The translations under genes were made by a program, and so were the position numbers. A stretch of 64,000 bases of DNA, from assembly GCA_045533675.1 (NCBI GenBank), contig JAZSIF010000001.1:18980-82979 (forward strand), written 5' to 3'. The DNA is from Eubacteriales bacterium (lineage in GTDB: Bacteria; Bacillota; Clostridia; Oscillospirales; CAG-272). Below, in pieces: positions 1 to 64,000 of this stretch (positions are counted from its first letter, which is position 1; the number at the start of each line of letters is the position of its first letter). Under the pieces are notes generated by a model. That model was not told the origin of the DNA. It saw only the letters and a program-made list of their open reading frames with translations, and made no database searches.

Positions 1-1290
1 CACCTTACCCACACCGTGCATCAGGTTCAACAGATAGTTGATGGATGCGAAGATGTCATCCTTTGTAATATGCTTGGGGCAGAGCTCTGCCATTCTCTCC
101 TTGACGAGAGCCTTGAGCGCATCCACGTCGCCCTCGCTCTGCTCGAGAATTTCGAGAAGAACGGGCAGCTTTACCTTCTCGGTAATGCCGCAATCGGTCA
201 GATCGTAGCCAAGAACACACTTAGGACGGATGGTGTTGTTGGAGAACACCTTAATAACCTGTCCGTTGTCCAGCTTCAGCATGACGGAGTTGATGCCCGC
301 ATCCTCGATCGCGTGTGCCTTCTCGTTGTCCAAAAGGGTATCCGCCGAGAAGATCACCTCTCCCGTCAGAGGGCTGACGGCATCCTCAGCCAACACATGG
401 CCGCGGATACGGGAGTGGATCGCCATTTTTTTATCAAACTTATATCGACCGACGGGGGCGATGTCGTACCGCTTCGCGTCGAAGAAATAGTTCTTGATCA
501 GCTGCTGCGCGGGCTCTACCAAGGGGGGCTCTCCGGGACGGAGCTTCTTGTAGATCTCCTTGAGCGCTTCAATGCCGGGGGTGGAGCTGTTCTGGGATGC
601 CAAAAGCTCGCTCTCATCCTTATCAAAGGTAGCGGTCAGCATCTCCTCTTCCCCAAACAAACCGTAAATATCCTCACGTGTCTCAATGCCCAACGCGCGA
701 ACAAACATCGTCAAGGGAAGCTTACGGGTTTTATCGATTCTCACGTAGAGGACACCGTTGGCATCCACCTCGTACTCCAGCCATGCTCCGCGATACGGGA
801 TGATCGTTGTGCTATACGTCTCCTTGCCCGCCTTATCGATGGCATCGGCATAGTACATACCGGGCGAACGGATGATCTGTGATACGATCACTCGCTCCGC
901 GCCATTAATCACGAAGGTACCCGTCTCGGTCATAATGGGGAAATCGCCCATGAAGATGTCGGTCTGCTTGACCTCACCCGTTGCCTTGTTGGTCAGACGA
1001 ACGTTGACCTTCAAGGGCGCGGCATAGTTGGCATCCCGCTCCTTGCACTCCTCTACCGTATATTTCGGCTTCTGGTCGATCGAGTAGGAAACAAACTCAA
1101 TGACAAGATTGTCCGAATGGTCGGTAATGGGAGATACGTCACGAAGGACCTCCATCAGTCCCTCTTCCAAAAACCACTTAAAGGACTTTGTCTGAACCTC
1201 CACAAGGTTGGGAAGCTCATACGTGAATTTGGACTTCGCAAAGCTCATTCTCGTGTTTTGACCAAGCTTCTGTTCTTTTACATTCACCAT
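1..1290 (-). CDS. rpoB: DNA-directed RNA polymerase beta subunit, N-terminal part (runs off left edge)
   Basis: Not in the ORF track because it is open at the window edge. Manual minus-strand translation from the ATG at 1290 gives MVNVKEQKLGQNTRMSFAKSKFTYELPNLVEVQTKSFKWFLEEGL...FMGDFPIMTETGTFVINGAERVIVSQIIRSPG, the conserved RpoB N-terminus. The + ORF 16..882 is its antisense shadow. Confidence 0.9.
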   Translation of the reverse strand, partial: MVNVKEQKLGQNTRMSFAKSKFTYELPNLVEVQTKSFKWFLEEGLMEVLRDVSPITDHSDNLVIEFVSYSIDQKPKYTVEECKERDANYAAPLKVNVRLTNKATGEVKQTDIFMGDFPIMTETGTFVINGAERVIVSQIIRSPGMYYADAIDKAGKETYSTTIIPYRGAWLEYEVDANGVLYVRIDKTRKLPLTMFVRALGIETREDIYGLFGEEEMLTATFDKDESELLASQNSSTPGIEALKEIYKKLRPGEPPLVEPAQQLIKNYFFDAKRYDIAPVGRYKFDKKMAIHSRIRGHVLAEDAVSPLTGEVIFSADTLLDNEKAHAIEDAGINSVMLKLDNGQVIKVFSNNTIRPKCVLGYDLTDCGITEKVKLPVLLEILEQSEGDVDALKALVKERMAELCPKHITKDDIFASINYLLNLMHGVGKV

Positions 1291-1451
1291 TGATACATCG
1301 CTCCATTCCAATGTAATACCGCAGGGAATATCCCCTTGGCGGATCTTTGCCGCCTACGCCCGCACGTATAAAATAAAATACGAAAAGTTCCCGGATCCCG
1401 TATCCTTTTTTCCTCATTTGGGCATAGTGAGCAATTATATTGCAGTTTACT

Positions 1452-1480
1452 ATTATAGCACGCTTATCAAGCTTTGTCAA
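1452..1480 (-). promoter_or_regulatory. sigma-A type promoter for rpoB
   Basis: Minus strand TTGACA (1480-1475), 17-nt spacer, TATAAT (1457-1452). It lies about 160 nt upstream of the rpoB ATG. Confidence 0.5.
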
Positions 1481-1587
1481 GTTATTTTTTCAAAAAAGTT
1501 TCACTTTTTTCATATTTTTTCCTTTTTGGGAAATTCTTCCCCGCTCTTTTCTCATAAAAAATATTTTTACTTTTTTTCAAAAACCTA

Positions 1588-1616
1588 TTGCAATTTAAAT
1601 CGGTTTGTGGTATTAT
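1588..1616 (+). promoter_or_regulatory. sigma-A type promoter for rpsT
   Basis: TTGCAA (1588-1593), 17-nt spacer ending in TGg, TATTAT (1611-1616). This is an extended -10 layout. Confidence 0.55.
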
Positions 1617-1702
1617 ATGTAAATGTATGGACGAAGACGGGCGTACCCTCTCATACGCACCGCTCAGACAGATTTTACAATTCTTTACGGAGGTGAAAAT
1701 CA

Positions 1703-1963
1703 ATGCCGAATATCAAAAGCGCAAAGAAGCGTGTTCTGGTTACCGAAGCTAAGACCATGCAGAACAAAATGTTCCGTTCTCAGCTGAAGACCGACATCAA
1801 GAAATACCAGGCTGCTTTGGCTGCCGGCGATGCCGCTCTTGCTCAGGAAACCTACAAGGCCGCTGTCAAGAAGATCGATCAGGCTGCCGCACGCGGAATC
1901 ATTCATAAGAATGCTGCCGCTCACAAGAAGAGCCAGTTTACCAAAGCACTCAACAATATGTAA
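1703..1963 (+). CDS. rpsT: 30S ribosomal protein S20
   Basis: 86 aa beginning MPNIKSAKKRVLVTEAKTMQNKMFRSQLKT..., typical S20. RBS GGAGGTG lies upstream. Confidence 0.95.
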   Translation: MPNIKSAKKRVLVTEAKTMQNKMFRSQLKTDIKKYQAALAAGDAALAQETYKAAVKKIDQAAARGIIHKNAAAHKKSQFTKALNNM

Positions 1964-1965
1964 TG

Positions 1966-2006
1966 ATAACCGTGCATAGTTCTCACCGCTATGTACGGTT
2001 ATTTTA
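1966..2006 (+). terminator. intrinsic terminator after rpsT
   Basis: 12-bp stem ATAACCGTGCAT / ATGTACGGTTAT (11/12 paired) followed by TTTTACT. Confidence 0.55.
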
Positions 2007-2028
2007 CTATTCACACAAAAGGAGTATC

Positions 2029-2952
2029 ATGATCTACAAAAATATTACGGAGCTTGTGGGACACACTCCCCTGTTCTGTCCCGAAGCCCTCATTAAAAAA
2101 GAAGGCTTGCGGGCAAGGATCCTTTGTAAGCTTGAATGCTTCAATCCCGCGGGAAGCGCCAAGGATCGGGTTGCCGCCGCCATGATCGCCGACGCGGAAG
2201 CACGCGGGATTCTGCGGTCCGACTCGGTGATCGTGGAGCCTACCAGCGGAAACACGGGAATCGGCCTGTCCGCCATTGCCGCCTCACGGGGATATCGGGT
2301 GATCCTGACCATGCCCGAGACCATGAGCGTAGAGCGCCGCCGTCTGCTTTCCATGTACGGTGCCGAGATCGTGCTCACCGATGGCTCTCTCGGGATGAAG
2401 GGCTCCATTGAAAAGGCGCGGGAGATCGCCGCAACGGTACCCCATGCGTGGATTCCCTCTCAATTTGAGAATCCCGCCAACCCAAGCGCCCATGAAGCCG
2501 CCACCGCTCCCGAAATTTGGAAGGATACCGACGGCAACGTCGACATCTTCGTGGCAGGTGTGGGAACGGGAGGCACTCTGTCGGGAGTGGGCAGGTATTT
2601 GAAGCAAAGAAATCCCAACATCCGTGTCGTTGCCGTTGAGCCCGCGGCCTCGCCCCTGCTCTCTGAGGGACGGGCTGGGTCTCACGGTCTGCAAGGGATC
2701 GGCGCCAACTTTATCCCCGATAATCTTGACCGATCGGTCATCGACGAAATTCTCCCCGTTACCGAGGAACAGGCTTATGCCGCGGGAAGAGCCTTGGCAG
2801 GCACCGAGGGCATTCTTTGCGGGATTACGTCGGGTGCCGCGCTCCACGCTGCCCTTGCGCTGGCAAGGAGACCCGAAAATGAGGAAAAGACCATCGTCTG
2901 CCTCCTTCCCGACACGGGCGACCGTTATCTTTCCACCTCGTATTTTCTCTAA
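2029..2952 (+). CDS. cysK: cysteine synthase A (O-acetylserine sulfhydrylase)
   Basis: MIYKNITELVGHTPLF..., with CFNPAGSAKDR (PLP lysine) and PTSGNTGIGLS motifs. The start is set at the internal ATG preceded by AAAAGGAG. The track ORF begins earlier, at 1963. Confidence 0.9.
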   Translation: MIYKNITELVGHTPLFCPEALIKKEGLRARILCKLECFNPAGSAKDRVAAAMIADAEARGILRSDSVIVEPTSGNTGIGLSAIAASRGYRVILTMPETMSVERRRLLSMYGAEIVLTDGSLGMKGSIEKAREIAATVPHAWIPSQFENPANPSAHEAATAPEIWKDTDGNVDIFVAGVGTGGTLSGVGRYLKQRNPNIRVVAVEPAASPLLSEGRAGSHGLQGIGANFIPDNLDRSVIDEILPVTEEQAYAAGRALAGTEGILCGITSGAALHAALALARRPENEEKTIVCLLPDTGDRYLSTSYFL

Positions 2953-2983
2953 TATAAAATAATGAAGTAAAGGAGAAGCAACC

Positions 2984-4636
2984 ATGACAGAATGGATCTT
3001 AACAAAAGCCGATTTTTCCGACCATCCCGCTCTGGATTTTGAGCGAATCATGCGCCGCTGCCGTACCGAGGGAGTCCGCCGCTTGGTGGTACCCAAGGAT
3101 ACCTATTTGATCGAGGCGGATTACTGTGCCCAAGCATATCTGACGGTCTCCAATCACGGCCACAACGGCCCCAAGCGAATCGCCTTCCTCATTGAGGATA
3201 TGGAGGATTTTGAAATTGATTTCTCGGGCTCGCTTTTGATGTGCCACGGGATCCTGACCCCATTTGTCCTGCTCCGCTCCAAAAATATCCGCATTAAGGG
3301 TGTTCGCCTGGACAGCGACTTTACCCAGGCAATGGAGGCACGTGTGATTGCTCACAACGAGGATGGTTCTGTCGATTTAGAGCCCATCCGAGGCATGGAT
3401 GGCTTTAAAATTCTTGGAGGCTTACTGTTCTGCAAGCGTGCCAGCTTTCCCGGCGATCTCCAGCCTATGCATATGCAGGTAGAATTCCGTCCCGACACGG
3501 GCGAAATCGAATACGGAACAGGAGATCACACCTTTAATGTGAATCCCTCGGAAATGAAATTTGAGCAATTGGAGAACGGAAATCTCCGTTGTCACGGCAT
3601 CAAGCGGATGCCCCCCATTGGCAATGTTCTTATCTTCATGGGCTCTCGCCGTGTGGGTTCGGGCTTCTTCTTAGAGGAGTGTGACGGAGTGACCCTTTCC
3701 GACGTGATCGTTTACGCCTGCTACGGCATGGCATATATTGCCCAAATGTCGAAGAATCTTAGCCTTTCGGACTTCCACACCAAGCGCGCCGAGGGTCGCT
3801 ATCTGTCCGCCAACGCGGATGCCACCCATTTCGTCAACTGCTCGGGTGACGTGCTCGTGGAAAATTGCTCTTTTGAGGGTCAGCTGGACGATGCCTTGAA
3901 CATCCACGGGATGTACACCCGTGTCATGGAGGTCAAGGGTCGTGAGCTCTTGCTCCGCCAGATGCACATTGAAGCCACGGGCATCCGCATCTTCCATGCG
4001 GGAGATAGAATCCGCGCTCTGCCCACCGATACGCTGATCCCCTATGAAGAACACACCATCGAATCGGTGGAATACATCAACGACCGACTTTGCCGTCTGA
4101 CCCTTGATGGCTCGGCAGAGGGCATCTCCGTTGGTGACGACATCGAAAACATCAGCGCCTCGGCAAACCTGATCTTCCGAAAGAACGTGGTACAGAACAA
4201 CCGTGCCCGCGGTATGCTGATCGCCAACATCGGCACCTCTCTCATCGAGGACTGCTATTTCCACACCTCCGGCTCCTCCGTAAAGTTAGAGTGTGACGGA
4301 GAATACTGGTTTGAGTCGGGCGGAGTGGGCGAGCTGACCATCCGAGGATGCACCTTTGACCGCTGTCTCCACGGCAAATGGGGCAAAGCGATTATCGAGG
4401 CACAAAAGCGAAAGGCAGTCAAGGAAGATGCTTACTTCCACCGCCGTGTCGTCATCGAAAGCAATGACTTTATTATGTATAGCGACGGCGTGGCGCAGCT
4501 CAACAACACTGAGGAATTTGTGTTCCAAAACAACCGCATCACCCCCGCGGAAGGCTTTACTCCTTGCGTAAAAGCAACCCACATCCGCACCCTTGAGGTT
4601 CAGCCCGACGTGGCTCTGAATCCCGTGGAGGCATAA
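2984..4636 (+). CDS. right-handed parallel beta-helix repeat protein (possible glycoside hydrolase)
   Basis: 550 aa with repeated ...N.V..N....G..I... turns, for example IFRKNVVQNNRARGMLIAN and IEDCYFHTSGSSVKLE. There is no signal peptide. The family assignment is by eye only. Confidence 0.45.
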   Translation: MTEWILTKADFSDHPALDFERIMRRCRTEGVRRLVVPKDTYLIEADYCAQAYLTVSNHGHNGPKRIAFLIEDMEDFEIDFSGSLLMCHGILTPFVLLRSKNIRIKGVRLDSDFTQAMEARVIAHNEDGSVDLEPIRGMDGFKILGGLLFCKRASFPGDLQPMHMQVEFRPDTGEIEYGTGDHTFNVNPSEMKFEQLENGNLRCHGIKRMPPIGNVLIFMGSRRVGSGFFLEECDGVTLSDVIVYACYGMAYIAQMSKNLSLSDFHTKRAEGRYLSANADATHFVNCSGDVLVENCSFEGQLDDALNIHGMYTRVMEVKGRELLLRQMHIEATGIRIFHAGDRIRALPTDTLIPYEEHTIESVEYINDRLCRLTLDGSAEGISVGDDIENISASANLIFRKNVVQNNRARGMLIANIGTSLIEDCYFHTSGSSVKLECDGEYWFESGGVGELTIRGCTFDRCLHGKWGKAIIEAQKRKAVKEDAYFHRRVVIESNDFIMYSDGVAQLNNTEEFVFQNNRITPAEGFTPCVKATHIRTLEVQPDVALNPVEA

Positions 4637-4647
4637 AGGCATAAAAC

Positions 4648-4866
4648 AAAAGAAATCCGTCGGTAGCGTAGTTAGCTGTCCGACGGATTTCTTCCTTAAA
4701 AAATATTCAGTTACACGGCACACAAGGACGAGGAGTGTTTGTCAATCCTTAGAAATAATTTGTATAAAAGTTTTTGCGGAGCAGCATGAACTGCAAGTTC
4801 ATGCCCCGTAGCGAAGCAGAGGTGGTTTTCTAAAAAGCGACAAAACGCGTCCTCTCGTCCGCGCAA
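4648..4866 (+). repeat. intergenic repeat family copy A (hairpin H, middle M, tail T, plus a 43-nt insertion)
   Basis: AGAAATCCGTCGG..CCGACGGATTTCT hairpin, then TTAAAAAATATTCAGTTACACGGCACACAA, then TTTGTATAAAAGTTTTTGCGGAGC[insert]TTTTCTAAAAAGCGAC. It is homologous to the copies at 15.5, 38.7, 45.5-45.8 and 49.7 kb. Confidence 0.7.
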
Positions 4867-4867
4867 C

Positions 4868-5839
4868 CTATTCAAACCTTTTCCCCTGATATGTGCTTCT
4901 TTCAAAAAGAAGCTTATCAATGTCGTTGATCACCGACACCTTTTTGCGACTCCACTCGGGAGCAAGAAGATCGTCCCCCATACCGTCCCCCGTTACACGG
5001 GCGATGACCGTCTCGGGAGGAAGGAGCTCCAGAGCATCTACCACCAGCTCTACGTATTTCTCCTTTTCGAGAGGGGCGTACTTTCCCTCCTCGTAAAGGG
5101 TAGCTAAAGCGGTATTCCGCAGCACGTGCAACAGATGTATCTTCACCTGATCGGGACGAAGCTCTGCCACTTGACGGACCGATTCCAACATTTCGGCGCG
5201 GTCTTCTCCCGGAAGACCGAAAATCAGGTGGACACAAATCCCGATCTTGTCCGACGTATTCCGCAATCGGCGGTATCCCGCGAGAAAATCGGCAAAGGTA
5301 TGTCCTCGATTGATCAATTCCGCGGTTTTGTCATGTACGGTCTGGAGCCCTAATTCCACGGTGAGCGCCGTCCGCTCGGCAAGGTCGGCAAGATATGCCG
5401 CCACTTCGCCCTCCAGGCAATCCGCGCGGGTGGCGATATTCAGTCCCACTGCCCCCGGAAGGGTCAGCGCTTCCTCAAAAAGCTCTCTCAGACGAGTCAC
5501 GGGCGCATAGGTATTGGTGTGCGCTTGAAAATAAGGAATACACCGCTCCACGCTCCATTTGGAGCCGAGCGCTTCACGGACACGCCGATATTGCTCACCA
5601 ATCGGCAGTGTGGGACTTTCGGCAAAATCGCCGCTTCCCCGCCCCGAGCAATAGATACAACCGCCCACACCGCATCGCCCGTCAATATTGGGACAGGTAA
5701 ATCCTCCGTCCAAGGGGATCTTCGCGCATTTGCCGCCAAAGGTCTTACGCAAATAATAATCGTAGGTATGGTAGCGCTTGTTGGTATCGGTATAGGGAAA
5801 AGGATTGGACGTTCTTTGGTTGATCTTCTTCATTCTCAT
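4868..5839 (-). CDS. TIGR01212-family radical SAM protein
   Basis: 323 aa containing FTCPNIDGRCGVGGCIYCS (Cys cluster) with a YhcC-like overall layout. Confidence 0.8.
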   Translation of the reverse strand: MRMKKINQRTSNPFPYTDTNKRYHTYDYYLRKTFGGKCAKIPLDGGFTCPNIDGRCGVGGCIYCSGRGSGDFAESPTLPIGEQYRRVREALGSKWSVERCIPYFQAHTNTYAPVTRLRELFEEALTLPGAVGLNIATRADCLEGEVAAYLADLAERTALTVELGLQTVHDKTAELINRGHTFADFLAGYRRLRNTSDKIGICVHLIFGLPGEDRAEMLESVRQVAELRPDQVKIHLLHVLRNTALATLYEEGKYAPLEKEKYVELVVDALELLPPETVIARVTGDGMGDDLLAPEWSRKKVSVINDIDKLLFERSTYQGKRFE

Positions 5840-5906
5840 CCTCTTCCATTCAAAACAATTTAAAAAGGGAATCCTTGGGATTCCCTTTCATTATACTTTA
5901 GACATC

Positions 5907-7190
5907 TTATTTTGTCAAGAGCTTTTCGAGCACGGCAAGGCGCACACAGACGGTCAGAACCTCCATGGCTTCACGAAGCGCTTCGTTGGTCGGGAAGGAG
6001 GGGGCAATACGGATGTTGCTGTCCTCGGGGTCCTTTCCGTAAGGATAGGTCGCTCCCACCGTGGTCAGCACCACGCCCGCCTCACGGCAGAGGGCATACA
6101 CTCGCTTGGCGCATCCGTTCTCTACGTACAGGCTGACGAAGTAGCCGCCGCGGGGCTTGGTCCATCTTGCGGCACCGGTGTCTCCCAAATCGGCAGTGAG
6201 AACCTCATCCACGATCTCAAACTTGGGACGAAGGATCTCCGCCAGCTTCATCATATGACGGTGAACGTTCTCGGCGTTCTTGAAATACTTTACGTGGCGA
6301 AGCTGGTTGAGCTTGTCGTGTCCGATGGTCTGGATCGACATGATCTTCTTGATCTGCGCAAGATTGGGCTCGGATGCCGCCATGATCGCCACACCCGCTC
6401 CTGGGAAAGAGATCTTAGAGGTGGAGGCAAAGTAGAACACTCTGTCCTCGGTTCCGCGCTTGCGGCACTCGGCAAAAATATCGAGGAGAACGTCTCCGCC
6501 CTCTTCATACAGCTCGTGAATGGCATAGGCATTATCCCAAAAGATACGGAAGTCGGGAGCCGCCGTTTTCATTGCCGCCAAGCGTCGAACGGTTTCATCG
6601 GAATAGGTATATCCGTCAGGATTGGAATACTTGGGGTTACACCAAATGCCCTTGATGGAAGGGTCCTTGGCTACCAAAGCTTCCACCTCATCCATGTCGG
6701 GACCCGTTTTCAGCATCCGCACGGGGATCATTTCCACTCCCAAGGACTCGGTCACGGCAAAGTGACGGTCATATCCCGGAACGGGACAGAGGAAGCGAAC
6801 CTTGTCTTCCTTTCCCCAGGGACGCTCGCTTCCTACCACACCGTAGAGCATGGCACGGGCGACCGAATCGTACATTAAGTTAAGGGACGCGTTTCCGCCT
6901 ACCAGAATATATTCCTCAGGGATTCCCAAAATCTCCGAGAAGAGACGCTTCGTCTCGGGCAGACCGTCCATGATCCCGTAGTTTCGGCAATCAAAGCCAG
7001 CCTCACTCCTGCAATCCTCCGTGGTGCTCATGCAGGTCAGCATATCGTTTACCAAATCCAGTTGGGCACTGCTCGGCTTTCCTCTGGAAAGATCAAGGGA
7101 GAGCTTCTTTGCGAGAATTTCCTCGTACTTCTTCTCCACCGCTGCCTTTTCTGCCAGCAAGCCCTCGGTCGTCATCTCAAAATAATTCAT
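5907..7190 (-). CDS. PLP-dependent aminotransferase (class I/II fold)
   Basis: [12 protein letters not shown]...[15 protein letters not shown]...[12 protein letters not shown] (PLP-Lys context). The start is chosen at the ATG with GGAGGA 6 nt upstream. The track ORF starts 12 codons earlier. Confidence 0.8.
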
Positions 7191-7242
7191 TGGTTTCCTC
7201 CGTCGCATCTCTATATCCGATGCCATTTCTTCATACCGTTAT

Positions 7243-7271
7243 ATTATATCACAACCTTTCGGAAAAAGCAA
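7243..7271 (-). promoter_or_regulatory. sigma-A type promoter for the aminotransferase gene
   Basis: Minus strand TTGCTT, 17-nt spacer ending TGa, then TATAAT. Confidence 0.5.
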
Positions 7272-7314
7272 GATTTATTTTTAATTTTTGCAAAAAATTC
7301 ACATTTTATACGAA

Positions 7315-9741
7315 TTATTTCTGTTTTTCCCAAAATCTTCGGACAATTTCTGCAAGAGACGGAGCATTTCCTGCATATTGGACATGCTGCCAATGGTTCG
7401 GGAACAGGTGGCGGTATTTGGGTGTGGCATATCGATCATCCACAAGAACCGCCACTCCTCGGTCGCTGTCCCGACGAATGACCCGTCCCACCGCTTGAAG
7501 CACACGGTTCATTCCGGGATAGGTATAGGCATAGTCGTAGCCCTCGCCCACCGTCTCGTCGAAATGCTCCTCAATGATATTTCTCTCATTGGACATAGCA
7601 GGCAGACCCACACCGAAGATGATCGAACCGATCAGGCGACTGCCCGGAAGGTCTACCCCCTCGGAAAAAGCGCCGCCCATCACACAAAAGCCCACACGCA
7701 AATGTCCCATATCGTTACGGAACGCCCCGAGAAACTCCTCTCGCTCTACTCTCCCCATTCCCTGTTTTTGTACCACGGTCTCCACGTTGGGATATTTTCG
7801 GCGGAAGGCATTCCACACACCCGTCAGGCACTCATAGGACGGAAAGTAGGCAATATAATTTCCCGCCTTGGCACTGACCGTAGCGGCGATCGCCGTGGCA
7901 TAACGGGAAAAGCTCTTCTTTCGGTCCTCCATACGCAGGCTCAGGTAATCCGCCACCGCTACGCATAGTCCCTCGGGATCAAAGGGAGACGGAAGCGACA
8001 CACTGTGGGATCGTTTTCCCCCGCCTAAAACGTCGCAGAAATATTCGGGCGGCGTCAACGTTGCCGAAAACAGAATAGCGGCATGGGCTCGGTGAAGGAG
8101 CGCGTTCATGATTGAGGACGGATCGAGGCAATAGGTTTTGACCGTCGTATCACCGCCGTACAATTCCACGTAGCATCGAAATCCCCGATCAAAATGCTCG
8201 CTGACCGCCAAATAGCGTTTCACCGAGGACACCAATCGATGAACCTCACCCGACAGTATATGCCCGCGGTTTTCCCGAAGCCACTCCTCGCATTTTTTAC
8301 GAAGGGTATCCAGCTCCCGCTCAAATTCCGAGAGAGGCTCTCTTCCCAAATAAAAGCCCTGCTCATGCCCCTTTTCATCCTTGGTCAGACCGTCCCGACA
8401 AAGGGCTTTGAGCCGACTCATATGAATCACCACCGGAGTGAGTGCCAAGGAGAGCTTTTCTTCCTCTACCAAGAGCGAAGCAAAACGCTCCAGCTCCGAG
8501 CGGCGAATAGATGCCGAATACATCTCCCTTGCCCGATCGGCAAGATTGTGCGCCTCATCAATAAGAAACACGTAACGCTCCTCTTCTCCCTCGGCGGGCT
8601 TCCTTGAAAAATACCGTCTAAAGTAGACCATGGGATCAAAGGCATAGTTATAGTCACAGATGATCATATCACAACGCTCCGAAAGATCGAGGGAAAGCTC
8701 ATAGGGGCAGATGCCGTATTTCTTCGCTACCTCTACGACCCTTGCGGTGGGATATCCGTATCCCTCCGACAAAAGCTCCTCGATTGCCAGCGGGGCTCGG
8801 TCATAATATCCCCTTGCCCGCTCACAGTCTTGAGGATTGCAGGGATTATGCCCTCCATCTCCCGCCATTCTCGCGGGGCAGACACAGAGCTGTTCCTTAG
8901 CGGTGATCATCACTGTCCGCAGATTCACCCCCGCCTCCTTCAGCTTTGCCGCCGCGCGATAGGCTTCCCGTCCCGTAGCGGTCTTGGCGGTAAGATAAAA
9001 AATCTTTTCGATCTTTCTCTCACCCAATGCCCGCACAGCGGGATAGAGAGAGGACATAGTCTTTCCCGTTCCCGTAGGAGCTTCTACAAACAGCCGCTGT
9101 CCCCGACGGATGGCACCGTACACCTCTCGGATCATGATTTCCTGTCCCTCTCGAAGCTCGGGATATGGAAAAGGAGCCCTTGCCGCCGCCGGGAGGTCCT
9201 CAATCTCACGGAGGATCATTCGCTTGGCGCTGCTCTCCATGCGCAAAAGCCAATCCGAGACAAGCAGGCGAAGCTCGTCCACGGAATACCGATACTCAAA
9301 ATATTTCCGCTCCTCGGTATCAGGATTCAGGTAGGTGATCCTTGCCCGTATCGCCTCCCTCTCCTCCTTCAAGGCAAGAGCGTGCGCGTAAAGACGCATC
9401 TCGGTCAGGAGAAGCTCATCAGGGGGCAAGCGGAAGCCGTATCCCTTGCGAAAAGAGACTGTATCTACCGTAGGTTCTCCGTCCGAGCGGATAATCCCGT
9501 CCGCAATACCGCTGACGGTAAAATAGATTCCACCCGACAGGGCGGTAAAGGAAAGAGGAACCTCGGGATGATAATAGCCCTTTACGTCCTTTTGTAGAAG
9601 AGCGTGGATCTTAGAAGCCGACAAATGACCGCGGGTCGAAAAATCCCGCACGTGTCCGCCAAGATCGCCGCCTCCCGCCACCGCGAGCGCAAGCTCCTCT
9701 ATCGTCACTTCGACGGCGGTCCTGTTTTGATCGTATCGCAT
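7315..9741 (-). CDS. DinG/XPD (Rad3)-family ATP-dependent DNA helicase with an extra N-terminal domain
   Basis: Walker A FVEAPTGTGKT, DEAH-like FLIDEAHNL, and a 4-Cys Fe-S insert CVCPARMAGDGGHNPCNPQDC. The C-terminal helicase motifs include GAFSEGVDLPG and QAVGRVIRR. The start is taken at MRYDQ (AAGGAGG 6 nt upstream), because the track's MERRNL is encoded by the RBS itself. Confidence 0.8.
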   Translation of the reverse strand: MRYDQNRTAVEVTIEELALAVAGGGDLGGHVRDFSTRGHLSASKIHALLQKDVKGYYHPEVPLSFTALSGGIYFTVSGIADGIIRSDGEPTVDTVSFRKGYGFRLPPDELLLTEMRLYAHALALKEEREAIRARITYLNPDTEERKYFEYRYSVDELRLLVSDWLLRMESSAKRMILREIEDLPAAARAPFPYPELREGQEIMIREVYGAIRRGQRLFVEAPTGTGKTMSSLYPAVRALGERKIEKIFYLTAKTATGREAYRAAAKLKEAGVNLRTVMITAKEQLCVCPARMAGDGGHNPCNPQDCERARGYYDRAPLAIEELLSEGYGYPTARVVEVAKKYGICPYELSLDLSERCDMIICDYNYAFDPMVYFRRYFSRKPAEGEEERYVFLIDEAHNLADRAREMYSASIRRSELERFASLLVEEEKLSLALTPVVIHMSRLKALCRDGLTKDEKGHEQGFYLGREPLSEFERELDTLRKKCEEWLRENRGHILSGEVHRLVSSVKRYLAVSEHFDRGFRCYVELYGGDTTVKTYCLDPSSIMNALLHRAHAAILFSATLTPPEYFCDVLGGGKRSHSVSLPSPFDPEGLCVAVADYLSLRMEDRKKSFSRYATAIAATVSAKAGNYIAYFPSYECLTGVWNAFRRKYPNVETVVQKQGMGRVEREEFLGAFRNDMGHLRVGFCVMGGAFSEGVDLPGSRLIGSIIFGVGLPAMSNERNIIEEHFDETVGEGYDYAYTYPGMNRVLQAVGRVIRRDSDRGVAVLVDDRYATPKYRHLFPNHWQHVQYAGNAPSLAEIVRRFWEKQK

Positions 9742-9915
9742 GAGGTTCCTCCTTTCCATACCGTTCTTTCCATTATTATATCATGCCCCCGACTCTTCCG
9801 TCAAGAGCGAACAGGAACTTCCCCTCCCCGAATTTCCATATTTTTAGGGGTACCAATTTCTCTCCATCGGGATTATAATTGTAATACGAAACTCTTACCG
9901 GAAAGGAATCATCCT

Positions 9916-10542
9916 ATGGATATGATTATGATCAGCGACCGCAAGCTCAAGGTCATGCTGACACAAAAGGATTTGGACGGGTATGGGGTCAATACCGAGG
10001 ACTTGGATTATGCCAATACCGAGACCAAACGGATGCTATGGGACATCCTCAACACCGCCAAAAAAAACATCCGCTTCAATACCGACGGTCAGCGGGTGCT
10101 CTTGCAGCTCTTCCCCTCCCGTGACGGGGGCTGTGAAATATTTGTTTGCAAGCTGGGCGCTCTCCCCGCGAGCCATTCGGAAGACCCCGCCGAGCTGTTC
10201 GCCGAACCCATCCTGCATTGCAAACGGGGACACCATTCCGCCGCACCGCCCGACCGAAAGGGAACCTTCCGTTTTGAATCCTTGGATTGGCTTCTGACGG
10301 TCTGCCGCCGTCTGTTTGATATCGGTTACGGCGGGGAAAGTGTCGCCTACGTGGGAGATGACCGCTTCTACTATCTGCTGCTGGACGGCATGGACACCAC
10401 GGGGTATTTGCCTTTAGATGAATTTTCCTTTATTAAGGAATACGGTACATCCGAATCCACCGAGGGTGCCCTTCACTTTCTCTCCGAGCACGGCACCCTC
10501 ATTTGCTCTGCCGACGCGGTGGCGACCCTCGGTTCCCTTTAA
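9916..10542 (+). CDS. mecA: adaptor protein MecA-like
   Basis: MDMIMISDRKLKVMLTQKDLDGYGVNTEDLDYANTETKRMLWDIL... matches the MecA N-domain pattern. The long 5' extension of track ORF 9604.. is unsupported. Confidence 0.7.
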   Translation: MDMIMISDRKLKVMLTQKDLDGYGVNTEDLDYANTETKRMLWDILNTAKKNIRFNTDGQRVLLQLFPSRDGGCEIFVCKLGALPASHSEDPAELFAEPILHCKRGHHSAAPPDRKGTFRFESLDWLLTVCRRLFDIGYGGESVAYVGDDRFYYLLLDGMDTTGYLPLDEFSFIKEYGTSESTEGALHFLSEHGTLICSADAVATLGSL

Positions 10543-10607
10543 CCGATTGAAAACGAAACGCATATACTGGCAGGGAATCCAATTGACAAAGAAAGGAATC
10601 GCTGTCT

Positions 10608-10967
10608 ATGAACGAACCCTCAAAGGACACCTCCACGGGGTATCTGCTCGTCAGGGTCTCTACCGCCCAAGGAGCTATCCCCTTGGAAAATGCCGCCGTC
10701 AACATTCGCGGCGGAGCTGCCGAGGACTCGGGAATCCTCTATTCTCTGCGTACCGACCGAGACGGAAAGACCCAAACCGTAGCGCTGCCTACCCCCGCCC
10801 TTTCCCTTTCGGAGACTCCGCAAGCGGAAACGCCCTACGCGGTCTACAACGTAGACGTCTTTCGCGAGGGGTACCTGCCTCTTTTCTTCCATAACGTTCC
10901 CGTTTTCCCCTCGGTTATTTCTATTCAGCCCGCTGTCATGGTCCCCGATCCCGACTCCCCCTTGTAA
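10608..10967 (+). CDS. carboxypeptidase-regulatory-like (beta-sandwich) domain protein
   Basis: 119 aa with GYLLVRVSTAQGAIPLENAAVNIRG...TDRDGKT, resembling CarboxypepD_reg-type domains. Confidence 0.45.
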   Translation: MNEPSKDTSTGYLLVRVSTAQGAIPLENAAVNIRGGAAEDSGILYSLRTDRDGKTQTVALPTPALSLSETPQAETPYAVYNVDVFREGYLPLFFHNVPVFPSVISIQPAVMVPDPDSPL

Positions 10968-10987
10968 TTCAGAGGAAAGGAGTAGCC

Positions 10988-12388
10988 ATGAATCAAAATC
11001 TCCCCGTCATCCCCGAAACCGTTACCGTCCATTTGGGCGCTCCCTCGGAGAACGCTCCCAACGTAACCGTCCCCTTCCTCGAATACATCACCAACGTCGC
11101 TTCCAGCGAAATCTATCCCACCTGGCCCGAGAACGCGATCCGAGCCAATATTTACGCGCAAATCTCCTTTGTCCTGAACCGTATTTATACCGAGTATTAC
11201 CGCATTCGGGGCTACGACTTTGACATTACCAATAATACCGCCTACGATCAGTATTTTGTCAAGGATCGGGATTATTTTGAAAACGTTGCCGCCATTGCCG
11301 CCGAAATATTTGATACCTATATCGTGCGGCAAGGAAGCGTGGAGCCACTCTTCGCCCAATATTGTAACGGCACCACCGTCACCTGTCCCGGGCTTTCCCA
11401 ATGGGGGACCGTCTCCCTTGCCAATCAGGGATACACACCTTACGAAATTCTGCAATACTATTACGGCGACGACATCAATCTGGTCACTGACACGCCCGTC
11501 ATGAACGTCTCAAGCTCCCTGCCTGACCGACTTCTGCGGCTGGGAACGGCAGGAGACGACGTGCGGCAAATTCAGATCCGACTGAATCGGATTTCCGACA
11601 ACTATCCCTCGATCCCAAAAATCGCTCTGCCCGACGGTGTTTTCTCCTTTGACACCGAGGCGGCGGTACGGCGGTTTCAGGAGATCTTTTCCCTGCCCGC
11701 GGACGGCATCGTAGGAAAATCCACCTGGTACGCCATTCAGTTTATCTACAACGCAGTCAAGCGTCTCAACGAGCTGGACTCCGAGGGGATTACGCTTGAC
11801 GAGGTCACGCAACAATACACAGAGCTCCTCTCCCTCGGCTCTCAAGGCTTAGAGGTGCAGAACGTACAGTATCTGCTTTCCTACCTCTCCGCCTTTTACA
11901 ACGAGATCCCACCCGTCACCATTGACGGGATCTTCGGTCCCTCTACCGACAGCGCCGTCCGCGCGGCGCAATCCCTCTTTGATCTCCCCGTCACGGGAGA
12001 GGTGGATTTCGCTACCTGGGACGTTCTTTACCGAACCTACCTCGGCTTTCTTGCCACCATTCCCTTTCAGTACGTGGAGGGAAATATTCTTCCCTATCCC
12101 GGTGTTCCCTTGCGTCTTGGATCGGAGGATGATTCGGTTCGTGTGCTTCAGGAATACCTCAACTTTATCGCAAGATCCGACGACCGTATTCCCGAAACGG
12201 GTGTTACCGGTTATTTTGGGCAGAGAACCCGTCAATCGGTAATCGCCTTTCAGGAAGCGGCAGGCATCCCCCCTACCGGAACGGTAGCCAGCGTCACCTG
12301 GAACGCCATTGCCGACCGTTACAGCGACCTCTATAACGGCTCCCGTCTTGGGGAAGGACAGTATCCCGGCTATGAGGTCGGACGATAA
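10988..12388 (+). CDS. SleC-like / SpoIID-LytB-like cortex-lytic enzyme with three PG_binding_1 repeats
   Basis: The N-domain reads VASSEIYPTWPENAIRANIYAQISFVLNRIY...LSQWG. It is followed by three repeats of the pattern L.LGS.G..V..LQ..L....DG.FG..T..AV..FQ. Confidence 0.6.
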   Translation: MNQNLPVIPETVTVHLGAPSENAPNVTVPFLEYITNVASSEIYPTWPENAIRANIYAQISFVLNRIYTEYYRIRGYDFDITNNTAYDQYFVKDRDYFENVAAIAAEIFDTYIVRQGSVEPLFAQYCNGTTVTCPGLSQWGTVSLANQGYTPYEILQYYYGDDINLVTDTPVMNVSSSLPDRLLRLGTAGDDVRQIQIRLNRISDNYPSIPKIALPDGVFSFDTEAAVRRFQEIFSLPADGIVGKSTWYAIQFIYNAVKRLNELDSEGITLDEVTQQYTELLSLGSQGLEVQNVQYLLSYLSAFYNEIPPVTIDGIFGPSTDSAVRAAQSLFDLPVTGEVDFATWDVLYRTYLGFLATIPFQYVEGNILPYPGVPLRLGSEDDSVRVLQEYLNFIARSDDRIPETGVTGYFGQRTRQSVIAFQEAAGIPPTGTVASVTWNAIADRYSDLYNGSRLGEGQYPGYEVGR

Positions 12389-12405
12389 CTTGGAAAGGAG
12401 ACGGT

Positions 12406-12924
12406 ATGGATCAACCAATCACCAATCGGGATGCCATTCGTAATCTGCAACGGTATCTGAGAAGAGTCTCTTATGAAGACAATCGCATCATTCCCGTCCC
12501 CATTGACGGGGTCTTCGACGACAGGACCGAGGAAGCGCTTTTGGCATTTCAAGGAAAAATGAACCTTCCAAAAACAGGACGTGCCGACGAAGAGACCTGG
12601 AATCTGCTTTTTTCGGAATATGACCGCCTGAAAAAAGAACAGGACCTGCGTGTTCCCATCGACTTTTTTCCTCCCTCCCCCGAAAATTACGAGAGCGTAC
12701 CGGGAGAGAGAGGAGCCTTCATCACCCTTTTGCAATTCATGTTAGGGGAGCTGACGCTGGTCTACGATGCCTATTCCCCTCCCCCTTTGACAGGGGTATT
12801 TGACGAGGACACGGAAGAGGCGCTGCTTCGCTTTCAAGCCATCCACGGACTTCCCCCCACGGGGCGGCTGAATCGAAACACATGGAACCGATTGTCCGAG
12901 GAATACCGAAATTATCTTACTTAA
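12406..12924 (+). CDS. peptidoglycan-binding domain protein (2 x PG_binding_1)
   Basis: IRNLQRYLRRVS...IDGVFDDRTEEALLAFQ and LQFMLGEL...LTGVFDEDTEEALLRFQ. Confidence 0.7.
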   Translation: MDQPITNRDAIRNLQRYLRRVSYEDNRIIPVPIDGVFDDRTEEALLAFQGKMNLPKTGRADEETWNLLFSEYDRLKKEQDLRVPIDFFPPSPENYESVPGERGAFITLLQFMLGELTLVYDAYSPPPLTGVFDEDTEEALLRFQAIHGLPPTGRLNRNTWNRLSEEYRNYLT

Positions 12925-13068
12925 AAAGCGTTTTCTCTCCGAGCAAGTTTTCCGCTTTCTCTGCGTACAATAAAAAGAAGAACCCCCGTCTTTCCGATTA
13001 AACCACACAAGGAGGGGCAATAATTTCACTGAATCCATCGGGAGAAATAGAAGGGTGCAAAGATCATT

Positions 13069-15504
13069 ATGTCAAACAAATTCACACAAAAAGCGCAAAA
13101 CACACTCAATTTGGCTCTCACTTTTGCCAGAGAGCTGGGACACAGCTACGTAGGCTCCGAGCATCTTCTCTTGGGACTGGTATCCGAAAAGGACAGCATA
13201 GCCTCTCGTCTGCTTGCCGCTCGGGGAGCGGATGCCGCGCGGATCCGCCAAAGCATTGCCGACGTATCGGGAGTAGGCTCCCAGAGCTTTGTCCGCGCGT
13301 CCGATATGACCCCCAGAGCCAAAAAGATCATTGAGGGTTCGGCAGCCGAATCTCATAAGAGCGGGAGCCGTTACATCGGGACCGAGCATCTTCTCATGGC
13401 GCTTCTTCGGGAAAAGGATTCCGTAGGAGTACGGCTTTTGGAATCCGAGGGAATCCCTTCCGAGGAGCTGATGGACGACGTGGACACTTATCTGAATACA
13501 TCTGTAGAGAAGGCGCCCCGTTCCGCCTCCCCCGAAAAGGAGGAAAAGCTGAAGATCAAGGGAGCTCCCGTACTCAGCTCCTACGGACGAGATCTGACCG
13601 AACGGGCAAAGGAGGGGCGAATTGACCCTATCATCGGGAGAGATTCCGAAACCGAACGGCTCATTCGCATTCTCTCTCGCCGACAAAAAAACAATCCCTG
13701 TCTGATTGGAGAACCCGGTGTGGGCAAGACCGCCGTGGTGGAGGGACTTGCCGAGCGGATCGTCAATGGCAGCGTACCTCCCACCCTTCGGGACAGACGC
13801 ATCGTTACCTTGGATATTTCCTCTATGATCGCGGGAGCAAAATACCGAGGAGAATTTGAGGAACGCCTCAAAAACGTCATGGAGGAGGTTCGCCGCAATC
13901 CCGACATTATCCTGTTCATCGATGAGATTCACGTCATCATTGGCGCGGGTGCCGCTGAGGGAGCGGTGGATGCCGCTAACATCCTAAAGCCCGCTCTTGC
14001 CAGAGGAGAATTGCAGATGATCGGTGCCACGACCTTAGCGGAATACCGTTCTCATATAGAAAAGGACGCGGCTCTGGAGCGCCGTTTTCAATCGGTTCAC
14101 GTACAGGAACCATCCGAGGAAGCCGCAAAAGAAATTCTCAGGGGGCTTCGGGAACGCTATGAGGAACATCACGGACTGCGAATTTCCGATGAAGCCATCG
14201 AGGCGGCGGTTTCCCTCTCGGTCCGCTATCTTCCCGACCGTTTTCTGCCCGACAAAGCCATTGACCTCATTGATGAGGCGGCGGCGGGAGTCCGTATTGC
14301 CGCTGAGGAGCTCCCCTCCGCATTACAACCCTTGGAGGATGAACTGAAGGCGCTCTCCCTCCAAATGGAGGAAGCCATTTTGGCAAGGGATTTTGAAGAA
14401 GCGGCAAGGATACGCGACCGAGAACGGCAAATGAAGGAGGAGCTTATCGAAGAAAAGCAACGTGTATCCTCCAACGCAAAGGGGGCTCTTTCTGTTTCCG
14501 CCTACGACGTTGCCGACGTCATCACCAGATGGACGGGAATTCCCGTCAGCAATCTTTTGGCGGATGAAAGTGAAAAGCTTCTGCGTTTAGAGGATACCCT
14601 CAAAGAGCGTGTGATCGGACAGGACGAAGCCATTGCCTCCCTTTCCCGCGCCATTCGTCGGGGACGGTTGGGACTCAAGCATCCAAAACGTCCCATTGGC
14701 TCCTTTATCTTTCTCGGGCAGAGCGGTGTGGGAAAGACCGAGCTTGCCCGCGCGCTTTCCGAGCAATTGTTTGGCAGCAGAGACTCTCTCATTCGATTGG
14801 ATATGTCGGAGTATATGGAGAAGCACAGCGTGTCCCGTCTCATCGGGTCCCCGCCGGGTTATGTGGGCTACGAGGAAGGCGGACAGCTCACCGAGCGGGT
14901 ACGCCGCCGTCCCTATTCGGTCATTCTGTTTGACGAGATGGAAAAAGCGCACCCTGACGTATTCAATCTCTTGCTTCAGGTCTTAGAGGACGGTGTCCTG
15001 ACCGATTCCAAAGGCAGACGGGTGGATTTCTCCAATACCGTTCTCATCATGACCTCCAATCTCGGATGCTCCCCCGAGGACCGAAGAAAGACGGTAGGCT
15101 TTACCCTTTTTGACTCAGAGCAAGAGAACGAACGGGAAAAGCTGATCTCCACGCTTCGGGAACGCTTCCGAGGAGAATTTCTCAACCGTGTAGACGAGAT
15201 CCTGCTTTTCCGTCCCTTAGACAAAAGAGATCTAACCAAAATTGCCGAAGCCTTATTAGAGCAGATCGGTCAGCGAGCCGGACAATTGGGGATCACCCTG
15301 TCCTTTGATTCCTCAGTCGCCTCCTTCCTTGCGGACACCTCTTCTGCCACCTTGGGCGGTGCCCGACCCCTGCGCGGGCTTGCGGTCCGACAAGTCGAAG
15401 ATCCTCTGTCCACAGCCCTCCTTGAAAAACGTTTTCAGTCGGGAGACTCGGTCTGTGCCTTCGTTCCCGCGGGAAAAGGAGAGATCGTATTTGAAAAATG
15501 TTAG
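13069..15504 (+). CDS. clpC: ATP-dependent Clp protease ATP-binding subunit ClpC
   Basis: 811 aa with Clp_N repeats and two AAA+ modules (GEPGVGKTA and GQSGVGKTE). There is also a UVR-like linker, [13 protein letters not shown]. Confidence 0.93.
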
Positions 15505-15540
15505 TTTAGATTTTATAGAAATTTCAGCTTTCTTGTTTTT

Positions 15541-15640
15541 GGTACACCGTGTAACTTTATAGAATTTATCTATGGACGAAGCCCGTCGGACCGCATTGCC
15601 CTCGCATGCTTCCGACGGATTTCTTTTAAATATTTTTTCT
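15541..15640 (-). repeat. intergenic repeat family copy B (M + H, inverted, no T)
   Basis: GGTACACCGTGTAACTTTATAGAATTTATCTATGGACGAAGCCCGTCGG...CCGACGGATTTCTTTT aligns with copies D-left and E. Confidence 0.6.
15583..15627 (+). terminator. intrinsic terminator after clpC (the repeat-family hairpin)
   Basis: CCGTCGGA ... TCCGACGG stem followed by ATTTCTTTT. Confidence 0.7.
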
Positions 15641-15718
15641 TTCCGTCCATTTGTTTACATTGCGTTCAAAAATTAGGTATATAATGTATATAATGTTGTA
15701 TGAAATAAAGGATTTTCT

Positions 15719-16552
15719 ATGAAATCAACACGTAACACGCTTCGCATTTATGGGCTCACCCTTTTGGGAGCCACGCTGCTTTTGATCCTCCTTCGGTGTC
15801 TCGATCTGTTTTTGTTCTTTGACAAGGAGATCGGGTATTATCAGAGAGACGCATTCCTTCCCATCGCGGAGATCATCCTGCTGTTCGCGGCGCCTGCCGC
15901 TCTGTTGGTTGCCTCCATCCTTTGGCTTCGCCGTCTGTCCGTAAGCTATGAAGAAACGAATCCCATCGTTCTCCGTCTTTCGGCATTGCTTGCCTCGCTC
16001 TTTTCCCTGGCATACACCGTTCTGTCTCTCATGGGGCAGACCGAGGACACTTCTCTCACCGCGCGGCTTCTTTTGGTTTGCTCCATGATCACGGCAATCT
16101 ATTTTCTACTGAACGCAAGCAAGAGCGCCGCCCCCGCGCTTCCCCGTTTTCTCACGGGTGTGGGCATGGTCCTCTTCCTCCTGTTCTCCCTGGGAAGCTG
16201 CTATTTTGACCCTACGGTACAAATGAACGCCCCCGACAAGCTCCTCTTTTTGGTCGCCTGCCTCTCGGGTATGCTATTTACCGCCGAAGAGCTTCGGATC
16301 TTTGCGGAGGTTCCAAAAAGCGGACGGTATTTCTTCTCTATGGGATGCGCCGTTTTCTTTCTCGGAGTTTCATCGATTCCCACCCTGATCGGCGTTTCCC
16401 TCGGCGCGATGGAGCCCGCCTCCTGGCATCTCTCTTGCATCGTTCTGTTCGGAATGTTCTTATATGCCGTCACCCGTATGCTTCTGATTGTTTTCTCCTC
16501 GAAGAAAACCGAAAGAGTCTCTGCCGAGCAACCCGCCGACCAAGAGGAATGA
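15719..16552 (+). CDS. polytopic membrane protein, unknown function
   Basis: 277 aa with about 8 hydrophobic segments and an acidic C-terminal tail. A TTTACA/TATAAT-like promoter lies at 15652-15700. Confidence 0.55.
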   Translation: MKSTRNTLRIYGLTLLGATLLLILLRCLDLFLFFDKEIGYYQRDAFLPIAEIILLFAAPAALLVASILWLRRLSVSYEETNPIVLRLSALLASLFSLAYTVLSLMGQTEDTSLTARLLLVCSMITAIYFLLNASKSAAPALPRFLTGVGMVLFLLFSLGSCYFDPTVQMNAPDKLLFLVACLSGMLFTAEELRIFAEVPKSGRYFFSMGCAVFFLGVSSIPTLIGVSLGAMEPASWHLSCIVLFGMFLYAVTRMLLIVFSSKKTERVSAEQPADQEE

Positions 16553-16589
16553 GTTCCTCTCCCTCATCCATTCAACAAGGAGTAACACC

Positions 16590-17153
16590 ATGAGCGCCAA
16601 TGATCGAATCCAATGGCTTCACAAAAAAATAATTGCGGGCTGTTATCCCAATGCCTCACACCTTTCCGAGCGCTTTGAGATCTCCCACCGCCAGGCACAG
16701 CGTGACGTGGAGTATCTGCGGAAGGACTTAGAGGCTCCCTTGCGGTATTGCTCCAAGAAAAAGGGATACTACTACGACGGAGATTTTATGCTTCCTCTTC
16801 TTCTCGAAGCGGAAAACGATACCGACTATCAGGACGTGGTATCGGGACTTCGGGCATTCAACGATCTGTCTGCCGTTCGCTCCATCGTCCAGCTTCAGCT
16901 TCCCTATTCGGCAACGCTGGAGATCACCGATAAAATGACGGTCATGAATCTGCGTGCCTTTATCGTAGGCGAGGAGCCTCATCACCGCTACCGCTGTGAA
17001 TTTCCCAGCGTGGAGCTCTTCCTCGGTATTGCCGTGTCCGCCGATGCCGACGTTCGCATCATTTCCCCGGACTGGCTTCGGGTCAAGCTGGTGGATTTTG
17101 CCAAGCGAATCTTAGAGAGAAATCAAGTAGAAGAGGATGAAGAGGAGGCTTGA
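16590..17153 (+). CDS. HTH transcriptional regulator, YafY-like but short
   Basis: MSANDRIQWLHKKIIAGCYPNASHLSERFEISHRQAQRDVEYLR is HTH_11-like. The C-terminus ADADVRIISPDWLRVKLVDFAKRILE is WCX-like. The start is set at the ATG after AAGGAG. Confidence 0.6.
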   Translation: MSANDRIQWLHKKIIAGCYPNASHLSERFEISHRQAQRDVEYLRKDLEAPLRYCSKKKGYYYDGDFMLPLLLEAENDTDYQDVVSGLRAFNDLSAVRSIVQLQLPYSATLEITDKMTVMNLRAFIVGEEPHHRYRCEFPSVELFLGIAVSADADVRIISPDWLRVKLVDFAKRILERNQVEEDEEEA

Positions 17154-17206
17154 CACGCCTCCTCCTTCCTTTTCTAAAAATATTTTAAAAACTTTTCAAA
17201 AACCTA

Positions 17207-17234
17207 TTGACAAATCAATTTTTCATGGTATAAT
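17207..17234 (+). promoter_or_regulatory. sigma-A promoter for rplJL
   Basis: TTGACA (17207-12), 16-nt spacer ending TGg, TATAAT (17229-34). Confidence 0.65.
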
Positions 17235-17239
17235 ATTTG

Positions 17240-17405
17240 ATGTTATCCAAAGACAGCAGGTCTCCGTAAAGGCAAATGCCTCCCTGCCGAGGACAAGATC
17301 AATGAAATATTCTTTTCGTTATCTTTCTTCGCGCAAGGACTATGTCTTTCGGAAGAAAGTTTTTTATTTCCTGCTTACACATTTTCACATGGGAGGTGAA
17401 AGAAA
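17240..17405 (+). promoter_or_regulatory. ribosomal protein L10 leader with attenuator terminator
   Basis: A roughly 165-nt 5' UTR before rplJ, ending in the hairpin CTTTCTTC(17323-30)...GAAGAAAG(17352-59) plus TTTTTT. The position and architecture fit the Firmicute L10 leader. Confidence 0.55.
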
Positions 17406-17954
17406 GTGGCTAGCAAATCCATTCTTGAACAGAAGCAAGCGATTGTTGCGGATCTGGCGGAGCAACTGAAGAATTCTCCTGCGGGTGTTGTCGTTAACTA
17501 CCAGGGTATCACCGTGGATGCTGATACGAAGATGCGTAAGGCTCTCCGTGAGGCAGGCGTTAAGTACACCGTTATGAAGAACTCCATGACCGGCAGAGCT
17601 TGTGACGAGGTAGGTCTTGGCGATATGAAGCAGTACCTGACCGGTATGACCGCTATCGCAATCGGAACCACCGACGCAGTCGCTCCTGCAAAGGTCCTCA
17701 AGGAGTACGCAGAGAAGATCGAATCCTTCGAGATTCTGGCAGGTTACCTTGACGGAAAGGTAGTGGACAAGGATACGGTCCTCTATCTGGCGGACATTCC
17801 TTCGAAGGAAGTCCTCATCGCAAAGTTGCTCGGAAGCATCAAGTCCCCTCTGTACGGTCTTGCATACGCTCTCCAGGCAGTCGTCGACAGAGACGGCGAG
17901 GCAGCCCCCGAGGCTGCAACCGAAGCTGCTCCCGAGGCAGCAACCGAGGCTTAA
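17406..17954 (+). CDS. rplJ: 50S ribosomal protein L10
   Basis: GTG start after GGAGGTG. Sequence SILEQKQAIVADLAEQLKNSPAGVVVNYQGITV. The C-tail carries the repeat EAAPEAAT x2. Confidence 0.95.
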   Translation: MASKSILEQKQAIVADLAEQLKNSPAGVVVNYQGITVDADTKMRKALREAGVKYTVMKNSMTGRACDEVGLGDMKQYLTGMTAIAIGTTDAVAPAKVLKEYAEKIESFEILAGYLDGKVVDKDTVLYLADIPSKEVLIAKLLGSIKSPLYGLAYALQAVVDRDGEAAPEAATEAAPEAATEA

Positions 17955-18027
17955 TTACCGCCTCAATATTTTATGCGTCTTAACGCAAATTTAAATTTAT
18001 TGATTCCGATTAAGGAGGAACACGAAA

Positions 18028-18408
18028 ATGGCATCTGAAAAGATCACTAACATTCTTGAAGAGATCAAGTCTCTCACCATCATTGAGCTCGCTGACCTGG
18101 TAAAGGCAGTTGAGGAAGAGTTCGGCGTATCCGCAGCAGCTCCCGTAGGCGTTGTCGCAGCAGCTGGCGCTGCAGCAGCTCCCGCGGCTGAGGAGAAGAC
18201 CGAGTTTGACGTAGTGCTGAAGTCCTTCGGCGCTAAGAAGCTGGACGTTATCAAGGCAGTTCGCGAGATCACAGGTCTGGGTCTGAAGGAAGCTAAGGAA
18301 ATGGTTGAGGGCGCTCCCAAGACCGTTAAGGAAGGCGTTTCCAAGGACGAGGCTGAGTCTGTTAAGAAGGCTCTCGAAGAGGCTGGCGCTGAGGTTGAGG
18401 TTAAGTAA
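18028..18408 (+). CDS. rplL: 50S ribosomal protein L7/L12
   Basis: [34 protein letters not shown]...Ala-rich hinge...[13 protein letters not shown]. Confidence 0.95.
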
Positions 18409-18427
18409 TTTAACCCTTCCCTACATA

Positions 18428-18459
18428 AAAAGGATGCGGAAAATCCGCATCCTTTTTAT
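18428..18459 (+). terminator. intrinsic terminator after rplL
   Basis: AGGATGCGGA AAA TCCGCATCCT followed by TTTTT. Confidence 0.8.
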
Positions 18460-18513
18460 GTTTTAAAACAAATTTATCAGCATTATAAACAATTGTAAAG
18501 CCACAGAAGAAAT

Positions 18514-18552
18514 CAAAAAAGCTCTTGTTCCGTTTGGAACAAGAGCTTTTTC
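18514..18552 (-). terminator. intrinsic (bidirectional) terminator after the distal ftsZ
   Basis: AGCTCTTGTTCC gttt GGAACAAGAGCT flanked by an A-run and a T-run. Confidence 0.75.
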
Positions 18553-18561
18553 ATCATTCAA

Positions 18562-19632
18562 TCAAAACAGATTTCCGAGAATCGAGTCAACCAGATCCTC
18601 GTTCTTCTTTGGCTCTTCCTTGGGAGCCTCCTCCGCGGGAGCTTCCTTGGAAACGACTTCCTCAATGGGAGTTGCCTCCTGATCAAAGCCTGCGGCAACG
18701 ATGGTAATTCTCATCTCATCCTCAAGCTCGTTGTCAAATGCCACACCGAAGATCACGCTTGCCTCGGCATTGCACTCGGAGGAGATCATAGAAGCAGCCA
18801 GATCCACATCCTCCAGACCCACGTCGGGAGAAGCGGAAATACTGATGATGATTCCCTTCGCGCCCTTGATCGAGGTCTCGAGCAACGGGCTGGAGATCGC
18901 CATGCCTGCGGCAACCTGTGCCTTATCCTTACCTGTTGCGCTGCCAACGCCCATGTATGCCTTGCCGGAGTTGGCAATGACAGAAGTAACGTCAGCAAAG
19001 TCGATGTTGATAAATCCGGGAACGTTAATGAGATCGGAGATGCTCTGTACCGCACGGCGAAGCACCTCGTCTGCCTCGGTGAACGCATTCATGAGAGTAA
19101 TGCGGGTATCGGTAACCAGCTTCAGTCTCTCGTTGGGAATGACCACCAAGGAGTCTACGTAAGGAGCAAGCTCGGCAATTCCCTCATTGGCGCGGTCCAT
19201 CTTCTTGCGACCCTCAAACTGGAAGGGAGTGGTCACCACACCCACCGTAAGGATCTCCATTTCCTGCGCCAGTCTTGCTACCACGGGGGTAGCGCCCGTA
19301 CCGGTTCCGCCGCCCATACCCGCTGTGATAAAGATCATGTCTGCACCCGAAAGCAGCTTCTTAAGCTCATTGACCGCTTCCTCAGCGGCTCTCTCGCCGA
19401 TCTCGGGGTTGGAGCCCGCGCCGAAGCCATTGGTAATCTTTTCACCGATCACCAGCTGGGTGGTCGCCTTACATCTTCTGAGCGCCTGCTTGTCCGTGTT
19501 GATGGCGATAAAGTCCACGCCCTTTACACCTGCGGCGATCATACGGTTGATGGCATTGTTTCCGCCTCCGCCTACACCGACTACCTTAATCTTTACGCCG
19601 TAATCCATTACGCTATCCTGTTCAAAAGCCAT
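18562..19632 (-). CDS. ftsZ: cell division GTPase FtsZ, distal copy
   Basis: 356 aa with [37 protein letters not shown], a disordered PAEEAPKEEPKK linker and the tail DLVDSILGNLF. RBS AGGAGG is 7 nt upstream. Confidence 0.93.
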   Translation of the reverse strand: MAFEQDSVMDYGVKIKVVGVGGGGNNAINRMIAAGVKGVDFIAINTDKQALRRCKATTQLVIGEKITNGFGAGSNPEIGERAAEEAVNELKKLLSGADMIFITAGMGGGTGTGATPVVARLAQEMEILTVGVVTTPFQFEGRKKMDRANEGIAELAPYVDSLVVIPNERLKLVTDTRITLMNAFTEADEVLRRAVQSISDLINVPGFINIDFADVTSVIANSGKAYMGVGSATGKDKAQVAAGMAISSPLLETSIKGAKGIIISISASPDVGLEDVDLAASMISSECNAEASVIFGVAFDNELEDEMRITIVAAGFDQEATPIEEVVSKEAPAEEAPKEEPKKNEDLVDSILGNLF

Positions 19633-19703
19633 ATCTTTGCCTCCTATCGTCCGACCCTTGGGTCAGCCCATCCTTCTCTATTAAACTATCCTTACGTTCC
19701 TGA

Positions 19704-20792
19704 TCAAACACCGAACATGGAGCCGAGGAAATCATCCAGATCCACATCCGCCTTCTTTGCGGGTGCTTCCTCTACCTTAGGAGCTTCCTCTGCTTTAAGA
19801 GCTTCCTCTGCCGCCTTGGGAGCTTCCTCTGCCATATCCTTGGAGAAGCCCGTAGCGATGAGGGTGATTCTCATTTCATCCTCCAGCTCGGGATCAAAGG
19901 CTACACCGAAGATCACGTTGGCATCGGGATTGCACTCGTTGGTCACCATGGTACAAGCCACGTCTACGTCGGCAAGTCCCACGTCGGGAGACGCGGTAAT
20001 ACTCAAAATGATACCCGTAGCGCCCTTGATGGAGGTGTCGAGGAGAGGGCTGGAGATCGCCATCTTTGCCGCGTTCTCTGCCTTGTCCTTACCCGACGCG
20101 CTACCGATACCCATATGTGCCAGACCAGAGCGGTACATAACCGAGGTCACGTCCGCAAAGTCCAAATTGATCACACCCTCAATGTTGATCAGCTCGGAAA
20201 TGCTCTGTACGGCACGGCGAAGCACGTCGTCAGCCTCGGAGAAGGCGTTGAAGAGCGTGATTCTTGTATCCGATACCAAACGGAGTCTCTCGTTGGGGAT
20301 CACCACTAAGGAGTCTACGTACTGGCGAAGCTCGTCGATACCCTGAAGTGCCTGATCCATTCTGCGCTTGGACTCAAAGGCAAAGGGGGTGGTTACCACG
20401 CCGACGGTGAGAATATCCATTTCGTGGGCGATTCTTGCCACCACGGGAGCAGCGCCCGTACCCGTTCCGCCGCCCATGCCCGCGGTAATAAATACCATAT
20501 CCGCACCTGCCAGCACGGTCTTAATCTGCTCAATGGATTCCTCCGCGGAGCGCTCACCGATGGATGGGTTGGCACCCGCGCCAAAGCCCTTGGTGATCTT
20601 TTCTCCAATGACGATCTGCGTAGGCGCTACCGAATTTTTCAGCGCCTGACGATCGGTATTGATGGTAATAAACTCGACGCCCTGTACGCCCGACCGAATC
20701 ATACGGTTGACTGCGTTATTTCCGCCTCCGCCAACGCCGACCACCTTAATACAAACGCCGCTCTCAAAGCTTTCGTCACGTTCAAAACTCAT
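19704..20792 (-). CDS. ftsZ: cell division GTPase FtsZ, proximal copy
   Basis: 362 aa from MSFERDE (GGAGGAG 6 nt upstream; the track adds MEEIN). It has [37 protein letters not shown], an [14 protein letters not shown] linker and the tail [12 protein letters not shown]. Confidence 0.93.
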
Positions 20793-20845
20793 GTTGATCT
20801 CCTCCAAATCTTCCTTACGATCGAAATCATAAAATATACATATAT

Positions 20846-20874
20846 ATCATAATATATTTTTCTGTTTTTTTCAA
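20846..20874 (-). promoter_or_regulatory. candidate promoter for the ftsZ pair
   Basis: Minus strand TTGAAA, 17-nt spacer, TATGAT, in a very AT-rich 230-bp gap. Confidence 0.4.
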
Positions 20875-20937
20875 TACCTTTTTTGAAATTTTTCAAGAAT
20901 TTTCACTTTTTTTTTGCCGAAAAATCGAATTTTTCGC

Positions 20938-20976
20938 AAAAAACAAAAAATCGGTTGAAATTCAGGCTTCAACCGA
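20938..20976 (-). terminator. intrinsic terminator after ftsQ
   Basis: Minus strand TCGGTTGAA gcctgaat TTCAACCGA followed by TTTTTTGTTTTTTG. Confidence 0.7.
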
Positions 20977-21021
20977 CATTTTGTTATGAGTTTTTTCAGT
21001 GACCACAACATATGGTGGTAT

Positions 21022-21825
21022 CTACTGAGATTTGCTCTCGCTGTCTTCGGGAACGACAGGAGGCATTTTGACCGAAACAGCAATAGGATCGTCCGAATTT
21101 TCCGCCGTGATCTCACCGCTCTCGGCACCCGCCAAGCGATCCGATACCAGCACCACTCCGACCTGCTCCAGTTTATAGGAAAGCTCCTCCGCACTGCCGA
21201 GCTTTACCGTGAATTTTTCGTCCACTACCAAGCGGATATTTCGTCTGTCCACCACATTGACCTCGCTCATGCGTCCAAAGTAGGAGCAGGAGCGAATGGT
21301 GTCGATGATCTCCAGCGTTCGGCGAAGCTCATTCTCATCCTCCGCAAAGGAGGGGACAGATCCCGCGATCACTCGTTGAACGTCGGGAAGAATGAGGCGG
21401 GTCATTCCCTCGGTAGACTCGATCTCGTCAATGACCAACAGATTTTCATTGAGGGCATACTTCCCTCCCGATATTTCAATGTACCAGGGGGTAAATCGCT
21501 CGGTAATCACCACCTTGAGTCGGTTGGGGAATATTGGACGTAGTTCCAAATTTAAAAGAAAGGGAAATTCTTTGAGCATTCGCTCCTTGATGGCATCGCT
21601 GTCAAGGTCATAGAGCCAATCCTTCCCACCAAGGTTCAAGCCCTCAATGAGCAGCTCCTCGCTGTATCTTCCTTCACCCTCGATCTCGATGACACCCACC
21701 GTGCAAAAGCGTTTGACAACGGACGCGCAGGAAAGGATCGCCAATGCGCACAATATGATCATCACCATCAGAAGAATCGCTCTACGGATGTTGACACCTT
21801 CCCACCTGGTCCCGTTTCTCTTCAC
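21022..21825 (-). CDS. ftsQ: cell division protein FtsQ/DivIB (POTRA domain)
   Basis: 267 aa with one N-terminal TM segment (ILLMVMIILCALAILSCA), then VIEIEGEGRYSEELLIEGL... (POTRA-like). Its position between murG and ftsZ also fits. Confidence 0.8.
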   Translation of the reverse strand: MKRNGTRWEGVNIRRAILLMVMIILCALAILSCASVVKRFCTVGVIEIEGEGRYSEELLIEGLNLGGKDWLYDLDSDAIKERMLKEFPFLLNLELRPIFPNRLKVVITERFTPWYIEISGGKYALNENLLVIDEIESTEGMTRLILPDVQRVIAGSVPSFAEDENELRRTLEIIDTIRSCSYFGRMSEVNVVDRRNIRLVVDEKFTVKLGSAEELSYKLEQVGVVLVSDRLAGAESGEITAENSDDPIAVSVKMPPVVPEDSESKSQ

Positions 21826-21853
21826 GGTACACTCTCCTTTCCTTTATCGTCTT

Positions 21854-22969
21854 TTACTTTCTTTTCACGAGCTTCTGAATTTCTCCCCAGATTTTCCGAT
21901 TCACCTCGGGATCGGCAAACATTTTCACCGATTCGCTCATGCTCGTTCGGATCTCCTCGTTCTCCACGATTTTTCGGACCGAATCCAGCATCAGGTCCAT
22001 ATTCAACTCCATCTCCTCCAAAAGGATCGCCGCCCCACGGTCCGCCAACACCTTGGCGTTTTTATACTGGTGGTTATCGGCAACGTTGGGAGACGGAATG
22101 AGAATGGCGGGCTTTCCCATAATGGCAAGCTCGGTCAGAGTCATCGCTCCTGCCCGACAGATCACAAGGTCCGCCGCCGCCATATGCAAGGGCATGTCGT
22201 AAATATAGTCCTTCAGCACCAATCTCTCGTTTCGTTCCAGACCATATGCCGCAAAGATGGCTCTCGCGTTCTCATAGCCCCGAGCGCCGCCCGAATGGAA
22301 GTGCATCACGTCCGATCGGACCGAGGAAAATTCCTTCATAACTCCAATCGCAGCCTCGTTGATCTTCTGCGCCCCAAGGCTTCCGCCGAAGGACAGGATC
22401 ACGTGCTTCACGGAATGGGGAATGCCCAATTTCTTTCGTGCCTCCTCCTTGCTGACCATTCCGTAGGAAGACCTGAGAGGATTTCCCACGCAAACCACCT
22501 TCCCCTTTTCGGTCAGGAGGTCCTTGGTCTCTCGGAAGTTGGTCAGAATCACATCCACCTTCTTTTGCAGCTGACGCACCGCCACGCCGGGAAGCGCGTT
22601 GGATTCGTGGACCATATTGGGAATCCCCATAGAAATCGCCGCCCGCAAAAGAGGCCAGCAAACGTATCCTCCCGTTCCGATGACCAGATCGGGCTTGAAC
22701 TCCTTGATGATTTTCTTCGCGTGGGAGGGAGACGTCATTACATAATAGGCGGTTTTAAGATTGGAAAGGGACAAGGAACGGCGAAGCCCTTGGATTTTTA
22801 CGTGATACATGGGGTACCCTTCTCTGCCCACCAGCTTGTTTTCAATGCCACGTTCGGTGCCCACAAAGGCAATCTCTGCATGGGGTACGTTCATTTTAAT
22901 AATATCGGCAATGGCAAGAGCGGGATTGACGTGTCCGCCTGTACCGCCGCCTGTCAGTAATACTCTCAT
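21854..22969 (-). CDS. murG: UDP-GlcNAc:lipid I GlcNAc transferase MurG
   Basis: MRVLLTGGGTGGHVNPALAIAD... Confidence 0.93.
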   Translation of the reverse strand: MRVLLTGGGTGGHVNPALAIADIIKMNVPHAEIAFVGTERGIENKLVGREGYPMYHVKIQGLRRSLSLSNLKTAYYVMTSPSHAKKIIKEFKPDLVIGTGGYVCWPLLRAAISMGIPNMVHESNALPGVAVRQLQKKVDVILTNFRETKDLLTEKGKVVCVGNPLRSSYGMVSKEEARKKLGIPHSVKHVILSFGGSLGAQKINEAAIGVMKEFSSVRSDVMHFHSGGARGYENARAIFAAYGLERNERLVLKDYIYDMPLHMAAADLVICRAGAMTLTELAIMGKPAILIPSPNVADNHQYKNAKVLADRGAAILLEEMELNMDLMLDSVRKIVENEEIRTSMSESVKMFADPEVNRKIWGEIQKLVKRK

Positions 22970-22989
22970 TTGTCTCTATCCTTTCGGGT

Positions 22990-24297
22990 CTATTTTTTTT
23001 GCGAGGAATACCGTGAGATCGACAAAATAATTCCGATCTCAAAGATCTGCAACATCAATGAGGAACCTCCCGTGCTGAAAAAGGGCAAGGAAATTCCCGT
23101 GTTCGGCATCATGTTCGTCACTACGGCGATATTCATGGCGACCTGCAAAGCGATCTTAAAGGTCAAGCCCCATACCGCAAGGGCTGAAAATTTATCGGGG
23201 GCTTTCTGCCCGATACGGATGCCCCGCCAAATAAGAAGTCCAAACAAGAGGGTAACCAGGAAGGCTCCCACGAATCCGAGCTCCTCGCAGATGATGGTAA
23301 AAATGAAGTCATTTTGCGGCTGAGACACATAGCCGAATTTTTGTCGGCTGTATCCTAGCCCCAAACCGAAAAATCCACCCGAGCCAATGGCGTACATTCC
23401 CTGCAAGGTTTGCCAAGCAGAACCCAGAGGGTCTGCCTCCTCTAAATTCCACCAAATTTCCACACGGGTCTGGGCATAGTCGGACACGAGGATCAGAAAC
23501 ACACCTGCCACGGCGATGATACCGAGAAAGATGGCAAGATATTTCACGCGTGTCCCGCCCAAATACATGACCACAAGACCGAGCATGCCCACGATCATCA
23601 GTCCCGAAATATGCCGCTCCAGAGCGACCAAAGCGCAGATCACGCCGATGATGCCCATGGGAACCAAAAAGCCGTGCTTGAGGCTTCCGCCGAACTTTCC
23701 CGTGGAGGTGATCTTTTTTTCATACTTCGACATATAGAGCGCCAGCACCAGTACCACCGCCATTTTGGCGATCTCGGAGGGCTGGAGCGTGAAAAAGCCT
23801 AAGTCAATCCAACGCTGCGCCACACCCTCTGCCGCACCGATGACCAGCACCAAAAGCAAGAGGAACATGGAGACGGCATACGCGCCCACGCCAAAGACCC
23901 GCCAAAACCAAGGACGGGCAAAGGCAACGAAAAACGCGGTCACCGCCGTCGCAATGACAGCAAACAAGATGTACCGCCACAGATAATAGGTGGCGCTGTC
24001 ATAATTGCGCTCGGCATATACCGCGCTTGCGCTGTATGACATGATTGCTCCAAAGCAAAGGAGAAGGACCGCCCAAAGAAGAAACCAGCCGTCAATGCCT
24101 CCCTTTTCCAAGGGGGCACTCTCGTCTTCTTTTTTGGCGGGTGTCAAGGGCTCGGTAAACGCCGGGTCCTTTTCCACCATTCTTTGCTCCTGCCTCTCGC
24201 GAAAGAGGGCAAGCTTGCCATTCAGCTTCGATGTGTGTTTCGGTTGTTCGGGCAGATCCCGTTTTTGATTCTCTTGGTTTTCCTTCAAAATCGGCAC
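22990..24297 (-). CDS. ftsW: SEDS-family FtsW/SpoVE
   Basis: 435 aa and about 10 TM segments, containing GSGGFFGLGLGYSRQKFGYVSQPQNDFIF. There is a roughly 70-aa charged N-terminal extension. Confidence 0.88.
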   Translation of the reverse strand: MPILKENQENQKRDLPEQPKHTSKLNGKLALFRERQEQRMVEKDPAFTEPLTPAKKEDESAPLEKGGIDGWFLLWAVLLLCFGAIMSYSASAVYAERNYDSATYYLWRYILFAVIATAVTAFFVAFARPWFWRVFGVGAYAVSMFLLLLVLVIGAAEGVAQRWIDLGFFTLQPSEIAKMAVVLVLALYMSKYEKKITSTGKFGGSLKHGFLVPMGIIGVICALVALERHISGLMIVGMLGLVVMYLGGTRVKYLAIFLGIIAVAGVFLILVSDYAQTRVEIWWNLEEADPLGSAWQTLQGMYAIGSGGFFGLGLGYSRQKFGYVSQPQNDFIFTIICEELGFVGAFLVTLLFGLLIWRGIRIGQKAPDKFSALAVWGLTFKIALQVAMNIAVVTNMMPNTGISLPFFSTGGSSLMLQIFEIGIILSISRYSSQKK

Positions 24298-24329
24298 CTT
24301 CCCTTCTTATTTTCTGTTTCAGGCACTCC

Positions 24330-25322
24330 TCAGAGCGCAAACCATGCCGCAAGGCAGCATAGAGCCGTCACAATTGAGAAGACCGTGACCACCTTCGCCT
24401 CGCTCCATCCGCATTTTTCAAAGTGATGATGGATGGGCGCCATTTTAAAGATTCGCTTATTGCGAAGCTTGAAGCTCCCTACCTGCAGCATCACCGATAC
24501 GGATTCCATAATATACACGAAGCCCACGATGAATACGAGCATGGGCTCGTTGATGATAAACACCGCTCCCGTCACCACACCTCCGAGGAAGAGAGAACCA
24601 GTGTCTCCCATAAACACCTTGGCGGGATGCAGATTATAAATGAGAAATCCGACCATACCGCCCACAAGCGCCCCCGAAAGGAGGGTCAGGGAATCGTGCA
24701 GGTACTGGATTCCCACAAAGCCGAAGAAGCAGAAGACCACAAGGGTCACGGTGCTTGCCAGTCCGTCGATGCCGTCGGTAAGGTTGACACTGTTGACAAC
24801 ACCCACGATGACAAACATGGCAAAGACGTAGTAAAGAATCCCAAGCTCCACGTAAATATCAGTAAAGGGGATATGGAGCATGGTATCAATGTTTCCGAAT
24901 TTCTGCATAAGGAAAATATACGCCACCGCCGCGATGATCTGAAGCAGAGCCTTTTGATATGCCTTCAAGCCTTGATTCTGCTTTTTCATCAGCTTGCAGT
25001 AGTCATCCACAAAGCCGATCATGCCGTTCATGACCGCCAAAGAAAGGGTCAATGCCAAGGGGATCAGCTGACTCTGCTCTCCACGGCAAAGATAGTACAC
25101 CAAAAAGCCAAGCAGGCACAGGAGAATCGCTAAAATAAAGCAGATGCCTCCCATGGTAGGCGTTCCCGCCTTACTCTTGTGCCAATTGGGACCCAGCTCA
25201 TAGATCACCTGTCCCACCTTTTTTTCTCTCAGCTTGGGAATGATGAAGCGCCCCAGCACCGCAGTCAGCAAAAAGCACACTGCCGCCGCCAGTCCGAATT
25301 GTATCCATTGCTCCTTCATCAT
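24330..25322 (-). CDS. mraY: phospho-N-acetylmuramoyl-pentapeptide transferase MraY
   Basis: Contains [31 protein letters not shown] and APIHHHFE. Confidence 0.93.
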
Positions 25323-25344
25323 TTGTCTCCCATCTTATCCGTCT

Positions 25345-26787
25345 TTAGGCTGAAAGCCGCTGACTGTTTTCCTTCAAATACTGAATAATGCGCTCCGCGG
25401 CAGCTCCTCTGCTTGCCTTGACCAAAAGCGTATCTCCTTGACGCAGAGTTCCCAAGAGCATCTCGCCGCTCAGCTCAGGCGAGCGGGTATCGGCATTGCG
25501 ATACATCAACTCGGGGTCCATTCCGCCAAGGATCGCACCCATGGCAATCTGCTCGGCAGACTGTCCAAAGGTATATAAAAGCTCACCGCCCATACGGGCA
25601 AAGTACAGCCCTGTCTCCTCGTGAAATTTTTCTGCATCGCTTCCCAGCTCATACATATCCCCAAGCACTGCCGCCATTCTGCCGCTTCCCTTTCTTTCGG
25701 AAAGGCTGTGGAGCACACGAATCGCCGCGCGCATGGATTCGGGGCTTGCGTTGTAGCAATCCTCGATAATGGTGATCCCACCGATCTCATAGATGTTCTG
25801 TCTCATGCCCACGGGACGGTAGCACATGAGTCCATGCGCGATCGCCTGATCGGACAGATTCATACGCACGCCCACCGCAAACGCGAAGAGGGCGGCATAG
25901 ATATTGTGACGGCCCATGGTGGGGATGGTCACGTCCTTTACGGTCTTACCGAAATATTCTACGTCAAATACAGTTTTTCCGATCTCCTCGCGGATATTCA
26001 CCGCGCGGAAATCACATTCGCTATCGATGCCCACAAATACGGGGATTTTGTTGCCCGTGGGGTAGCAACGAAGCAAGGGCTCGTCGCCGTTGAGAAGTAG
26101 CGCGCCGCCCTCCTTGAGTCCTGCCATGATCTCCATTTTGGCATGGCAGATGTTTTCACGGGAGCCAAGATGCTCCATGTGAGAAGAACCGATGGTGGTC
26201 ACAATGGCTATGTCGGGCTCGGCAATGCGGGACATATATTCGATCTCGCCGAAATCGCTCATGCCCATCTCCAGCACCGATACCTCGGTATCATTCTGCA
26301 TGGAAAGGAGAGACAGAGGCATACCGAGGGTACTGTTGTAGTTTCCTTCGGTCTTATGCACGCGAAACGCTTCGCCAAGCACTGCCGCCACAAATTCCTT
26401 GGTGGTGGTTTTGCCTACACTTCCCGTAATCGCGACCTTTCTGTGGTTCAAACGGCGGTCGTATGCCTTGGCAAGCTCGCCGATGGCGCGTAAGGAATCC
26501 TCTACGACAACCGCCACGTATTTGTGATCCATGGTTTCGGGAATTCTCTCACACAGCACGCAGGCGTTGCCCGAGGAAACGGCGGCGCCGATATAGTCAT
26601 GACCGTCCACACGCTCCCCGCCAAGGGCTACAAAGAGGGTACCCTCTGCCGCCTCACGGGAGTCGGTGCAGACCGAACGAAAAGGAAGATTCCGATTGAT
26701 CTCGCCGCCCACGCAGCACAAAAGACCGCCGCAAATCTGAGCAAGCTCTGCCATCGTCAAGCTGTTACATCCTACGTTGACCTTCAT
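25345..26787 (-). CDS. murF: UDP-MurNAc-tripeptide--D-Ala-D-Ala ligase MurF
   Basis: ITGSVGKTTTKE and a Mur ligase layout. The start is set at MKVNVG (GGGAGGG upstream). The track begins at a GTG 10 codons earlier. Confidence 0.9.
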   Translation of the reverse strand: MKVNVGCNSLTMAELAQICGGLLCCVGGEINRNLPFRSVCTDSREAAEGTLFVALGGERVDGHDYIGAAVSSGNACVLCERIPETMDHKYVAVVVEDSLRAIGELAKAYDRRLNHRKVAITGSVGKTTTKEFVAAVLGEAFRVHKTEGNYNSTLGMPLSLLSMQNDTEVSVLEMGMSDFGEIEYMSRIAEPDIAIVTTIGSSHMEHLGSRENICHAKMEIMAGLKEGGALLLNGDEPLLRCYPTGNKIPVFVGIDSECDFRAVNIREEIGKTVFDVEYFGKTVKDVTIPTMGRHNIYAALFAFAVGVRMNLSDQAIAHGLMCYRPVGMRQNIYEIGGITIIEDCYNASPESMRAAIRVLHSLSERKGSGRMAAVLGDMYELGSDAEKFHEETGLYFARMGGELLYTFGQSAEQIAMGAILGGMDPELMYRNADTRSPELSGEMLLGTLRQGDTLLVKASRGAAAERIIQYLKENSQRLSA

Positions 26788-26818
26788 TCGTTTCTTCCCT
26801 CCCGAGCATTCGCTCACT

Positions 26819-28321
26819 TTATTTCTGATATCCTTCTATCCGTCTGCGATAAGCCTTCCGAAGAATCTCTCGCTCGTCAAAGGGGATCCGTCCCTGTTCG
26901 TTGATCTCGTACTGTTCGTGTCCCTTGCCCGCTAAGAGAAGAATGTCTCCCCGTCCGGCAAGCGATACTGCCCATTCAATGGCTTCGCCTCGGTCGGCGA
27001 TCACCGCATGAGGCTTTTCCTTGTCGATCCCCCGCAAGACATCTGAGAGGATATGCTCTCTTGCCTCTCCCCTGGGGTTATCCGAGGTCAGGATCACGAA
27101 ATCCGCATAGGCGGATGCGATCCGTCCCATTTGCTCCCGTTTGCCTCGGTCTCGCTCGCCGCCGCATCCGAAGAGCAAAAGAAGTCTACCTCCGCCCGCA
27201 CGGAGCGGAAGCAGGGTTTTGAGTATTTTTTCAAGGGCATCGGGGGTGTGGGCGTAATCAATGACCGCCGAGAACTCCGCGGGCGGCTCGAAGCGCACTT
27301 GCTCCATTCTCCCCGTGACCCCCGAGGTCTTTTCAAAAACCTTGAGGATTTTCTCGGGAGCCATTCCCTCCCCCATGGCGACTGCCGCCGCCAGCGTTGC
27401 GTTGATGATCGAAAAATTGCCGGGAATCGACAACCGCGCGGGGTAGCTGCCCACGGGTGTTTTCAGCACAAATCGGCTGCCGCTCATTCCCGTACTCTCC
27501 ACGCGGAGAGCGCAAAAGTCCCCCTCTTCCGTCGAACAGGTCAAAAAAGGAATCGTCAGCTCCTTCGCCAGTCGGCGGATATAAGGATCGTCTATGAATA
27601 AGACCGCTCCTTGGCACCTTGTGAAGAGCCTCCGTTTGGCTTGAAAGTAATCCTCCATCGTGCCATGAAAGTCCAAATGATCCTGTGTCAGATTGGTAAA
27701 TACCGCCCACCGAAATTCGATGGCATCCACACGGGAGAGGGAGAGCGCATGGGAGGAAACCTCCATTATCACGTATTCCACTCCGTCCGCCGCCATCTGG
27801 GCAAGCATTCTGTAAAGCACCTCGGGATCGGGCGTTGTCATATTCGCTAAAGGGTCGCTTCCCCGCGGGGTAAGCATCCGTCCGCCCGCCGAACGGCATT
27901 CCACCGTTCCGATCACGCCGCATATCCTTCCCCACGCTTCGAGAAGCTCCCGAATAAGAAAGGTGACCGACGTTTTTCCGTTGGTTCCCGTCACGCCGAT
28001 GATCTTCAGGCGACCGACGGGGTTTCCGTACCACGCGTTATAGAGCAAAGCAGCCGCATTCCTTGTGTTCTTAAGCACGATCCATGCTGCGGCACCACCC
28101 ACACACACGTCACACACTTGCTCTGCCACTATAACCGAGGCACCTCTTATCATTGCCTCCACCGCAAACTCATGTCCGTCCAAGCGGGTCCCCTTCATGC
28201 AAATGAACAGGCTTCCCGCGCTCACTCTCCGAGAGTCGGTGGCAATGTCTGTAATTTCAATCTCTCCCAGCTCGGGAGGGTAACCAAGTCCGGCTCTGCC
28301 GAACAATTCAAACAGCTTCAT
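26819..28321 (-). CDS. murE: UDP-MurNAc-L-Ala-D-Glu--meso-DAP ligase MurE
   Basis: VTGTNGKTS is present, and the DNPR motif (TSDNPRGE) implies meso-DAP. The start is at MKLFELF (GGAGG upstream). The track GTG at 28354 is also possible. Confidence 0.9.
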   Translation of the reverse strand: MKLFELFGRAGLGYPPELGEIEITDIATDSRRVSAGSLFICMKGTRLDGHEFAVEAMIRGASVIVAEQVCDVCVGGAAAWIVLKNTRNAAALLYNAWYGNPVGRLKIIGVTGTNGKTSVTFLIRELLEAWGRICGVIGTVECRSAGGRMLTPRGSDPLANMTTPDPEVLYRMLAQMAADGVEYVIMEVSSHALSLSRVDAIEFRWAVFTNLTQDHLDFHGTMEDYFQAKRRLFTRCQGAVLFIDDPYIRRLAKELTIPFLTCSTEEGDFCALRVESTGMSGSRFVLKTPVGSYPARLSIPGNFSIINATLAAAVAMGEGMAPEKILKVFEKTSGVTGRMEQVRFEPPAEFSAVIDYAHTPDALEKILKTLLPLRAGGGRLLLLFGCGGERDRGKREQMGRIASAYADFVILTSDNPRGEAREHILSDVLRGIDKEKPHAVIADRGEAIEWAVSLAGRGDILLLAGKGHEQYEINEQGRIPFDEREILRKAYRRRIEGYQK

Positions 28322-28375
28322 CTCTGCCTCCGAGGAACTTGTGTTTTCTTTCACTTCCTCGGCGCACAGCCTTTT

Positions 28376-31039
28376 TTATTCCAGATCGTCGTCCGCGACC
28401 ATGGAACGGAATTTCAGGGTAATGACCGTTCCCGGCTTCACCATAGCTCCGGGCTCTACCGACTGGGCATAAACCTCCGCGTCGGCACCTCTGGTCCCTT
28501 CGATTTTCACATTCAGATTCAATCCCATCAGACGGGCATTGGCGTAGGTTGCGTTTTTTCCCACAAGATCGGGCATCTGAACGGTCTCGGCGGGAGTGGC
28601 ATCCCCTACGTAAAGGATGATCTTTCCCGTATCCTTTTGTACGTAACTGCCCGACGCGGGGCTCTGCGCTTTGACAATACTGCCCTCGGTCACGTCGCCG
28701 ATGATCTCGTATTTGAGACCCATCTTGGTGATAGACTCAATGGCCTTGTTCACGCTCCAGGTACGCCAGCTTCCTACCTTGGTTGCCAGCTTTGCCTCCT
28801 CCTCGGCGGTGTAAATGGCTTCCACACCCAGGTAAGGCAAAATATTTTTCAGTGCCGCGCCCACGTAAGGAGCGGCGACCGTACTTCCGTACATTCCCTT
28901 TTGAGGATCGTCCACCATAATGAGAATGGCGACCTCGGGATCGTCAGCGGGGGCATATGCCACCGTGGAGCAGACGTATGCGTCGGGGAACGTAAGCTTA
29001 ATCACGTCGCCCTTGACCGCGTATATGCCTTGACTCACCGATTGGTCCTTCACCGTACCGTAAATGCCGGTCCCCTCAATGGTGAAATTCAAGCCCGCAG
29101 CCTTGAGAAGCGCCTTGGCACGGTCGAGACTGATCCCCGTCAGCTTGGGAACCTTGACACTCGCCTTGGCGTTCTCCTTGGTAAAGAGAACCACAATCCC
29201 GTTTTCCTTTACCATTTTGGTACCCTCTTGGGGGTTTTGCGAAAGGATCTGAGCATCGTCATTCCCGTCGCCCGCAATTTCCACACGAAGCCCCGCGGCT
29301 TCCAGTGCCGTTTTTGCCTCAGCGAGGGTCATCCCCACGTAGCTTTCCAAAGTAACCGTGGAATGTCCCGTCTCTTTTTTCTCAGAGGTTCCCGTTTTCG
29401 CGGCAACCCGATAGCCCGCCACATAGGCGTTTTTCGCTCCGCCATTGCCCGAAACACCCTCCTCAAGCATCTCGGAGATGGTCTTACAGACCTCTTCGCT
29501 GACCACGGTTCTCTTAACCTCAGCCTTATGCTGATAGATCACGTTTCCCGCCTTGTCGGTGATCTTCTCCACAAGGTAGGGGGTCATCAGCGTGCCGTTG
29601 TTGGCAACCGCCGACACCGCCATGATCTGTTGCAGGGGGGTTACGTTGAAGTTCTGACCGAAGGCGTAGATCGCAAGGTCAAGCTCGGTCTGAAGGTCGA
29701 AGGGTCCAACTCCCTCACCGGGCAGGTCAATGCCCGTTTTTTCCTTATATCCAAACGCCTTATGGTACTGCTTGTAGGTATCAATGCCAACAAGCTCTCC
29801 CAAAGTCATGAACCATACGTTGCAGGATTGCTGCAAGCCCTCGGAAAAGGTCAGGCTTCCGTGACCCTTGCGCTGGTGGCAATGGATCACCTGTCCAAGG
29901 ACGGTCTTATGTCCGGGGCAATACACGCTCCCAGGGATCCCGTCTTTTCTCTCCTCCAGCGCCATGGCGGAGGTGATGATCTTAAAGGTAGAACCGGGAA
30001 TATAGCTCTCAGTCACGGCTTTATTGGACCAGGTCTCGGTCAGGAGCTTCATTTGAAGCGCGCTGTATTCCTCGCTCCCTGCCGTGTAGCCGCTGGACGC
30101 AAGCGCATTCTTTGCCGCTTCATCCATCTCCCAAGGATTGTTCAAATCAAAAGGAGAGGAGGTTGCCATGGCAAGCACCGCGCCTGTCTTGACGTCTACC
30201 ACAATGCCACAGGCACGGTTCATAGCGATATTATCCTCTGCCGTAGCCGCCAGCTGCTCTTCCAGATAGGTCTGAATGGTTGCGTCAATGGTGGTGGTCA
30301 GATCGTAGCCGTCCACGGCTTCGATACAGTTGGCGTAATCAAAGGGCATCACGTTTCCGTAAGAGTCTCTTGCGGTGACGTAATATCCGTCCACACCCTT
30401 GAGATAATCGTTGTATTGGTATTCCAATCCGTAAAGCCCTACGCCGTCATTGCTCGTAAAGCCAATGGCATGAGCGGCAAGGCTGTTCCCGGGGTAATAT
30501 CTTGTGTTTTGCGCTTCCAAATAGATCATCGTGCCGAGTCCATGCTCGTCGATGTATCCACGGATGCGATCGGCGGTCTCTTCGTCCACCTTTCGGGCAA
30601 TGGTTCGGTCCAGATATTTGGAATATTCCACGATCTGATGATAGACCGTATCGTATTCCACGCCATCCAGCAGCTCGGAAAGTCCCCTTGCCACCAGATC
30701 GGGATAATCAGTCGCGTCTCCCTCCTCAACCTCGCTTTGGGCGGTCTTGATACCCGAGGGAGAAACGAACACACGGTAGGTGGTAATGTTGGTCGCCAGT
30801 ACCTTTCCGTTTCGATCATAGATCTTTCCCCGATTGGCGGGGATGGGGGTCTCGGTTGTGATCTGATCGAGCACCTTCCCTTGATATTTTTTAAAATCTA
30901 CGGTCTGAACCAAAAGGATACGGATGAGAAGAACGACGAAGACAGCGAGAATGACGATGCCGAGCGCGGTCGATCGCTTGATCGCCGACCCTTGGATCGA
31001 ACGTTTCACCATTCTGTTCCTCCCTTCCGATTTCTTCAA
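28376..31039 (-). CDS. class B penicillin-binding protein (PBP2B/SpoVD-like) with four PASTA domains, two of them nested
   Basis: N-terminal TM and dimerisation domain, then GSTFK (SxxK), QQSCN (SxN) and AKTGT (KTG). Two PASTA units follow directly after KTGTSEKKE, before the TPase resumes at YVCSTVAYAPADDPEVAILIMVDDPQ. Two more PASTA units sit at the C-terminus. Confidence 0.9.
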   Translation of the reverse strand: MKKSEGRNRMVKRSIQGSAIKRSTALGIVILAVFVVLLIRILLVQTVDFKKYQGKVLDQITTETPIPANRGKIYDRNGKVLATNITTYRVFVSPSGIKTAQSEVEEGDATDYPDLVARGLSELLDGVEYDTVYHQIVEYSKYLDRTIARKVDEETADRIRGYIDEHGLGTMIYLEAQNTRYYPGNSLAAHAIGFTSNDGVGLYGLEYQYNDYLKGVDGYYVTARDSYGNVMPFDYANCIEAVDGYDLTTTIDATIQTYLEEQLAATAEDNIAMNRACGIVVDVKTGAVLAMATSSPFDLNNPWEMDEAAKNALASSGYTAGSEEYSALQMKLLTETWSNKAVTESYIPGSTFKIITSAMALEERKDGIPGSVYCPGHKTVLGQVIHCHQRKGHGSLTFSEGLQQSCNVWFMTLGELVGIDTYKQYHKAFGYKEKTGIDLPGEGVGPFDLQTELDLAIYAFGQNFNVTPLQQIMAVSAVANNGTLMTPYLVEKITDKAGNVIYQHKAEVKRTVVSEEVCKTISEMLEEGVSGNGGAKNAYVAGYRVAAKTGTSEKKETGHSTVTLESYVGMTLAEAKTALEAAGLRVEIAGDGNDDAQILSQNPQEGTKMVKENGIVVLFTKENAKASVKVPKLTGISLDRAKALLKAAGLNFTIEGTGIYGTVKDQSVSQGIYAVKGDVIKLTFPDAYVCSTVAYAPADDPEVAILIMVDDPQKGMYGSTVAAPYVGAALKNILPYLGVEAIYTAEEEAKLATKVGSWRTWSVNKAIESITKMGLKYEIIGDVTEGSIVKAQSPASGSYVQKDTGKIILYVGDATPAETVQMPDLVGKNATYANARLMGLNLNVKIEGTRGADAEVYAQSVEPGAMVKPGTVITLKFRSMVADDDLE

Positions 31040-31090
31040 AATTTTCTTTGAAACGATAGTATTATATGAGAAGCGGAAGGCTTATATTCG

Positions 31091-31906
31091 TCAGTCCAGA
31101 GTGATCCCGAAGGCAGCCAGGAGCGTGGCAAGTCCCACGTTTTGCGGCTTCTTTTCCTCGGGAGCGATGATCTGCTCTTCCCCTTTGGGTTCGAGATATT
31201 CGTTGTCGGCATATTTGCGGGCAATCATTCCAAGGCTCTTTGCGTCCTTGGCGATCTCTTCAGCATCGTATTTCAGATCAAGCGCGGCTTCCAGCTCCAC
31301 TTGCTCCGCTTCCAGCTTCTGAATGGTCGCTTGCGTCTTTCCCACCTTTCCCGAGGCACTCCCCAGCATGACCGATCCGCTGACGATGAGTCCCAAGGAA
31401 ATGGTGAACACGGCGATTCCCGAGAGAACCGAAGCGGGGAGCTTAAACCGTTTGCCCTCGGTCCGTCCCTCCTTGCGCTCAACGGGAAACCATTCCACTG
31501 CCAGTTTCTTCAATGCCGACTTTGCTTGTGCTAAATGACCCTCCTTTCCGTTTGGCTCGGAGCCGATCCGTCCGCCCGAAGCGGAGGCTCTTCTCTGAGG
31601 AACGGCGGGGCTTCTCTGTATGGCAGGCATGTAAAACGCTCTGCGTGTTTTGAAGTAACGAATGAAATCATCGGAGGTCATGTATTTGCTGCCTTGATAC
31701 TCACCGCTGCGATAGCGATCGGCAATCTTGCTCTCGGCATCAAACAGAGTGTATGCTTCGGGAGCCATGCCCCGAACCTCTGCCTCTCTGGCTGTCTGAC
31801 TCGCAAGCTCTCCCTTTACGTTTTCCGAAAAGCCTCTGCCTCTGTAACGGCGGCGAAGCTCCTCCAGACAACGACCGTAGGAATCGTTCATTTGTTCAAC
31901 AGCCAT
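31091..31906 (-). CDS. FtsL-position bitopic coiled-coil protein with a long cytoplasmic N-extension
   Basis: 271 aa with one TM segment (VLSGIAVFTISLGLIVSGSVMLG). This is followed by the FtsL-like IQKLEAEQVELEAALDLKYDAEEIAKDAKSLGM. It lies between rsmH and the PBP gene. Confidence 0.5.
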   Translation of the reverse strand: MAVEQMNDSYGRCLEELRRRYRGRGFSENVKGELASQTAREAEVRGMAPEAYTLFDAESKIADRYRSGEYQGSKYMTSDDFIRYFKTRRAFYMPAIQRSPAVPQRRASASGGRIGSEPNGKEGHLAQAKSALKKLAVEWFPVERKEGRTEGKRFKLPASVLSGIAVFTISLGLIVSGSVMLGSASGKVGKTQATIQKLEAEQVELEAALDLKYDAEEIAKDAKSLGMIARKYADNEYLEPKGEEQIIAPEEKKPQNVGLATLLAAFGITLD

Positions 31907-31969
31907 CTTTCAACCTCCTGTGCCGCTCATGCGGCTTTTTTCTGACAATTTATCTTCGAAAACAAACCT

Positions 31970-32908
31970 TCAAAGCTTTTCCGCTACCCGAAGCTTTGCG
32001 CTACGAGAGCGGGGGTTTTCCTCCAGCTCCTCTTTTGAGGGGAGGATTGGCTTGCGGCTGATCACTCGTACCTGAGGTTTCTTTCCGCATACGCAGATGG
32101 GAAAGTCCTTTGGGCATTCACACCCTTTGGCAAGGTCCGCAAAAGTCTGCTTCACAATACGGTCCTCCAAGGAATGGAAGGTGATGATGGCAATGCGGCC
32201 GCCCGGATTCAGAAGCGATACCGCATCCCGAATGGCAGGCTCGATCACGTCCAATTCTCCGTTCACCTCAATGCGGATGGCTTGAAAGCTCCGCTTGGCG
32301 GGGTGATGTCCCCCTTCTCTCGCCGCGGGGGGCATGGAATATTTAATCAGGTCACTGAGCTCGGCGGTGGTTTCAATGGGCTTTTTCGCTCTCGCCCGCA
32401 CGATCGCCGCCGCAATGGCAGGAGCGAACCGTTCCTCGCCGTACTCAAACAAAATCCTTTTCAGTTGCGCTTCGCTGTACTCGTTGACCACCCGATAAGC
32501 ATCAAGACTTCTTCTTGCGTCCATCCTCATGTCAAGAGGTGCGTCCGCTTGGTAGGAAAATCCTCGCTCGGGAGTGTCCAGCTGATAGGAGGAAACACCA
32601 AGGTCCAAGAGAAGCCCGTCGATCCCGCCAATCTCCAACTCCCCGCAGACTCTCGCGAGCTCCGAGAAATTGCTCCTGACCACCTTGGCTCTCTCTCCGA
32701 GGGGTGCCAGCTTTGCGCTTGCCGCGGCAATGGCGGCGGCATCCTGATCAATGGCGATCAATCTACCCTTTGTCAGACGGGAGGCAATTTCATAGGAGTG
32801 ACCGCCGCCACCGGCGGTACCGTCCACGTAGATGCCATCCTCTCGAATGTTCAATCCTTCTATGCACTCATTCAGTAAGACCGAACGATGAGAAAATTCT
32901 TGGCTCAT
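31970..32908 (-). CDS. rsmH: 16S rRNA m4C1402 methyltransferase RsmH
   Basis: HRSVLLNECIEGLNIREDGIYVDGTAGGGGHS. Confidence 0.93.
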   Translation of the reverse strand: MSQEFSHRSVLLNECIEGLNIREDGIYVDGTAGGGGHSYEIASRLTKGRLIAIDQDAAAIAAASAKLAPLGERAKVVRSNFSELARVCGELEIGGIDGLLLDLGVSSYQLDTPERGFSYQADAPLDMRMDARRSLDAYRVVNEYSEAQLKRILFEYGEERFAPAIAAAIVRARAKKPIETTAELSDLIKYSMPPAAREGGHHPAKRSFQAIRIEVNGELDVIEPAIRDAVSLLNPGGRIAIITFHSLEDRIVKQTFADLAKGCECPKDFPICVCGKKPQVRVISRKPILPSKEELEENPRSRSAKLRVAEKL

Positions 32909-32917
32909 ATCCGCTCC

Positions 32918-33340
32918 TTAGAGTCCAAAGGATTCGAGCAGATCCTTCATACCTGCCAGATCCTCTTCCTCGACCATTGCGGCGTAGTTCACGTCGGACC
33001 AGATCTCGGCATATCCGCCGCATCCCACGATCACCGCGTTCTTTTCCAGCTCCGCATGGGCAATCAAATCGGGAGTCAGGACGATTCTGCCCTGGGAATC
33101 GGCGCTGACCTGCGCGGCATTTCGGCTGAGAGCTCGAATGATCCGATCCTTGTCCTTGCCGTCCAGCTTTTTAATAGGCTCAATGTAGGCATCCCATTCC
33201 GCCATGGAATAGACACGGAGGCAACGCTCACGAATGCTTTTGGATACCACGAAGAATTCCCCCAGCTCTTCTCTGTGCTTGGAAGGAATGAAAATTCTGT
33301 TTTTGGGGTCTAAGCTATGCTTGTATTCGCCCGACAGCAT
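32918..33340 (-). CDS. mraZ: transcriptional regulator MraZ
   Basis: 140 aa with two SpoVT-AbrB halves: SLDPKNRIFIPSKHR and ADSQGRIVLTPDL. Confidence 0.93.
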   Translation of the reverse strand: MLSGEYKHSLDPKNRIFIPSKHREELGEFFVVSKSIRERCLRVYSMAEWDAYIEPIKKLDGKDKDRIIRALSRNAAQVSADSQGRIVLTPDLIAHAELEKNAVIVGCGGYAEIWSDVNYAAMVEEEDLAGMKDLLESFGL

Positions 33341-33459
33341 GGTATTTGCCTCCTTTCGTTTTTCTGCCGCTCACACGTTTTTGGGGCTGCGCCCTCTTGC
33401 GCGCGTACGCGTATAATAATCGGTAGCGATTTTCCGCTACCCGTTTTCTTTGTTTCCTC

Positions 33460-33515
33460 GGTGGTTTCGGGGTGGTTTTCGCTACACTTTGCTACACTTT
33501 CCACCATTTCGCCCC
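33460..33515 (-). promoter_or_regulatory. candidate MraZ operator: 10-bp phased direct repeats in the mraZ leader
   Basis: The minus strand reads GTGGGgcgaaatGGTGGAAAGTGTAGCAAAGTGTAGCGAAAACCACCCCGAAACCACC. On the plus strand GCTACACTTT is exactly tandem at 33481-33500. The repeats lie just downstream of the -10. Confidence 0.45.
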
Positions 33516-33529
33516 ACTCGGATGGTATT

Positions 33530-33558
33530 ATTATAACTGATAACGGTTTTTTTGGCAA
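33530..33558 (-). promoter_or_regulatory. Pmra-like promoter for the dcw operon
   Basis: Minus strand TTGCCA, 17-nt spacer, TATAAT, about 190 nt upstream of the mraZ ATG. Confidence 0.55.
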
Positions 33559-33779
33559 GAGGAAATTGAAAATTTTCCAAATATTTTTTTAAAAAAAGTG
33601 ATTTTTTTCGTGCTTTTTTTCAAAAAGTGTCGAAAAGTGCCGTACATGTTCGCTTTCATCACTGAATTTACATTTTTTTACAATTTTATGGTTTTTGATG
33701 GATAAGCAGGATATTTGTCCTCTTTGCGTTCAGTTTTTCTTGCTTCGACAGGAAGTAACTCATGTCCTACAAATTATAC

Positions 33780-33810
33780 AAATAAAAGAAGAGCGACCTT
33801 GCGGTCGCTC
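33780..33810 (-). terminator. intrinsic terminator belonging to the rubrerythrin stump
   Basis: Minus strand GAGCGACC gcaa GGTCGCTC followed by TTCTTTTATTT. Confidence 0.6.
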
Positions 33811-33850
33811 TTCGGTGCGTTAAAGCCTTATGTTACTTGACTTTTCAGTA

Positions 33851-33925
33851 TTACTTGAAGTATCTGTTAAGTACGCCCTCGAGACTCAGCCGTGACGAAC
33901 CTCGTCGCGGTAGCTTCTCGTGTGC
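33851..33925 (-). pseudogene. 3'-terminal remnant of a rubrerythrin-family gene (frameshifted, no 5' part)
   Basis: The nucleotide sequence aligns to the 3' end of the intact rbr at 34815. Shared blocks are TTA...GAAGTATCT, GCCGTG, CCTCGTCGCG and CTCGTG. Translation gives ..HEKL / RDEVRHG / SLEGVLNRYFK* in three different frames, against [23 protein letters not shown]. Confidence 0.6.
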
Positions 33926-34339
33926 TTCAAAGCAAAAAGCTTTGCGATGCTTGGAATTGGATAACTTTTCCGCTTCCGATCATGGCTACAAAAAACTTCA
34001 TTTCATGTCATAAAATTTGATTTTCTTTAGGCGCAGCTTCTTTTTTCATTGCGTCTCGATAAACGAAGAAATAAATGATACTTCCAACAAAGGTACTCAG
34101 CGGAAGACCGATGAAAAGAAAGAACACTGTTTTTTGCAAAGGCCATACAAACCATGACCAACAGCTTCTGATTGGTATATTCGCAACATTTACGCAAACA
34201 CTTCCCTTTTAGCATTCGCAAAAGAAGCTTTTTGAGCTATAATATGTGTATCAGAAAGCTTCCAATTTTCAGGCTTCCAAAATTGAGGCTTTTTTCGAGA
34301 GCCCAATGACAAACATTCCACAAAACTTCCACAAAATAT

Positions 34340-34385
34340 GAGAAAAAGAGGGTAAGCCGAAGCTTACCCTCTTGGTGTTTTATTG
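34340..34385 (-). terminator. intrinsic (bidirectional) terminator after rubredoxin
   Basis: 12-bp stem AAGAGGGTAAGC cgaa GCTTACCCTCTT with T-runs on both strands. Confidence 0.75.
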
Positions 34386-34387
34386 GA

Positions 34388-34543
34388 TTACTCCTCTACC
34401 TCGAATGCGTCCTTGTCAAGACCGCAGACGGGGCAGGTGAAGTCGGCGGGGATATCCTCCCAAGCCGTGCCTGGTGCGATTCCGTTATCAGGATCGCCCT
34501 TGGCGGGATCGTATTCATAGCCGCAGGGGCATACGTATTTCAT
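34388..34543 (-). CDS. rubredoxin (atypical first knuckle CPCG)
   Basis: Below the track length cutoff, so translated manually: [51 protein letters not shown] (51 aa). Confidence 0.85.
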
Positions 34544-34577
34544 GGGCGTTTCTCCTTTTCCTTTGGTAGTTTTTCGA

Positions 34578-34778
34578 TTACTTTGCCATCATGATCTCGG
34601 AGATGAGATCCAAGACCTTTTGGTGGCAACCGCCGCATCCCGTGGAGCAATGGGTCACCTTCTGCACGTCCTCGAATGCCTCAAGGACCGAGCCGAAATC
34701 CTTATGTGTGTCAAGCGCGTTGGCAATATCCGCGTAGCTTACCTGCTTGCAGTTGCAAACCATGTAATTCTCTTGCAT
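34578..34778 (-). CDS. BFD-like [2Fe-2S]-binding domain protein
   Basis: 66 aa with the C.C...C..C pattern (VCNCKQV....CSTGCGGCH). Confidence 0.7.
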
Positions 34779-34814
34779 TGTCTTTCTCCTTCCATGATGG
34801 AAATGTAATGTGAA

Positions 34815-35360
34815 TTAGCCGAAGTATCTCTGAAGCAGTCCCTCAAACGCCTTGCCGTGTCTTGCCTCGTCGCGAGCCATCTCGTGAACGGTGTCGTGGA
34901 TCGCGTCGAGATTGAGAGCCTTTGCTCTCTTTGCGAGGTCAAACTTGCCCTCGGTCGCGCCGTTCTCGGCGGCAACTCTCATCTCCAGATTCTTCTTGGT
35001 AGAAGCAGTTACAACCTCACCCAGAAGCTCAGCGAACTTTGCGGCATGCTCCGCCTCCTCGTAGGCTGCCTTCTCCCAGTACAGACCGATCTCGGGGTAG
35101 CCCTCACGGTGAGCCACTCTTGCCATTGCCAGGTACATACCTACCTCGGTGCACTCGCCCTGGAAGTTCGCGCGAAGGTCCATGATGATATCCTCGGGAG
35201 CACCCTCAGCTACGCCGACTACATGCTCAGCTGCCCAAGACAGCTTATTCTCTTCCATCTTATTGAACTTATCAGCGGGAACCTTGCACTGGGGGCATCT
35301 CTCGGGAGCAGCGTCTCCCTCGTGAACGTAACCACATACAGAACATACAAATTTTGCCAT
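34815..35360 (-). CDS. rbr: reverse rubrerythrin (N-terminal rubredoxin-like domain plus di-iron four-helix bundle)
   Basis: [22 protein letters not shown], then [14 protein letters not shown]...EEAEHAAKF...EGK...[11 protein letters not shown] (ExxH motifs). Confidence 0.92.
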
Positions 35361-35396
35361 AATTTAAATCTCCTTTTAAATATTAAATAAAATTTT

Positions 35397-35798
35397 TTAG
35401 GTTTCAGATTGTGTGCCGCGACATTTTTCGCAGACACCGATGAATTCCAGGTGGCAATCCTCCAAGAGAAAGCCCTCGCACCCCTCTGCCTTTGCGGTAA
35501 TCGATTCATCGTCCACCTCGGTATGGACATCCGCCACGGCACCGCAACAGCGGCAGGTCACGTGGTAATGCCGTCCTAAGGTGATATCGAATCGGTCATT
35601 CGCCTCGGTCAGCTTGAGTCTTTGGATCCTTCCCTCCTCGGCAGCCTCCGCCAACAGTCGGTAAACCGTCGCGCGGCTGATTCCCGGATACTTCTCCTGC
35701 ACCGCCTCGTACACCATTCCGGCGGAGGGGTGATTGTTCATGCTGCAAAAGACATCGGAAACGATTCTCTTTTGCAGGGTATTTCGTTGCTGTTTCAT
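35397..35798 (-). CDS. perR: Fur-family regulator, PerR-like
   Basis: 133 aa with HPSAGMVYEAV...ISRATVYRLL and HYHVTCRCCG...CEKC. It is the first gene of an oxidative-stress operon. Confidence 0.8.
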   Translation of the reverse strand: MKQQRNTLQKRIVSDVFCSMNNHPSAGMVYEAVQEKYPGISRATVYRLLAEAAEEGRIQRLKLTEANDRFDITLGRHYHVTCRCCGAVADVHTEVDDESITAKAEGCEGFLLEDCHLEFIGVCEKCRGTQSET

Positions 35799-35812
35799 AA
35801 TACTCCATCCTT

Positions 35813-35829
35813 ATTGAGAATCATTCTTT
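35813..35829 (-). promoter_or_regulatory. Fur/PerR-box-like palindrome between the -10 and the perR RBS
   Basis: TTGAGAATCATTCTTTA with a perfect AGAAT-C-ATTCT core (35817-35827), in a 7-1-7 layout. Confidence 0.45.
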
Positions 35830-35840
35830 ATTGTGTCTAT

Positions 35841-35869
35841 ATTATAACATGTCCTTTTTCACTTGTCAA
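35841..35869 (-). promoter_or_regulatory. sigma-A promoter of the perR operon
   Basis: Minus strand TTGACA, 17-nt spacer, TATAAT. Confidence 0.65.
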
Positions 35870-35899
35870 TAGTTTTTTGAAAAATTTTTAAAAAAATTT

Positions 35900-35932
35900 T
35901 TTAAAAGAAAAGAGCCGTGAAAACACGGCTCT
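35900..35932 (-). terminator. intrinsic terminator after oadG-like gene
   Basis: Minus strand AGAGCCGTG tttt CACGGCTCT followed by TTTCTTTTAA. Confidence 0.7.
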
Positions 35933-35942
35933 TCTGTGGGGA

Positions 35943-36116
35943 TCATTCCCCGTCCTTTTGTTGTTTCTTTGCCTCGATTTTGCCAAAAATGGCATTCAGA
36001 GCATAGACCGACAGAATGATCACGCCGATGACAACGAAAATGCAAAGCATTCCCTTCCACATATACTGGAGAGATTCAAAGAAACGGTTCATATCAATAT
36101 TCGAAAACAGGTTCAT
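35943..36116 (-). CDS. OadG-like small membrane subunit of a Na+-translocating decarboxylase
   Basis: Below the track cutoff, so translated manually: MNLFSNIDMNRFFESLQYMWKGMLCIFVVIGVIILSVYALNAIFGKIEAKKQQKDGE (57 aa). It has one TM segment and RBS GAGGAGGG. It sits 18 nt after oadB. Confidence 0.55.
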   Translation of the reverse strand: MNLFSNIDMNRFFESLQYMWKGMLCIFVVIGVIILSVYALNAIFGKIEAKKQQKDGE

Positions 36117-36134
36117 TATTACGTTCCCTCCTCA

Positions 36135-37244
36135 TTAAAGCATAAAGCTTAGGATCAATCCGCCCGCGATGACCGAGGCGATCTGTCCCGATACGTTGAC
36201 ACCGATGGAATGCATCAGAAGGAAGTTTTGAGGATCCTCTTTCAGACCCATCTTATGGACGACACGTCCCGACATGGGGAATGCCGAGATACCCGCCGCG
36301 CCGATCATGGGATTGATCTTGTTCTTCTTGGAGAAGAGGTTGATCACCTTAGCGACCAAAATTCCGCCTACCGTATCGAAGATAAAGGCAAAGAGTCCGA
36401 GTCCGAGGATGAGAAGGGTTGCGGGCTGGAGGAACTTTGCCGCCGTCATCTGGGTCGCCACGGTAATACCGAGGAAGATGGTAATCAGGTTCGCCAGAAC
36501 CTTTTGCGCCGTCTCCGAAAGAGAGTTCAACACACCGCACTCACGGATCAGGTTACCGAACATCAAAAATCCGAGAAGGTCAATGGATTCGGGAGCGACC
36601 AGTCCCGCGATCACGGTGATCACGATGGGGAACATGATTCTTGTGGTCTTGGATACGCTTTTCGGTTTATAGGGCATCCGAATCAGACGCTCCTTCTTGG
36701 TGGTCATCATCTTGATAATGGGAGGCTGAATGACGGGCACCAATGCCATATAGGAATATGCCGCCACCATAATCGCTCCCGTAATGGTAGACGCGTCACC
36801 CAGCAGCTTCTGTGCCACCACGATGGCGGTAGGACCGTCTGCCGCGCCGATGATACCGATGGATGCCGCCTCGGGCAGAGTAAAGAAGATGGATGCCAGG
36901 CTAAAGGTAAAGAAGATACCGAACTGCGCCGCCGCGCCGAAGATCATCAGCTTGGGGTTCGACAGAATCGGTCCGAAGTCGATCATCGCGCCGATACCGA
37001 TGAAGAGGATCAAGGGGAACAGCTCGTTTTTGATTCCCGCGTCAAACAGCGTCGACAGCGCTCCGTCGTACACGGCGGGAATGTTGACAATGATCGCTCC
37101 CAAGCCCATGGGCAGAAGCAGTGTGGGTTCCATGTCCTTTTTGATGGCAAGGAAGATCAATAAGCCGCCAATCAGCCACATGACCACTCTCTGCCAGCCG
37201 CCGTCCGAGAACAGATCAAGGACACCCTCGTAAAGAATTTCCAT
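36135..37244 (-). CDS. oadB: sodium ion-translocating decarboxylase beta subunit
   Basis: 369 aa, polytopic, with PLILFIGIGAMIDFGP, GIIGAADGPTAI and GAAGISAFPMSGR. Confidence 0.88.
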   Translation of the reverse strand: MEILYEGVLDLFSDGGWQRVVMWLIGGLLIFLAIKKDMEPTLLLPMGLGAIIVNIPAVYDGALSTLFDAGIKNELFPLILFIGIGAMIDFGPILSNPKLMIFGAAAQFGIFFTFSLASIFFTLPEAASIGIIGAADGPTAIVVAQKLLGDASTITGAIMVAAYSYMALVPVIQPPIIKMMTTKKERLIRMPYKPKSVSKTTRIMFPIVITVIAGLVAPESIDLLGFLMFGNLIRECGVLNSLSETAQKVLANLITIFLGITVATQMTAAKFLQPATLLILGLGLFAFIFDTVGGILVAKVINLFSKKNKINPMIGAAGISAFPMSGRVVHKMGLKEDPQNFLLMHSIGVNVSGQIASVIAGGLILSFML

Positions 37245-37279
37245 TTGTTTTTCCTTTCTCTATATAATTCTTATTTGGT

Positions 37280-38431
37280 TCACATCACAAATTGCATCGT
37301 GCAAAACGCGGCATAGACACAAAGAAGCAGAATGCCCTGAACGCGGGAAAGCTTGCCGCGAATGAGAGCGGGGACGGTCAAAAGAAGCATGACGCCCAGC
37401 ATCACGGGAATATCCAGCACCAAGGATGCGGCAATGCCGCCGACGGTGGCTTCCGCGGGAACAAGGAAGGGAGAAATCGTGGTTGCGACACCGCTGACCA
37501 ATACCAGGTTGAAAAGGTTCGCTCCGATGATATTTCCGAGAGACAGCGCTCCGTGTCCCTTGGCAAGAGCCGTAATCGCCGTCACGAGCTCGGGCAGAGA
37601 CGTGCCAAGTGCCACAAAGGTCAGTCCGATCACCGTATCGGGAACTCCCATCGTTTCCGCAATATAGGTACCGCTATCCACCAGAAGATTGGCGCCGCCC
37701 GCAATGACCGCCGCGCCGACGATCAGGAACAGGACCTCACGTAGCATGGTAATTCCCTTGCCTGCCTGATTGCGAATCAGTGCCACTACGGCATACACAA
37801 GGAAGAGTACCATCATAACCACGCCGATATAGCGCATCATTCCGCCCTTGTAGATCATAAAGCCGCCGCCCACAAAGGCAACCAGCGCCTCGATCACAAG
37901 GCCTTTAATAGAAAGGAAAAATTCCTCCGTCTCCTCCTGCGTCTCACACTCGGAAAGTGCCTCCATCTCTGTACCGCTTCCCTTCTTCATGGAAAGCATG
38001 GTGCAGACCATGTAAACGAAGAAGCCGCAAAGCAGAACGATGCCCACCCAACGGGTGAATTCGCCCATCAGATATGCCACCAGAACGTAGAATACCGCCG
38101 CGCCGAAGAAGAAGGACACGGGCAGGATCAGCGCCTTACGGTCCGCTTTGCCCGGCTTGATGGCAATGGTCAGTGCCGCGATCAGTGAGGTGTTACAGAT
38201 AATCGAGCCTACGGCATTGCCGTATGCCATACCGCCCGAGCCTGCCATGGCACCCTGCGCGGACACCATCACCTCGGGCAGCGTCGTTCCGATAGACACC
38301 ACCGTGGCGCCGATCAGAAGCTCAGGCAGACGAAAACGACGGGCAATTCCCGACGCGCTGTCCACAAACCAGTCGCCTCCCTTGATCAACATCAATAGTC
38401 CGATCACAAACAAGAGGATTTGAAGTAACAT
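37280..38431 (-). CDS. CaCA-family cation/Na+ antiporter (YrbG-like)
   Basis: Two alpha-repeats, GTTLPEVMVS and GTSLPELVTA. The start is at MLLQILLFVIG (AAAGGAG upstream). The track adds 21 unsupported codons. Confidence 0.88.
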   Translation of the reverse strand: MLLQILLFVIGLLMLIKGGDWFVDSASGIARRFRLPELLIGATVVSIGTTLPEVMVSAQGAMAGSGGMAYGNAVGSIICNTSLIAALTIAIKPGKADRKALILPVSFFFGAAVFYVLVAYLMGEFTRWVGIVLLCGFFVYMVCTMLSMKKGSGTEMEALSECETQEETEEFFLSIKGLVIEALVAFVGGGFMIYKGGMMRYIGVVMMVLFLVYAVVALIRNQAGKGITMLREVLFLIVGAAVIAGGANLLVDSGTYIAETMGVPDTVIGLTFVALGTSLPELVTAITALAKGHGALSLGNIIGANLFNLVLVSGVATTISPFLVPAEATVGGIAASLVLDIPVMLGVMLLLTVPALIRGKLSRVQGILLLCVYAAFCTMQFVM

Positions 38432-38481
38432 TGTTTTTCTCCTTTTTACGTTTTGTATACCTTTTATCTTTATTTTTGCAT

Positions 38482-38616
38482 AAAAAAAGCTCAATATATG
38501 GCTCTTGCGGCTTCCATATATTGAGTCTGGTTCTTTAAAGCAAGCCAGGTCTTATGACCATGCTGTTGACTTGCTACGCGCGAAACATCCGCACGCCACT
38601 ACTCCCTCAAACTTAC
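38482..38616 (-). promoter_or_regulatory. candidate yybP-ykoY (Mn2+) type riboswitch with terminator
   Basis: The leader RNA reads ..GAGGGAGUAGUGGCGUGCGGAUGUUUCGCGCGUAGCAAGUCAACAGCAUGGUCAUAAGACCUGGCUUGCU... It ends in the 12-bp terminator CUCAAUAUAUGG..CCAUAUAUUGAG plus U7. GGGAGUAG, GUCAACA and AAGACC resemble conserved yybP-ykoY blocks. Confidence 0.45.
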
Positions 38617-38622
38617 CTATTT

Positions 38623-38651
38623 ATTATATAAAGAAATTTCGCTCTTGTCAA
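38623..38651 (-). promoter_or_regulatory. sigma-A promoter of the riboswitch-CaCA-oadBG unit
   Basis: Minus strand TTGACA, 17-nt spacer, TATAAT. Confidence 0.65.
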
Positions 38652-38685
38652 GAGTTTTTTTAAAAAGATTGAATTTTCTTTCCTT

Positions 38686-38835
38686 AAAAAAGAAATCCGT
38701 CGGTGGTGCCAAAGGCGCCGACGGATTTCAGCCTTAGAAAAAATATCTTATACGGTACACAATGACCACAGCCCTGCTGAGAAAGCCAAAAACGTTTTGT
38801 TGTAAGTTTTTGCGGAGCTTTTTTCAAAAAGCGCG
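38686..38835 (+). repeat. intergenic repeat family copy C (H-M-T)
   Basis: AGAAATCCGTCGG..CCGACGGATTTC, then TTAGAAAAAATATCTTATACGGTACACAATG, then TTGTTGTAAGTTTTTGCGGAGCTTTTTTCAAAAAGCG. It lies immediately 3' of asd. Confidence 0.7.
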
Positions 38836-38858
38836 AGAAATCCTTTTCTCAGCTATCC

Positions 38859-39935
38859 TTAATTGAAGTAACCCTCTCTGTACAAAAGCTCGGCGATCAG
38901 TACAGCGCCGCCAGCGGCACCGCGGAGCGTGTTGTGAGACAGACCCACGAACTTGTAATCGTAGATCTTATCCTCACGAAGTCTGCCCACGGTTACGCCC
39001 ATGCCGCCGTAGATATCACGGTCGAGAGCAGCCTGGGGACGGTTGTCTTCCTCAAAATAGGTAATGAACTGCTCGGGGGCATTGGGAAGTCCAAGCTCCT
39101 GGGGCTTACCCTTGAATTCAGCCCATGCCTTGAGGATTTCCTCCTTCGTGGGCTTATTCTCGAATTTCACGAACACAGCGGCGGTATGACCGTCGGTCAC
39201 GGGCACGCGAATGCACTGAGTGGTGATGACGGGCGCGTCAGCCTTGACAATCTCGCCGTTCTCAACCTTACCCCAAACGCGCAGGGGCTCCTGCTCGCTC
39301 TTCTCTTCCTCGCCGCCGATGAAGGGGATCACGTTATCGATCATTTCGGGCCACTCGCGGAACGTCTTGCCCGCGCCCGAAATTGCCTGATAGGTGGTAG
39401 CCACCACTTCCTTGATGCCATACTTGCGCAGAGGCGTCAGGGCGGGTACATAGGACTGAATGGAGCAGTTGGGCTTGACGGCAATGAATCCGCGCTTGGT
39501 TCCGAGACGCTTTCTCTGTGCCTCGATGACTGCCAGATGCTCGTCGTTGATCTCGGGAATCACCATGGGAACATCAGGCGTCCAACGGTTTGCGGAGTTA
39601 TTGGAGACCACGGGAATCTCTGCCTTGGCATATGCCTCCTCCAGCGCCTTAATCTCATCCTTTTTCATATCCACGGCACAGAACACAAACTGACAGAGCT
39701 TGCCCATCTCGTCGATCCTTGCCGCATCCAGCACGGGCATCTTCTTATATTTCTCGGGCATGGGAGTCTTCATCTTCCAACGAGCGCCCACTGCCTCCTC
39801 ATAGGTCTTTCCCGCGGAGCGAGCCGAAGCCGCCAGCGCCGCTACCTCAAAATAGGGGTGATTCTCCAGCAGGGTCAGGAATCTCTGTCCTACCATACCC
39901 GTGGCGCCAACCACGCCAACCTTCATCTTTTCCAT
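38859..39935 (-). CDS. asd: aspartate-semialdehyde dehydrogenase
   Basis: MKVGVVGATGMVGQRF..., with the active-site region KPNCSIQS. Confidence 0.92.
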   Translation of the reverse strand: MEKMKVGVVGATGMVGQRFLTLLENHPYFEVAALAASARSAGKTYEEAVGARWKMKTPMPEKYKKMPVLDAARIDEMGKLCQFVFCAVDMKKDEIKALEEAYAKAEIPVVSNNSANRWTPDVPMVIPEINDEHLAVIEAQRKRLGTKRGFIAVKPNCSIQSYVPALTPLRKYGIKEVVATTYQAISGAGKTFREWPEMIDNVIPFIGGEEEKSEQEPLRVWGKVENGEIVKADAPVITTQCIRVPVTDGHTAAVFVKFENKPTKEEILKAWAEFKGKPQELGLPNAPEQFITYFEEDNRPQAALDRDIYGGMGVTVGRLREDKIYDYKFVGLSHNTLRGAAGGAVLIAELLYREGYFN

Positions 39936-39977
39936 GGTCGATCTCCTTTTTCCATATGAAATAAAACACTTGTCAAT

Positions 39978-40006
39978 ATGATATCATATTCTTCTGAAAA
40001 AATCAA
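39978..40006 (-). promoter_or_regulatory. promoter of asd, overlapping a 16-bp perfect palindrome
   Basis: Minus strand TTGATT, 17-nt spacer ending TGa, TATCAT. The palindrome AATATGATATCATATT spans 39975-39990. Confidence 0.5.
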
Positions 40007-40074
40007 GAATTTTTCTTTGTGAAAATGTAGAATGTTGCCGATTTCTCGGATGTCCTTTTGTATACCTGTGATAA

Positions 40075-40938
40075 TTATGGTCCAATGAGCTGTCCGTAAA
40101 GCTCATTGCGGGAAACCCCCAACGCCTTTGCCGCCGCCTTAATGGCCTCGTTTCGACTCATGCCCTCCGCCTGAAAACGCGCCACCGCCTCGGCGGGAGT
40201 CATGGTGCCCACACCTTCGGCTGACCCTTTTTTAGAAGTACCTCCCTCTACCACCAGCACGTATTCCCCGCGGGGCTCCTTTTCCTCATAATATGCCACC
40301 GCTTCAGAAAGGGTCATGCGAAGCACCTCCTCGTTGAGCTTGGTCAGCTCACGGCAAAGCGCGATCCGTCGATCCCCTCCCAAGGTCTTTTCCAGATCCG
40401 AGAGCGTGGTACGGAGCTTATGAGGAGCCTCATGAAGCAAAAAAGTTCTCGTCTCCTCCGCGAGAAGCGCAAGCCGTTCTCTTCTCTCCTTCTTCGGAAC
40501 GGGCAAAAAGCCCTCAAAGGAAAAGCGAGCCGTGGGCAGTCCCGAAAGAGTCAGTGCCACCACCATGGCGCAGGCGCCGGGAAGCGAGGTCACGGGGATC
40601 CCCTTTTCCACGCACAGCGCCACCAGATCCTCCCCCGGGTCGGAAATGGCGGGGGTACCCGCGTCGGTCACAAGGGCGCAGGATTCTCCGTCCAGCAGCC
40701 GCTTTGCAATGTCCTCCCCTCTTTCGCGGCGGTTGTGCTCATGGTAGGACACCATGGGCTTAGATATTCCGAAGTGGGTGAGAAGCCGCATGGAATTTCT
40801 CGTATCCTCCGCCGCAATGAAATCTACCTCCCGAAGAGTCTTGAGGGCTCGCTCGGAAAGATCGGACAGGTTTCCGATGGGAGTGGCGACCAAATATAGC
40901 GTACCACCCTTGATCTGATTTTTTTCGTGTTCGGTCAT
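40075..40938 (-). CDS. rsmI: 16S rRNA 2'-O-methyltransferase (C1402) RsmI
   Basis: GTLYLVATPIGNLSDLSERALKTLREVDFIAAEDTR. Confidence 0.92.
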   Translation of the reverse strand: MTEHEKNQIKGGTLYLVATPIGNLSDLSERALKTLREVDFIAAEDTRNSMRLLTHFGISKPMVSYHEHNRRERGEDIAKRLLDGESCALVTDAGTPAISDPGEDLVALCVEKGIPVTSLPGACAMVVALTLSGLPTARFSFEGFLPVPKKERRERLALLAEETRTFLLHEAPHKLRTTLSDLEKTLGGDRRIALCRELTKLNEEVLRMTLSEAVAYYEEKEPRGEYVLVVEGGTSKKGSAEGVGTMTPAEAVARFQAEGMSRNEAIKAAAKALGVSRNELYGQLIGP

Positions 40939-41015
40939 GGTCTTCTCCTATCGTCACGGCATTCCCTCTCCCCGCATATACTGAACCGCGAAGAAACAAT
41001 GGAAAGGAACCGCTT

Positions 41016-41579
41016 ATGGCAATTAAAATTTATATTGATCAGGGGCATAACCCCTACAATCCCAACGCGGGCGCGGAAGGAAACGGTCTGCGTGAGCAGG
41101 ATCTTGTGTACGAGATCGGCGTGCGTCTCGCCGCTCTGCTCCGTGCCAACGACAATTTTGAGGTCCGTCTCTCCCGTCCCACTGAGGATGTCGTCATCGG
41201 CTCATCCAATGCCGAGAGTCTTCGGCTTCGGGTAAACGACGCCAACTCCTGGGGAGCGGATTATTTCATCAGCTTGCACACCAACGCCTCCTCGAATCCC
41301 TCGGCTACGGGCACGGAAGCCTTTGCCTATTCCCGTCCCTCCGCCGCTTTTTCTCTCGGCGAGGATATTCTCAGGGAGCTGAGTCAAGCCACAGGTCTCC
41401 GCAATCGCGGCATGCAGGTGCGCACGGGGCTTTACGTTCTTCGGCGTACCGCCATGCCCGCCGTTCTCGTGGAGCTTGGATTTATCACCAATCCCGAGGA
41501 CGCGCGGCTGATGCTGGAGGAGCCTCAGCTCTTCGCGCAGGGAATTTATCAGGGCATTCTTGATTATACGGGAGTATAG
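41016..41579 (+). CDS. N-acetylmuramoyl-L-alanine amidase (Amidase_3), no signal peptide
   Basis: IYIDQGHN..., ADYFISLHTNA and PAVLVELGFITNPEDA. Confidence 0.85.
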   Translation: MAIKIYIDQGHNPYNPNAGAEGNGLREQDLVYEIGVRLAALLRANDNFEVRLSRPTEDVVIGSSNAESLRLRVNDANSWGADYFISLHTNASSNPSATGTEAFAYSRPSAAFSLGEDILRELSQATGLRNRGMQVRTGLYVLRRTAMPAVLVELGFITNPEDARLMLEEPQLFAQGIYQGILDYTGV

Positions 41580-41581
41580 GC

Positions 41582-43654
<2,073 letters not shown>

Positions 43655-43857
43655 TCAACAGATATATTATACCACATCTTCCCGTTTTTCGCAAGTTATT
43701 TCGGGATTTATTTTTATAAATCACAACCGAATCCAAGCAGTGACCGCCGTTCCCGACGGTCCGAAGAAACGAGTCGCCGCTCCGCTCGCATTTCTTTCCC
43801 CATCCCCGCATGATTTCTCTCCCTCGCTCATAAGCATAGACCAAGAGGATTTGGGAG

Positions 43858-44856
43858 GTGGCGGTCGTGCGGGCTTTATTTACTCTACTTACCTTTCTTT
43901 TGGTTTTGGTAAACGGATGGACCGATGCCCCAAACGCCATTGCGTGCTGTGTAGGCACTCGATCGCTGTCCCCCTCCCGTGCCGTCATGCTGGCTGCCAT
44001 CTCCAATTTCGCGGGGGCGACTCTGATGGCACTTTTGCACACGGGCGTTGCCGAAACCCTCTTTGGACTTGCGGATTTCGGTGAGAATCCCGACTTGGCG
44101 CTTCGGGGCCTCTGCGCCGCCCTTTTGGTGGTGGTGCTTTGGGGAACGGTCGCCTGGATGTTCGGACTTCCCACCAGTGAGAGCCATGCGCTGATCTCCG
44201 CTATGACGGGTGCCTCGTTGGCGCTTTGCGGGGATGCCTCCGTCATACAAGGAGAGGAATGGAGCAAGGTTCTTTGGGGACTCCTTCTCACCACCGTTCC
44301 CGCCTGTCTTTTGGGCTTTCTCCTCAACCGCCTGCTTCAAGGGTTGCTGCGGAACGCAGAACGGAGGCGCGCCACGACCTATTTTACCCGTGCCCAAAGA
44401 TTCTCCGCGGCAGGCAACGCGTTTCTGCACGGAGCGCAGGATTCCCAAAAATTTATGGGGGTGTATCTTCTCGGTCTCTCTCTCTTTCGCGGCAACGGCT
44501 CCTTTGAGGGGCAGATCCCACTTTCATTGGCATTGGCTGTATCTGCCGTCATGAGCTTGGGGACTCTTTTAGGCGGCTCGCGGATCATCAAAAAGATCGG
44601 ATGCGATCTGGTAGAGATGGATGCGGTCAGCGGATCGGTGGCAGATGCCGCCTCGGCGGCATCTCTGTTGCTCTGCTCTCTTTTGGGCATCCCCGCAAGC
44701 ACCACCCATTCCAAGTCCTCTGCCATGATCGGAACGGGACTCTGTCGAAAAGGAAGGGTGGACCCGTCCATTGCGGGACAGCTGTTGGGAGCTTGGGGGC
44801 TAACCTTTCCCGCCTGCGGCGTCCTCGGTTTTTTATTGACCCGAATAATCCTATGA
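43858..44856 (+). CDS. inorganic phosphate transporter, PiT family
   Basis: NGWTDAPNAIA near the N-terminus and STTHSKSSAMIG near the C-terminus. GTG start. Confidence 0.85.
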   Translation: MAVVRALFTLLTFLLVLVNGWTDAPNAIACCVGTRSLSPSRAVMLAAISNFAGATLMALLHTGVAETLFGLADFGENPDLALRGLCAALLVVVLWGTVAWMFGLPTSESHALISAMTGASLALCGDASVIQGEEWSKVLWGLLLTTVPACLLGFLLNRLLQGLLRNAERRRATTYFTRAQRFSAAGNAFLHGAQDSQKFMGVYLLGLSLFRGNGSFEGQIPLSLALAVSAVMSLGTLLGGSRIIKKIGCDLVEMDAVSGSVADAASAASLLLCSLLGIPASTTHSKSSAMIGTGLCRKGRVDPSIAGQLLGAWGLTFPACGVLGFLLTRIIL

Positions 44857-44895
44857 CCCGTCCAATCATCGAATGAATCGAAAGAGAGGAAACGC

Positions 44896-45456
44896 ATGTC
44901 AAAATACGATTACTTTGGTGCCTTAGAATCCCTTTCCGAGCTGTCGGCAAGGGCAGTGGAGGCGGCTTGCTCCTACCCCCGTCGAAAAGCGACCGATCCG
45001 CCCTCCGCCCTGCGGCGTGCCTGTGACCGAACGGTGTGTGAGCTGGAGGATACCCTCTTTTCGGATTTCCTCCCTCCTATGGAGCGGGAGACCCTCGCCG
45101 CCTGCGCCCATTGCCTTTCTCACGTGGTAAACGAGGCGACCGAGCTGCTCGCCGCCACGCCCCAAGACTCCCGCAAAAATGAGGAGGGCCTTGTTTGTAT
45201 TCGTTTGGCGGCACTGCTTCGGGACACCGTAAGAATGCTCCAAAAAATTTCAAAGCCCAACGTGCTCCCCCGTACCCAAGCCTTTCGGGAACTGCTCACC
45301 GAGGCTCGGGAAGCCCACGAGCATATGCTCGCCTGTCTGCGCGCGGGCGCTCTTCCCCGCTCCATGGCAACCGCCATCATTCAAACGGGACGTCTCCGCA
45401 ATACCCTCTCCGAAGCCTTTGACTGTGTGGTCGAGGTGATGTTGGAAAATATTTGA
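44896..45456 (+). CDS. DUF47/PhoU-like helical protein paired with PiT
   Basis: 186 aa, all-helical, adjacent to PiT. The assignment rests on context and weak pattern only. Confidence 0.55.
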   Translation: MSKYDYFGALESLSELSARAVEAACSYPRRKATDPPSALRRACDRTVCELEDTLFSDFLPPMERETLAACAHCLSHVVNEATELLAATPQDSRKNEEGLVCIRLAALLRDTVRMLQKISKPNVLPRTQAFRELLTEAREAHEHMLACLRAGALPRSMATAIIQTGRLRNTLSEAFDCVVEVMLENI

Positions 45457-45483
45457 TAATAGTTAGTTAAGAGGGGGTTTTTG

Positions 45484-45627
45484 GGTCGCTTTTGAAAAAG
45501 CTCCGCAAAACTTTCATACAATGTTTTTCTTATATCACCTTTCTTGATTTGGTGTACCATGAAATTTTAACTTCTTTCTCTAAGGTAGAAACCAGACGGA
45601 CGGCTGCTGCGCCACCGCCTGGTTTCT
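45484..45627 (-). repeat. intergenic repeat family copy D-left (T-M-H, inverted)
   Basis: GGGTCGCTTTTGAAAAAGCTCCGCAAAACTTTCATACAA...GGTGTACCATGAAATTTTAACTTCTTTCTCTAAGGTAGAAACCAGACGG..CCGCCTGGTTTCT. Confidence 0.75.
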
Positions 45628-45642
45628 TAATTTTTAATAAAA

Positions 45643-45792
45643 AGAAATCCGTCGGGACGCAGCAGGGTCCGACGGATTTCTACATTAGAGAAAAAATATT
45701 CAGTTATACAGCACACAATGCGTAGAACGTGATGTAAAATAACCTATAATTTGTATGAAAGTTTTTGCGGAGCTTTTTTCAAAAAGCGACCC
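45643..45792 (+). repeat. intergenic repeat family copy D-right (H-M-T)
   Basis: AGAAATCCGTCGG..CCGACGGATTTCT ACATTAGAGAAAAAATATTCAGTTATACAGCACACAATG...TTGTATGAAAGTTTTTGCGGAGCTTTTTTCAAAAAGCGACCC. Its tail is the reverse complement of the D-left head, apart from three homopolymer-length differences. Confidence 0.75.
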
Positions 45793-45823
45793 GCATCCCC
45801 GCATCCCCGCATCCCCGCGTCCC
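45790..45823 (-). repeat. octamer tandem array (CCGCATCC-type), G-tracts on the minus strand
   Basis: Plus strand CCC GCAT CCCC GCAT CCCC GCAT CCCC GCGT CCC. That is five C-runs with 4-nt spacers, between the AraC stop codon and repeat copy D-right. Confidence 0.8.
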
Positions 45824-45837
45824 TCGCGTCATCTCAA

Positions 45838-46806
45838 CTAACTCCCCCGCCGATAGCGGTTTGGGGTCACACCATAGCGTTTTTTAAATTCCTTGTGGAA
45901 ATAGCTGGAATTTTCGTAGCCCACGCGGTTCATGATCTCGCCCACGGGCATGGCGGTGGAGCCAAGGAGGGAGCGGGCGGTCTCGAAGCGTTCCCGCAGA
46001 AGGAGCTGTTTAAAGCTCTCTCCGAATTTTTTCTCGATCCAACGGCTCAGATAGGAGGGAGAAAGTCCCATCATAGCCGCCGCCTCGGTCAGCGTTGCGG
46101 TGCTATAAGAGGTCTTGATATAATTCAGGAGTCTCCTCTGCATCCGATCGGAATAGTGTTCGGCGGGAGGATGCTCCTCCCCTCCGAGGGAAACAAGGTA
46201 ACAAAGGAGCAGAGAAAGAGACTGGCGCAAAAGATATCCGTCGGTGTTGCCCTCACAGATCACCGTCCCCACAAGGGTCTCCATGAGATTGCGGACGGCA
46301 ATGCTCTCCTTGGCGGACAGCCGAAGATAGGAAAGCCCCTCACGGTCCAGGAGCGAGGCAAAGGTTGCCGTGGGAAGAGGCGATCCCTCCCCCATACCGC
46401 GAAGCAGCTGCTCAAAGAGATCGGAAGAAATGATCAGATTCACACCGATGTCGTCCGCACCCGTTTCCAAAACCGAATGCTCGGTATGTCTGCCAAAGAG
46501 GATCAGCTCGTCGGTATCCAAGGGAATCCTCTCGCCCCCCACGTCGTGGGTAATGCATCCGTGACAGACGTACATGATCTCGATAAAATCATGAGAGTGA
46601 GTGGGAAAGGAGCGAAAGCGAGGGTGCATCCGCAGACAGACGGGCGCAGTCTCCTCTCCCGAAACCAGATGGGACACCTTGCGGCGCTCCACGATAAACC
46701 GACCCGATTTCCCGTAAAGATTACGGGGGGTGGGGTTCTGTTCCACCAAAATATATTGTTCCTCCTCGGTCAGGTGCGAAAGCTGTTCCAGAATCCTTGC
46801 GTCCAT
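45838..46806 (-). CDS. AraC-family regulator (cupin sensor plus HTH), probable rhamnose regulator
   Basis: FPTHSHDFIEIMYVCHG (cupin) and a C-terminal AraC HTH (GYENSSYFHKEFKKRYGVTP). It is divergent from rhaBA. The start is at MDARIL (GGGAGGAG upstream). Confidence 0.85.
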   Translation of the reverse strand: MDARILEQLSHLTEEEQYILVEQNPTPRNLYGKSGRFIVERRKVSHLVSGEETAPVCLRMHPRFRSFPTHSHDFIEIMYVCHGCITHDVGGERIPLDTDELILFGRHTEHSVLETGADDIGVNLIISSDLFEQLLRGMGEGSPLPTATFASLLDREGLSYLRLSAKESIAVRNLMETLVGTVICEGNTDGYLLRQSLSLLLCYLVSLGGEEHPPAEHYSDRMQRRLLNYIKTSYSTATLTEAAAMMGLSPSYLSRWIEKKFGESFKQLLLRERFETARSLLGSTAMPVGEIMNRVGYENSSYFHKEFKKRYGVTPNRYRRGS

Positions 46807-46977
46807 TTCTCTCCTCCCTTTCCCTCTTTTCTTCATTCTACCACAAATTTGGTTGGAAATCAAGTTATAAATGTCAAAAAAAGACATAAATGAAGTAAAA
46901 AAACGACCTTATTTTTCCAGAACATGTATGTTACAATATAGATGTATAAAATTTAAACCATGATAGGAGGACACACC

Positions 46978-48372
46978 ATGACCACATATTATCTTGCCGT
47001 AGATATCGGCGCATCCTCGGGACGGCATATTCTCGGTTGGATGGAAAACGGAAAAATTCAATTAGAGGAGATCTATCGCTTCCCCAACGGGACGAGCCTT
47101 AGGAACGGTCACCAATGCTGGGACCACCAGGGACTCTTCTCTCATATCGTAGCGGGACTCAAGAAAGCAAAGGAGATCGGAAAGGTTCCCTCCTACCTCG
47201 GAATCGACACCTGGGGCGTTGACTTCCTGCTCCTCGATAAGGCGGGCAAGGTCATTGGCGATTCGGTGGGCTACCGCGACAAGCGAACCGAGGGCATGGA
47301 CGCTGAGGTCTACAAGCTTCTTCCCGAGACTGAGCTTTACGCGCGCACGGGTATTCAGAAGCAGCTTTACAATACGGTATATCAGCTCATGGCACTGAAA
47401 ACGCAAAACCCCGAGCAGCTGGAGGCGGCAGAGACCTTCCTCATGATGCCCGACTATCTGAACTACCGTTTGACGGGTGTGGCGCATCAGGAATACACCA
47501 ACGCCACCACCTCTCAGCTTGTGAACATCGAGACAGGCGAATGGGATCTCGAGATCATTGAGAAGCTGGGCTATCCCACAAAGCTCTTCAAAAACAAGCT
47601 CTCCATGCCCGGTGAGGCGGTGGGCAAGCTTTCCCCCGAGATCGCCGCCGAAATCGGCTATGACCTGACCGTCATTCATCCCGCCTCCCACGATACAGGC
47701 TCTGCCGTTCTGGCGGTTCCCACCAACTCCGACAACGTGGCGTACCTCAGCTCGGGCACTTGGTCGCTGATGGGCATTGAGAGACTCGTTCCCGACTCCT
47801 CGGCAGAGGCTTGCGCCCACAACTTTACCAACGAGGGCGGCGTAAATCACCGCTTCCGCTTCCTCAAGAACATCATGGGACTGTGGATCATTCAGTCCAT
47901 TCGCAAGGAGCTGGGCGGTAAGTACACCTTTGCCGAGCTTTGCGACATGGCAACCGCGCTGGGCGATACCCCTTATCGCATTGACGTGAACGATCACAGC
48001 TTCTTAGCCCCCGACAGCATGATGGATGCCATCCGCGCTTACTGCAAGGCTCCCGAAATGCCTCTGGATCACATGTTGGTCGCCGTGTACCGAGGACTTG
48101 CCGAGTGCTATGCCGAGACCATCCGTGAGATCACCGAAATGACGGGCAAAGCACCTGACGCGCTCCACATCATCGGCGGCGGAAGCAAGGACGACTACCT
48201 CAACGAGCTGACCGCCAAGGCGCTGGGGCTTCCCGTTTACGCTGGCCCCACCGAGGCGACCGCCATCGGAAACCTTCTCGCTCAGATGTTAGGTACGGGT
48301 GTTTTCTCCTCCATCGCAGAGGCAAGAGAAACGGTATTCGCTTCCTTTGACGTGAAGAAGATCAATGCATAA
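46978..48372 (+). CDS. rhaB: rhamnulokinase
   Basis: YLAVDIGASSGRHILG, FGGY kinase layout. The start is set after AGGAGGA. Confidence 0.88.
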   Translation: MTTYYLAVDIGASSGRHILGWMENGKIQLEEIYRFPNGTSLRNGHQCWDHQGLFSHIVAGLKKAKEIGKVPSYLGIDTWGVDFLLLDKAGKVIGDSVGYRDKRTEGMDAEVYKLLPETELYARTGIQKQLYNTVYQLMALKTQNPEQLEAAETFLMMPDYLNYRLTGVAHQEYTNATTSQLVNIETGEWDLEIIEKLGYPTKLFKNKLSMPGEAVGKLSPEIAAEIGYDLTVIHPASHDTGSAVLAVPTNSDNVAYLSSGTWSLMGIERLVPDSSAEACAHNFTNEGGVNHRFRFLKNIMGLWIIQSIRKELGGKYTFAELCDMATALGDTPYRIDVNDHSFLAPDSMMDAIRAYCKAPEMPLDHMLVAVYRGLAECYAETIREITEMTGKAPDALHIIGGGSKDDYLNELTAKALGLPVYAGPTEATAIGNLLAQMLGTGVFSSIAEARETVFASFDVKKINA

Positions 48373-48403
48373 TTTTTGAATTACATATTAAAGGAGAACG
48401 ATC

Positions 48404-49648
48404 ATGAATCAGGAATACGCAATCGCGAAAGCGAAATTTGCCACACTTGGCATTGACACCGACAAGGTGATCAACGATTTAAAGGAAATTCCCGTATCTC
48501 TGCACTGCTGGCAGGGCGACGACGTAAAGGGCTTCGACTTTGACGGCGACCTGAGCGGCGGTATTCAGACCACGGGTAACTACCCCGGACGCGCGCGCAA
48601 TCCCGAAGAGCTGATGGCGGACATGGACAAGGTATTTTCTCTGGACGGCGGTAAGCACAAGCTCAATCTCCACGCTTGCTACGCGATTTTCGAAAAGGGC
48701 GAGTGGGCAGACCGTGACGCTCTCGAGCCCAAGCACTTCGCGAAGTGGGTCGAGTTTGCCAAGGCTCGCGGCATGGGTATCGACTTTAACCCCACCTTCT
48801 TCTCTCACCCCAAGGCAGACGGACTGACCCTGTCCTCTCCCAATGAGGAGATCCGCGCCTTCTGGGTACGCCACGGTCAGGCTTGCCTGCGCATTGCCGA
48901 GTATTTTGCCAACGAGACGGGTATTCCCTGTGTCATGAACGTATGGATCCCCGACGGATACAAGGACATTCCCGCCGACCGCTTCTCTCCCAGAGCAAGA
49001 TTCGCAAAATCCATGGATGAGATCCTTGGCATCGGCTACGACCGTGAAAAGGTTTTGGTCTGCCTGGAATCCAAGGTGTTCGGTATCGGTCTGGAATCCT
49101 ACACCGTCGGCTCCGCTGAGTTCGGTCTCGGCTACGTTCTCAGCCGCGGCATCGTTCCGCTGATGGACAACGGTCACTACCATCCCACCGAGATGGTGTC
49201 CGACAAGATCTCTTCCATGCTCCTCTTCTCCAAGAAGCTGGCGCTTCACGTGACCCGCGCCGTTCGTTGGGACAGTGACCACGTGATCCGTCTGGACGAC
49301 GAAACCAAGGAGATCGCCAAGGAGATCGTGGCAAGCGGAAGAATTGACGACATTGCCATCGCTCTCGATTACTTCGACGCAAGCATCAACCGCATTGCCG
49401 CTTGGACCATTGGTCTGCGCAACTTCCGCAAGGCGCTTCTCATTGCCATGCTGACACCCAATGCCGAGCTCGCGAAGCTCCAGAGCGAGGGTCGCTTCAC
49501 TGAGCTGATGATGCTTCAGGAGGAGCTGAAGGGATATCCTTGGGGCGCTGTTTGGGATGAGTACTGCGCACAGTGCGGCGTGAAGGGCGACGACTGGTAC
49601 GCTGAGGTCGCCGAGTACGAGAAGAACGTATTGGCGAAAAGAGCGTAA
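48404..49648 (+). CDS. rhaA: L-rhamnose isomerase
   Basis: 414 aa with SLHCWQGDDVKGF, HKLNLHACYA and NGHYHPTE. Confidence 0.92.
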   Translation: MNQEYAIAKAKFATLGIDTDKVINDLKEIPVSLHCWQGDDVKGFDFDGDLSGGIQTTGNYPGRARNPEELMADMDKVFSLDGGKHKLNLHACYAIFEKGEWADRDALEPKHFAKWVEFAKARGMGIDFNPTFFSHPKADGLTLSSPNEEIRAFWVRHGQACLRIAEYFANETGIPCVMNVWIPDGYKDIPADRFSPRARFAKSMDEILGIGYDREKVLVCLESKVFGIGLESYTVGSAEFGLGYVLSRGIVPLMDNGHYHPTEMVSDKISSMLLFSKKLALHVTRAVRWDSDHVIRLDDETKEIAKEIVASGRIDDIAIALDYFDASINRIAAWTIGLRNFRKALLIAMLTPNAELAKLQSEGRFTELMMLQEELKGYPWGAVWDEYCAQCGVKGDDWYAEVAEYEKNVLAKRA

Positions 49649-49649
49649 G

Positions 49650-49792
49650 GAGACGCGGGAACGCGGGAACGCGATTTTACGCTTTTTAGAAAAAAGCTTG
49701 GCAAAAACTTTTATACAAATTATGGTTTATGTTACATCACGTCCTACGCGTGGTGTACCGTGTAGCTGAATGTTTTTCTCTGAGGAAACCGA
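49650..49792 (-). repeat. intergenic repeat family copy E (octamers-T-M, inverted, hairpin lost)
   Basis: GACGCGGGAACGCGGGAACGCG, then CGCTTTTTAGAAAAAAGCTTGGCAAAAACTTTTATACAA, then ..GGTGTACCGTGTAGCTGAATGTTTTTCTCTGAGGAAACCGACC. It abuts the ATG of the next gene. Confidence 0.65.
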
Positions 49793-49794
49793 CC

Positions 49795-50577
49795 ATGTTT
49801 GATTTTCATTTACATACCACCGTCTCCTTTGACGGTATCAGCACCGCGAGGGATATGGCGCATACAGCCGCCGACCGAGGACTTTGCGAGATCTGCTTCA
49901 CCGACCATGCCGATTTTCTCTATGAGCGGGGCGGCACGCAGCTCTACGATCTCTCCGAATATTCCCGTGCCTATGACCATTTGGAGGTTCCCTCTTTGAC
50001 CATTCGTCGAGGGACCGAGCTGGGGCTTGCCGCGTGGAGCGTGGATGCCTCCGAGAAATTTCTCGCGGAGCGCCCCTACGATTTCGTCATTGGCTCGGTC
50101 CACTACACCGAGTTCGGCGACCCTTATTATCCCGCGTTTTGGGAGGGACGTTCGAGCAAAGCCGCCTTCCTTTGTTATTTAGAGGAGGTTTTGCGATGCG
50201 TCAAGCTCCATGAGAATTTTGACGTGCTCGGTCACCTGACCTACGTGTGCAAATCCGCTCACAATCCTACGCACGAGCCTGTGCGTTACGAGGATTTTCG
50301 TGAGATCACCGACGAGATCCTTCGCGTTCTCGTGAGAAAGGGTAAGGGCTTGGAGGTCAACACCAGCGGAGTGGACAAAGCGGGGGCGCTTCTTCCCTCG
50401 GAGAAATTCTTGCGCCGCTTCCGTGAGCTTGGCGGCGAGATCGTCACCGTAGGCTCGGATGCCCACGACGTAACCCGTGTGGGGCAGTATGTGGACGATG
50501 CCATGGAGCTTCTGCGGGACGTCTTCGGTTACGTCTGCACCTTTGCGGAAAGAAAGCCCATCTTCCATAAGCTGTAA
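49795..50577 (+). CDS. PHP-domain histidinol-phosphatase-family protein
   Basis: MFDFHLHTTVSFDG...CFTDHADF...GSVHY...LGHL...GSDAH, a PHP metal-ligand pattern. The track ORF start at 49729 lies inside the repeat and is rejected. Confidence 0.8.
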   Translation: MFDFHLHTTVSFDGISTARDMAHTAADRGLCEICFTDHADFLYERGGTQLYDLSEYSRAYDHLEVPSLTIRRGTELGLAAWSVDASEKFLAERPYDFVIGSVHYTEFGDPYYPAFWEGRSSKAAFLCYLEEVLRCVKLHENFDVLGHLTYVCKSAHNPTHEPVRYEDFREITDEILRVLVRKGKGLEVNTSGVDKAGALLPSEKFLRRFRELGGEIVTVGSDAHDVTRVGQYVDDAMELLRDVFGYVCTFAERKPIFHKL

Positions 50578-50622
50578 TAAATATTTTCTCAAAAATAAAC
50601 ACAGCGGGAGCAAGCCCCCGCC

Positions 50623-50656
50623 GAAAAAAGCCGAGTCGCTGTGACTCGGCTTTTTA
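50623..50656. terminator. bidirectional intrinsic terminator
   Basis: AAAAAAGCCGAGTC gctgtg GACTCGGCTTTTT, between convergent genes. Confidence 0.75.
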
Positions 50657-50670
50657 TTCTTCTTTATGCT

Positions 50671-50982
50671 TCATTCTTTTTTGGCTCTTGCTTCCGCTTT
50701 TGCCTTCTTGGTATCGTCAATGAGCTTGACCTGCGCCTTGATCTGACGGCGAACCTCGTCCAGCTCGTCAATGATGGGCGCAATCCGCTCCGCCATGGAT
50801 TCCTCGGTCTTGATCTGGCGGTAGGTCAGCTTGCCCAGTTCCTTATATTTCTTGTCACGCTTGATCTCCAGCGACTTCAGCTTGATCCGCATTGCCGCGC
50901 TGTCCGCAAGCTCCCCCGTGGTCTTTACGGCTTTGTCCGCCACCACCTTTACGTTTTCCTTGATCGCTTCCCAGTTTGCCAT
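50671..50982 (-). CDS. small coiled-coil protein, unknown function
   Basis: 103 aa from MANWEAIKENVKVVADK (AAAGGAG upstream), highly charged and helical. Confidence 0.5.
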   Translation of the reverse strand: MANWEAIKENVKVVADKAVKTTGELADSAAMRIKLKSLEIKRDKKYKELGKLTYRQIKTEESMAERIAPIIDELDEVRRQIKAQVKLIDDTKKAKAEARAKKE

Positions 50983-51099
50983 GATCGCTCTCCTTTCAAA
51001 ATACCCTTCTTTTCTATTATACAACAAAAAGATCGGCTTGTAAAGTAGGAGAATAAAAATTCTTTGATACGCAAATCCTAATCAAAAAAGGAAAAGAGG

Positions 51100-51561
51100 A
51101 TGTTTTCCATGCAGTTAGACAAGAAGGAATACGAAAAGTACGTAGCGGCACACGCTAAAAAATCCCCCCTTTTCAGGGATTCTCTGCGGGCATTCCTCGT
51201 GGGTGGCGGGATCTGCGCCACGGCGGAGGGGCTTTGCCGCCTTTATCAGATGACGGGAATTTCCAAGGAGGACGCGGGAACGTGGACCTCTGTCTCCCTC
51301 GTTTTTGTGGCGGTTCTTCTCACCGCCATCGGAATTTTTGACAAGATTGCCCGCTTTGCGGGGGCAGGTACCCTCGTACCAATTACGGGCTTTGCCAATG
51401 CGGTCGCCTCCCCCGCCATCGACAGCCGAGCCGAGGGAATCGTGCTTGGGATCGGCGCCAAAATCTTTACCGTGGCGGGTCCCGTCCTTCTTTACGGCAC
51501 GCTGGCGGGAACTCTCTACGGTGTGGTGTATTATTTTTGGGGGTTATTAGGGGTTAGTTAA
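51100..51561 (+). CDS. spoVAC: stage V sporulation protein AC
   Basis: AFLVGGGICATAEGL...GAGTLVPITGFANAV...AGPVLLYG. The start may instead be the ATG at 51109. Confidence 0.85.
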   Translation: MFSMQLDKKEYEKYVAAHAKKSPLFRDSLRAFLVGGGICATAEGLCRLYQMTGISKEDAGTWTSVSLVFVAVLLTAIGIFDKIARFAGAGTLVPITGFANAVASPAIDSRAEGIVLGIGAKIFTVAGPVLLYGTLAGTLYGVVYYFWGLLGVS

Positions 51562-51620
51562 GAAAACAAAAGAGACGCGTTTCGCGCTTTTTCAAAAGCG
51601 CGAAAAAAATCTCTTCCAAA

Positions 51621-52130
51621 CTAACCAACCTCCCTCTTCACCGCCTTCAGAAAGGAATTCCTGTCATGTGTCACACCCATGACCACGTATCGACCGGAGC
51701 GATAGATTGCGATCTCTTCGCCGAGGGGGGCGTGTTCGGTATGCCGAAGCGCCACCCTGAGAGTGTCCATACGGGACAGACACAAGGCATACACCCTTCT
51801 CGCGTGGTCCTTCGAGGGAGCGCGGAACACGGCGATCTCCAGGGGGACGGCAAAGGAAGACAGATACATGGAAAATTCACAGAGTCGGATGTCCTCCTCA
51901 CCCTCCTCGCCATACATCGCGCGCAAAAGCGCCGAAGGCGGATATCCCTTACTCCCCTCCTCAACCCCCGAACGGTAGATCTCCCCTTTTGGAAGAGCAT
52001 CCTCTTCTCCCATCAGCTCCGACAGGACCGTGTCGGGGCTTTCTTTATTTCGCGCGCACCCCACAAGCATGACCACCGCCGAAAGAAGCAAAAGACAGAA
52101 TCGGCAAAAATATCCCCGTTCCCTTTTCAT
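51621..52130 (-). CDS. putative lipoprotein
   Basis: Signal peptide with lipobox LLLLSAVVMLVGC. 169 aa. Confidence 0.6.
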   Translation of the reverse strand: MKRERGYFCRFCLLLLSAVVMLVGCARNKESPDTVLSELMGEEDALPKGEIYRSGVEEGSKGYPPSALLRAMYGEEGEEDIRLCEFSMYLSSFAVPLEIAVFRAPSKDHARRVYALCLSRMDTLRVALRHTEHAPLGEEIAIYRSGRYVVMGVTHDRNSFLKAVKREVG

Positions 52131-52176
52131 GGCTCTCCTCCGTTTTTTCTACCATTATACGGGGGGGAAGCCCCTT

Positions 52177-52758
52177 TTATTCCCGAACCCCCTTTCGTCC
52201 CGAAACCTGCCAAAGGGTCGCGGACAGAATGCGCATATCCGTAAAGAATCCCATCTGCCGCACGTAACGCGCGTCGTATGCAGCCTTTGTTCGGTCATCC
52301 AGCTCGTCTCTGCCCCGAATCTGCGCCAGTCCCGTCAACCCGGGGCGAATCCGATCCACACCGTAACGGTGGCGCATTTCGTGTATCGATTTTTCATGAG
52401 GGATCAGGGGACGGGGTCCCACAAGGCTCATGTCCCCCTTGAGTATGTTGAACAGCTGAGGAAGCTCGTCCAAACTGGAACGCCGCAAAAGCCGCCCCAC
52501 GGGCGTGACCCAATTTTTGCGGTCCCCCAGCTCTGAGGAGGGGCAATTTTCGGGTGCCCCCACCCGCATGGTACGAAATTTATAGCAAACAAAGAAATTC
52601 CCGTTTCTCCCTACTCGCTCCTGGCGAAAAATGACTCCCCCCTCGGTGCTCACAGATATCAAAAGAGCGATGATACCCATAGGAAGAAGCAAGAAAAAAA
52701 GCAAGACCGCCGAGAAAACAAGATCGGCTCCCCGCTTGAAGCCCGCATATCTTCCCAT
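52177..52758 (-). CDS. small bacterial sugar transferase (polyprenyl-phosphate hexose-1-phosphate transferase)
   Basis: FKRGADLVFS...KFRTM...DELPQLFNILKGDMSLVGPRP. The start is at MGRYAG (AAGGGGGTGG upstream). Confidence 0.88.
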   Translation of the reverse strand: MGRYAGFKRGADLVFSAVLLFFLLLPMGIIALLISVSTEGGVIFRQERVGRNGNFFVCYKFRTMRVGAPENCPSSELGDRKNWVTPVGRLLRRSSLDELPQLFNILKGDMSLVGPRPLIPHEKSIHEMRHRYGVDRIRPGLTGLAQIRGRDELDDRTKAAYDARYVRQMGFFTDMRILSATLWQVSGRKGVRE

Positions 52759-52836
52759 ATACCCACCCCCTTTTCCTTTAGGGTTTGCTCTTTTGGGAGA
52801 ATCATACAATAAATATTCCCCCGTAAACGGGTTAAG

Positions 52837-52862
52837 CAAAAAAGCCTTCCTCCGAGAGGAAG
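52837..52862 (-). terminator. terminator-like hairpin inside the sugar-transferase leader (possible attenuator)
   Basis: Minus strand CCTTCCTC tcg GAGGAAGG followed by CTTTTTTGC, about 80 nt upstream of the start codon. Confidence 0.45.
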
Positions 52863-53097
52863 GGGGACCGCTTGCGGTGGAAGGAGCCTGCGATATTTTA
52901 ACTTTTTCTCTCGCCTCGTCGCAACTGCTTGATTGACATTTCGCACTCTCCCTCAGTCAGCCTACATACTCCGCTTCGCTCCGTGGCAGGTTTGCTTTGC
53001 AAACATTGCGGCTGCCAGCTCCCTCCCGGAGGGAGCCTTTGACACAAAAACATTCTACACTATTTTTTTGTTTTCTGCTCATCGGCAAAGCCTCCAT

Positions 53098-53127
53098 AAA
53101 ACCCCGCCACTATGGCGGGGTTTTCGG
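53098..53127. terminator. GC-rich hairpin with flanking U/A runs
   Basis: AAAACCCCGCC actat GGCGGGGTTTT. Confidence 0.45.
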
Positions 53128-53263
53128 GATACAAAAACGTAGGGCGGGAGCAAGCCCCGCCCTACGGCGTTTGAAGGTTGCCGTTCGTTGTAGTGTCTCG
53201 TTTCCACTAAAGCTTGACAATGTCTTTGCGTGTCATTTTGAACACAGACCCGCAAAGCATATG

Positions 53264-53293
53264 AAAAAGGATCGATTCACTCGATCCTTTTTT
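53264..53293 (-). terminator. intrinsic terminator after the activase/dehydratase-like operon
   Basis: AAAAAGGATCGA ttcac TCGATCCTTTTTT. Confidence 0.7.
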
Positions 53294-53305
53294 GATATAC
53301 CTTCC

Positions 53306-54544
53306 TCATTCCGATCGGTTTGCCAGCATCAGCTTGAGGCGATTTTCCTGATTGACGGCGGTAGCGCCCGCGTCATAGTCAATGGCAACGATATTGATAT
53401 CGGGATTTTTCTCCTTGAGCAGCCGCATCATTCCCTTTCCGCAGATGTGATTGGGCAAGCACCCAAAGGGCTGCGCGCAAACGATATTCTTCACACCCGT
53501 CTCCGACAGCTCTAACATCTCGGCGGTAAGGAGCCACCCCTCTCCCATTTTCGCGCCGATTCCGATATATCCCTTCACCAATGTCACGGTATGGTCAAAG
53601 GGCGTAGGGGCCGGGAAATCCGACCCACTCTTAATACATTCAATCAGATCCTTCTGCTTGCGCAGAAAGAAGCGGTAGACCATTCGCCAAAATCGGTATT
53701 GCTTCCTGTTCTTTCCCAAAATCTCGGTATCCATCATATTATTATAGAAACAATAGAGGCAGAAATCCAGAAGCCCCGGAACCGTAACCTCTGCCCCCTC
53801 TTTGACTAAGAATTCCTCCAAATTGTTATTTGCCAAGGGGGAATATTTCACAAAGATCTCTCCCACGATCCCCACTCGCGCCTTATGCTCCTCCGCCCGA
53901 GGAATACGCTGAAAATCCGCAAGAATCTTCGAGTAATTTTCCTTTGCCTTGCGATAGGATATCTTCCTTCCCGCGCCCAGCTCCCTTGCCAGACGTTCGG
54001 TCCACAGCTCTGCCAAAGCGTCGCTGTCCCCCTCGCGGATCTCATAGCTGCGGCAATGGTTCCTCAGAAGCATCAATAGATCGGCATAGAGAATGGCATG
54101 CAGAAGTCGGCGGATCATGGACATGGACAATCGAAAGCCCGGATGGTCCTCCAGCCCCGACAGGCTCATGGAGATCACGGGAACGTACCCGAAGCCCGCC
54201 TTTTCCAATGCCTTGCGCAAAAGATTGATGTAGTTGGACGCGCGGCAGCCGCCCCCCGTCTGGAAAAGAATCAGCGCCGTTTTATGGGGATCGTATGCCC
54301 CGCTCCGCAAGGCATCGATAAATTGACCGATAACCAATACGGCGGGATAGCAGGTGTCGTTGTGGACGTATTTCAAGCCCGTCTCCTTAATGCGCTGACC
54401 TGTGGTGGTGAGGAGCTCGGCTTTCAGCCCAAAGCTTTTGAACACCTTGCAGATGAGTGTAAAATGCATGGGAAGCATATTGGGAACCAGGATGGTATAA
54501 TCCTTTTTCATTTCTTCCGTAAAAGGAATATAATTCTTTTCCAT
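53306..54544 (-). CDS. 2-hydroxyacyl-CoA-dehydratase-related protein (activase-associated, unknown substrate)
   Basis: 412 aa with HNDTCYPAVLVIGQ, LFQTGGGCRASNY and AQPFGCLPNH, typical of the family co-encoded with BcrA/HgdC-like activases. Confidence 0.65.
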   Translation of the reverse strand: MEKNYIPFTEEMKKDYTILVPNMLPMHFTLICKVFKSFGLKAELLTTTGQRIKETGLKYVHNDTCYPAVLVIGQFIDALRSGAYDPHKTALILFQTGGGCRASNYINLLRKALEKAGFGYVPVISMSLSGLEDHPGFRLSMSMIRRLLHAILYADLLMLLRNHCRSYEIREGDSDALAELWTERLARELGAGRKISYRKAKENYSKILADFQRIPRAEEHKARVGIVGEIFVKYSPLANNNLEEFLVKEGAEVTVPGLLDFCLYCFYNNMMDTEILGKNRKQYRFWRMVYRFFLRKQKDLIECIKSGSDFPAPTPFDHTVTLVKGYIGIGAKMGEGWLLTAEMLELSETGVKNIVCAQPFGCLPNHICGKGMMRLLKEKNPDINIVAIDYDAGATAVNQENRLKLMLANRSE

Positions 54545-54555
54545 TCCGTTCCTCC

Positions 54556-57483
54556 TTACTGCTCAAGGGCGCCCAAAAGGCTTCTCAAACGAATTCGTAC
54601 CGCACCCAGATTGGTGATCTCGTCAATTTTAATTTGTGTATAGAATTTTCCCTTCTTTTCCAAAATGGATCGGACCTCGTCGGTGGTAATGGCATCCACA
54701 CCGCACCCGAAGGACACCAACTGTACAAGCTCGGCATTTTCGGTTTCCGTTACAAAGCGGGCGGCACGGTAAAGACGGGCATGGTAGGTCCATTGATTCA
54801 GCACACGCACAGGCTGACGCTCGGTCAAATGGCACACACTGTCCTCACTGACCGCACAGAACCCGAGGGAGGTCGCCAGCTTGTCAATCCCGTGTCCGAT
54901 CTCGGCATCCACATGATAGGGTCTGCCCGCCAATACCATCAGCCGCATCCCCTTCTCGCGGGCATATGCCACGGCTCTCTCTCCTTCTCGGCGCACACTC
55001 GCCATGTACGCGTCATACAGAGAAAATCCGTATTCGACCGCCCGGCGCACCTCTCCCTTTTCAATGCCTCGGAAAAAGTCGGAAAGATAACGGAAAAGCC
55101 CTCGGCAAAGCTCCTTGTGGCTATTGATATTCAGATAGGGATACAAAAACTTGACCCCCGAGAGTGCATCCATATTGCCCTGCAACAGCTCTGAATAATA
55201 TGCCACCACGGGGCAATTGTAGTGATTGTCCGAATGCTTCTCGTCAATATTATAGGAAAGACACGGATAGAACACGGCATCCACACCCTTCGCCACCAGC
55301 TCCTCCACGTGTCCGTGCATGATCTTTGCGGGATAGCAGGCGGTATCCGAGGGGATTGAGAACTGTCCCTTTTCGTAGGTCCCGCGATTGGACATATCCG
55401 ACACCACCACATGAAAACCAAGAGCCTTGAAAATCCCGTACCAAAGCGGCAGCAGCTCGTACATTCCCAGTGCCAGCGGAAGTCCCACCGTCCCCCTCTT
55501 TCCCTCATCCGAGGGATAACGTCGGGAAAGGGTGGTCAGATACTCTCTCTTAAAGGCATGGAGATTGGGGATCTCTTCTCCCGCCGCCTCAAGACCCAGT
55601 CCCTTTTGACACTGGTTACCCGAAATGAGAGGCTTGCCCTCGGAAAATTGATTGACGGTCAGGTGGCATTGGTTGGCGCACCCTTTGCATACCGTGGATT
55701 TGGAGGTATGCTCAAAGGTGGCAAGCGCCTCCTTTTTCAGAATGGCGCTTTCCGATAGGCGCATGGAATAGAGTGCCGCGCCGTATGCCCCCATCAGCCC
55801 CGCAATGGCGGGACGGATCACCTCACGCCCAAGCTCCATTTCAAAAGCGCGAAGCACGGCGTCGTTGTAAAAGGTACCGCCCTGTACCACAATATGCTCT
55901 CCCAGCTCCTCCGCGCTCCCCGCGCGGATCACCTTATAGATGGCATTCTTCACCACACTCACCGAAAGCCCTGCGGAAATATCCTCCACCGTCGCGCCGT
56001 CTCGTTGCGACTGCTTCACCGAGGAGTTCATAAACACGGTACAGCGGCTGCCCAGATTCACAGGCGCCGTCCCGAACAATCCCCGTTTGGCAAACTCGTC
56101 GATCTCATAGCCCATGGAACGGGCAAAGGTCTCGATAAAGGAACCGCATCCCGAGGAGCAAGCCTCGTTGAGCATGATGCTGTCAATGGCACCGTTGCGA
56201 ATACGGAAGCATTTGATGTCCTGTCCGTCGATGTCCAGAATAAAATCCACCGAGGGGAGAAAATGCTTGGCGGCGGTATAGTGAGCAATGGTCTCCACAA
56301 GCCCCATATCCATATGGAAGGCGTGCTTGATCAGCTCCTCCCCATAGCCCGTCACCGCACTGCCCGCAAGGGTGATACAGTCGCCGCACAGCTCGTAGAT
56401 CTTTTCAAGCTGCTCCTTGACGATGCTGACGGGATTGCCCCGATTGGAGCTGTAATATGTATAAAGCAGCTCCCGCTCCTCGGACAGAAGCACCATTTTG
56501 GTGGTGGTGCTTCCGCAATCCACACCGAGCCATGCCCGTCCACTGTATTCCTCAATGGGGCGTCTCTTCACGTCCGCCTTGAGGTGGCGGAGACGGAACT
56601 CCCCGTATTGCTCCCGATCCTCAAACAAGGGAGGAAGTCGGTTTGCGGTGGAGCCGGTGGTCAGCTGTCCTCGAATGGCTTCGATCAAGGAAGGAAGCTC
56701 AAAGAGCCTTCCCGTTTTCTCGGCATAGATCGCCGCACCCATGGCAACGGCATATCTGCCGTACTCGGGGAAGATCGCCTCCTCATCGGAAAGCCCCAAG
56801 GTCTCACGGAAGCGCTGACGAAGTCCCCGACAGTAATAGAGGGGACCTCCGAGAAAAAGCACCTTTCCGTGAATTCGTCTTCCCTGCGCCAAGCCCGCAA
56901 TGGTCTGATTGACCACCGCTTGATAGATGCTTGCCGCCACGTCCTCCTTTCTCGCTCCCTGATTCAAGAGGGGCTGAATGTCGGTTTTGGCAAACACACC
57001 GCAACGGGAGGCAATAGGATAAATTCTATGATAGTCCAAACTCACACGGTCCATTTCGTCGGCATCCAAATCGAGAAGCGTCGCCATCTGGTCGATGAAC
57101 GCGCCCGTTCCGCCCGCGCAGCTTCCGTTCATGCGCTCGTCGGTACCGCCCTCGAAGAAGATGATCTTGGCATCCTCTCCGCCCAGCTCAATGACAGCTG
57201 TGGCATCGGGCTCCATGCGCTTGACCACCTCTCCCGTGGCAAACACCTCCTGCACAAAGGGGATGTCGCATGCCTCGGAAAGTCCCAGTCCCGCCGAGCC
57301 GGAAATAGCCGCCGTAAACTGCTTGCCCTCCAAAAGAGGAGCTAGCTCGGTCAGCATCTCCAGGGCTTTGCCGCGAACCTGGGACATGTGCCGCTCATAT
57401 TTTTCGTATATAACTCGCCCGTCCTCGACCAAGACCGTTTTAACGGTGGTCGAACCAATGTCGATTCCCAACGAATACAACAT
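54556..57483 (-). CDS. fused double BadF/BadG/BcrA/BcrD-type ATPase (activase) plus dehydratase-related C-domain
   Basis: Two actin-fold ATPase starts, LGIDIGSTTVKTVLV and LGVDCGSTTTKMVLL. A Cys-rich CKGCANQCHLT..GNQCQKG segment and a roughly 350-aa C-domain follow. Confidence 0.8.
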   Translation of the reverse strand: MLYSLGIDIGSTTVKTVLVEDGRVIYEKYERHMSQVRGKALEMLTELAPLLEGKQFTAAISGSAGLGLSEACDIPFVQEVFATGEVVKRMEPDATAVIELGGEDAKIIFFEGGTDERMNGSCAGGTGAFIDQMATLLDLDADEMDRVSLDYHRIYPIASRCGVFAKTDIQPLLNQGARKEDVAASIYQAVVNQTIAGLAQGRRIHGKVLFLGGPLYYCRGLRQRFRETLGLSDEEAIFPEYGRYAVAMGAAIYAEKTGRLFELPSLIEAIRGQLTTGSTANRLPPLFEDREQYGEFRLRHLKADVKRRPIEEYSGRAWLGVDCGSTTTKMVLLSEERELLYTYYSSNRGNPVSIVKEQLEKIYELCGDCITLAGSAVTGYGEELIKHAFHMDMGLVETIAHYTAAKHFLPSVDFILDIDGQDIKCFRIRNGAIDSIMLNEACSSGCGSFIETFARSMGYEIDEFAKRGLFGTAPVNLGSRCTVFMNSSVKQSQRDGATVEDISAGLSVSVVKNAIYKVIRAGSAEELGEHIVVQGGTFYNDAVLRAFEMELGREVIRPAIAGLMGAYGAALYSMRLSESAILKKEALATFEHTSKSTVCKGCANQCHLTVNQFSEGKPLISGNQCQKGLGLEAAGEEIPNLHAFKREYLTTLSRRYPSDEGKRGTVGLPLALGMYELLPLWYGIFKALGFHVVVSDMSNRGTYEKGQFSIPSDTACYPAKIMHGHVEELVAKGVDAVFYPCLSYNIDEKHSDNHYNCPVVAYYSELLQGNMDALSGVKFLYPYLNINSHKELCRGLFRYLSDFFRGIEKGEVRRAVEYGFSLYDAYMASVRREGERAVAYAREKGMRLMVLAGRPYHVDAEIGHGIDKLATSLGFCAVSEDSVCHLTERQPVRVLNQWTYHARLYRAARFVTETENAELVQLVSFGCGVDAITTDEVRSILEKKGKFYTQIKIDEITNLGAVRIRLRSLLGALEQ

Positions 57484-57524
57484 GTAAAACTCCTTTTTCT
57501 TTCACATTTGGGCAAAGGCCTTGA

Positions 57525-59441
57525 TTACTCCAACTCAAACGCTCCCGTATAGAGCTGATAATATTTTCCCTTCTCCTCAATGAGCTTTTCGTGACTTCCC
57601 CGCTCAATGATCTGTCCATGCTCGAGAACCATGATCACGTCGGAATTTCTGACAGTGGAGAGTCTATGCGCGATCACAAAGACGGTACGTCCCTTCATGA
57701 GGGCATCCATTCCCCTCTGCACCTGCGCCTCGGTTCGGGTATCAATGGAGGAGGTCGCCTCATCCATAATCATGACGGGAGGATCCGCCACCGCCGCGCG
57801 GGCAATGGACAGAAGCTGCCGCTGACCCTGAGACAGATTGGCGCCGCCCTCGGTCAGCATGGTTTGATAGCCGTCGGGCAGACGGGTGATAAACTCATCC
57901 GCATGTGCCAGCTTCGCGGCGCGGACGCACTCCTCGTCAGTAGCGTCCAGCTTTCCATAACGGATATTTTCCATGACCGTACCCGTAAACAAATTGGTAT
58001 CCTGAAGCACAATGCCAAGAGACCGACGAAGATCGGCTTTCTTGATCTTGTTGATATTGATGCCGTCGTAACGGATTTTTCCGTCGTCAATGTCGTAAAA
58101 GCGGTTAATGAGATTGGTAATGGTGGTTTTCCCCGCACCCGTCGCTCCCACAAACGCAACCTTTTGCCCCGGCTCCGCATACAGGGTAATATCCCGAAGC
58201 ACCGTCTTTTCGGGAGTATATCCGAAGTCCATGCGCTCAATGCGAACGTCTCCCCGAAGTCGGGTATAGGTCACGCTTCCGTCCGCCGCGTGGGGGTGTC
58301 TCCATGCCCACATACCCGTGCGCTCTTCACATTCCACAAGAGTCCCGCTTTCCTCCCGAACGTTGACCAATGTCACGTAGCCCTCGTCCTTCTCGGGCTC
58401 CTCATCCATGAGAGAAAAGATCCGTCCCGCTCCCGCCATTGCCATCACAATGGAATTCATCTGCTGGGAGACCTGACTGATATTGTTGGTAAACTGGCGG
58501 GTAATGTTCAGAAACGGAAGCACCACGGCAATCCCCATTGCCTTCCCCGACAGGGAAAGGTTGGGGGCGCCCACAATGATCAATGCTCCCCCCACAAAGG
58601 CGACGAGGACGTACAGAATATTTCCGATATTTCCCATAATGGGCATCAAAATGTTGGCAAATCGGTTGGCGCTGGTGGCGTCGGCGCACAGCTGCTCGTT
58701 GACCTGATCAAAGTCCTTACAGCTCTGCTTTTCGTGACAGAAAGCCTTGACCACCTTCTGTCCGTGCATCATTTCCTCCACAAAGCCCTCGGTCTTTGCC
58801 ATGGACTTCTGCTGTCTGAGGAAGTAGTGAGCGCTCCGCCCGCCGATCTTCTTCGTGACCAGCGTCATCGCGACCACGCCGCCTGCCATCACCAGTGCCA
58901 TCCAAAAGCTGAGATACAGCATATTGAAGATCAACAACAGGAGGATCAACGCCGAACTGAGGATCTGCGGAAGACTTTGGGAAACAAGCTGGCGAAGGGT
59001 GTCAATATCGTTGGTATAATAGGACATAATATCCCCGTGAGGATGGGTATCGAAATAGCGAAGAGGAAGGGTCTCCATCTTCTTGAACATTCGTATACGG
59101 GTCTTGTGCAGAAAATCCTGGGTGACGATCGCCATAACGCGGGTGTAAACAAAGGAGGCGATCCATCCCGTGACGTAGATTGACAGCATGATGGCAACCG
59201 ACTGAAGCACTTGAACGCGGATCGATTCCCATCCGCCCCCATCCAGAGCTTTGGTGGCATAGGTGATAAAGGTAGTCAGAAACAGGCTGGCAACGGTAGA
59301 TGCCACCGAAACGAGAACTACGCAGACCGCCACAAGGATCAGTTGGGGCTTGTAATCGCGAAACAGCATCCCCAAAAGCCGCTTTAAGGTTCCTTTCTGC
59401 AAGGGAGGTCTTTTTTTCATATTCGCTTGGTTCTTGCTCAT
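57525..59441 (-). CDS. ABC exporter half-transporter (TMD-NBD)
   Basis: Walker A GATGAGKTT, signature LSQGQRQ, Walker B IMIMDEATS. Confidence 0.9.
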   Translation of the reverse strand: MSKNQANMKKRPPLQKGTLKRLLGMLFRDYKPQLILVAVCVVLVSVASTVASLFLTTFITYATKALDGGGWESIRVQVLQSVAIMLSIYVTGWIASFVYTRVMAIVTQDFLHKTRIRMFKKMETLPLRYFDTHPHGDIMSYYTNDIDTLRQLVSQSLPQILSSALILLLLIFNMLYLSFWMALVMAGGVVAMTLVTKKIGGRSAHYFLRQQKSMAKTEGFVEEMMHGQKVVKAFCHEKQSCKDFDQVNEQLCADATSANRFANILMPIMGNIGNILYVLVAFVGGALIIVGAPNLSLSGKAMGIAVVLPFLNITRQFTNNISQVSQQMNSIVMAMAGAGRIFSLMDEEPEKDEGYVTLVNVREESGTLVECEERTGMWAWRHPHAADGSVTYTRLRGDVRIERMDFGYTPEKTVLRDITLYAEPGQKVAFVGATGAGKTTITNLINRFYDIDDGKIRYDGININKIKKADLRRSLGIVLQDTNLFTGTVMENIRYGKLDATDEECVRAAKLAHADEFITRLPDGYQTMLTEGGANLSQGQRQLLSIARAAVADPPVMIMDEATSSIDTRTEAQVQRGMDALMKGRTVFVIAHRLSTVRNSDVIMVLEHGQIIERGSHEKLIEEKGKYYQLYTGAFELE

Positions 59442-61177
59442 TCAGCGTCCCCTCCCTTCGTCTGGGATTCATAGACCTCGCGGTAGATATCGCTGCTCTT
59501 CATAAGCTCCTCATGAGAGCCCATGGCAGCAATACGTCCGCCGTCCATGACAAGGATCTTATCGGCGTGCTCCACCGATGCGATCCGCTGCGCAATAATG
59601 ATCTTCGTAGTATCGGGGATCTCTTCCGCAAACGCCTTGCGAATGAGAGCATCGGTCTTGGTATCCACCGCGCTGGTGGAATCGTCGAGAATCAAAATCT
59701 TCGGCTTTCTCAGAAGCGCGCGGGCAATGCAGAGACGCTGCTTCTGACCGCCCGACACGTTGGTTCCCCCCTGCTCGATGTAGGTGTCGTACCCATCGGG
59801 AAGATTTTTGACAAATTCATCCGCCTGCGCCAGCCGACAAATGCGCTCCATTTCCTCGTCGGTGGCGTTGGGATCGCCCCAGCGAAGATTTTCCTTGATG
59901 GTTCCCGAGAATAGCACGTTCTTCTGCAACACCACCGCAACCTCCGTGCGAAGGGTATCCAGATCATAGGAACGAACGTCCTCGCCTCCCACGCGCACCA
60001 CACCCTCGGTGACATCGTAGAGACGGGAAATCAGCTGAATGAGCGAGGTCTTCCCCACACCCGTACCGCCAATAATTCCCACCGTTTCGCCCGAGGCGAT
60101 AGACAGATTGATGTCCGACAGAGCGTTCTTCTCCGCCTTCTCGGAATAACGGAAGCTGACGTTTTCAAATTCAATGCGTCCGTCCTTCACGGAGCAAACG
60201 GGATGCTCGGGATTGAGAATGGTACTCTTCTCGTTCAATACCTCGGCGATTCTCGCCGCGGAAGCCACCGAAAGCACCATCATAACAATAATCATAGAGA
60301 GGAACATCAGACTCATCAAAATCTGCGCGCCGTAGGTCATGAGCGCCGACATCTCACCAATCTCCAAAGCGCTCTGATTGCTCTTGACGATCAATCGGGT
60401 ACCGAAAAAGCAGACCGAGATCATCAGCGCGTTAAAGGAGAACTGCATCAAGGGGCTATTCAGCGCCAGTAGCTTTTCCGCCTTAGTAAAGTCGCGGGCG
60501 ACCTCCCCCGAGGCGGCATGGAATTTTTTATTTTCGTAATCCTCGCGAACGTACGCCTTGACCACTCTCATGCCCCGCACGTTTTCCTGAATCGACTCGT
60601 TGAGTCGGTCGTATTTTTTAAATACGGAGCGGAAGATAGGATGGGCACTCTTCATAATGAGGAAGAGTCCGATCGCCAGAACGGGAACGATGACCGCAAA
60701 GCAAAGGGACATGGAGGGGCTGATGATGATCGCCATGACCAGCGCAAAAATCAGCATAAAAGGACAGCGCACCGCCGTACGAATAAGCATCATATATGCC
60801 ATCTGAACGTTGTTTACGTCGGTGGTCATACGGGTAACCAGACTGGATGTAGAAAACTTGTCGATATTGGAAAAGGAATAGTCCTGCACCGCATAGTAAA
60901 GATCATGGCGCAGATTCTTGGCAAAGCCACAGGCGGCAATCGAGCAATAGTGTCCCGCAAGAATGCCAAAGGTCAGAGAAAGAGCCGCTAAAGCCACCAA
61001 TAACAAACCGTATGTTACGATGACGGAAAGATCGCCCCCCTCTTCGATCCTTGAAACAAGCTTGGCGGTCACAAAGGGAATGATACATTCCACCACTACC
61101 TCGCAGGAAACCAAAATCGGTGTTAAAACCGAGGGCTTTTTATATTCTCGTATACTTCGTGCCAATGTTTTGATCAT
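59438..61177 (-). CDS. ABC exporter half-transporter (TMD-NBD), partner of the downstream gene
   Basis: GGTGVGKTS, VSGGQKQR and ILILDDSTS. It overlaps the partner gene by 4 nt (ATGA). The start at MIKTLARS is tentative. Confidence 0.88.
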   Translation of the reverse strand: MIKTLARSIREYKKPSVLTPILVSCEVVVECIIPFVTAKLVSRIEEGGDLSVIVTYGLLLVALAALSLTFGILAGHYCSIAACGFAKNLRHDLYYAVQDYSFSNIDKFSTSSLVTRMTTDVNNVQMAYMMLIRTAVRCPFMLIFALVMAIIISPSMSLCFAVIVPVLAIGLFLIMKSAHPIFRSVFKKYDRLNESIQENVRGMRVVKAYVREDYENKKFHAASGEVARDFTKAEKLLALNSPLMQFSFNALMISVCFFGTRLIVKSNQSALEIGEMSALMTYGAQILMSLMFLSMIIVMMVLSVASAARIAEVLNEKSTILNPEHPVCSVKDGRIEFENVSFRYSEKAEKNALSDINLSIASGETVGIIGGTGVGKTSLIQLISRLYDVTEGVVRVGGEDVRSYDLDTLRTEVAVVLQKNVLFSGTIKENLRWGDPNATDEEMERICRLAQADEFVKNLPDGYDTYIEQGGTNVSGGQKQRLCIARALLRKPKILILDDSTSAVDTKTDALIRKAFAEEIPDTTKIIIAQRIASVEHADKILVMDGGRIAAMGSHEELMKSSDIYREVYESQTKGGDAE

Positions 61178-61320
61178 TGCAAACAGATATCCTCCAAAAC
61201 ATAAAACTTCACATTTGATTATAATATGATTTTTTTGCATAGGTTCGTTTTCTTTGTAAACGAACTTTTAATATTCTCGGAACTTTTTCAACATTTTGCT
61301 TGTTTGAACGGGGAGCAAAC

Positions 61321-61351
61321 ACAAAAACGGGACCGCATCTGCGATCCCGTT
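61321..61351 (-). terminator. intrinsic terminator after rpsU
   Basis: Minus strand CGGGATCGCAgaTGCGGTCCCG followed by TTTTTGTGTTTG. Confidence 0.6.
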
Positions 61352-61374
61352 GATGTTTCATTTAGAAAAGAGAA

Positions 61375-61551
61375 TTACTTATACTTTCTCTTGCGAGCGG
61401 CTTCCGACTTTTTCTTGCGCTTTACGCTGGGCTTCTCATAGTGTTCTCTCTTGCGAAGCTCGGTGAGGACGCCGGAACGAGCCATTGCTCTCTTAAAGCG
61501 ACGAAGTGCGCTGTCCAGGGACTCGCCTTCTTTCACTCTGATTTCTGCCAT
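61375..61551 (-). CDS. rpsU: 30S ribosomal protein S21
   Basis: [48 protein letters not shown]. The start is set after GGAGGGAGGG. The track adds 12 codons. Confidence 0.93.
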
Positions 61552-61601
61552 TTCTGTTTTCCCTCCCTCCGCGATTGCCAGAGACAATTAAATCGGATTA
61601 C

Positions 61602-61630
61602 ATTATACACCATCCCCTCTTTCTTGTCAA
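61602..61630 (-). promoter_or_regulatory. sigma-A promoter for rpsU
   Basis: Minus strand TTGACA, 17-nt spacer, TATAAT. Confidence 0.65.
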
Positions 61631-61775
61631 CCCCTTTTTCGAAAATTTACCGAGATTTCCTTTTCTTTTCTTCGACAGACATCAAAAATGCGGATTTTCT
61701 CTCTTTCGCCCATGGAATAAGAACCTGTGATTCTCTCATATAGTTTACCGTGAACAAATCAGAAAGGAATCAGCT

Positions 61776-64000
61776 ATGACACGCACGGATCATCAGCAAA
61801 AAACAAAAGCCGGGGGACTCACCTCAGAGGAGGTCCTCCGCTCTCGGGAAGCAAACGGAAGCAATCGATTGAGCGAGACCGCAAGAAAGAGCTTTCTGCG
61901 CCACTTTTTCGGCAATCTCAACGACCCCGTCATCCGAATCCTCCTGATTGCTCTGGGGATCAATCTCTGCTTCGTGTTTCGGGGAGGAGACCCGATCGAG
62001 ACCCTGGGGATCGGGATTTCAGTCACACTGGCTACCCTGATCTCTACCCTGTCCGAACGAGGAAGCGAGGCAGCGTTCCGCCGTCTCTCCGAGGAATGGG
62101 GAAAAGGAAGTGTCCGCGTGTGGCGGGACGGTGTGCTTCGGGAGCTTCCCCTTGAGGAGCTGGTCGTGGGCGACCGCATCCTTGTCGCCGCGGGGGAGCA
62201 GATTCCCGCCGACGGACGCATGATCGCAGGCTCGATCCGCGTGGATCAATCCTCTATGACAGGAGAAAATCGGGAAATTCTCAAAAAGCCCTCCCCCGTC
62301 CGTACCCTTTCCCCCGAAAACGAGGGTGCCGTCCTTCGCGGGTGTCCCATTCTCACGGGAGAGGGCGAGGCAGAGGTGCTTGCGGTAGGAGATGATACCT
62401 TCCTCGGAAAGATTTCGCGGGAAATACGGCAAGAAACCCGTGAAAGTCCGCTCCGTGTTCGTCTTACCCGCCTTGCGGGGCAGATCAGCCGCTTCGGCTA
62501 CTGTGCCGCCTTTCTCTGCGCCCTTGCCTATCTTTTCAACATTTTTGTGTTGGACAGCGGCTTTGAGCTGTCCGTCATTTTCTCACGACTTCGGGATACC
62601 CCTTATCTTCTTCACCACCTTCTCCGCGCCCTGGTGTTGGGGCTAACCGTGGTGGTCATGAGCGTCCCCGAGGGACTGCCTATGATGATCGCCGTGGTCC
62701 TTTCCTCCAATATGCGCCGTATGATCAAGGACAACGTACTGGTCAGAAAGCCCGTTGGCATCGAGGCGGCGGGAAGCATGGACCTTCTCTTTACCGATAA
62801 AACGGGAACGCTCACTGAGGGAAAAATGAGCGTTGAACGCATTTTTTTGGCTGACGGAACCGAATACGGCTCCCCCTCGGAGCTTCGGCGGAACGCCCCG
62901 GCGGTTTTTCGCCTTTTTGACGCTTCCTGCCGCCATAATACCGCCTCCTCCATCGGTGCCGACGGGGTTCTTGGCGGCAACGCCACCGATCGGGCACTCC
63001 TCGAATCGGTCATGAAGCTTCCCCAAGAGGAATCCGTAACCACCACGGAACGAATTCCTTTTGACAGTACGAAGAAATATTCGGCGGTAGCCCTTCGCAT
63101 GCCCCGCGCCACCATTCTTCTAAAGGGAGCCCCCGAGCGACTCATCCCCCACCTTCGCTATGGCTACCGAAAAAACGGCGCCGCCGACTCCTTTGCCCCC
63201 CTTTCCTATGATTTCAGACGACGGCTTTCCCAATTGACCCAAAAGGGAGAGAGAGTGCTCCTTTTGGCAGAGGGAAATCGAATGCCAAAAAACGGTGACT
63301 TTGGCGAGCTGACCCTCATTGGCGCCGTTTCCCTTTCCGACCGTATCCGTCCCGAGGCGGCGGAATCGGTGCGCGTTCTCCGAGAAGCGGGTATTCAGAC
63401 CGTCATGATTACGGGCGATCACCCCGCCACGGCAGAAAGCATTGCCAAAGCCTGCGGAATTCTTTCCTCCGCCGAGTCCTTGATCCTTACCTCGGAGGAG
63501 CTGGGGGCGATGTCCGATAGTGACGTGATCCGAGCGCTTCCCCGTCTGGCAGTGGTCGCCAGAGCCCTTCCCTCGGACAAAAGCCGACTGGTGCGCCTGG
63601 CGCAAGAAGCAAAACGAGTGGTGGGAATGACGGGCGACGGTGTGAATGACGCTCCCGCTCTCAAGCTTTCCGACGTGGGCTTTTCCATGGGAAGCGGTAC
63701 GTTGGTGGCAAAGGATGCGGGGGACGTGATCATTCTTGACAACAATCTCTCCTCCATTACCCGTGCGGTCCTTTACGGGCGGACGATCTTTAAAAGCATC
63801 CGCAAATTTATTACGCTCCAATTGACCATGAACTTCTGTGCCGTGGGAGTCTCCATGATCGGTCCCTTCATCGGCTTCGATGCTCCCGTTACCATTACCC
63901 AAATGCTCTGGATCAACCTGATCATGGACACCCTTGGGGGACTTGCGTTTGCGGGCGAAGCGCCCTCGCCACGCTTTATGCGGGAAAAACCAAAAAAAAG
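61776..64000 (+). CDS. cation-translocating P-type ATPase (Ca2+/PMCA-like), 5' part; runs off the right edge
   Basis: Not in the track because it is open-ended. Manual translation gives MTRTDHQQKTKAGGLTSEEVLRSREANGSNRL.., with DKTGTLTEGKM near 62790 and TGDGVNDAPALK near 63630. Confidence 0.9.
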   Translation, partial: MTRTDHQQKTKAGGLTSEEVLRSREANGSNRLSETARKSFLRHFFGNLNDPVIRILLIALGINLCFVFRGGDPIETLGIGISVTLATLISTLSERGSEAAFRRLSEEWGKGSVRVWRDGVLRELPLEELVVGDRILVAAGEQIPADGRMIAGSIRVDQSSMTGENREILKKPSPVRTLSPENEGAVLRGCPILTGEGEAEVLAVGDDTFLGKISREIRQETRESPLRVRLTRLAGQISRFGYCAAFLCALAYLFNIFVLDSGFELSVIFSRLRDTPYLLHHLLRALVLGLTVVVMSVPEGLPMMIAVVLSSNMRRMIKDNVLVRKPVGIEAAGSMDLLFTDKTGTLTEGKMSVERIFLADGTEYGSPSELRRNAPAVFRLFDASCRHNTASSIGADGVLGGNATDRALLESVMKLPQEESVTTTERIPFDSTKKYSAVALRMPRATILLKGAPERLIPHLRYGYRKNGAADSFAPLSYDFRRRLSQLTQKGERVLLLAEGNRMPKNGDFGELTLIGAVSLSDRIRPEAAESVRVLREAGIQTVMITGDHPATAESIAKACGILSSAESLILTSEELGAMSDSDVIRALPRLAVVARALPSDKSRLVRLAQEAKRVVGMTGDGVNDAPALKLSDVGFSMGSGTLVAKDAGDVIILDNNLSSITRAVLYGRTIFKSIRKFITLQLTMNFCAVGVSMIGPFIGFDAPVTITQMLWINLIMDTLGGLAFAGEAPSPRFMREKPKK

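Follow-up and report, generated by a model that had tools for sequence, protein, structure and literature searches.

An old tandem pair of full-length ftsZ genes at the 3' end of the dcw cluster in a clade of gut and rumen Clostridia

The stretch of DNA analysed here (the window, 64,000 nt) encodes, head to tail on its minus strand, two full-length FtsZ paralogues, both predicted to be catalytically intact. We call the upstream gene ftsZ-up and the downstream gene ftsZ-down. The pair is real and unusual for bacteria. Comparison with related genomes traces it to one old event, in which the entire transcription unit of ftsZ, 3'-most in the dcw cluster, was duplicated in tandem; this took place in the ancestor of a large clade of Oscillospiraceae-type Clostridia, uncultured bacteria of gut and rumen. 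By the same comparison both copies have since been retained side by side under strong purifying selection. What might two FtsZs be for? The best explanation, to which we assign a probability of about 0.55, is that these co-expressed old tandem paralogues would share one Z-ring.

Results

The two genes and their surroundings

The features of the region are collected in Table 1. In the open reading frame listing ftsZ-up begins at a TTG (19704..20807, 367 aa). Orthologues of ftsZ-up begin with MSFERDE, and a GGAGG at 20801-20805 lies 8 nt 5' of the ATG at 20792, so that this ATG is the true start.

Table 1. Features of the ftsZ region of the window
Feature	Position	Strand	Description
ftsZ-down	18562..19632	-	356 aa; longer stem branch; C-terminal region 38 aa; ends DLVDSILGNLF
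ftsZ-up	19704..20792	-	362 aa; slower-evolving, ancestral-like paralogue; C-terminal region 44 aa
Spacer	19633..19703	-	71 nt; small hairpin and Shine-Dalgarno
Terminator ending the ftsZ-ftsZ unit	18514..18553	-	strong, intrinsic; 18-bp stem then T-run
Promoter of the ftsZ unit	20846..20874	-	sigma-70-type; TTGAAA, 17 nt, TATGAT; 10/12 matches
Terminator 3' of ftsQ	20950..20977	-	intrinsic; 11-bp stem then TTTTTTGTTTT
dcw cluster upstream	21022..33340	-	mraZ, rsmH, ftsL/divIC-like, SpoVD-like PBP, murE, murF, mraY, ftsW, murG, ftsQ

Both products match the Pfam families Tubulin (PF00091; E = 1e-50 and 6e-50) and FtsZ_C (PF12327; E = 3e-32 and 1e-29), and both pass the TIGR00065 ftsZ equivalog, whose cut-off is 295.2 bits, with scores of 415.6 and 404 bits. 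Sequence comparison of ftsZ-down with solved FtsZ structures gives a best match at E = 5e-102. The motifs GGGGNN, NTD, GFGAG, GGGTGTG, IPNE and N(L/I)DFADV are all present in both copies. We also used 95 columns, each at least 95% conserved across 81 single-copy relatives: ftsZ-up keeps 94 of them, the exception being G141S, and ftsZ-down keeps 90, its changes (V100I, A115T, M219I, H226Y and T314A) all being conservative. A first-pass annotation of this DNA had described two functional-looking copies, each with a C-terminal module, whose GTPase cores were by eye about 70% identical. That description agrees with the alignments, which give 73% identity in the core domain and 68% over the whole proteins (BLASTP, 84% positives, E = 5e-156), complete GTP-binding and T7 motifs, and a linker and terminal peptide in each full-length copy.

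The pair forms the 3' end of a dcw cluster that runs from mraZ to ftsQ and in which murD and ftsA are absent. It is flanked by ftsQ upstream and by convergent rplL/rplJ downstream, and neither ftsA nor spoIIGA adjoins it. Rfam returned the L10 leader only, and ARAGORN no tRNA. Is the setting unusual, as had been supposed? The missing neighbours are indeed missing, but in six sampled Oscillospirales relatives ftsQ is also directly 5' of ftsZ without ftsA, and spoIIGA is likewise not adjacent, so that the absence is not special to the pair. The order in the Clostridiaceae control is ftsA-ftsZ-spoIIGA.

Retention and age of the pair

We compared 13 clade loci with a readable neighbourhood, fetched separately from NCBI, ENA and JGI and derived from different samples or assemblies. 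In every one the two genes are adjacent, in equal order and orientation, with both copies intact; no loss of either copy was seen among the 13. Clustering at 90% identity gives at least 119 clusters of the ftsZ-down type and at least 111 of the ftsZ-up type, all from uncultured Oscillospiraceae-type MAGs, and for at least 27 pairs of up- and down-type clusters the longest contigs are of equal size, as read from two hit tables. A false duplicate, created by assembly error or by collapsed strain variants, has nothing in its favour beyond the general risk of metagenome assembly and is hardly conceivable, given copies that share only 68% of their residues, each represented by orthologues of its own across more than 100 clusters, a longest identical DNA run of 17 nt, and a pair repeated in order and orientation in 13 separately fetched loci; the short run and the 13 loci exclude an assembly duplicate, against which the first-pass annotation had also argued.

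In neighbour-joining trees the ftsZ-down-type sequences form a clade with a bootstrap of 100/100, the ftsZ-up-type sequences one of 88 and the joint clade one of 86, with single-copy relatives placed outside both paralogue clades. In a larger tree the resolution of the ftsZ-up-type group stops at two subclades, with very short internodes connecting them. The stem branch of the ftsZ-down clade measures 0.078-0.083 against 0.025 for that of the ftsZ-up clade. Between the paralogues dS is about 1.1, which together with the separate clades bears out the earlier impression that the duplication is old; the phylogeny and the 13 paired loci likewise place both copies as an orthologous pair retained across the lineage. 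Core dN/dS between orthologues is 0.04-0.10, which shows strong purifying selection on both, and the columns have a mean entropy of 0.42 and 0.47 in the two paralogues as against 1.08 in the outgroups. The first-pass annotation had allowed that the pair might already be a characterised, common feature of its lineage. Common in the genomes of the lineage it is, but our literature search found no report of this ftsZ pair.

Two other histories were considered and rejected. Gene conversion is contradicted by protein clades that split at 100% bootstrap and by the absence of long identical runs. A mobile element or a transferred second copy does not fit paralogues that are sister clades. Within a genome the paralogues have a pS of 0.48-0.65, below the deepest orthologue pS of 0.70-0.73, which we attribute to the codon bias and GC3 common within one genome, plus saturation.

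Transcription of the ftsZ unit

The terminator 3' of ftsQ parts the ftsZ unit from the remaining dcw cluster, and a comparable hairpin and T-run lie 5' of the first ftsZ in clade loci L087 and L089. The promoter of the unit sits within a conserved block, AAATTTCAAAAAAGGTATTGAAAAAAA..AAAATATATTATGATATA, that all 13 clade loci carry 5' of the first ftsZ and seven also carry 5' of the second. Neither promoter nor terminator was found within the spacer of the window, which carries a hairpin at 19651-19666 (CTGACC/GGTCGG) and the Shine-Dalgarno sequence AGGAGG at 19640-19645. A hairpin directly 5' of the Shine-Dalgarno sequence also occurs, with differing sequence, in L087, L089, L081, L082 and L088. 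The Shine-Dalgarno sequences of both ftsZ genes are strong, and both genes have a ribosomal-protein-like codon bias (ENC 41-44; other dcw genes, 45-55). Since there is no promoter between the genes in this genome, one promoter is predicted to drive a bicistronic ftsZ-ftsZ mRNA.

The relatives tell a fuller story. Seven of the 13 loci carry the ftsZ promoter again within the spacer, and scans picked up a terminator hairpin in some of these; the internal promoter nearly repeats the upstream sigma-70-type one, and the likeness extends to the block on the 5' side of the -35 element. The internal promoter is absent from the window and from five other clade loci. Simple terminator scans missed imperfect hairpins in some of the long spacers. 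RNAfold gives strong hairpins followed by T-rich sequence in the long spacers of L001 and L081; the hairpins of L082 and L088 have a short T-run. The duplicated unit comprised promoter and gene, and probably a terminator as well. The earlier proposal of one transcript stands for the window; judged from these spacers it is a derived state, in which the inter-gene promoter, and any terminator there with it, are absent.

C-terminal regions and core differences

Across the clade the C-terminal region has a median length of 53 residues (IQR 44-59) in ftsZ-up and 32 (IQR 29-34) in ftsZ-down. Both tails are variants of an acidic motif, D-L-x-D-D-F-[FL]-G-x-M-F, without a basic end, and the last 12 residues of each copy carry a net charge of -2 to -3. 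The motif is common to both paralogue clades and absent from the single-copy relatives. Neither copy has the canonical C-terminal peptide, D-I-P-x-F-L-R-[KR] plus a basic end. Tails of Clostridiaceae controls read DIPxFLRR, and those of single-copy Oscillospirales consist of an amphipathic helix and a basic end, with K or R within the last four residues in 94%. By these alignments both copies have a terminal peptide, in a lineage-specific variant. The first-pass annotation had proposed distinct partner-binding tails, a proposal that finds no footing in two variants of one acidic motif; one motif in both copies makes it more likely that they would bind the same class of partner.

The consistent differences between the paralogues, as aligned, are the short linker of ftsZ-down and five fixed core substitutions specific to it: S86A, K135T, L210I in the T7 loop, H226Y and T314A. 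Escherichia coli FtsZ has Val at the T7 position of L210I. The T3 loop differs as well, with A/S74 at the longitudinal interface. Only eight core positions separate the two clades cleanly, so that functional divergence could be slight.

Discussion

How might a cell use two such proteins? In the reading we prefer, both would be made together, from one bicistronic mRNA in this genome, and both would most likely build the same Z-ring, as mixed or co-bundled filaments. Joint production, common polymer-interface motifs and a common type of docking peptide make one ring the most likely outcome; we infer co-assembly from the co-expression and the conserved motifs. A division of labour would arise mainly through the length of the flexible C-terminal region, about 32 residues in ftsZ-down versus about 53 in ftsZ-up, with a possible contribution from the few fixed core substitutions.

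Might either copy alone build the Z-ring, with two kept for dosage or robustness? Such redundancy is a live alternative, possible though not probable, and it has a precedent in Segatella copri, whose FtsZ1 and FtsZ2 are reported to be functionally redundant by antisense knock-down (bioRxiv 10.64898/2026.04.17.719208). As here, both are full length; S. copri belongs to a different phylum, the Bacteroidota, and a related species has a truncated second copy, whereas in the clade studied here all 13 loci have both copies intact. In our pair the motifs are near-identical, the promoter type or operon is common to both genes, and just eight core sites discriminate cleanly between them. One would think, however, that tandem dosage duplicates would be homogenised through gene conversion or lost, as they usually are. 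Here the cores have diverged by 27%, with identical runs of 17 nt at most; each paralogue has a clade of its own, with over 100 clusters, and a linker length and residues that are conserved within it, and neither copy has been lost in the 13 loci examined.

A shared ring might also take a stricter form, which we regard as doubtful: an obligate FtsZ heteropolymer, a tubulin-like two-subunit filament fixed clade-wide in gut Firmicutes. It would have co-evolved with a re-invented acidic docking motif, and hence a changed membrane anchor, the short- and long-linker subunits setting ring geometry relative to the membrane.

The first-pass annotation had suggested subfunctionalised copies, one for medial division in vegetative growth and one for the asymmetric septum of sporulation. 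Spore formation is probable for the organism, which has a SpoVAC/SpoVAEB gene at 51100-51561 and the SpoVD-like PBP, and separate promoters are kept in seven of the 13 loci, where differential regulation via unrecognised elements would be possible. We nevertheless consider such a split improbable. The window and five other loci have one transcript with no internal promoter; where an internal promoter is present it nearly copies the upstream sigma-70-type promoter, and no sporulation-sigma-like promoter was seen. Since the two genes have one promoter type or one transcript in common, and a single tail motif, the suggestion gains no support.

Could one copy, most likely the short-linker ftsZ-down, mainly modulate the polymer dynamics of the other, in the manner of Agrobacterium FtsZ1 or plastid FtsZ1? 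The asymmetric stem branches, about threefold longer in the ftsZ-down clade, would fit, as would the fixed L210I change, the T3-loop difference at the longitudinal interface, and the short, tightly constrained C-terminal region of ftsZ-down. Yet ftsZ-down has a full core, linker and docking peptide, unlike known modulators, its changes are conservative, and its later evolutionary rate equals that of ftsZ-up. Such a role seems quite improbable. Plastid FtsZ1 lacks a C-terminal docking peptide; both copies here keep one.

For the co-assembly that we favour, the closest analogy would be the two FtsZs that share one ring in plastids and many archaea. Plastid FtsZ1 and FtsZ2 (FtsZB and FtsZA in red algae) are described as two co-expressed paralogues of one Z-ring with different dynamics each (PMC12343686). 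Like them, the genes here go back to an old duplication with both paralogues kept lineage-wide. Our copies are each other's closest relatives within the Oscillospirales, so that their duplication is independent of the plastid and archaeal ones; it occurred in another lineage, and the genes are tandem, as the plastid genes are not. Co-assembly has been demonstrated in plastids, whereas here it is predicted from sequence. In Haloferax volcanii and other archaea two full FtsZs, FtsZ1 and FtsZ2, act in one division ring, each in a role of its own (PMC8187382; PMC9871819). The archaeal pair predates archaeal diversification and occupies separate loci; the pair here is far younger, clade-level and tandem, with 73% core identity.

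Among bacteria, the Hyphomicrobiales also retain old ftsZ duplications across a clade. Their paralogues (Agrobacterium FtsZ1, rhizobial FtsZ2) are described as truncated (bioRxiv 10.1101/2025.09.29.679267), and Agrobacterium FtsZ homologues are reported to co-polymerise (bioRxiv 10.1101/412759). Both of our copies have the full length, linker and tail included, and fall outside the class of truncated paralogues typified by the Hyphomicrobiales FtsZ1. Atribacter laminatus expresses two ftsZ genes from separate loci, one of them beside ftsA, and one product has an amphipathic N-terminal extension (PMC7736352); our copies, by contrast, are tandem and have no such extension.

In Firmicutes FtsZ has counted as a "monogenic" family, with a single copy (PMC8136486), and according to a 2026 preprint multiple ftsZ genes had previously been reported from archaea only (bioRxiv 10.64898/2026.04.17.719208). 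A full-length FtsZ pair, anciently fixed across a clade of abundant gut and rumen Clostridia, would be a natural bacterial counterpart of the two-FtsZ rings of plastids and archaea. It could make testable the reason for having two FtsZs, the bearing of linker length on ring function and the change of the C-terminal docking code, and the pair is accessible by heterologous expression and in vitro assay, for which culture of the organism is unneeded. There is a practical side as well: pipelines built on the expectation of a single ftsZ in each genome may flag MAGs of this clade as contaminated or duplicated, and ftsZ-based single-copy marker counts would run too high in it.

Sequence and descent of the two ftsZ copies

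The two ftsZ genes, ftsZ-up (upstream) and ftsZ-down (downstream), descend from an old, clade-wide tandem duplication of a whole ftsZ transcription unit. Each copy is intact and evolves under strong purifying selection, and there has been no homogenisation between them. The start of ftsZ-up is taken as ATG 20792 and not as TTG 20807 of the ORF list, because orthologues begin MSFERDE and that ATG has a GGAGG 8 nt upstream. Overall protein identity is 68% (E = 5e-156), rising to 73% in the core, in line with the roughly 70% that the first-pass annotation had read by eye for the GTPase cores. Both match Pfam Tubulin and FtsZ_C and score 415.6 and 404 bits against the FtsZ equivalog model (cut-off 295.2), and a comparison of the downstream copy with solved FtsZ structures gave E = 5e-102. 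Each keeps GGGGNN, NTD, GFGAG, GGGTGTG and IPNE as well as the T7 loop N(L/I)DFADV. At 95 near-invariant alignment columns (at least 95% conserved across 81 relatives with one ftsZ), the upstream copy has one conservative difference, G141S, and the downstream copy five, all likewise conservative (V100I, A115T, M219I, H226Y and T314A). No disabling change was found in either copy among the motifs and these columns, and the earlier claim that both look functional is upheld.

How far does the pair extend? Each copy was searched against a 5.8-billion-protein collection and matched at least 120 clusters; among the matches listed, all were at about 70% identity or above, and all clusters with a named source came from uncultured MAGs labelled Clostridia, Ruminococcaceae or Oscillospiraceae. 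As read from the tables of both searches, the longest contigs are of identical size in at least 27 cluster pairs across the two lists. In all 13 clade loci with readable context (the window and loci L001, L002, L081, L082, L085, L087, L088, L089, L090, L091, L092 and L093 of related genomes), ftsZ-up and ftsZ-down follow each other in that order on one strand. The downstream flanks vary (rplL/rplJ, clpC, a decarboxylase and others), so common synteny among close strains does not by itself account for the adjacency of the pair.

Neighbour-joining trees of the core domain recover a downstream-type clade (bootstrap 100/100), an upstream-type clade (88) and a joint clade (86), with all single-copy relatives outside both paralogue clades and L004 and L005 nearest. 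When 240 database proteins were added, 119 were placed with the downstream-type clade and 111 with the upstream-type group, which consists of two subclades with very short internodes between them. The downstream clade holds partners from both subclades, and the duplication therefore predates their split. The separate clades and a paralogue dS of about 1.1 (dN about 0.2) bear out the suggestion that the duplication is old. The stem branch of the downstream clade has about three times the length of its upstream counterpart (0.078-0.083 versus 0.025); after the stem both copies are equally slow (column entropy 0.42 and 0.47, versus 1.08 in outgroups), with orthologue core dN/dS of 0.04-0.10 for both. 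The codon bias of both genes resembles that of rplJ (ENC 41-44, versus 45-55 for other dcw genes).

Promoters and spacers

Seven loci (L001, L002, L081, L082, L085, L088 and L093) have long spacers of 142-201 nt that hold a second copy of the predicted ftsZ promoter block (AAATTTTCAAAAAGGTATTGAAAAAAA..AAAATATATTATGATATA), which aligns with the block ahead of the first ftsZ. In L002, L081 and L085 the spacer promoter comes after a clear terminator hairpin with a T-run, and L001 has a similar hairpin there. Single-copy relatives, too, have a similar predicted promoter, TTG(A/C)AA-17 nt-TAT(G/C/T)AT, before ftsZ. From all this, the duplicated unit included promoter and gene, and probably a terminator. 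The window and five other loci have short spacers of 27-95 nt without a promoter; because spacers elsewhere keep the promoter copy, the bicistronic arrangement in the window is derived. The earlier proposal of a single transcript thus fits the window, which has no spacer promoter, and fails as the ancestral state.

A short GC-rich hairpin lies just 5' of the ftsZ-down Shine-Dalgarno sequence. Hairpins of different sequence occupy this place in the spacers of L087, L089, L081, L082 and L088, and are retained even in spacers shrunk to 57-73 nt; such a hairpin may serve to stabilise or process the mRNA.

Possible roles of the pair

Clostridiaceae controls end in the canonical D-I-P-x-F-L-R-R. Single-copy Oscillospirales end in an amphipathic helix with a basic end, e.g. 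DPFDSIFKIFNSK, with K or R in the last four residues in 94%. Both paralogue clades share an acidic end of the D-L-(L/D)-D-D-F-(F/L)-G-x-M-F type, with a net charge of -2 to -3 across the last 12 residues and a basic end only rarely, and this change coincides with the clade carrying the pair. To judge from these motifs, the two tails are variants of one lineage-specific motif and not two docking codes, contrary to the distinct partner-binding tails first envisaged. A consistent difference lies in the length of the post-core region: downstream-type proteins have a median of 32 residues there (IQR 29-34), upstream-type proteins 53 (IQR 44-59) and single-copy relatives 62.

The reading we prefer, at a probability of roughly 0.55, is that both proteins would act together in one Z-ring, in filaments that are mixed or co-bundled, with the labour divided between short-linker and long-linker forms. 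Might the copies instead be plainly redundant, or dosage duplicates? This is possible, if unlikely, and has a reported precedent in Segatella copri, which likewise has two full-length FtsZs, there reported as redundant (bioRxiv 10.64898/2026.04.17.719208). Sporulation-stage specialisation seems doubtful: both genes are driven by the same predicted promoter or its copies, an architecture that favours co-expression over a transcriptional switch between vegetative growth and sporulation, and the proposed split between medial and sporulation septa loses ground accordingly. Only eight core positions cleanly separate the paralogue clades: the upstream copy carries the derived residue at three (one, S74A, in the T3 loop), and the downstream copy at the other five, S86A, K135T, L210I (T7 loop), H226Y and T314A. 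That the downstream copy is a modulator we also regard as doubtful. An assembly artefact, which the first-pass annotation had also thought unlikely, is scarcely credible and was rejected, as the copies share no identical stretch longer than 17 nucleotides, each has orthologues of its own, and loci fetched separately from NCBI, ENA and JGI show the tandem arrangement again.

The pair is thus biologically real and uncommon. A survey of Firmicutes division genes counts FtsZ among monogenic families (PMC8136486), and reviews of duplications describe bacterial ftsZ paralogues as often truncated (bioRxiv 10.1101/2025.09.29.679267); a full-length pair is also reported for Atribacter (PMC7736352). We found no published report of the Oscillospirales pair in the literature searched, most subscription journals lying outside its coverage. 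The pair is a widespread property of an already-sequenced clade and belongs among known FtsZ paralogue pairs.

Tandem pairs of full-length ftsZ also occur in two more lineages among the 80 sampled species, and these arose by duplications unrelated to the one in the window. One lineage comprises L072 and L075, whose four FtsZ proteins group in a clade of their own; in the other, L037, the upstream gene is the divergent member. Tandem ftsZ duplication thus seems recurrent in Oscillospirales. The L072-type second copy belongs to a small family of its own in metagenomes, with about 8 clusters reaching at least 80% identity and further ones at 64-73%, some having contigs of the same size as a partner in the same list.

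Genomic context

The absence of ftsA and spoIIGA-sigE-sigG at the pair had been called unusual. The absence is real, and it is not special to the pair, since all six Oscillospirales relatives tested (L005, L015, L025, L037, L072 and L075) have ftsQ immediately ahead of ftsZ and no ftsA there; in the Clostridiaceae control L062 the order is ftsA-ftsZ-spoIIGA. A gene of the SpoVAC/SpoVAEB family in the window (E = 1.6e-39) makes endospore formation by this organism probable; other core sporulation regulators were not seen within the window.

The dcw order lacking murD and ftsA recurs in L081 and L085. In L087, the closest relative found (downstream FtsZ 93% identical), tblastn with the window FtsQ and MurG found neither ftsQ nor murG ahead of the pair (L087:1-2811); a 1470-aa gene is called there on the opposite strand, and a terminator-like hairpin resembling the post-ftsQ one is still present.

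Features of the locus and further tandem pairs (window coordinates unless a locus is named)
Feature	Position	Strand	Remark
dcw cluster, complete	from mraZ 33340..32918 to ftsQ	-	upstream of pair; mraZ, rsmH, ftsL/divIC-like, SpoVD-like PBP with PASTA domains, murE, murF, mraY, ftsW, murG, ftsQ
FtsL/DivIC-like protein	31091-31906	-	271 aa; septum-formation domain at residues 164-230 only, long N-terminal rest unassigned
mraY-ftsW junction	24297-24330		murD absent
ftsQ-ftsZ junction	20808-21021		ftsA absent
Intrinsic terminator after ftsQ	20977..20950	-	
Predicted sigma-70-type promoter	20874..20846	-	TTGAAA-17 nt-TATGAT
First ftsZ (ftsZ-up)	20792..19704	-	
Spacer between ftsZ genes			71 nt
Hairpin before ftsZ-down	19651-19666	-	
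Second ftsZ (ftsZ-down)	19632..18562	-	
Strong terminator past ftsZ-down	18553..18514	-	
L10 leader, rplJ, rplL	17229-18408	+	downstream of and converging on pair; leader RF00557, 50.7 bits
Two ORFs adjoining rplJ	15719-17153	+	277 and 221 aa, no confident family
mecA-like, peptidoglycan-binding-domain and clpC genes	9604-15504		
SpoVAC/SpoVAEB family gene	51100-51561	+	
ORF antisense to PBP gene	28118-31051	+	977 aa
ORF antisense to murG	21647-22960	+	437 aa
ORF antisense to CoA-activase-like gene	55894-57345	+	483 aa
Further tandem ftsZ pair	L072:5914-8221		
Further tandem ftsZ pair	L075:6001-8328		
Further tandem ftsZ pair	L037:4806-7077		

The rplL/rplJ neighbourhood also lies beside the pair in L081, L088, L089 and L091, and not in L082, L085 or L093; rpoB/rpoC are absent after rplL in the window. 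Of the two ORFs adjoining rplJ, the 221-aa one has a faint WCX-domain match (E = 0.008), and L081, L088 and L089 have a similar pair in the same position, one ORF of 182-186 aa (weak WHD_BrxR match) and a ~300-aa unknown. The mecA-like/clpC block is directly beside the pair in L082 and separated from it in the window by the rplJ/rplL segment, which indicates local rearrangement. The three very long antisense ORFs are probably not genes and could mislead gene callers.

What the first reader, a model, noticed from the sequence alone, without database searches (positions are those of the whole stretch)
28985..29368. Two PASTA domains inserted inside the transpeptidase domain of the division PBP
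- **Normal layout.** In class-B PBPs the KTG(T/S) strand is followed within about 15-20 residues by the Y.....G.AP..DP....V.V..P segment.
- **What is seen here.** KTGTSEKKE is followed by about 127 residues forming two PASTA-like units. These read TVTLESYVGMTLAEAKTALEAAGLRVEI...ILSQNPQEGTKMVKENGIVVLFT and SVKVPKLTGISLDRAKALLKAAGLNFTI...VKDQSVSQGIYAVKGDVIKLTF.
- **Where the catalytic domain resumes.** It resumes only afterwards, at YVCSTVAYAPADDPEVAILIMVDDPQKGMYGSTVAAPYVG.
- **Further PASTA units.** Two conventional C-terminal PASTA domains follow (about 28379-28786).
- **Not a recent duplication.** The nested pair is not close in sequence to the C-terminal pair.
- **Hypothesis.** The inferred insertion point (the loop after the KTG strand) borders the active-site cleft. 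Muropeptide-sensing modules placed there could gate catalysis.
Basis: partly seen in the sequence, partly recalled or inferred. Interest (0 to 1): 0.65.

Follow-up and report, generated by a model that had tools for sequence, protein, structure and literature searches.

The report
PASTA pair nested inside PBP transpeptidase
A cell-wall cross-linking enzyme of an uncultured gut Clostridia bacterium really does carry two PASTA domains spliced into a hairpin beside its active site, a rare and apparently undescribed layout. Relatives use the same spot for other inserts, or have lost their usual C-terminal PASTA pair.

Summary
The gene at window 28376-31039 (- strand, 887 aa) is a class B penicillin-binding protein in a dcw cluster. 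About 128 residues, forming two Pfam-significant PASTA domains (residues ~561-622 and 627-686), sit between the KTG strand (beta3) and beta4 of the transpeptidase domain. They replace a turn of 5-8 residues. Deleting them in silico restores one continuous Transpeptidase match, and AlphaFold2 folds the catalytic domain around them.

The layout is not an artefact. It occurs in 39 protein clusters from independent assemblies, all uncultured Clostridia/Oscillospiraceae-like MAGs.

The nested pair is an old, colinear copy of a PBP-type C-terminal PASTA1-PASTA2 pair. It was not acquired from a kinase.

Two extensions go beyond the finding. A sister clade keeps only the nested pair and has lost the C-terminal pair. 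The same loop also hosts a CxxC...CxxC zinc-ribbon-like insert or a ~90-aa insert in other relatives.

The protein is SpoVD-like and carries the Zn2+ tetrad, so calling it "the division PBP" is unproven. I favour a substrate- or divisome-docking module placed at the rim of the active-site cleft. This is a new variant of a known enzyme kind.

The parts
28376..31039 (-). Class B PBP gene, SpoVD-like, 887 aa from a TTG start (878 aa from the ATG at residue 10). It carries the nested PASTA pair.
   Evidence: ORF list. Pfam PBP_dimer, Transpeptidase and PASTA x4. NCBIfam best hit SpoVD. Foldseek best hit 7rcz, C. difficile SpoVD.
30902..30970 (-). N-terminal membrane anchor helix, approximately residues 24-46.
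   Evidence: Hydrophobic stretch LGIVILAVFVVLLIRILLV. The AF2 model has a helix at 17-46.
30350..30847 (-). Pedestal (PBP_dimer) domain, residues 65-230.
   Evidence: Pfam PF03717, 85.4 bits.
29372..30211 (-). Transpeptidase domain, N-terminal part (residues 277-556). Contains SxxK (S350-K353, 29981-29992), SxN (S405-N407, 29819-29827) and KTGT (K548-T551, 29387-29398).
   Evidence: Pfam PF00905 profile positions 2-270. Motif positions. All motif residues are invariant in alignment A1.
29822..29920 (-). Putative SpoVD-type Zn2+-binding tetrad: C374, C387, H393 and C406 (the X of SxN).
   Evidence: All four are invariant in 72 homologues. They align with the C...C...H...SCN of C. difficile SpoVD 7rcz. 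The motif is defined in PMC9334274.
28979..29374 (-). Insert in the beta3-beta4 hairpin, residues 556-687, lying between invariant K555 and invariant Y688.
   Evidence: Alignment to 7rcz leaves residues 557-684 unmatched against a 5-residue turn. Canonical relatives have 7-8 residues here.
29174..29359 (-). Nested PASTA unit a, residues 561-622.
   Evidence: Pfam PASTA 46.2 bits on its own. pLDDT 94-96. Profile-closest to C-terminal PASTA 1.
28982..29161 (-). Nested PASTA unit b, residues 627-686.
   Evidence: Pfam PASTA 41.2 bits on its own. pLDDT 87-95. Profile-closest to C-terminal PASTA 2.
28811..28978 (-). Transpeptidase domain, C-terminal part: beta4 (688-696), beta5 (703-710) and the terminal helix (723-736).
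   Evidence: Pfam PF00905 profile positions 258-298. Aligns to 7rcz residues 489-548. Secondary structure from AF2. Most conserved region of the protein, about 90% identity within the clade.
28598..28783 (-). Conventional C-terminal PASTA 1, residues 753-814.
   Evidence: Pfam PASTA 36.8 bits.
28403..28585 (-). Conventional C-terminal PASTA 2, residues 819-879.
   Evidence: Pfam PASTA 42.2 bits.
31091..31906 (-). Upstream neighbour: FtsL/DivIC-like membrane protein, 271 aa.
   Evidence: Pfam DivIC 24.5 bits, below cut-off. Same position in L001 and L003.
26819..28354 (-). Downstream neighbour: MurE-type Mur ligase. The dcw cluster continues with MurF, MraY, FtsW/SpoVE (22990-24297), MurG, FtsQ/DivIB (21022-21825) and two FtsZ genes.
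   Evidence: Pfam scans and the gene table of L001.

Best explanation
**What it is.** This is a genuine nested-domain variant of a SpoVD-like, Zn-tetrad-bearing class B PBP, encoded at the ftsL-PBP-murE position of the dcw cluster. A copy of a PBP-type PASTA1-PASTA2 pair was inserted long ago into the tip of the beta3-beta4 hairpin of the transpeptidase domain, directly after the KTG strand. The source was most likely the family's own C-terminal pair.

**What is shown.**
- The catalytic domain stays intact. All three motifs and beta4/beta5/alpha11 are conserved, and the predicted fold closes around the insert.
- The nested pair is maintained under about the same constraint as ordinary PASTA domains.

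**How it most likely works (inferred).**
- The enzyme remains an active DD-transpeptidase working with the neighbouring SEDS glycosyltransferase.
- The nested pair does the usual job of PBP PASTA domains, which is docking to peptidoglycan and/or to DivIB-type partners. It does so from the rim of the active-site cleft.
- This makes it redundant with the C-terminal pair, which a sister clade has lost.
- Because it replaces a loop whose in/out motion controls acylation in other bPBPs, it probably also changes cleft access or loop dynamics. That step is speculative.
For: **Architecture**
- Each nested unit passes the Pfam PASTA threshold alone, and the Transpeptidase match becomes continuous after in-silico deletion.
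- The alignment to solved SpoVD 7rcz is split exactly at the beta3-beta4 turn.
- In the AF2 model the nested units have pLDDT 87-96, and beta4, beta5 and the terminal helix form after the insert.
- Foldseek's best hit is 7rcz, with TM-score (target-normalised) 0.79 across the insert.

**Not an artefact**
- The identical protein occurs in an independent Logan assembly.
- 39 clusters at 90% identity carry the insert with identical junctions. They include two species-representative MAGs.

**Origin**
- hhalign scores: Na-C1 121.5, against 100.8 for outgroup PBP PASTA1 and 50-67 for everything else.
- Nb-C2 scores 96.6 and Nb-outgroup PASTA2 102.4, against 50-80 for everything else.
- Both nested units score only 67-80 against multi-PASTA proteins.

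**Constraint**
- Within the clade the nested units are 55% and 66% identical. The C-terminal PASTA units are 64% and 65%. TPase-C is 90%.

**Redundancy**
- 28-29 clusters form a clade with 100/100 bootstrap support. They keep the nested pair and end about 50 residues after the AP motif, with no C-terminal PASTA.
- They sit at the same dcw position.

**Role of PASTA and of the loop**
- PBP2B PASTA domains strengthen DivIB binding (PMC7654742).
- S. aureus PBP1 PASTA binds peptidoglycan (PMC8493512 abstract).
- The beta3-beta4 loop switches between low- and high-affinity states in N. gonorrhoeae PBP2 (PMC8503634).
Against: - No coordinates or PAE could be extracted, so where the nested pair sits relative to the cleft is inferred from topology only.
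- The truncated TPase-plus-insert model gave pTM 0.70 and lower TPase confidence. Rigid versus flexible docking is unresolved.
- Nb is no closer to the family's own C2 than to outgroup PASTA2. Intragenic origin versus origin from a related PBP is therefore not settled.
- The basal branching order is unresolved. 'All nested monophyletic' appears in 2/100 bootstraps and P0010 never joins clade 4a. Single gain plus loss, or transfer by recombination, both remain possible.
- There is no functional data for any member, and all are from uncultured MAGs.
- The PASTA domain of B. subtilis SpoVD has been reported as dispensable (my own recollection, not checked here). So PASTA function in SpoVD-like proteins may be weak.
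Confidence: 0.62

Rival explanations
1. Regulatory gate. The nested PASTA pair senses muropeptides or lipid II and allosterically opens or closes the catalytic cleft through the beta3-beta4 hairpin.
For: - The insert replaces exactly the loop whose inward/extended equilibrium sets acylation efficiency in N. gonorrhoeae PBP2.
- The C-terminal junction is very short: 4 residues between the last PASTA strand (679-683) and beta4 (688-696). Motion of the pair would therefore be transmitted to the sheet.
- The N-linker motif E-T-G-H is conserved, with G558 invariant.
- PASTA domains of Ser/Thr kinases bind muropeptides (established knowledge).
Against: - The nested units are profile-closest to PBP-type PASTA, not to kinase or multi-PASTA proteins.
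- Ligand binding by PBP PASTA domains is generally weak or unproven (own knowledge).
- Relatives tolerate a zinc ribbon, a ~90-aa insert or a short turn at the same site. That argues for a permissive site rather than a dedicated allosteric port.
- No ligand-binding residues could be assessed.
Confidence: 0.17
2. Antibiotic shield. The bulky insert at the rim of the cleft lowers beta-lactam acylation, giving a low-affinity PBP. It would have been selected in gut or rumen bacteria exposed to beta-lactams.
For: - Resistance in several bPBPs maps to the beta3-beta4 region.
- All carriers whose source is recorded are animal-gut MAGs, for example sheep colon.
- Related Zn-binding C. difficile PBPs underlie cephalosporin resistance (PMC9334274).
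Against: - The insert is old. Nested units of the two clades are only 40-51% identical, so it predates clinical antibiotics.
- It is a copy of a domain pair the protein already had, not a specialised element.
- No resistance genes or mobile elements flank the gene.
Confidence: 0.08
3. Neutral, tolerated domain shuffling. The beta3-beta4 hairpin tip is simply a permissive surface site, and the nested pair has no role beyond the one the C-terminal pair already provided.
For: - Four different loop states occur among proteins with 54-100% identity.
- The zinc-ribbon state is scattered through the tree.
- The canonical state is the most common, at 70 of 149.
Against: - The nested pair is retained with an intact frame in 39 diverged clusters.
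- It is about as conserved as ordinary PASTA units.
- In the clade that lost the C-terminal pair it is the only PASTA module and is never lost.
Confidence: 0.1
4. Artefact: misassembly, a chimeric contig, or a frameshifted or duplicated gene fragment.
For: The source is a metagenome-assembled genome, and read mapping could not be done here.
Against: - The identical protein is in an independent assembly.
- 39 diverged clusters from NCBI, ENA, Logan and JGI have the same junctions.
- There is a single uninterrupted ORF and no composition break.
- Only one copy of beta4-beta5-alpha11 exists, and it is the most conserved region.
Confidence: 0.01

Closest known systems
Clostridioides difficile SpoVD (PDB 7rcz), a Zn2+-binding class B PBP (Sacco et al. 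2022, PMC9334274)
   Same: - Best sequence match among solved structures (E 1e-86) and best structural match.
- Same pedestal plus TPase fold.
- Same Cys/Cys/His/Cys(SxN) tetrad positions.
- Encoded in the dcw cluster.
   Different: - SpoVD has a 5-residue beta3-beta4 turn where this protein has 128 residues forming two PASTA domains.
- Identity is only about 29%.
- This protein scores below the SpoVD equivalog cut-off (498 against 688 bits).
Streptococcus pneumoniae PBP2x, Bacillus subtilis PBP2B and Staphylococcus aureus PBP1 (bPBPs with two C-terminal PASTA domains)
   Same: - Pedestal, TPase and two C-terminal PASTA units.
- dcw location.
- Their PASTA domains act in septal localisation, DivIB binding or peptidoglycan binding (PMC7654742, PMC8493512, PMC9426605).
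- The nested pair is profile-homologous to this type of pair, in the same order.
   Different: - In those proteins every PASTA unit follows the complete TPase domain.
- Here one pair interrupts the TPase domain between beta3 and beta4.
- In 28-29 related clusters the nested pair is the only PASTA module.
Canonical members of the same Clostridia/Oscillospiraceae dcw bPBP family (e.g. P0011, P0036)
   Same: - 62-69% identical over the core.
- Same gene neighbourhood, the same Zn tetrad and the same C-terminal PASTA pair.
   Different: They have a 7-8-residue loop (KK-GEGAEEGD-YICS) where the window protein has the nested pair.
Neisseria gonorrhoeae PBP2 beta3-beta4 loop (PMC8503634)
   Same: The same structural element: the loop after the KTG strand, bordering the active site.
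   Different: There it is a short mobile loop whose conformation tunes beta-lactam acylation. Here it is replaced by a two-domain module.

Membership tests
Class B penicillin-binding protein (monofunctional DD-transpeptidase) | N-terminal membrane anchor plus pedestal (PBP_dimer, PF03717) domain | tested here: met
   PF03717 scores 85.4 bits over residues 65-230. The AF2 model has a helix at 17-46.
Class B penicillin-binding protein (monofunctional DD-transpeptidase) | Transpeptidase domain (PF00905) with SxxK, SxN and KTG motifs | tested here: met
   PF00905 scores 210.7 bits. The motifs are STFK350-353, SCN405-407 and KTG548-550. All are invariant in 72 homologues.
Class B penicillin-binding protein (monofunctional DD-transpeptidase) | Complete five-stranded sheet, with beta4, beta5 and the terminal helix following beta3 | tested here: met
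   The elements are present but displaced by 128 residues. Profile positions 258-298 match at residues 689-731. The AF2 strands are 688-696 and 703-710, and the helix is 723-736. The alignment to 7rcz covers chain residues 489-548.
Class B penicillin-binding protein (monofunctional DD-transpeptidase) | Transpeptidase / beta-lactam acylation activity | not testable with these tools
   This needs purified protein (bocillin-FL binding, a cross-linking assay).
SpoVD (NCBIfam TIGR02214 equivalog) | Score above the curated equivalog cut-off (688 bits) | tested here: not met
   The score is 497.8 bits in 3 stretches. The insert splits the match, so the shortfall is partly architectural.
SpoVD (NCBIfam TIGR02214 equivalog) | SpoVD-type Zn2+ tetrad: Cys, Cys, His, and the Cys of SxN | tested here: met
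   C374, C387, H393 and C406 are invariant and align with 7rcz. The motif definition comes from PMC9334274. Metal binding itself was not tested.
SpoVD (NCBIfam TIGR02214 equivalog) | Sporulation-specific role in cortex synthesis | not testable with these tools
   No sporulation genes were identified among the ORFs scanned in the window. The organism is uncultured.
FtsI/PBP2B-type division bPBP | Encoded between ftsL and murE in the dcw cluster, with a SEDS partner nearby | tested here: met
   Gene order is RsmH, FtsL/DivIC-like, PBP, MurE, MurF, MraY, FtsW/SpoVE, MurG, FtsQ/DivIB, FtsZ x2. This position is shared with SpoVD, so it does not discriminate between the two.
FtsI/PBP2B-type division bPBP | Essential septal function | not testable with these tools
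   This needs genetics. dcw-encoded bPBPs are sporulation-specific in C. difficile (PMC10693644, abstract).
PASTA domain (PF03793) | Each unit scores above the gathering threshold (23.2 bits) on its own | tested here: met
   The four units score 46.2, 41.2, 36.8 and 42.2 bits. The AF2 secondary structure is beta-alpha-beta-beta-beta for each.
Nested (domain-in-domain) architecture | The parent domain is continuous once the insert is removed, and the insert is itself a complete domain or domains | tested here: met
   In-silico deletion gives a Transpeptidase match over profile positions 2-297 of 299. Canonical homologues lack the insert at the same junction.
Nested (domain-in-domain) architecture | The N- and C-termini of the insert lie close together in space | tested here: inconclusive
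The truncated model had pTM 0.70.

The most novel reading that the evidence does not exclude
In this family of gut Clostridia the beta3-beta4 hairpin next to the KTG strand is a modular 'port' on the transpeptidase active site. Lineages plug in alternative modules there: a PASTA pair, a zinc ribbon or a ~90-aa domain. These modules would tune substrate choice, partner binding, redox or metal control, or drug access.

The PASTA pair has effectively been relocated from the C-terminus to the cleft rim. The lineages that lost the C-terminal pair would then show that PASTA function in bPBPs is exerted close to the active site. That would make the nested forms a natural experiment on what PBP PASTA domains do, and on whether beta3-beta4 loop dynamics are required for catalysis.
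Probability: 0.22. Interest if true: 0.78.

Novelty: new variant of a known kind. Interest (0 to 1): 0.58.

Why it matters
- **An open question about PASTA domains.** Their role in class B PBPs is still debated, with ligand sensing, divisome docking and peptidoglycan binding all proposed. The beta3-beta4 loop is considered a dynamic determinant of acylation and beta-lactam resistance.
- **What this family offers.**
  - A PBP that tolerates a 128-residue two-domain module in that loop.
  - Relatives that keep only this module after losing the C-terminal PASTA pair.
  - Others that carry a zinc ribbon at the same place.
  - Together these give a set of natural variants for testing both questions.
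- **Annotation.** HMM-based pipelines under-score these proteins. The SpoVD equivalog falls below its cut-off, and the records call them only 'PASTA domain-containing protein'.
- **Protein engineering.** The hairpin is flagged as a permissive insertion site in PBPs.
- **Limits.** All carriers are uncultured, and no function has been measured.

Tried and rejected
1. **Junction-only database search.** It returned only short fragments of 206-297 aa and did not even list the known nested proteins. The candidate filter appears to depend on length, so the search was uninformative.
2. **Exhaustive search of 50%-identity representatives with the junction segment.** No representative matched colinearly. 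All full-length bPBP hits had PASTA units about 80 residues or more after KTG. This is useful as a negative result, because it confines the layout to this one family. It cannot count members, because the whole family collapses into a few representatives.
3. **AFDB structural survey.** The library was not available.
4. **Truncated TPase-plus-insert prediction as a proxy for rigid docking.** pTM was 0.70 and the TPase part itself lost confidence, so the test was inconclusive.
5. **Model coordinates.** They are not exposed to the sandbox, so distances from the insert to Ser350 could not be measured.
6. **Kinase origin of the insert.** Rejected by profile comparison.
7. **Misassembly.** Rejected.
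8. **Second PBP or PASTA kinase in the window.** None was found among the ORFs scanned.
9. **Pfam identity for the alternative inserts.** The CxxC...CxxC insert gave only sub-threshold zinc-ribbon hits, and the ~90-aa insert gave nothing.
10. **Literature searches for a prior description of PASTA nested in a transpeptidase domain.** None was found, including in a 2025 survey of bPBP architectures (PMC12516126). Subscription-only papers were not searchable.
Full report
**1. What is in the sequence**

The finding lies inside a single uninterrupted ORF on the minus strand, window 28376-31039. It is 887 aa from a TTG start, or 878 aa from the ATG at residue 10. The shorter form is identical to database protein P0001. 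Coordinates 28985-29368 encode residues 558-685.

The whole-protein Pfam scan gives a pedestal domain (PBP_dimer, 65-230), a Transpeptidase match split into two stretches, and four PASTA stretches.

I then scanned the pieces separately:

| Piece | Pfam family | Score |
|---|---|---|
| Nested unit a | PASTA (cut-off 23.2) | 46.2 bits |
| Nested unit b | PASTA | 41.2 bits |
| AYVCSTVAYAPADDP... | Transpeptidase, profile 258-298 of 299 (cut-off 22.1) | 24.8 bits |
| C-terminal unit 1 | PASTA | 36.8 bits |
| C-terminal unit 2 | PASTA | 42.2 bits |

A version of the protein with residues 557-686 deleted in silico gives one continuous Transpeptidase match, profile positions 2-297 of 299, at 217 bits. 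The three catalytic motifs are STFK350-353, SCN405-407 and KTGT548-551. GC content shows no break across the insert.

**2. Exactly where the insert sits**

The closest solved structure is C. difficile SpoVD (7rcz). It is the best match by sequence (E 1e-86) and by structure (Foldseek TM-score 0.79 normalised to target).

In the sequence alignment, query 55-556 pairs with chain 7-483 and query 685-743 pairs with chain 489-548. About 128 residues therefore replace a 5-residue turn between the KTG strand (beta3) and beta4.

The AlphaFold2 model was built from a 72-sequence alignment (mean pLDDT 83.4, pTM 0.73). It folds both nested units as beta-alpha-beta-beta-beta modules with pLDDT 87-96. After the insert it forms beta4 (688-696), beta5 (703-710) and the terminal helix (723-736).

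Only four residues separate the last strand of nested unit b from beta4. The N-side linker (SEKKETGHS) is less confident, at pLDDT about 72.

**3. It is real and it recurs**

The identical protein is present in an independent Logan assembly with the same neighbours. Among the best 120 homologues, 27 have the same insert with the same junctions: KTGTSEKK-ETGH... on one side and ...TFPE(A/G)Y-(V/I)CSTVAYAP on the other.

A profile built only from nested proteins separates them cleanly from the rest. 39 clusters at 90% identity score 1322-1468 bits, while canonical forms start at 1236.

Two species-representative genomes carry the insert. One is a sheep-colon Clostridia MAG (881 aa). The other is an Eubacteriales MAG (749 aa).

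Source names are only 'PASTA domain-containing protein' from Clostridia, Ruminococcaceae or Oscillospiraceae MAGs.

In an exhaustive search of 1.84 billion representatives at 50% identity, no protein outside this family matched the junction colinearly. Every full-length bPBP hit had its PASTA units about 80 residues or more after KTG. The layout is therefore rare and confined to one family.

**4. Where the insert came from**

Pairwise identity between nested and C-terminal units of the window protein is low, at 13/46 and 24/59. The copy is therefore old. Profile-profile comparison nevertheless shows colinear homology:

| Comparison | hhalign score |
|---|---|
| Nested a vs family C-terminal PASTA 1 | 121.5 |
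| Nested a vs PASTA1 of more distant bPBPs | 100.8 |
| Nested a vs everything else | 50-67 |
| Nested b vs family C-terminal PASTA 2 | 96.6 |
| Nested b vs outgroup PASTA2 | 102.4 |
| Nested b vs everything else | 50-80 |
| Either nested unit vs multi-PASTA proteins | 67-80 |

The insert is thus a PBP-type PASTA1-PASTA2 pair in its original order. It most likely came from the family's own C-terminus, although a related PBP cannot be excluded as the source. A kinase origin is rejected.

**5. Constraint**

Within the window's clade (10 sequences), mean pairwise identity is as follows:

| Region | Identity |
|---|---|
| Nested PASTA a | 55% |
| Nested PASTA b | 66% |
| C-terminal PASTA 1 | 64% |
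| C-terminal PASTA 2 | 65% |
| Pedestal and N-terminal TPase | 79-81% |
| C-terminal TPase piece | 90% |

The nested units behave like ordinary PASTA domains. The displaced beta4-beta5-helix segment is the most conserved part of the protein, as expected if it completes an active catalytic domain.

**6. Two extensions beyond the finding**

(a) *Relocation.* 28-29 clusters of 733-748 aa have the nested pair but end about 50 residues after the AP..DP motif, with no C-terminal PASTA at all. They form a clade with 100/100 bootstrap support and occupy the same dcw slot. In these lineages the PASTA module has effectively moved from the C-terminus into the catalytic domain.

(b) *Hotspot.* The same 7-8-residue loop between invariant K555 and Y688 has four states among 149 family members:

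| Loop state | Clusters |
|---|---|
| Short canonical loop | 70 |
| ~34-aa CxxC...CxxC zinc-ribbon-like insert (sub-threshold Pfam hits only) | 35 |
| ~90-aa insert with no Pfam match | 3 |
| PASTA pair | 38-39 |

The zinc-ribbon state is scattered among canonical forms in the tree.

The outgroup-rooted NJ tree places the nested clades as a basal grade, but that order is not supported. 'All nested monophyletic' appears in 2/100 replicates. P0010, which has the nested pair plus the C-terminal pair, never groups with the window's clade. I cannot tell one gain followed by loss from transfer by recombination.

**7. What kind of PBP it is**

The gene order is RsmH, FtsL/DivIC-like, PBP, MurE, MurF, MraY, FtsW/SpoVE, MurG, FtsQ/DivIB and two FtsZ genes. 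That slot is used both by division PBPs and by SpoVD.

The best NCBIfam model is SpoVD, at 498 bits. That is below its 688 cut-off, partly because the insert splits the match.

The protein has the SpoVD-type zinc tetrad defined by Sacco et al.: two Cys, an invariant His, and the Cys of SxN. Here these are C374, C387, H393 and C406, all invariant in 72 homologues.

In C. difficile the dcw-encoded bPBP is sporulation-specific (PMC10693644). 'Division PBP' is therefore unproven. No second PBP or PASTA kinase was found among the ORFs scanned in the window.

**8. How it most likely works**

*Shown:*
- an intact catalytic domain with a folded two-domain module at the beta3-beta4 hairpin tip;
- conservation of that module;
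- loss of the C-terminal pair in a sister clade.

*Established elsewhere:*
- The beta3-beta4 loop borders the active site. In N. gonorrhoeae PBP2 it exchanges between an extended low-affinity state and an inward high-affinity state (PMC8503634).
- PBP2B PASTA domains strengthen DivIB binding (PMC7654742).
- S. aureus PBP1 PASTA binds peptidoglycan (PMC8493512).

*Inferred:*
- The nested pair does the normal PBP-PASTA docking job (peptidoglycan and/or DivIB-type partner) from the cleft rim. This makes the C-terminal pair dispensable.
- It probably also alters loop dynamics or cleft access.
- A pair, rather than a single unit, may be needed so that the insert's two ends meet at the hairpin. This rests on my recollection of the compact antiparallel PASTA arrangement in PBP2x and was not tested here.

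*Rivals:*
It is possible but untested, and the permissiveness of the site counts against it.
- A beta-lactam shield. The insert's age counts against this.
- Neutral tolerance. Retention of the insert counts against this.

**9. Limits**

- A truncated model meant to probe rigid docking was inconclusive, with pTM 0.70.
- The AFDB library was unavailable.
- One database search was wasted.
- No paper describing PASTA nested in a transpeptidase domain was found, including in a 2025 survey of bPBP architectures. Subscription journals are not covered.

**10. Verdict**

The structural interpretation is supported, and the mechanistic hypothesis is untested. This is a new variant of a known enzyme kind: rare, conserved, apparently undescribed, and part of a broader insertion hotspot at the active-site hairpin. 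It is of moderate to high interest for PBP and PASTA specialists. That interest is limited by the absence of any cultured carrier or functional data.

Noticed in passing
Homologues P0020, P0029, P0037, P0060, P0076, P0100, P0115, P0116 and others (35 of 149 family members). The site is equivalent to window residues 556-687 (28979-29374).: A ~34-aa CPxCG...CxxC zinc-ribbon-like insert occupies exactly the same beta3-beta4 loop in many relatives. All 35 have the CxxC...CxxC pattern, but Pfam gives only sub-threshold zinc-ribbon hits. The state is scattered among canonical forms in the tree. That suggests repeated gain and loss, or recombination.
   Followed up: partly
Homologues P0084, P0120 and P0341 (851-854 aa), at the same loop site.: A ~90-aa insert (KSTYDFAEAFASAV...NQINGMIALA...) with no Pfam match replaces the loop in a small clade (monophyletic in 88/100 bootstraps). 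Members are labelled as Ruminococcaceae or Oscillospiraceae MAGs. Its fold and function are unknown.
   Followed up: partly
Homologues P0048, P0062, P0073 etc., and L003 4357-6606.: A clade of 28-29 clusters keeps the nested PASTA pair but has no C-terminal PASTA domains (733-749 aa). The PASTA module has effectively been relocated into the catalytic domain.
   Followed up: yes
window 29822-29920 (- strand), residues C374, C387, H393 and C406.: This is a SpoVD-type Zn2+-binding tetrad (Cys, Cys, His, Cys of the SxN motif), as described for C. difficile PBPs. It is invariant across 72 homologues. Metal binding was not tested.
   Followed up: partly
window 18562-19632 and 19704-20807 (both - strand).: Two tandem FtsZ genes, 68% identical over 360 residues, lie at the end of the dcw cluster. 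Both have complete Tubulin and FtsZ_C domains.
   Followed up: partly
window 22990-26817 (- strand).: No murD-like ligase lies between mraY (24330-25322) and the FtsW/SpoVE gene (22990-24297). Only two Mur ligases (MurE-like and MurF-like) are in the cluster.
   Followed up: no
window 31091-31906 (- strand).: The FtsL-slot protein is unusually long, at 271 aa. It has a long cytoplasmic N-terminal region and only a sub-threshold DivIC match near the C-terminus. The same long form is found in L001 and L003.
   Followed up: no
window 17229-17374 (+ strand).: A ribosomal protein L10 leader (Rfam RF00557, 50.7 bits) is the only Rfam match in the window at gathering threshold.
   Followed up: no
window 10988-12388 (+ strand).: A 466-aa protein with three PG_binding_1 repeats, likely a cell-wall hydrolase or binding protein, lies about 16 kb from the PBP.
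   Followed up: no
window 28118-31051 (+ strand).: A 977-aa antisense ORF spans the whole PBP gene. It has a low-complexity, Arg/Gly/His-rich translation and was taken as a spurious shadow ORF.
   Followed up: no

Follow-up and report, generated by a model that had tools for sequence, protein, structure and literature searches.

We consider it highly probable that the leader preceding a CaCA-oadB-oadG operon on the minus strand of the window (the whole 64,000-nucleotide stretch of DNA analyzed here, from an Eubacteriales bacterium) belongs to the yybP-ykoY (Mn2+) riboswitch class, as a three-way-junction member without P4 that acts as an ON switch of transcription. The core of this assignment, a yybP-ykoY-type Mn2+ ON switch in front of CaCA-oadB-oadG, had been proposed by an earlier sequence-only reading and is supported here by the covariation of its helices, by its conserved L1 and L3 cores and by its three-way-junction layout, and further by cross-detection of the Escherichia coli mntP riboswitch, by subthreshold RF00080 matches in related leaders and by the finding that MntP is the commonest gene downstream of its relatives. 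The riboswitch class, the three-way-junction form and the mechanism are already known; the sole unusual feature is that control would also cover two membrane subunits of a Na+ pump.

Promoter, terminator and probable aptamer of the leader

The leader is transcribed from a promoter that matches the consensus at 12 of 12 positions, with a -35 hexamer TTGACA (38646–38651, minus strand, as are all features described below) separated by 17 nt from a -10 hexamer TATAAT (38623–38628); perfect promoters of this kind occur five times in the window against a chance expectation of 0.01. Transcription probably starts near 38616, giving a leader of ~135 nt that runs to the end of a U-tract at 38482. This U-tract belongs to an intrinsic terminator (38482–38525) with a 12-bp stem, a 12-nt loop and a C+U7 tail (38489–38482), in which CTCAATATATGG (38525–38514) pairs with CCATATATTGAG (38501–38490). 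The promoter, the leader length and the terminator proposed from the letters alone were hence all found within 38482–38651, with one correction: the terminator had been placed directly before the CaCA gene, and its end actually lies ~50 nt upstream of the ATG. An automated terminator scan did not call the leader terminator because the 12-nt loop exceeds the scan's 8-nt limit and the stem is AT-rich; folding verified it, the minimum free energy (MFE) structure of the leader being the terminator state, and a simple terminator occupies the same position in 44 of the 79 unique members of the family among the matches listed. The flanking signals, both assigned from the sequence, are a ribosome-binding site AAAGGAG (38439–38445) located 7 nt 5' of the ATG (38431) and an intrinsic terminator of the upstream gene, asd by Pfam (AAATCCGTCGG...CCGACGGATTT plus a T tract, 38686–38728), which insulates the CaCA operon's own promoter.

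The probable aptamer (38521–38610) is closed by P1 (switch helix P1.1), in which UUGAG (38606–38610) pairs with CUCAA (38525–38521); its inner four pairs are retained in 20–23 of 23 aligned sequences and its outer pairs covary. Next to P1 lies the 5' half of L1, GGAGUAG (38599–38605), which together with G38606 forms the GGGAGUAG block of the family (38606–38599), is invariant in our alignments and agrees with the RF00080 consensus UUGGGGAGUAGCc. On the opposite side, the P1a 3' strand and the L1 3' half (CC-AGA, 38526–38530) place an invariable AGA after a variable nucleotide, and the conserved 3' half as a whole reads CAGA-C (38529–38525), with AGAC invariant in the alignment; alignment positions G9–A15 and AGAC show no variation in 20 sequences. 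The window therefore contains the sarcin-ricin-like L1 feature defined in PMC6754395 and PMC6649816, a 5' GGGGAGUAG opposite a 3' N-AGA, as GAGGGAGUAG (38608–38599) opposite CAGA (38529–38526). The roles of the L1 G-G-A nucleotides described in these papers (PMC6649816, PMC6754395) were transferred to the window by alignment, which makes A38603 the predicted A-minor adenosine of L1.

Above L1, the MFE fold places the 5' strand of a short P1a (P1.2) and the P2 hairpin GGCGUGCGG-AUG-UUUCGCGCGU (38576–38599). P2 and P1a covary among relatives; in the window itself P1 has 5 bp only, and P1a has 2–3 bp, its register being offset from that of most relatives. P3 is formed by AGCAAGUCA (38567–38575), the equivalent of GcuUgCGUCA in RF00080, and UGGCUUGCU (38539–38547), with 98% of cells paired and AU-to-GC swaps in both directions in the outer pairs. 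The C38568–G38546 pair of P3, just before L3, is CG throughout the 22 genome members, and its equivalent is CG in all 68 metagenome members among the matches listed; we predict it to be the A-minor receptor pair, a contact suggested by published structures. The L3 bulge that follows, ACAGCAU (38560–38566), has 7 nt, as does the RF00080 consensus ACAUACU, and begins with ACA in 18 of 20 genome members, with A at the third position in all 20. By analogy, C38565 and A38564 would correspond to the metal-contacting C and A of published members, in which the metal-contacting adenosine is A41 in Lactococcus lactis, A48 in Xanthomonas oryzae and A50 in Streptococcus pneumoniae (PMC6754395, PMC6649816). 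P3 is capped by the P3a hairpin GGUC-AUAA-GACC (38548–38559), which is variable in sequence. Of the conserved blocks singled out earlier, GGGAGUAG, GUCAACA (38570–38564), the AGCAAG...CUUGCU helix and GGUC-AUAA-GACC are all present; AAGACC, also taken for a conserved loop, falls within the variable P3a.

In the place of P4 stands a single-stranded linker UUAAAGAA (38531–38538), so the junction is three-way (P1a, P2, P3) and not four-way. In a pattern that makes no assumption about P4, the distance from P3 to NAGAC is a constant 11 nt in ~76 of 80 metagenome matches listed. This layout resembles the S. pneumoniae mgtA riboswitch, a three-way-junction yybP-ykoY subclass described by Martin et al. 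2019 (PMC6649816), which has UNAAA for P4, N-AGA as the L1 3' half, an invariant L3 C-A and a terminator downstream (PMC6649816). Judged by that description, the two share P1/L1/P1.2, P2 and P3/L3 without P4 (with UUAAA in the window fitting UNAAA), the variable nucleotide plus AGA in L1, the conserved L3 C-A, a predicted C-G A-minor receptor two positions 5' of L3 and an intrinsic terminator that overlaps P1 to give an ON switch. They differ in host (an uncultured gut Clostridia here, not Streptococcus), in cargo (a PII-type ATPase there, CaCA-oadB-oadG in the window and MntP in most relatives) and in P3, which is nearly fixed (GCAAGUCA/UGGCUUGC) in the gut-Clostridia subfamily. The family is also known to tolerate the loss of one of the two helices above the junction: E. 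coli alx is a three-way yybP-ykoY element without P2 that acts translationally, responds to pH and is confined to Enterobacterales (PMC12153347). It keeps P4 and has lost P2, whereas the RNA in the window keeps P2 and lacks P4.

The earlier suggestion that the 3' flank of the aptamer overlaps the terminator holds: CUCAA (38525–38521), the 3' strand of P1 and the switching sequence, constitutes the first 5 nt of the terminator 5' arm, and an ON switch is therefore expected. P1 and the terminator are mutually exclusive in predicted folds (-46.0 kcal/mol for the OFF fold vs -36.6 kcal/mol with P1 enforced), and competition between P1.1 and the terminator is the published mechanism of the class (PMC6754395). 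Taking published structures of family members as a guide to docking, we hypothesize that without ligand, presumably Mn2+, the 12-bp terminator (38525–38490 plus U7) would form and transcription would halt ~50 nt short of the CaCA ATG. Upon a rise in cytoplasmic Mn2+, an ion would be held between L1 and L3, with contact made through the L3 adenosine A38564, and the resulting docking of the two helical legs would stabilize the weak 5-bp P1 (UUGAG/CUCAA). P1 would then sequester the first 5 nt of the terminator 5' arm and permit the polymerase to read through into CaCA-oadB-oadG.

Conservation, covariation and Rfam searches

The leader is conserved at ~100 gut-Clostridia loci (the metagenome share being counted among the matches listed). 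In genomes, searches with nhmmer and regular expressions located it 5' of CaCA homologues at 20 loci; a metagenome scan returned at least 120 matching stretches, and 77 of the 80 loci listed are real members. MAFFT and RNAalifold applied to the raw leaders recovered P3 alone because the variable hairpins were misaligned, and a landmark-anchored parse and covariance model (CM)-based alignments were used instead. In the genome set, 84% of cells are paired vs 23–41% in slid controls, two-sided changes occur in 25 of 28 pairs and none of 500 shuffles scored as high. The metagenome set (68 distinct sequences among the matches listed, all outside the training data) gave a similar picture, with 90.3% of cells paired vs 28–45% in slid controls and none of 500 shuffles reaching its covariation score. 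The helices supported by covariation are P1, P1a, P2, P3 and P3a.

The sequence-only reading had named an Rfam yybP-ykoY search as a check and the lack of a significant match as part of its refutation, and by that rule the call would have been rejected: cmscan against Rfam 15 yielded no RF00080 match in the window, either over its whole length at the gathering score (45 bits) or locally at E<=10. None of 14 homologous leaders reached the gathering score, nor did any of the 25 gut-Clostridia subfamily members tested in all, a further difference from S. pneumoniae mgtA. We conclude, however, that the negative result reflects a gap in the model and not a different RNA. The validated E. coli mntP element itself scores 41.6 bits with RF00080, under the 45-bit threshold, and among 10 relatives searched at E<=10 three have subthreshold RF00080 matches at the motif (L114, 23.9 bits; L152, 18.3 bits; L159, 14.2 bits), which together indicate insensitivity of the model. 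As printed in Rfam 15, RF00080 leaves the P1 5' strand unpaired, ends after P4 without the P1 3' strand and demands a long P4. No other Rfam riboswitch family matched in the window or in the 14 relatives.

Detection also works in the opposite direction. With a covariance model built solely from the leaders described here (R1), the window reaches 71.2 bits and 22 loci range from 28 to 87 bits; the model also detects the E. coli mntP riboswitch (locus L081, 1963–2051; 20.7 bits, with E=0.014 over 555 kb) at the same site as the RF00080 match. Indeed, the RF00080 consensus (UUGGGGAGUAGCc ... GcuUgCGUCA-ACAUACU-hairpin-UGGCGcAagC) has a direct counterpart in the window (GAGGGAGUAG ... AGCAAGUCA-ACAGCAU-hairpin-UGGCUUGCU). 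The canonical four-way members of RF00080 (L. lactis yoaB, X. oryzae and E. coli mntP) share with the window the L1 GGGAGUAG/AGA, a P3 that ends in GUCA/UGGC, a 7-nt L3 starting with A/U-C-A (ACA-UACU in X. oryzae, UCA-AUUC in L. lactis), the P1.1 switch helix, Mn exporter cargo and cross-detection in both directions. They differ from it in the P4 hairpin, absent here to leave a three-way junction, and in their recognition by RF00080, which has 0 matches in the window and 14–24 bits in relatives.

The negative Rfam search might also be read as a sign that the leader senses no ligand, being instead a small RNA or an attenuator, constitutive or under protein control, with a chance resemblance to the motif. 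A terminated leader of ~135 nt could accumulate as a small RNA, as does BprK of Bordetella pertussis (PMC8546581); such accumulation is, however, compatible with a riboswitch. This explanation is very improbable given that loop sequences are kept while helices covary across ~100 homologues, that the window holds one copy of GGGAGTAG-N(14-44)-GTCAACA where chance predicts 0.00 and that metal exporters accompany the leader regardless of the gene family used for finding it.

A riboswitch of the yybP-ykoY class accordingly remains our preferred reading, and it implies a large Mn riboswitch subfamily in gut and rumen Clostridia that Rfam 15 does not recognize. With members below the Rfam threshold (0 of 25), Mn-homeostasis regulons in these organisms are under-annotated; an RF00080 seed that includes three-way-junction sequences would close the annotation gap.

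Cargo genes and the candidate effector

The first gene of the operon (37280–38431) encodes a CaCA calcium/sodium antiporter homologue of 383 aa (Pfam Na_Ca_ex, E=4e-61). It is followed after 35 nt by a gene for a 369-aa OadB-type beta subunit of a Na+-translocating decarboxylase (36135–37244; Pfam OAD_beta, E=6e-147; 405 bits against TIGR01109) and then by one for a 57-aa OadG-like small membrane subunit (35943–36116; Pfam OAD_gamma, E=6.8e-5, below the gathering score), whose place after oadB is retained in loci L002, L009 and L208. Neither a terminator nor a credible promoter was found between CaCA, oadB and oadG, and we infer that oadB-oadG are cotranscribed with CaCA.

In the metagenome sample, which is unbiased with respect to gene, MntP is encoded by the first gene in 47 of ~69 cases among the matches listed (identity confirmed by Pfam, E=1e-35 to 1e-40); the remaining first genes among these matches encode CaCA proteins (6), P-type ATPases, a CDF exporter and an ABC transporter, and some members lie 5' of Ca2+-type P-type (PII) ATPases. 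Nine genome loci carry the motif followed by an mntP-CaCA operon. The window itself has no mntP, the clearest Mn signature of its relatives. Exporters of Mn2+ (MntP, TerC, P-type ATPases and the CaCA protein BP3410) mark the cargo of the class, and the subfamily shares this association. A CaCA gene cotranscribed with Na+ pump subunits behind such a leader had been called atypical; as regards CaCA, the mntP-CaCA operons of relatives and a published precedent both contradict this opinion: BP3410 of B. pertussis is a Mn exporter of the CaCA superfamily under a yybP-ykoY riboswitch (PMC8546581), whose Mn-responsive leader terminates transcription without Mn and matches Rfam at E=8.5e-15 (PMC8546581). 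The likeness, a calcium:cation antiporter homologue first behind the leader, holds at the superfamily level, and the B. pertussis system differs in its proteobacterial host, its Rfam-recognized riboswitch and the absence of oadB/oadG downstream. From its linkage both to mntP and to a Mn riboswitch we argue that this "calcium/sodium antiporter" clade works in Mn2+ export, which would extend the B. pertussis precedent to Firmicutes. In the window, the CaCA protein would most likely be an exporter of Mn2+ (and possibly of Ca2+) that takes up Na+ or H+ in return.

The same RNA and the same switch might instead respond to Ca2+, or to Ca2+ together with Mn2+, making the operon a Ca2+-efflux module in which a CaCA Na+/Ca2+ exchanger is paired with a Na+ pump that returns the incoming Na+ to the outside. 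For the three-way-junction S. pneumoniae mgtA riboswitch the Kd is 1.7 uM with Ca2+ vs 54 uM with Mn2+ (PMC6649816), the CaCA protein exceeds the cut-off of the NCBIfam equivalog TIGR00367, a calcium/sodium antiporter family (203.8 bits, cut-off 179.65), and Ca2+-type PII ATPases stand behind other members. Considering the ~50-fold tighter Ca2+ binding in vitro and the Ca2+/Na+-flavored cargo, Mn2+ is not the sole candidate effector. We nonetheless regard Ca2+ as an unlikely one: mgtA read-through in vitro is driven by Mn2+ and not Ca2+ (PMC6649816), MgtA protein does not increase in vivo under Ca2+ stress (PMC6649816), MntP is the commonest cargo of the subfamily, the L3 adenosine that contacts Mn is conserved and B. 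pertussis exports Mn through a CaCA protein under a riboswitch of the same class (PMC8546581).

The presence of oadB behind the motif is recurrent. Seven of 14 distinct oadB contexts sampled have oadB-oadG behind a leader of the yybP-ykoY class; the motif is absent from the other seven, and the link between oadB and the riboswitch is therefore lineage-specific. A motif-CaCA-oadB-oadG operon occurs in four contexts (window/L213, L002, L208 and L215), and in three (L009 at 4282–4420, L209 and L210-212) a divergent leader variant lies directly 5' of oadB, equipped with a promoter and a terminator of its own and with a mini-P4 (AAAC-GAAG-GUUU). The variant has L1 and the L3 C-A intact, its L3 (UCAGAAC) resembles UCAAUUC of L. 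lactis and it may represent a subclass of its own, whose ligand preference is possibly altered. Our literature search found no report of oadB-oadG under control of a Mn riboswitch, the two being mentioned together in a single paper among those searched, in the context of Na+ riboswitches; this cargo hence appears unreported.

Because of oadB and the Na+/Ca2+ context, the Na+-I (DUF1646) riboswitch was considered first. A Na+-sensing leader, whether of this kind or a yybP-ykoY-derived aptamer with altered specificity, would induce Na+ export genes, and Na+-I riboswitches are ON switches in Clostridia that can precede and control oxaloacetate decarboxylase and Na+-antiporter genes (PMC9337991), a setting that the seven oadB contexts with a yybP-ykoY-like leader recall. 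However, the Na+-I riboswitch binds a monovalent ligand and is unrelated in sequence and fold; the leader fits yybP-ykoY and not the two-hairpin DUF1646 motif (PMC9337991), RF03071 was unmatched in the window and in 24 relatives, mntP is mostly downstream in the subfamily and the divalent-ion core (L1 and the L3 C-A) is intact, even in the variant in front of oadB. Na+ sensing is thus extremely unlikely, and the Na+-I riboswitch itself was rejected for want of a model match, for its different fold and for the dominance of MntP as cargo.

With a Mn2+-responsive yybP-ykoY riboswitch as the preferred reading, the presence of the Na+ pump subunits suggests tentatively, as a somewhat doubtful possibility, that sensing of Mn2+ (or Ca2+) is coupled to sodium energetics, OadB and OadG being induced alongside, or in support of, a Na+-coupled CaCA exporter. 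Efflux of Mn2+ or Ca2+ may, as had been suggested, be driven by the Na+ gradient; if so, metal efflux would be powered by a sodium-motive force that is replenished as needed, and the possibly new oadB-oadG cargo points to a coupling of metal efflux to the sodium cycle in anaerobes. The operon ends at a terminator read from its letters as AGAGCCGUG-UUUU-CACGGCUCU plus a U tract (35903–35932), past which a further perfect promoter (35869–35841) serves fur/rubrerythrin genes.

Promoter, leader and downstream genes

The sequence-only reading had described a promoter, a leader and a terminator before the CaCA gene, and all were located on the minus strand: a sigma-70 promoter with a 12/12 match (TTGACA at 38651-38646 and TATAAT at 38628-38623, 17 nt apart), a leader from a probable start near 38616 to the terminator end at 38482, and a terminator with a 12-bp stem (CUCAAUAUAUGG at 38525-38514, CCAUAUAUUGAG at 38501-38490), a 12-nt loop and, directly 3' of the stem, a C+U7 tract (38489-38482). 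The terminator of the upstream gene asd (38728-38686, minus) precedes this promoter, and a ribosome-binding site (AAAGGAG, 38445-38439, minus) lies between the leader terminator and the CaCA start codon (ATG, 38431, minus). Perfect sigma-70 promoters number five in the window against 0.01 expected from shuffles, and such promoters are therefore genuine in this genome. The blocks singled out earlier (GGGAGUAG, GUCAACA, AGCAAG/CUUGCU and GGUC-AUAA-GACC) are likewise present where they had been placed; the combination GGGAGTAG-N(14-44)-GTCAACA has a single occurrence in the window, where 0.00 would be expected.

The leader is followed on the same strand by genes for a homologue of CaCA calcium/sodium antiporters (38431-37280; Pfam E=4e-61, TIGR00367 above cut-off), the Na+-translocating decarboxylase beta subunit OadB (37244-36135; TIGR01109, 405 bits) and an OadG-like protein of 57 aa (36116-35943). 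The intergenic gaps, of 35 and 18 nt, contain neither a terminator nor a credible promoter, and an operon-end terminator lies 3' of oadG (35932-35903, minus). Immediately past the operon, a second perfect TTGACA-17-TATAAT promoter (35869-35841, minus) leads into genes for a Fur-family (PerR-like) regulator and rubrerythrin (promoter and genes at 35397-35869 and 34815-35360, minus). A fur-rubrerythrin(-ferritin-rubredoxin) block is also found 3' of oadG or CaCA in the comparison loci L001 and L208-L212; metal-export and oxidative-stress genes are therefore syntenic in the lineage.

Probable placement in the yybP-ykoY class

Scanning with the Rfam yybP-ykoY model, which the sequence-only reading had itself proposed as a check, gave no match in the window, an outcome that at face value counts as a refutation by the criterion of that reading. 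The sole gathering-score Rfam 15 match (cmscan) is a ribosomal protein L10 leader (RF00557, 17229-17374, plus strand, 50.7 bits), no riboswitch-like match was found in 38300-38900 at E<=10, and 14 homologous leaders gave zero matches at gathering score. The validated E. coli mntP leader (L081:1962-2058) itself reaches 41.6 bits with the Rfam 15 yybP-ykoY model, RF00080, under the gathering score of 45, and, of ten additional members, three show a sub-threshold RF00080 match located at the motif (23.9, 18.3 and 14.2 bits). Rfam 15 misses an abundant Clostridial subfamily, with 0 of 25 tested members at gathering score. Other Rfam matches near Mn-riboswitch loci are a cobalamin riboswitch (L057:1490-1716, 56 bits), a Clostridiales-1 RNA (L117:161-260, 49.3 bits) and an L10 leader (L082:848-978, 50.3 bits).

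Among 80 fetched genome loci, each encoding a CaCA homologue, the leader is conserved in 20. A landmark-anchored parse of homologous leaders gave a shared layout: P1 (AUGAG/CUCAU), then GGAGUAG, which is invariant; a short P1a, covarying among relatives (GCAA/UUGC, GCGA/UCGC, GUG/CAC, AUUC/GAAU); a variable P2 hairpin; P3 (AGCAAGUCA/UGGCUUGCU), its 5' side broken by a 7-nt bulge beginning ACA; and then P3a, a hairpin of variable sequence, a linker resembling UUUAAAU, the 3' strand of P1a, N-AGA and the 3' strand of P1. R1, a covariance model built from homologous leaders only, scores 71.2 bits on the window (38516-38614) and detects 22 loci. Covariation is strong: pairing in the genome set extends to 84% of cells, compared with 23-41% when partners are slid, with two-sided changes in 25 of 28 pairs (0 of 500 shuffles as high). 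An independent metagenome set (77 hits among the matches listed, 68 of them distinct), excluded from R1 training and retrieved with a DNA pattern constrained solely in the L1-5', L3 and P3-3' words, has 90.3% of cells paired against 28-45% for slid partners, with clear swaps of CG<->UA 33:25 in P1a and AU<->GC 33:30 in outer P3.

R1 also detects the E. coli mntP riboswitch, at exactly the position matched by RF00080 (20.7 bits, E=0.014 in 555 kb), and the two models detect each other's members in both directions. The RF00080 consensus, read off by scanning the E. coli mntP leader, is UUGGGGAGUAGCc - P2 - GcuUgCGUCA-ACAUACU-hairpin-UGGCGcAagC - long P4; its printed structure leaves the 5' GGGGAGUAG strand unpaired and ends after a very long P4 segment, without a P1 3' strand. 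In the window the L1 block is shared, P3 likewise ends GUCA/UGGC and L3 is a 7-nt bulge (ACAGCAU), but P4 is absent. This loss is uniform across the subfamily: the distance from UGGCUUG to NAGAC is fixed at 11 nt in ~76 of the 80 matches listed from a P4-agnostic metagenome scan.

A three-way-junction subclass without P4 is known from S. pneumoniae mgtA, in which UNAAA takes the place of P4, the 3' half of L1 is a variable nucleotide plus an invariable AGA, L3 carries an invariant C-A, a C-G receptor pair lies shortly 5' of L3, and the terminator follows directly (PMC6649816). The window agrees with it at every point, with UUAAA (38538-38534), C-AGA (38529-38526), the L3 C-A (C38565/A38564) and the receptor pair (C38568-G38546), and we assign its leader to this already known subclass. 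The L3 adenosine, an invariant Mn2+ contact, is the third base of ACA-UACU in X. oryzae and UCA-AUUC in L. lactis (PMC6754395); the converse three-way form, without P2, is that of E. coli alx (PMC12153347). More divergent three-way-junction members with altered L3 or P3 occur at L043:4948-5041 (L3 beginning AGA), L053:198-290 (beginning GCA) and L056:2773-2866 (L3 CUAACAC); at L043 the gene behind the motif is of the SPFH/Band-7 type, not a transporter gene.

Probable ligand and switching

The gene between motif and CaCA encodes MntP in nine genome loci (Pfam E=1e-35 to 1e-40). The metagenome matches listed form a sample with no bias for a particular gene; of ~69 that could be evaluated, 47 have MntP and 6 have CaCA as the gene next downstream, and among the others are genes for PII-type cation ATPases, for a CDF exporter and for an ABC transporter. 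This spectrum is the known Mn-riboswitch regulon. Together with the shared L1/L3/P3 core, reciprocal detection and covariation, this context upholds the core of the original call, and the leader is very probably a metal-sensing ON switch of the yybP-ykoY class, for which Mn2+ is the likeliest ligand. Family assignment, covariation and MntP context all disfavour two rivals, a Na+ riboswitch and an attenuator that senses no ligand. Ca2+ is a conceivable effector, as the pneumococcal three-way-junction aptamer binds it more tightly than Mn2+; read-through of that riboswitch is, however, driven by Mn2+.

Folded alone, the aptamer forms P2 and P3/L3/P3a as proposed, with the outer closing helix slightly out of register with P1; for the complete leader the terminator state is the favoured fold (-46.0 kcal/mol versus -36.6 kcal/mol with P1 enforced). 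The predicted overlap of aptamer and terminator was borne out: the P1 3' strand CUCAA (38525-38521) lies in the terminator 5' arm, and P1 and terminator are therefore mutually exclusive. In the class, Mn2+ docks L1 onto L3 and stabilizes the inherently weak P1.1 (P1 here) against terminator-strand invasion (PMC6754395). By this published logic, Mn2+ binding would dock L1 onto L3, stabilize P1 and block the terminator; we infer the ligand, docking and transcription start site for the window leader. A simple P1-overlapping terminator is found in 44 of 79 unique members among the matches listed, and the rest have multi-hairpin platforms. In these ~35 (such as L095, L097, L128, L135 and L139), a first hairpin overlaps the P1 3' strand and is followed by another hairpin, rich in GC and carrying a U tract, an arrangement that suggests a different, three-hairpin expression platform.

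Association with oadB-oadG

The cargo had been considered unusual. For CaCA this does not hold, because experiments in B. pertussis have established a CaCA-superfamily Mn exporter controlled by a yybP-ykoY riboswitch (PMC8546581); for oadB-oadG it stands, as our literature search found no paper linking yybP-ykoY with Na+-translocating decarboxylase genes. OadB is 82-95% identical among many MAGs. Across 14 distinct oadB contexts that were sampled, the order motif-CaCA-oadB-oadG recurs in four (window/L213, L002, L208, L215), a divergent motif lies directly 5' of oadB-oadG in three (L009:4236-4445; L209:700-872; L210:222-458, with L211 and L212 identical to L210), and the motif is absent from seven. 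The divergent leader has its own perfect or near-perfect TTGACA/TATAAT promoter, an intact L1, a 7-bp P1 (AUAAAAG/CUUUUAU), a mini-P4 (AAAC-GAAG-GUUU, covarying with AACC-UU-GGUU) and a terminator that overlaps P1; its L3 (UCAGAAC, UCAGUAC or UCAAAAC) is close to UCAAUUC of L. lactis. R1 gives it only 20-28 bits, and the L009 copy has zero Rfam matches at gathering score. In L009 the riboswitch precedes oadB-oadG and the neighbouring CaCA gene has none. As a conjecture, it is plausible that the capacity for Na+ extrusion would be raised to back a hypothetical Na+-coupled metal efflux. The interest is modest and rests on the Rfam 15 gap and the recurrent control of oadB-oadG by a riboswitch.

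OadB requires carboxyltransferase and biotin-carrier partners. No gene for either adjoins oadB-oadG in L202-L216 or the window, where the two genes always form an isolated pair. Genes for the partners of this very highly conserved beta subunit must lie elsewhere. In L202 (3299-3500 and wider) and L203 the order is asd - spacer with a tRNA-like stretch (judged by eye) - oadB - oadG - CaCA - trkA - trkH, without the Mn motif; a cation-homeostasis neighbourhood that combines CaCA, the Na+ pump subunits and K+ uptake genes thus recurs among relatives.
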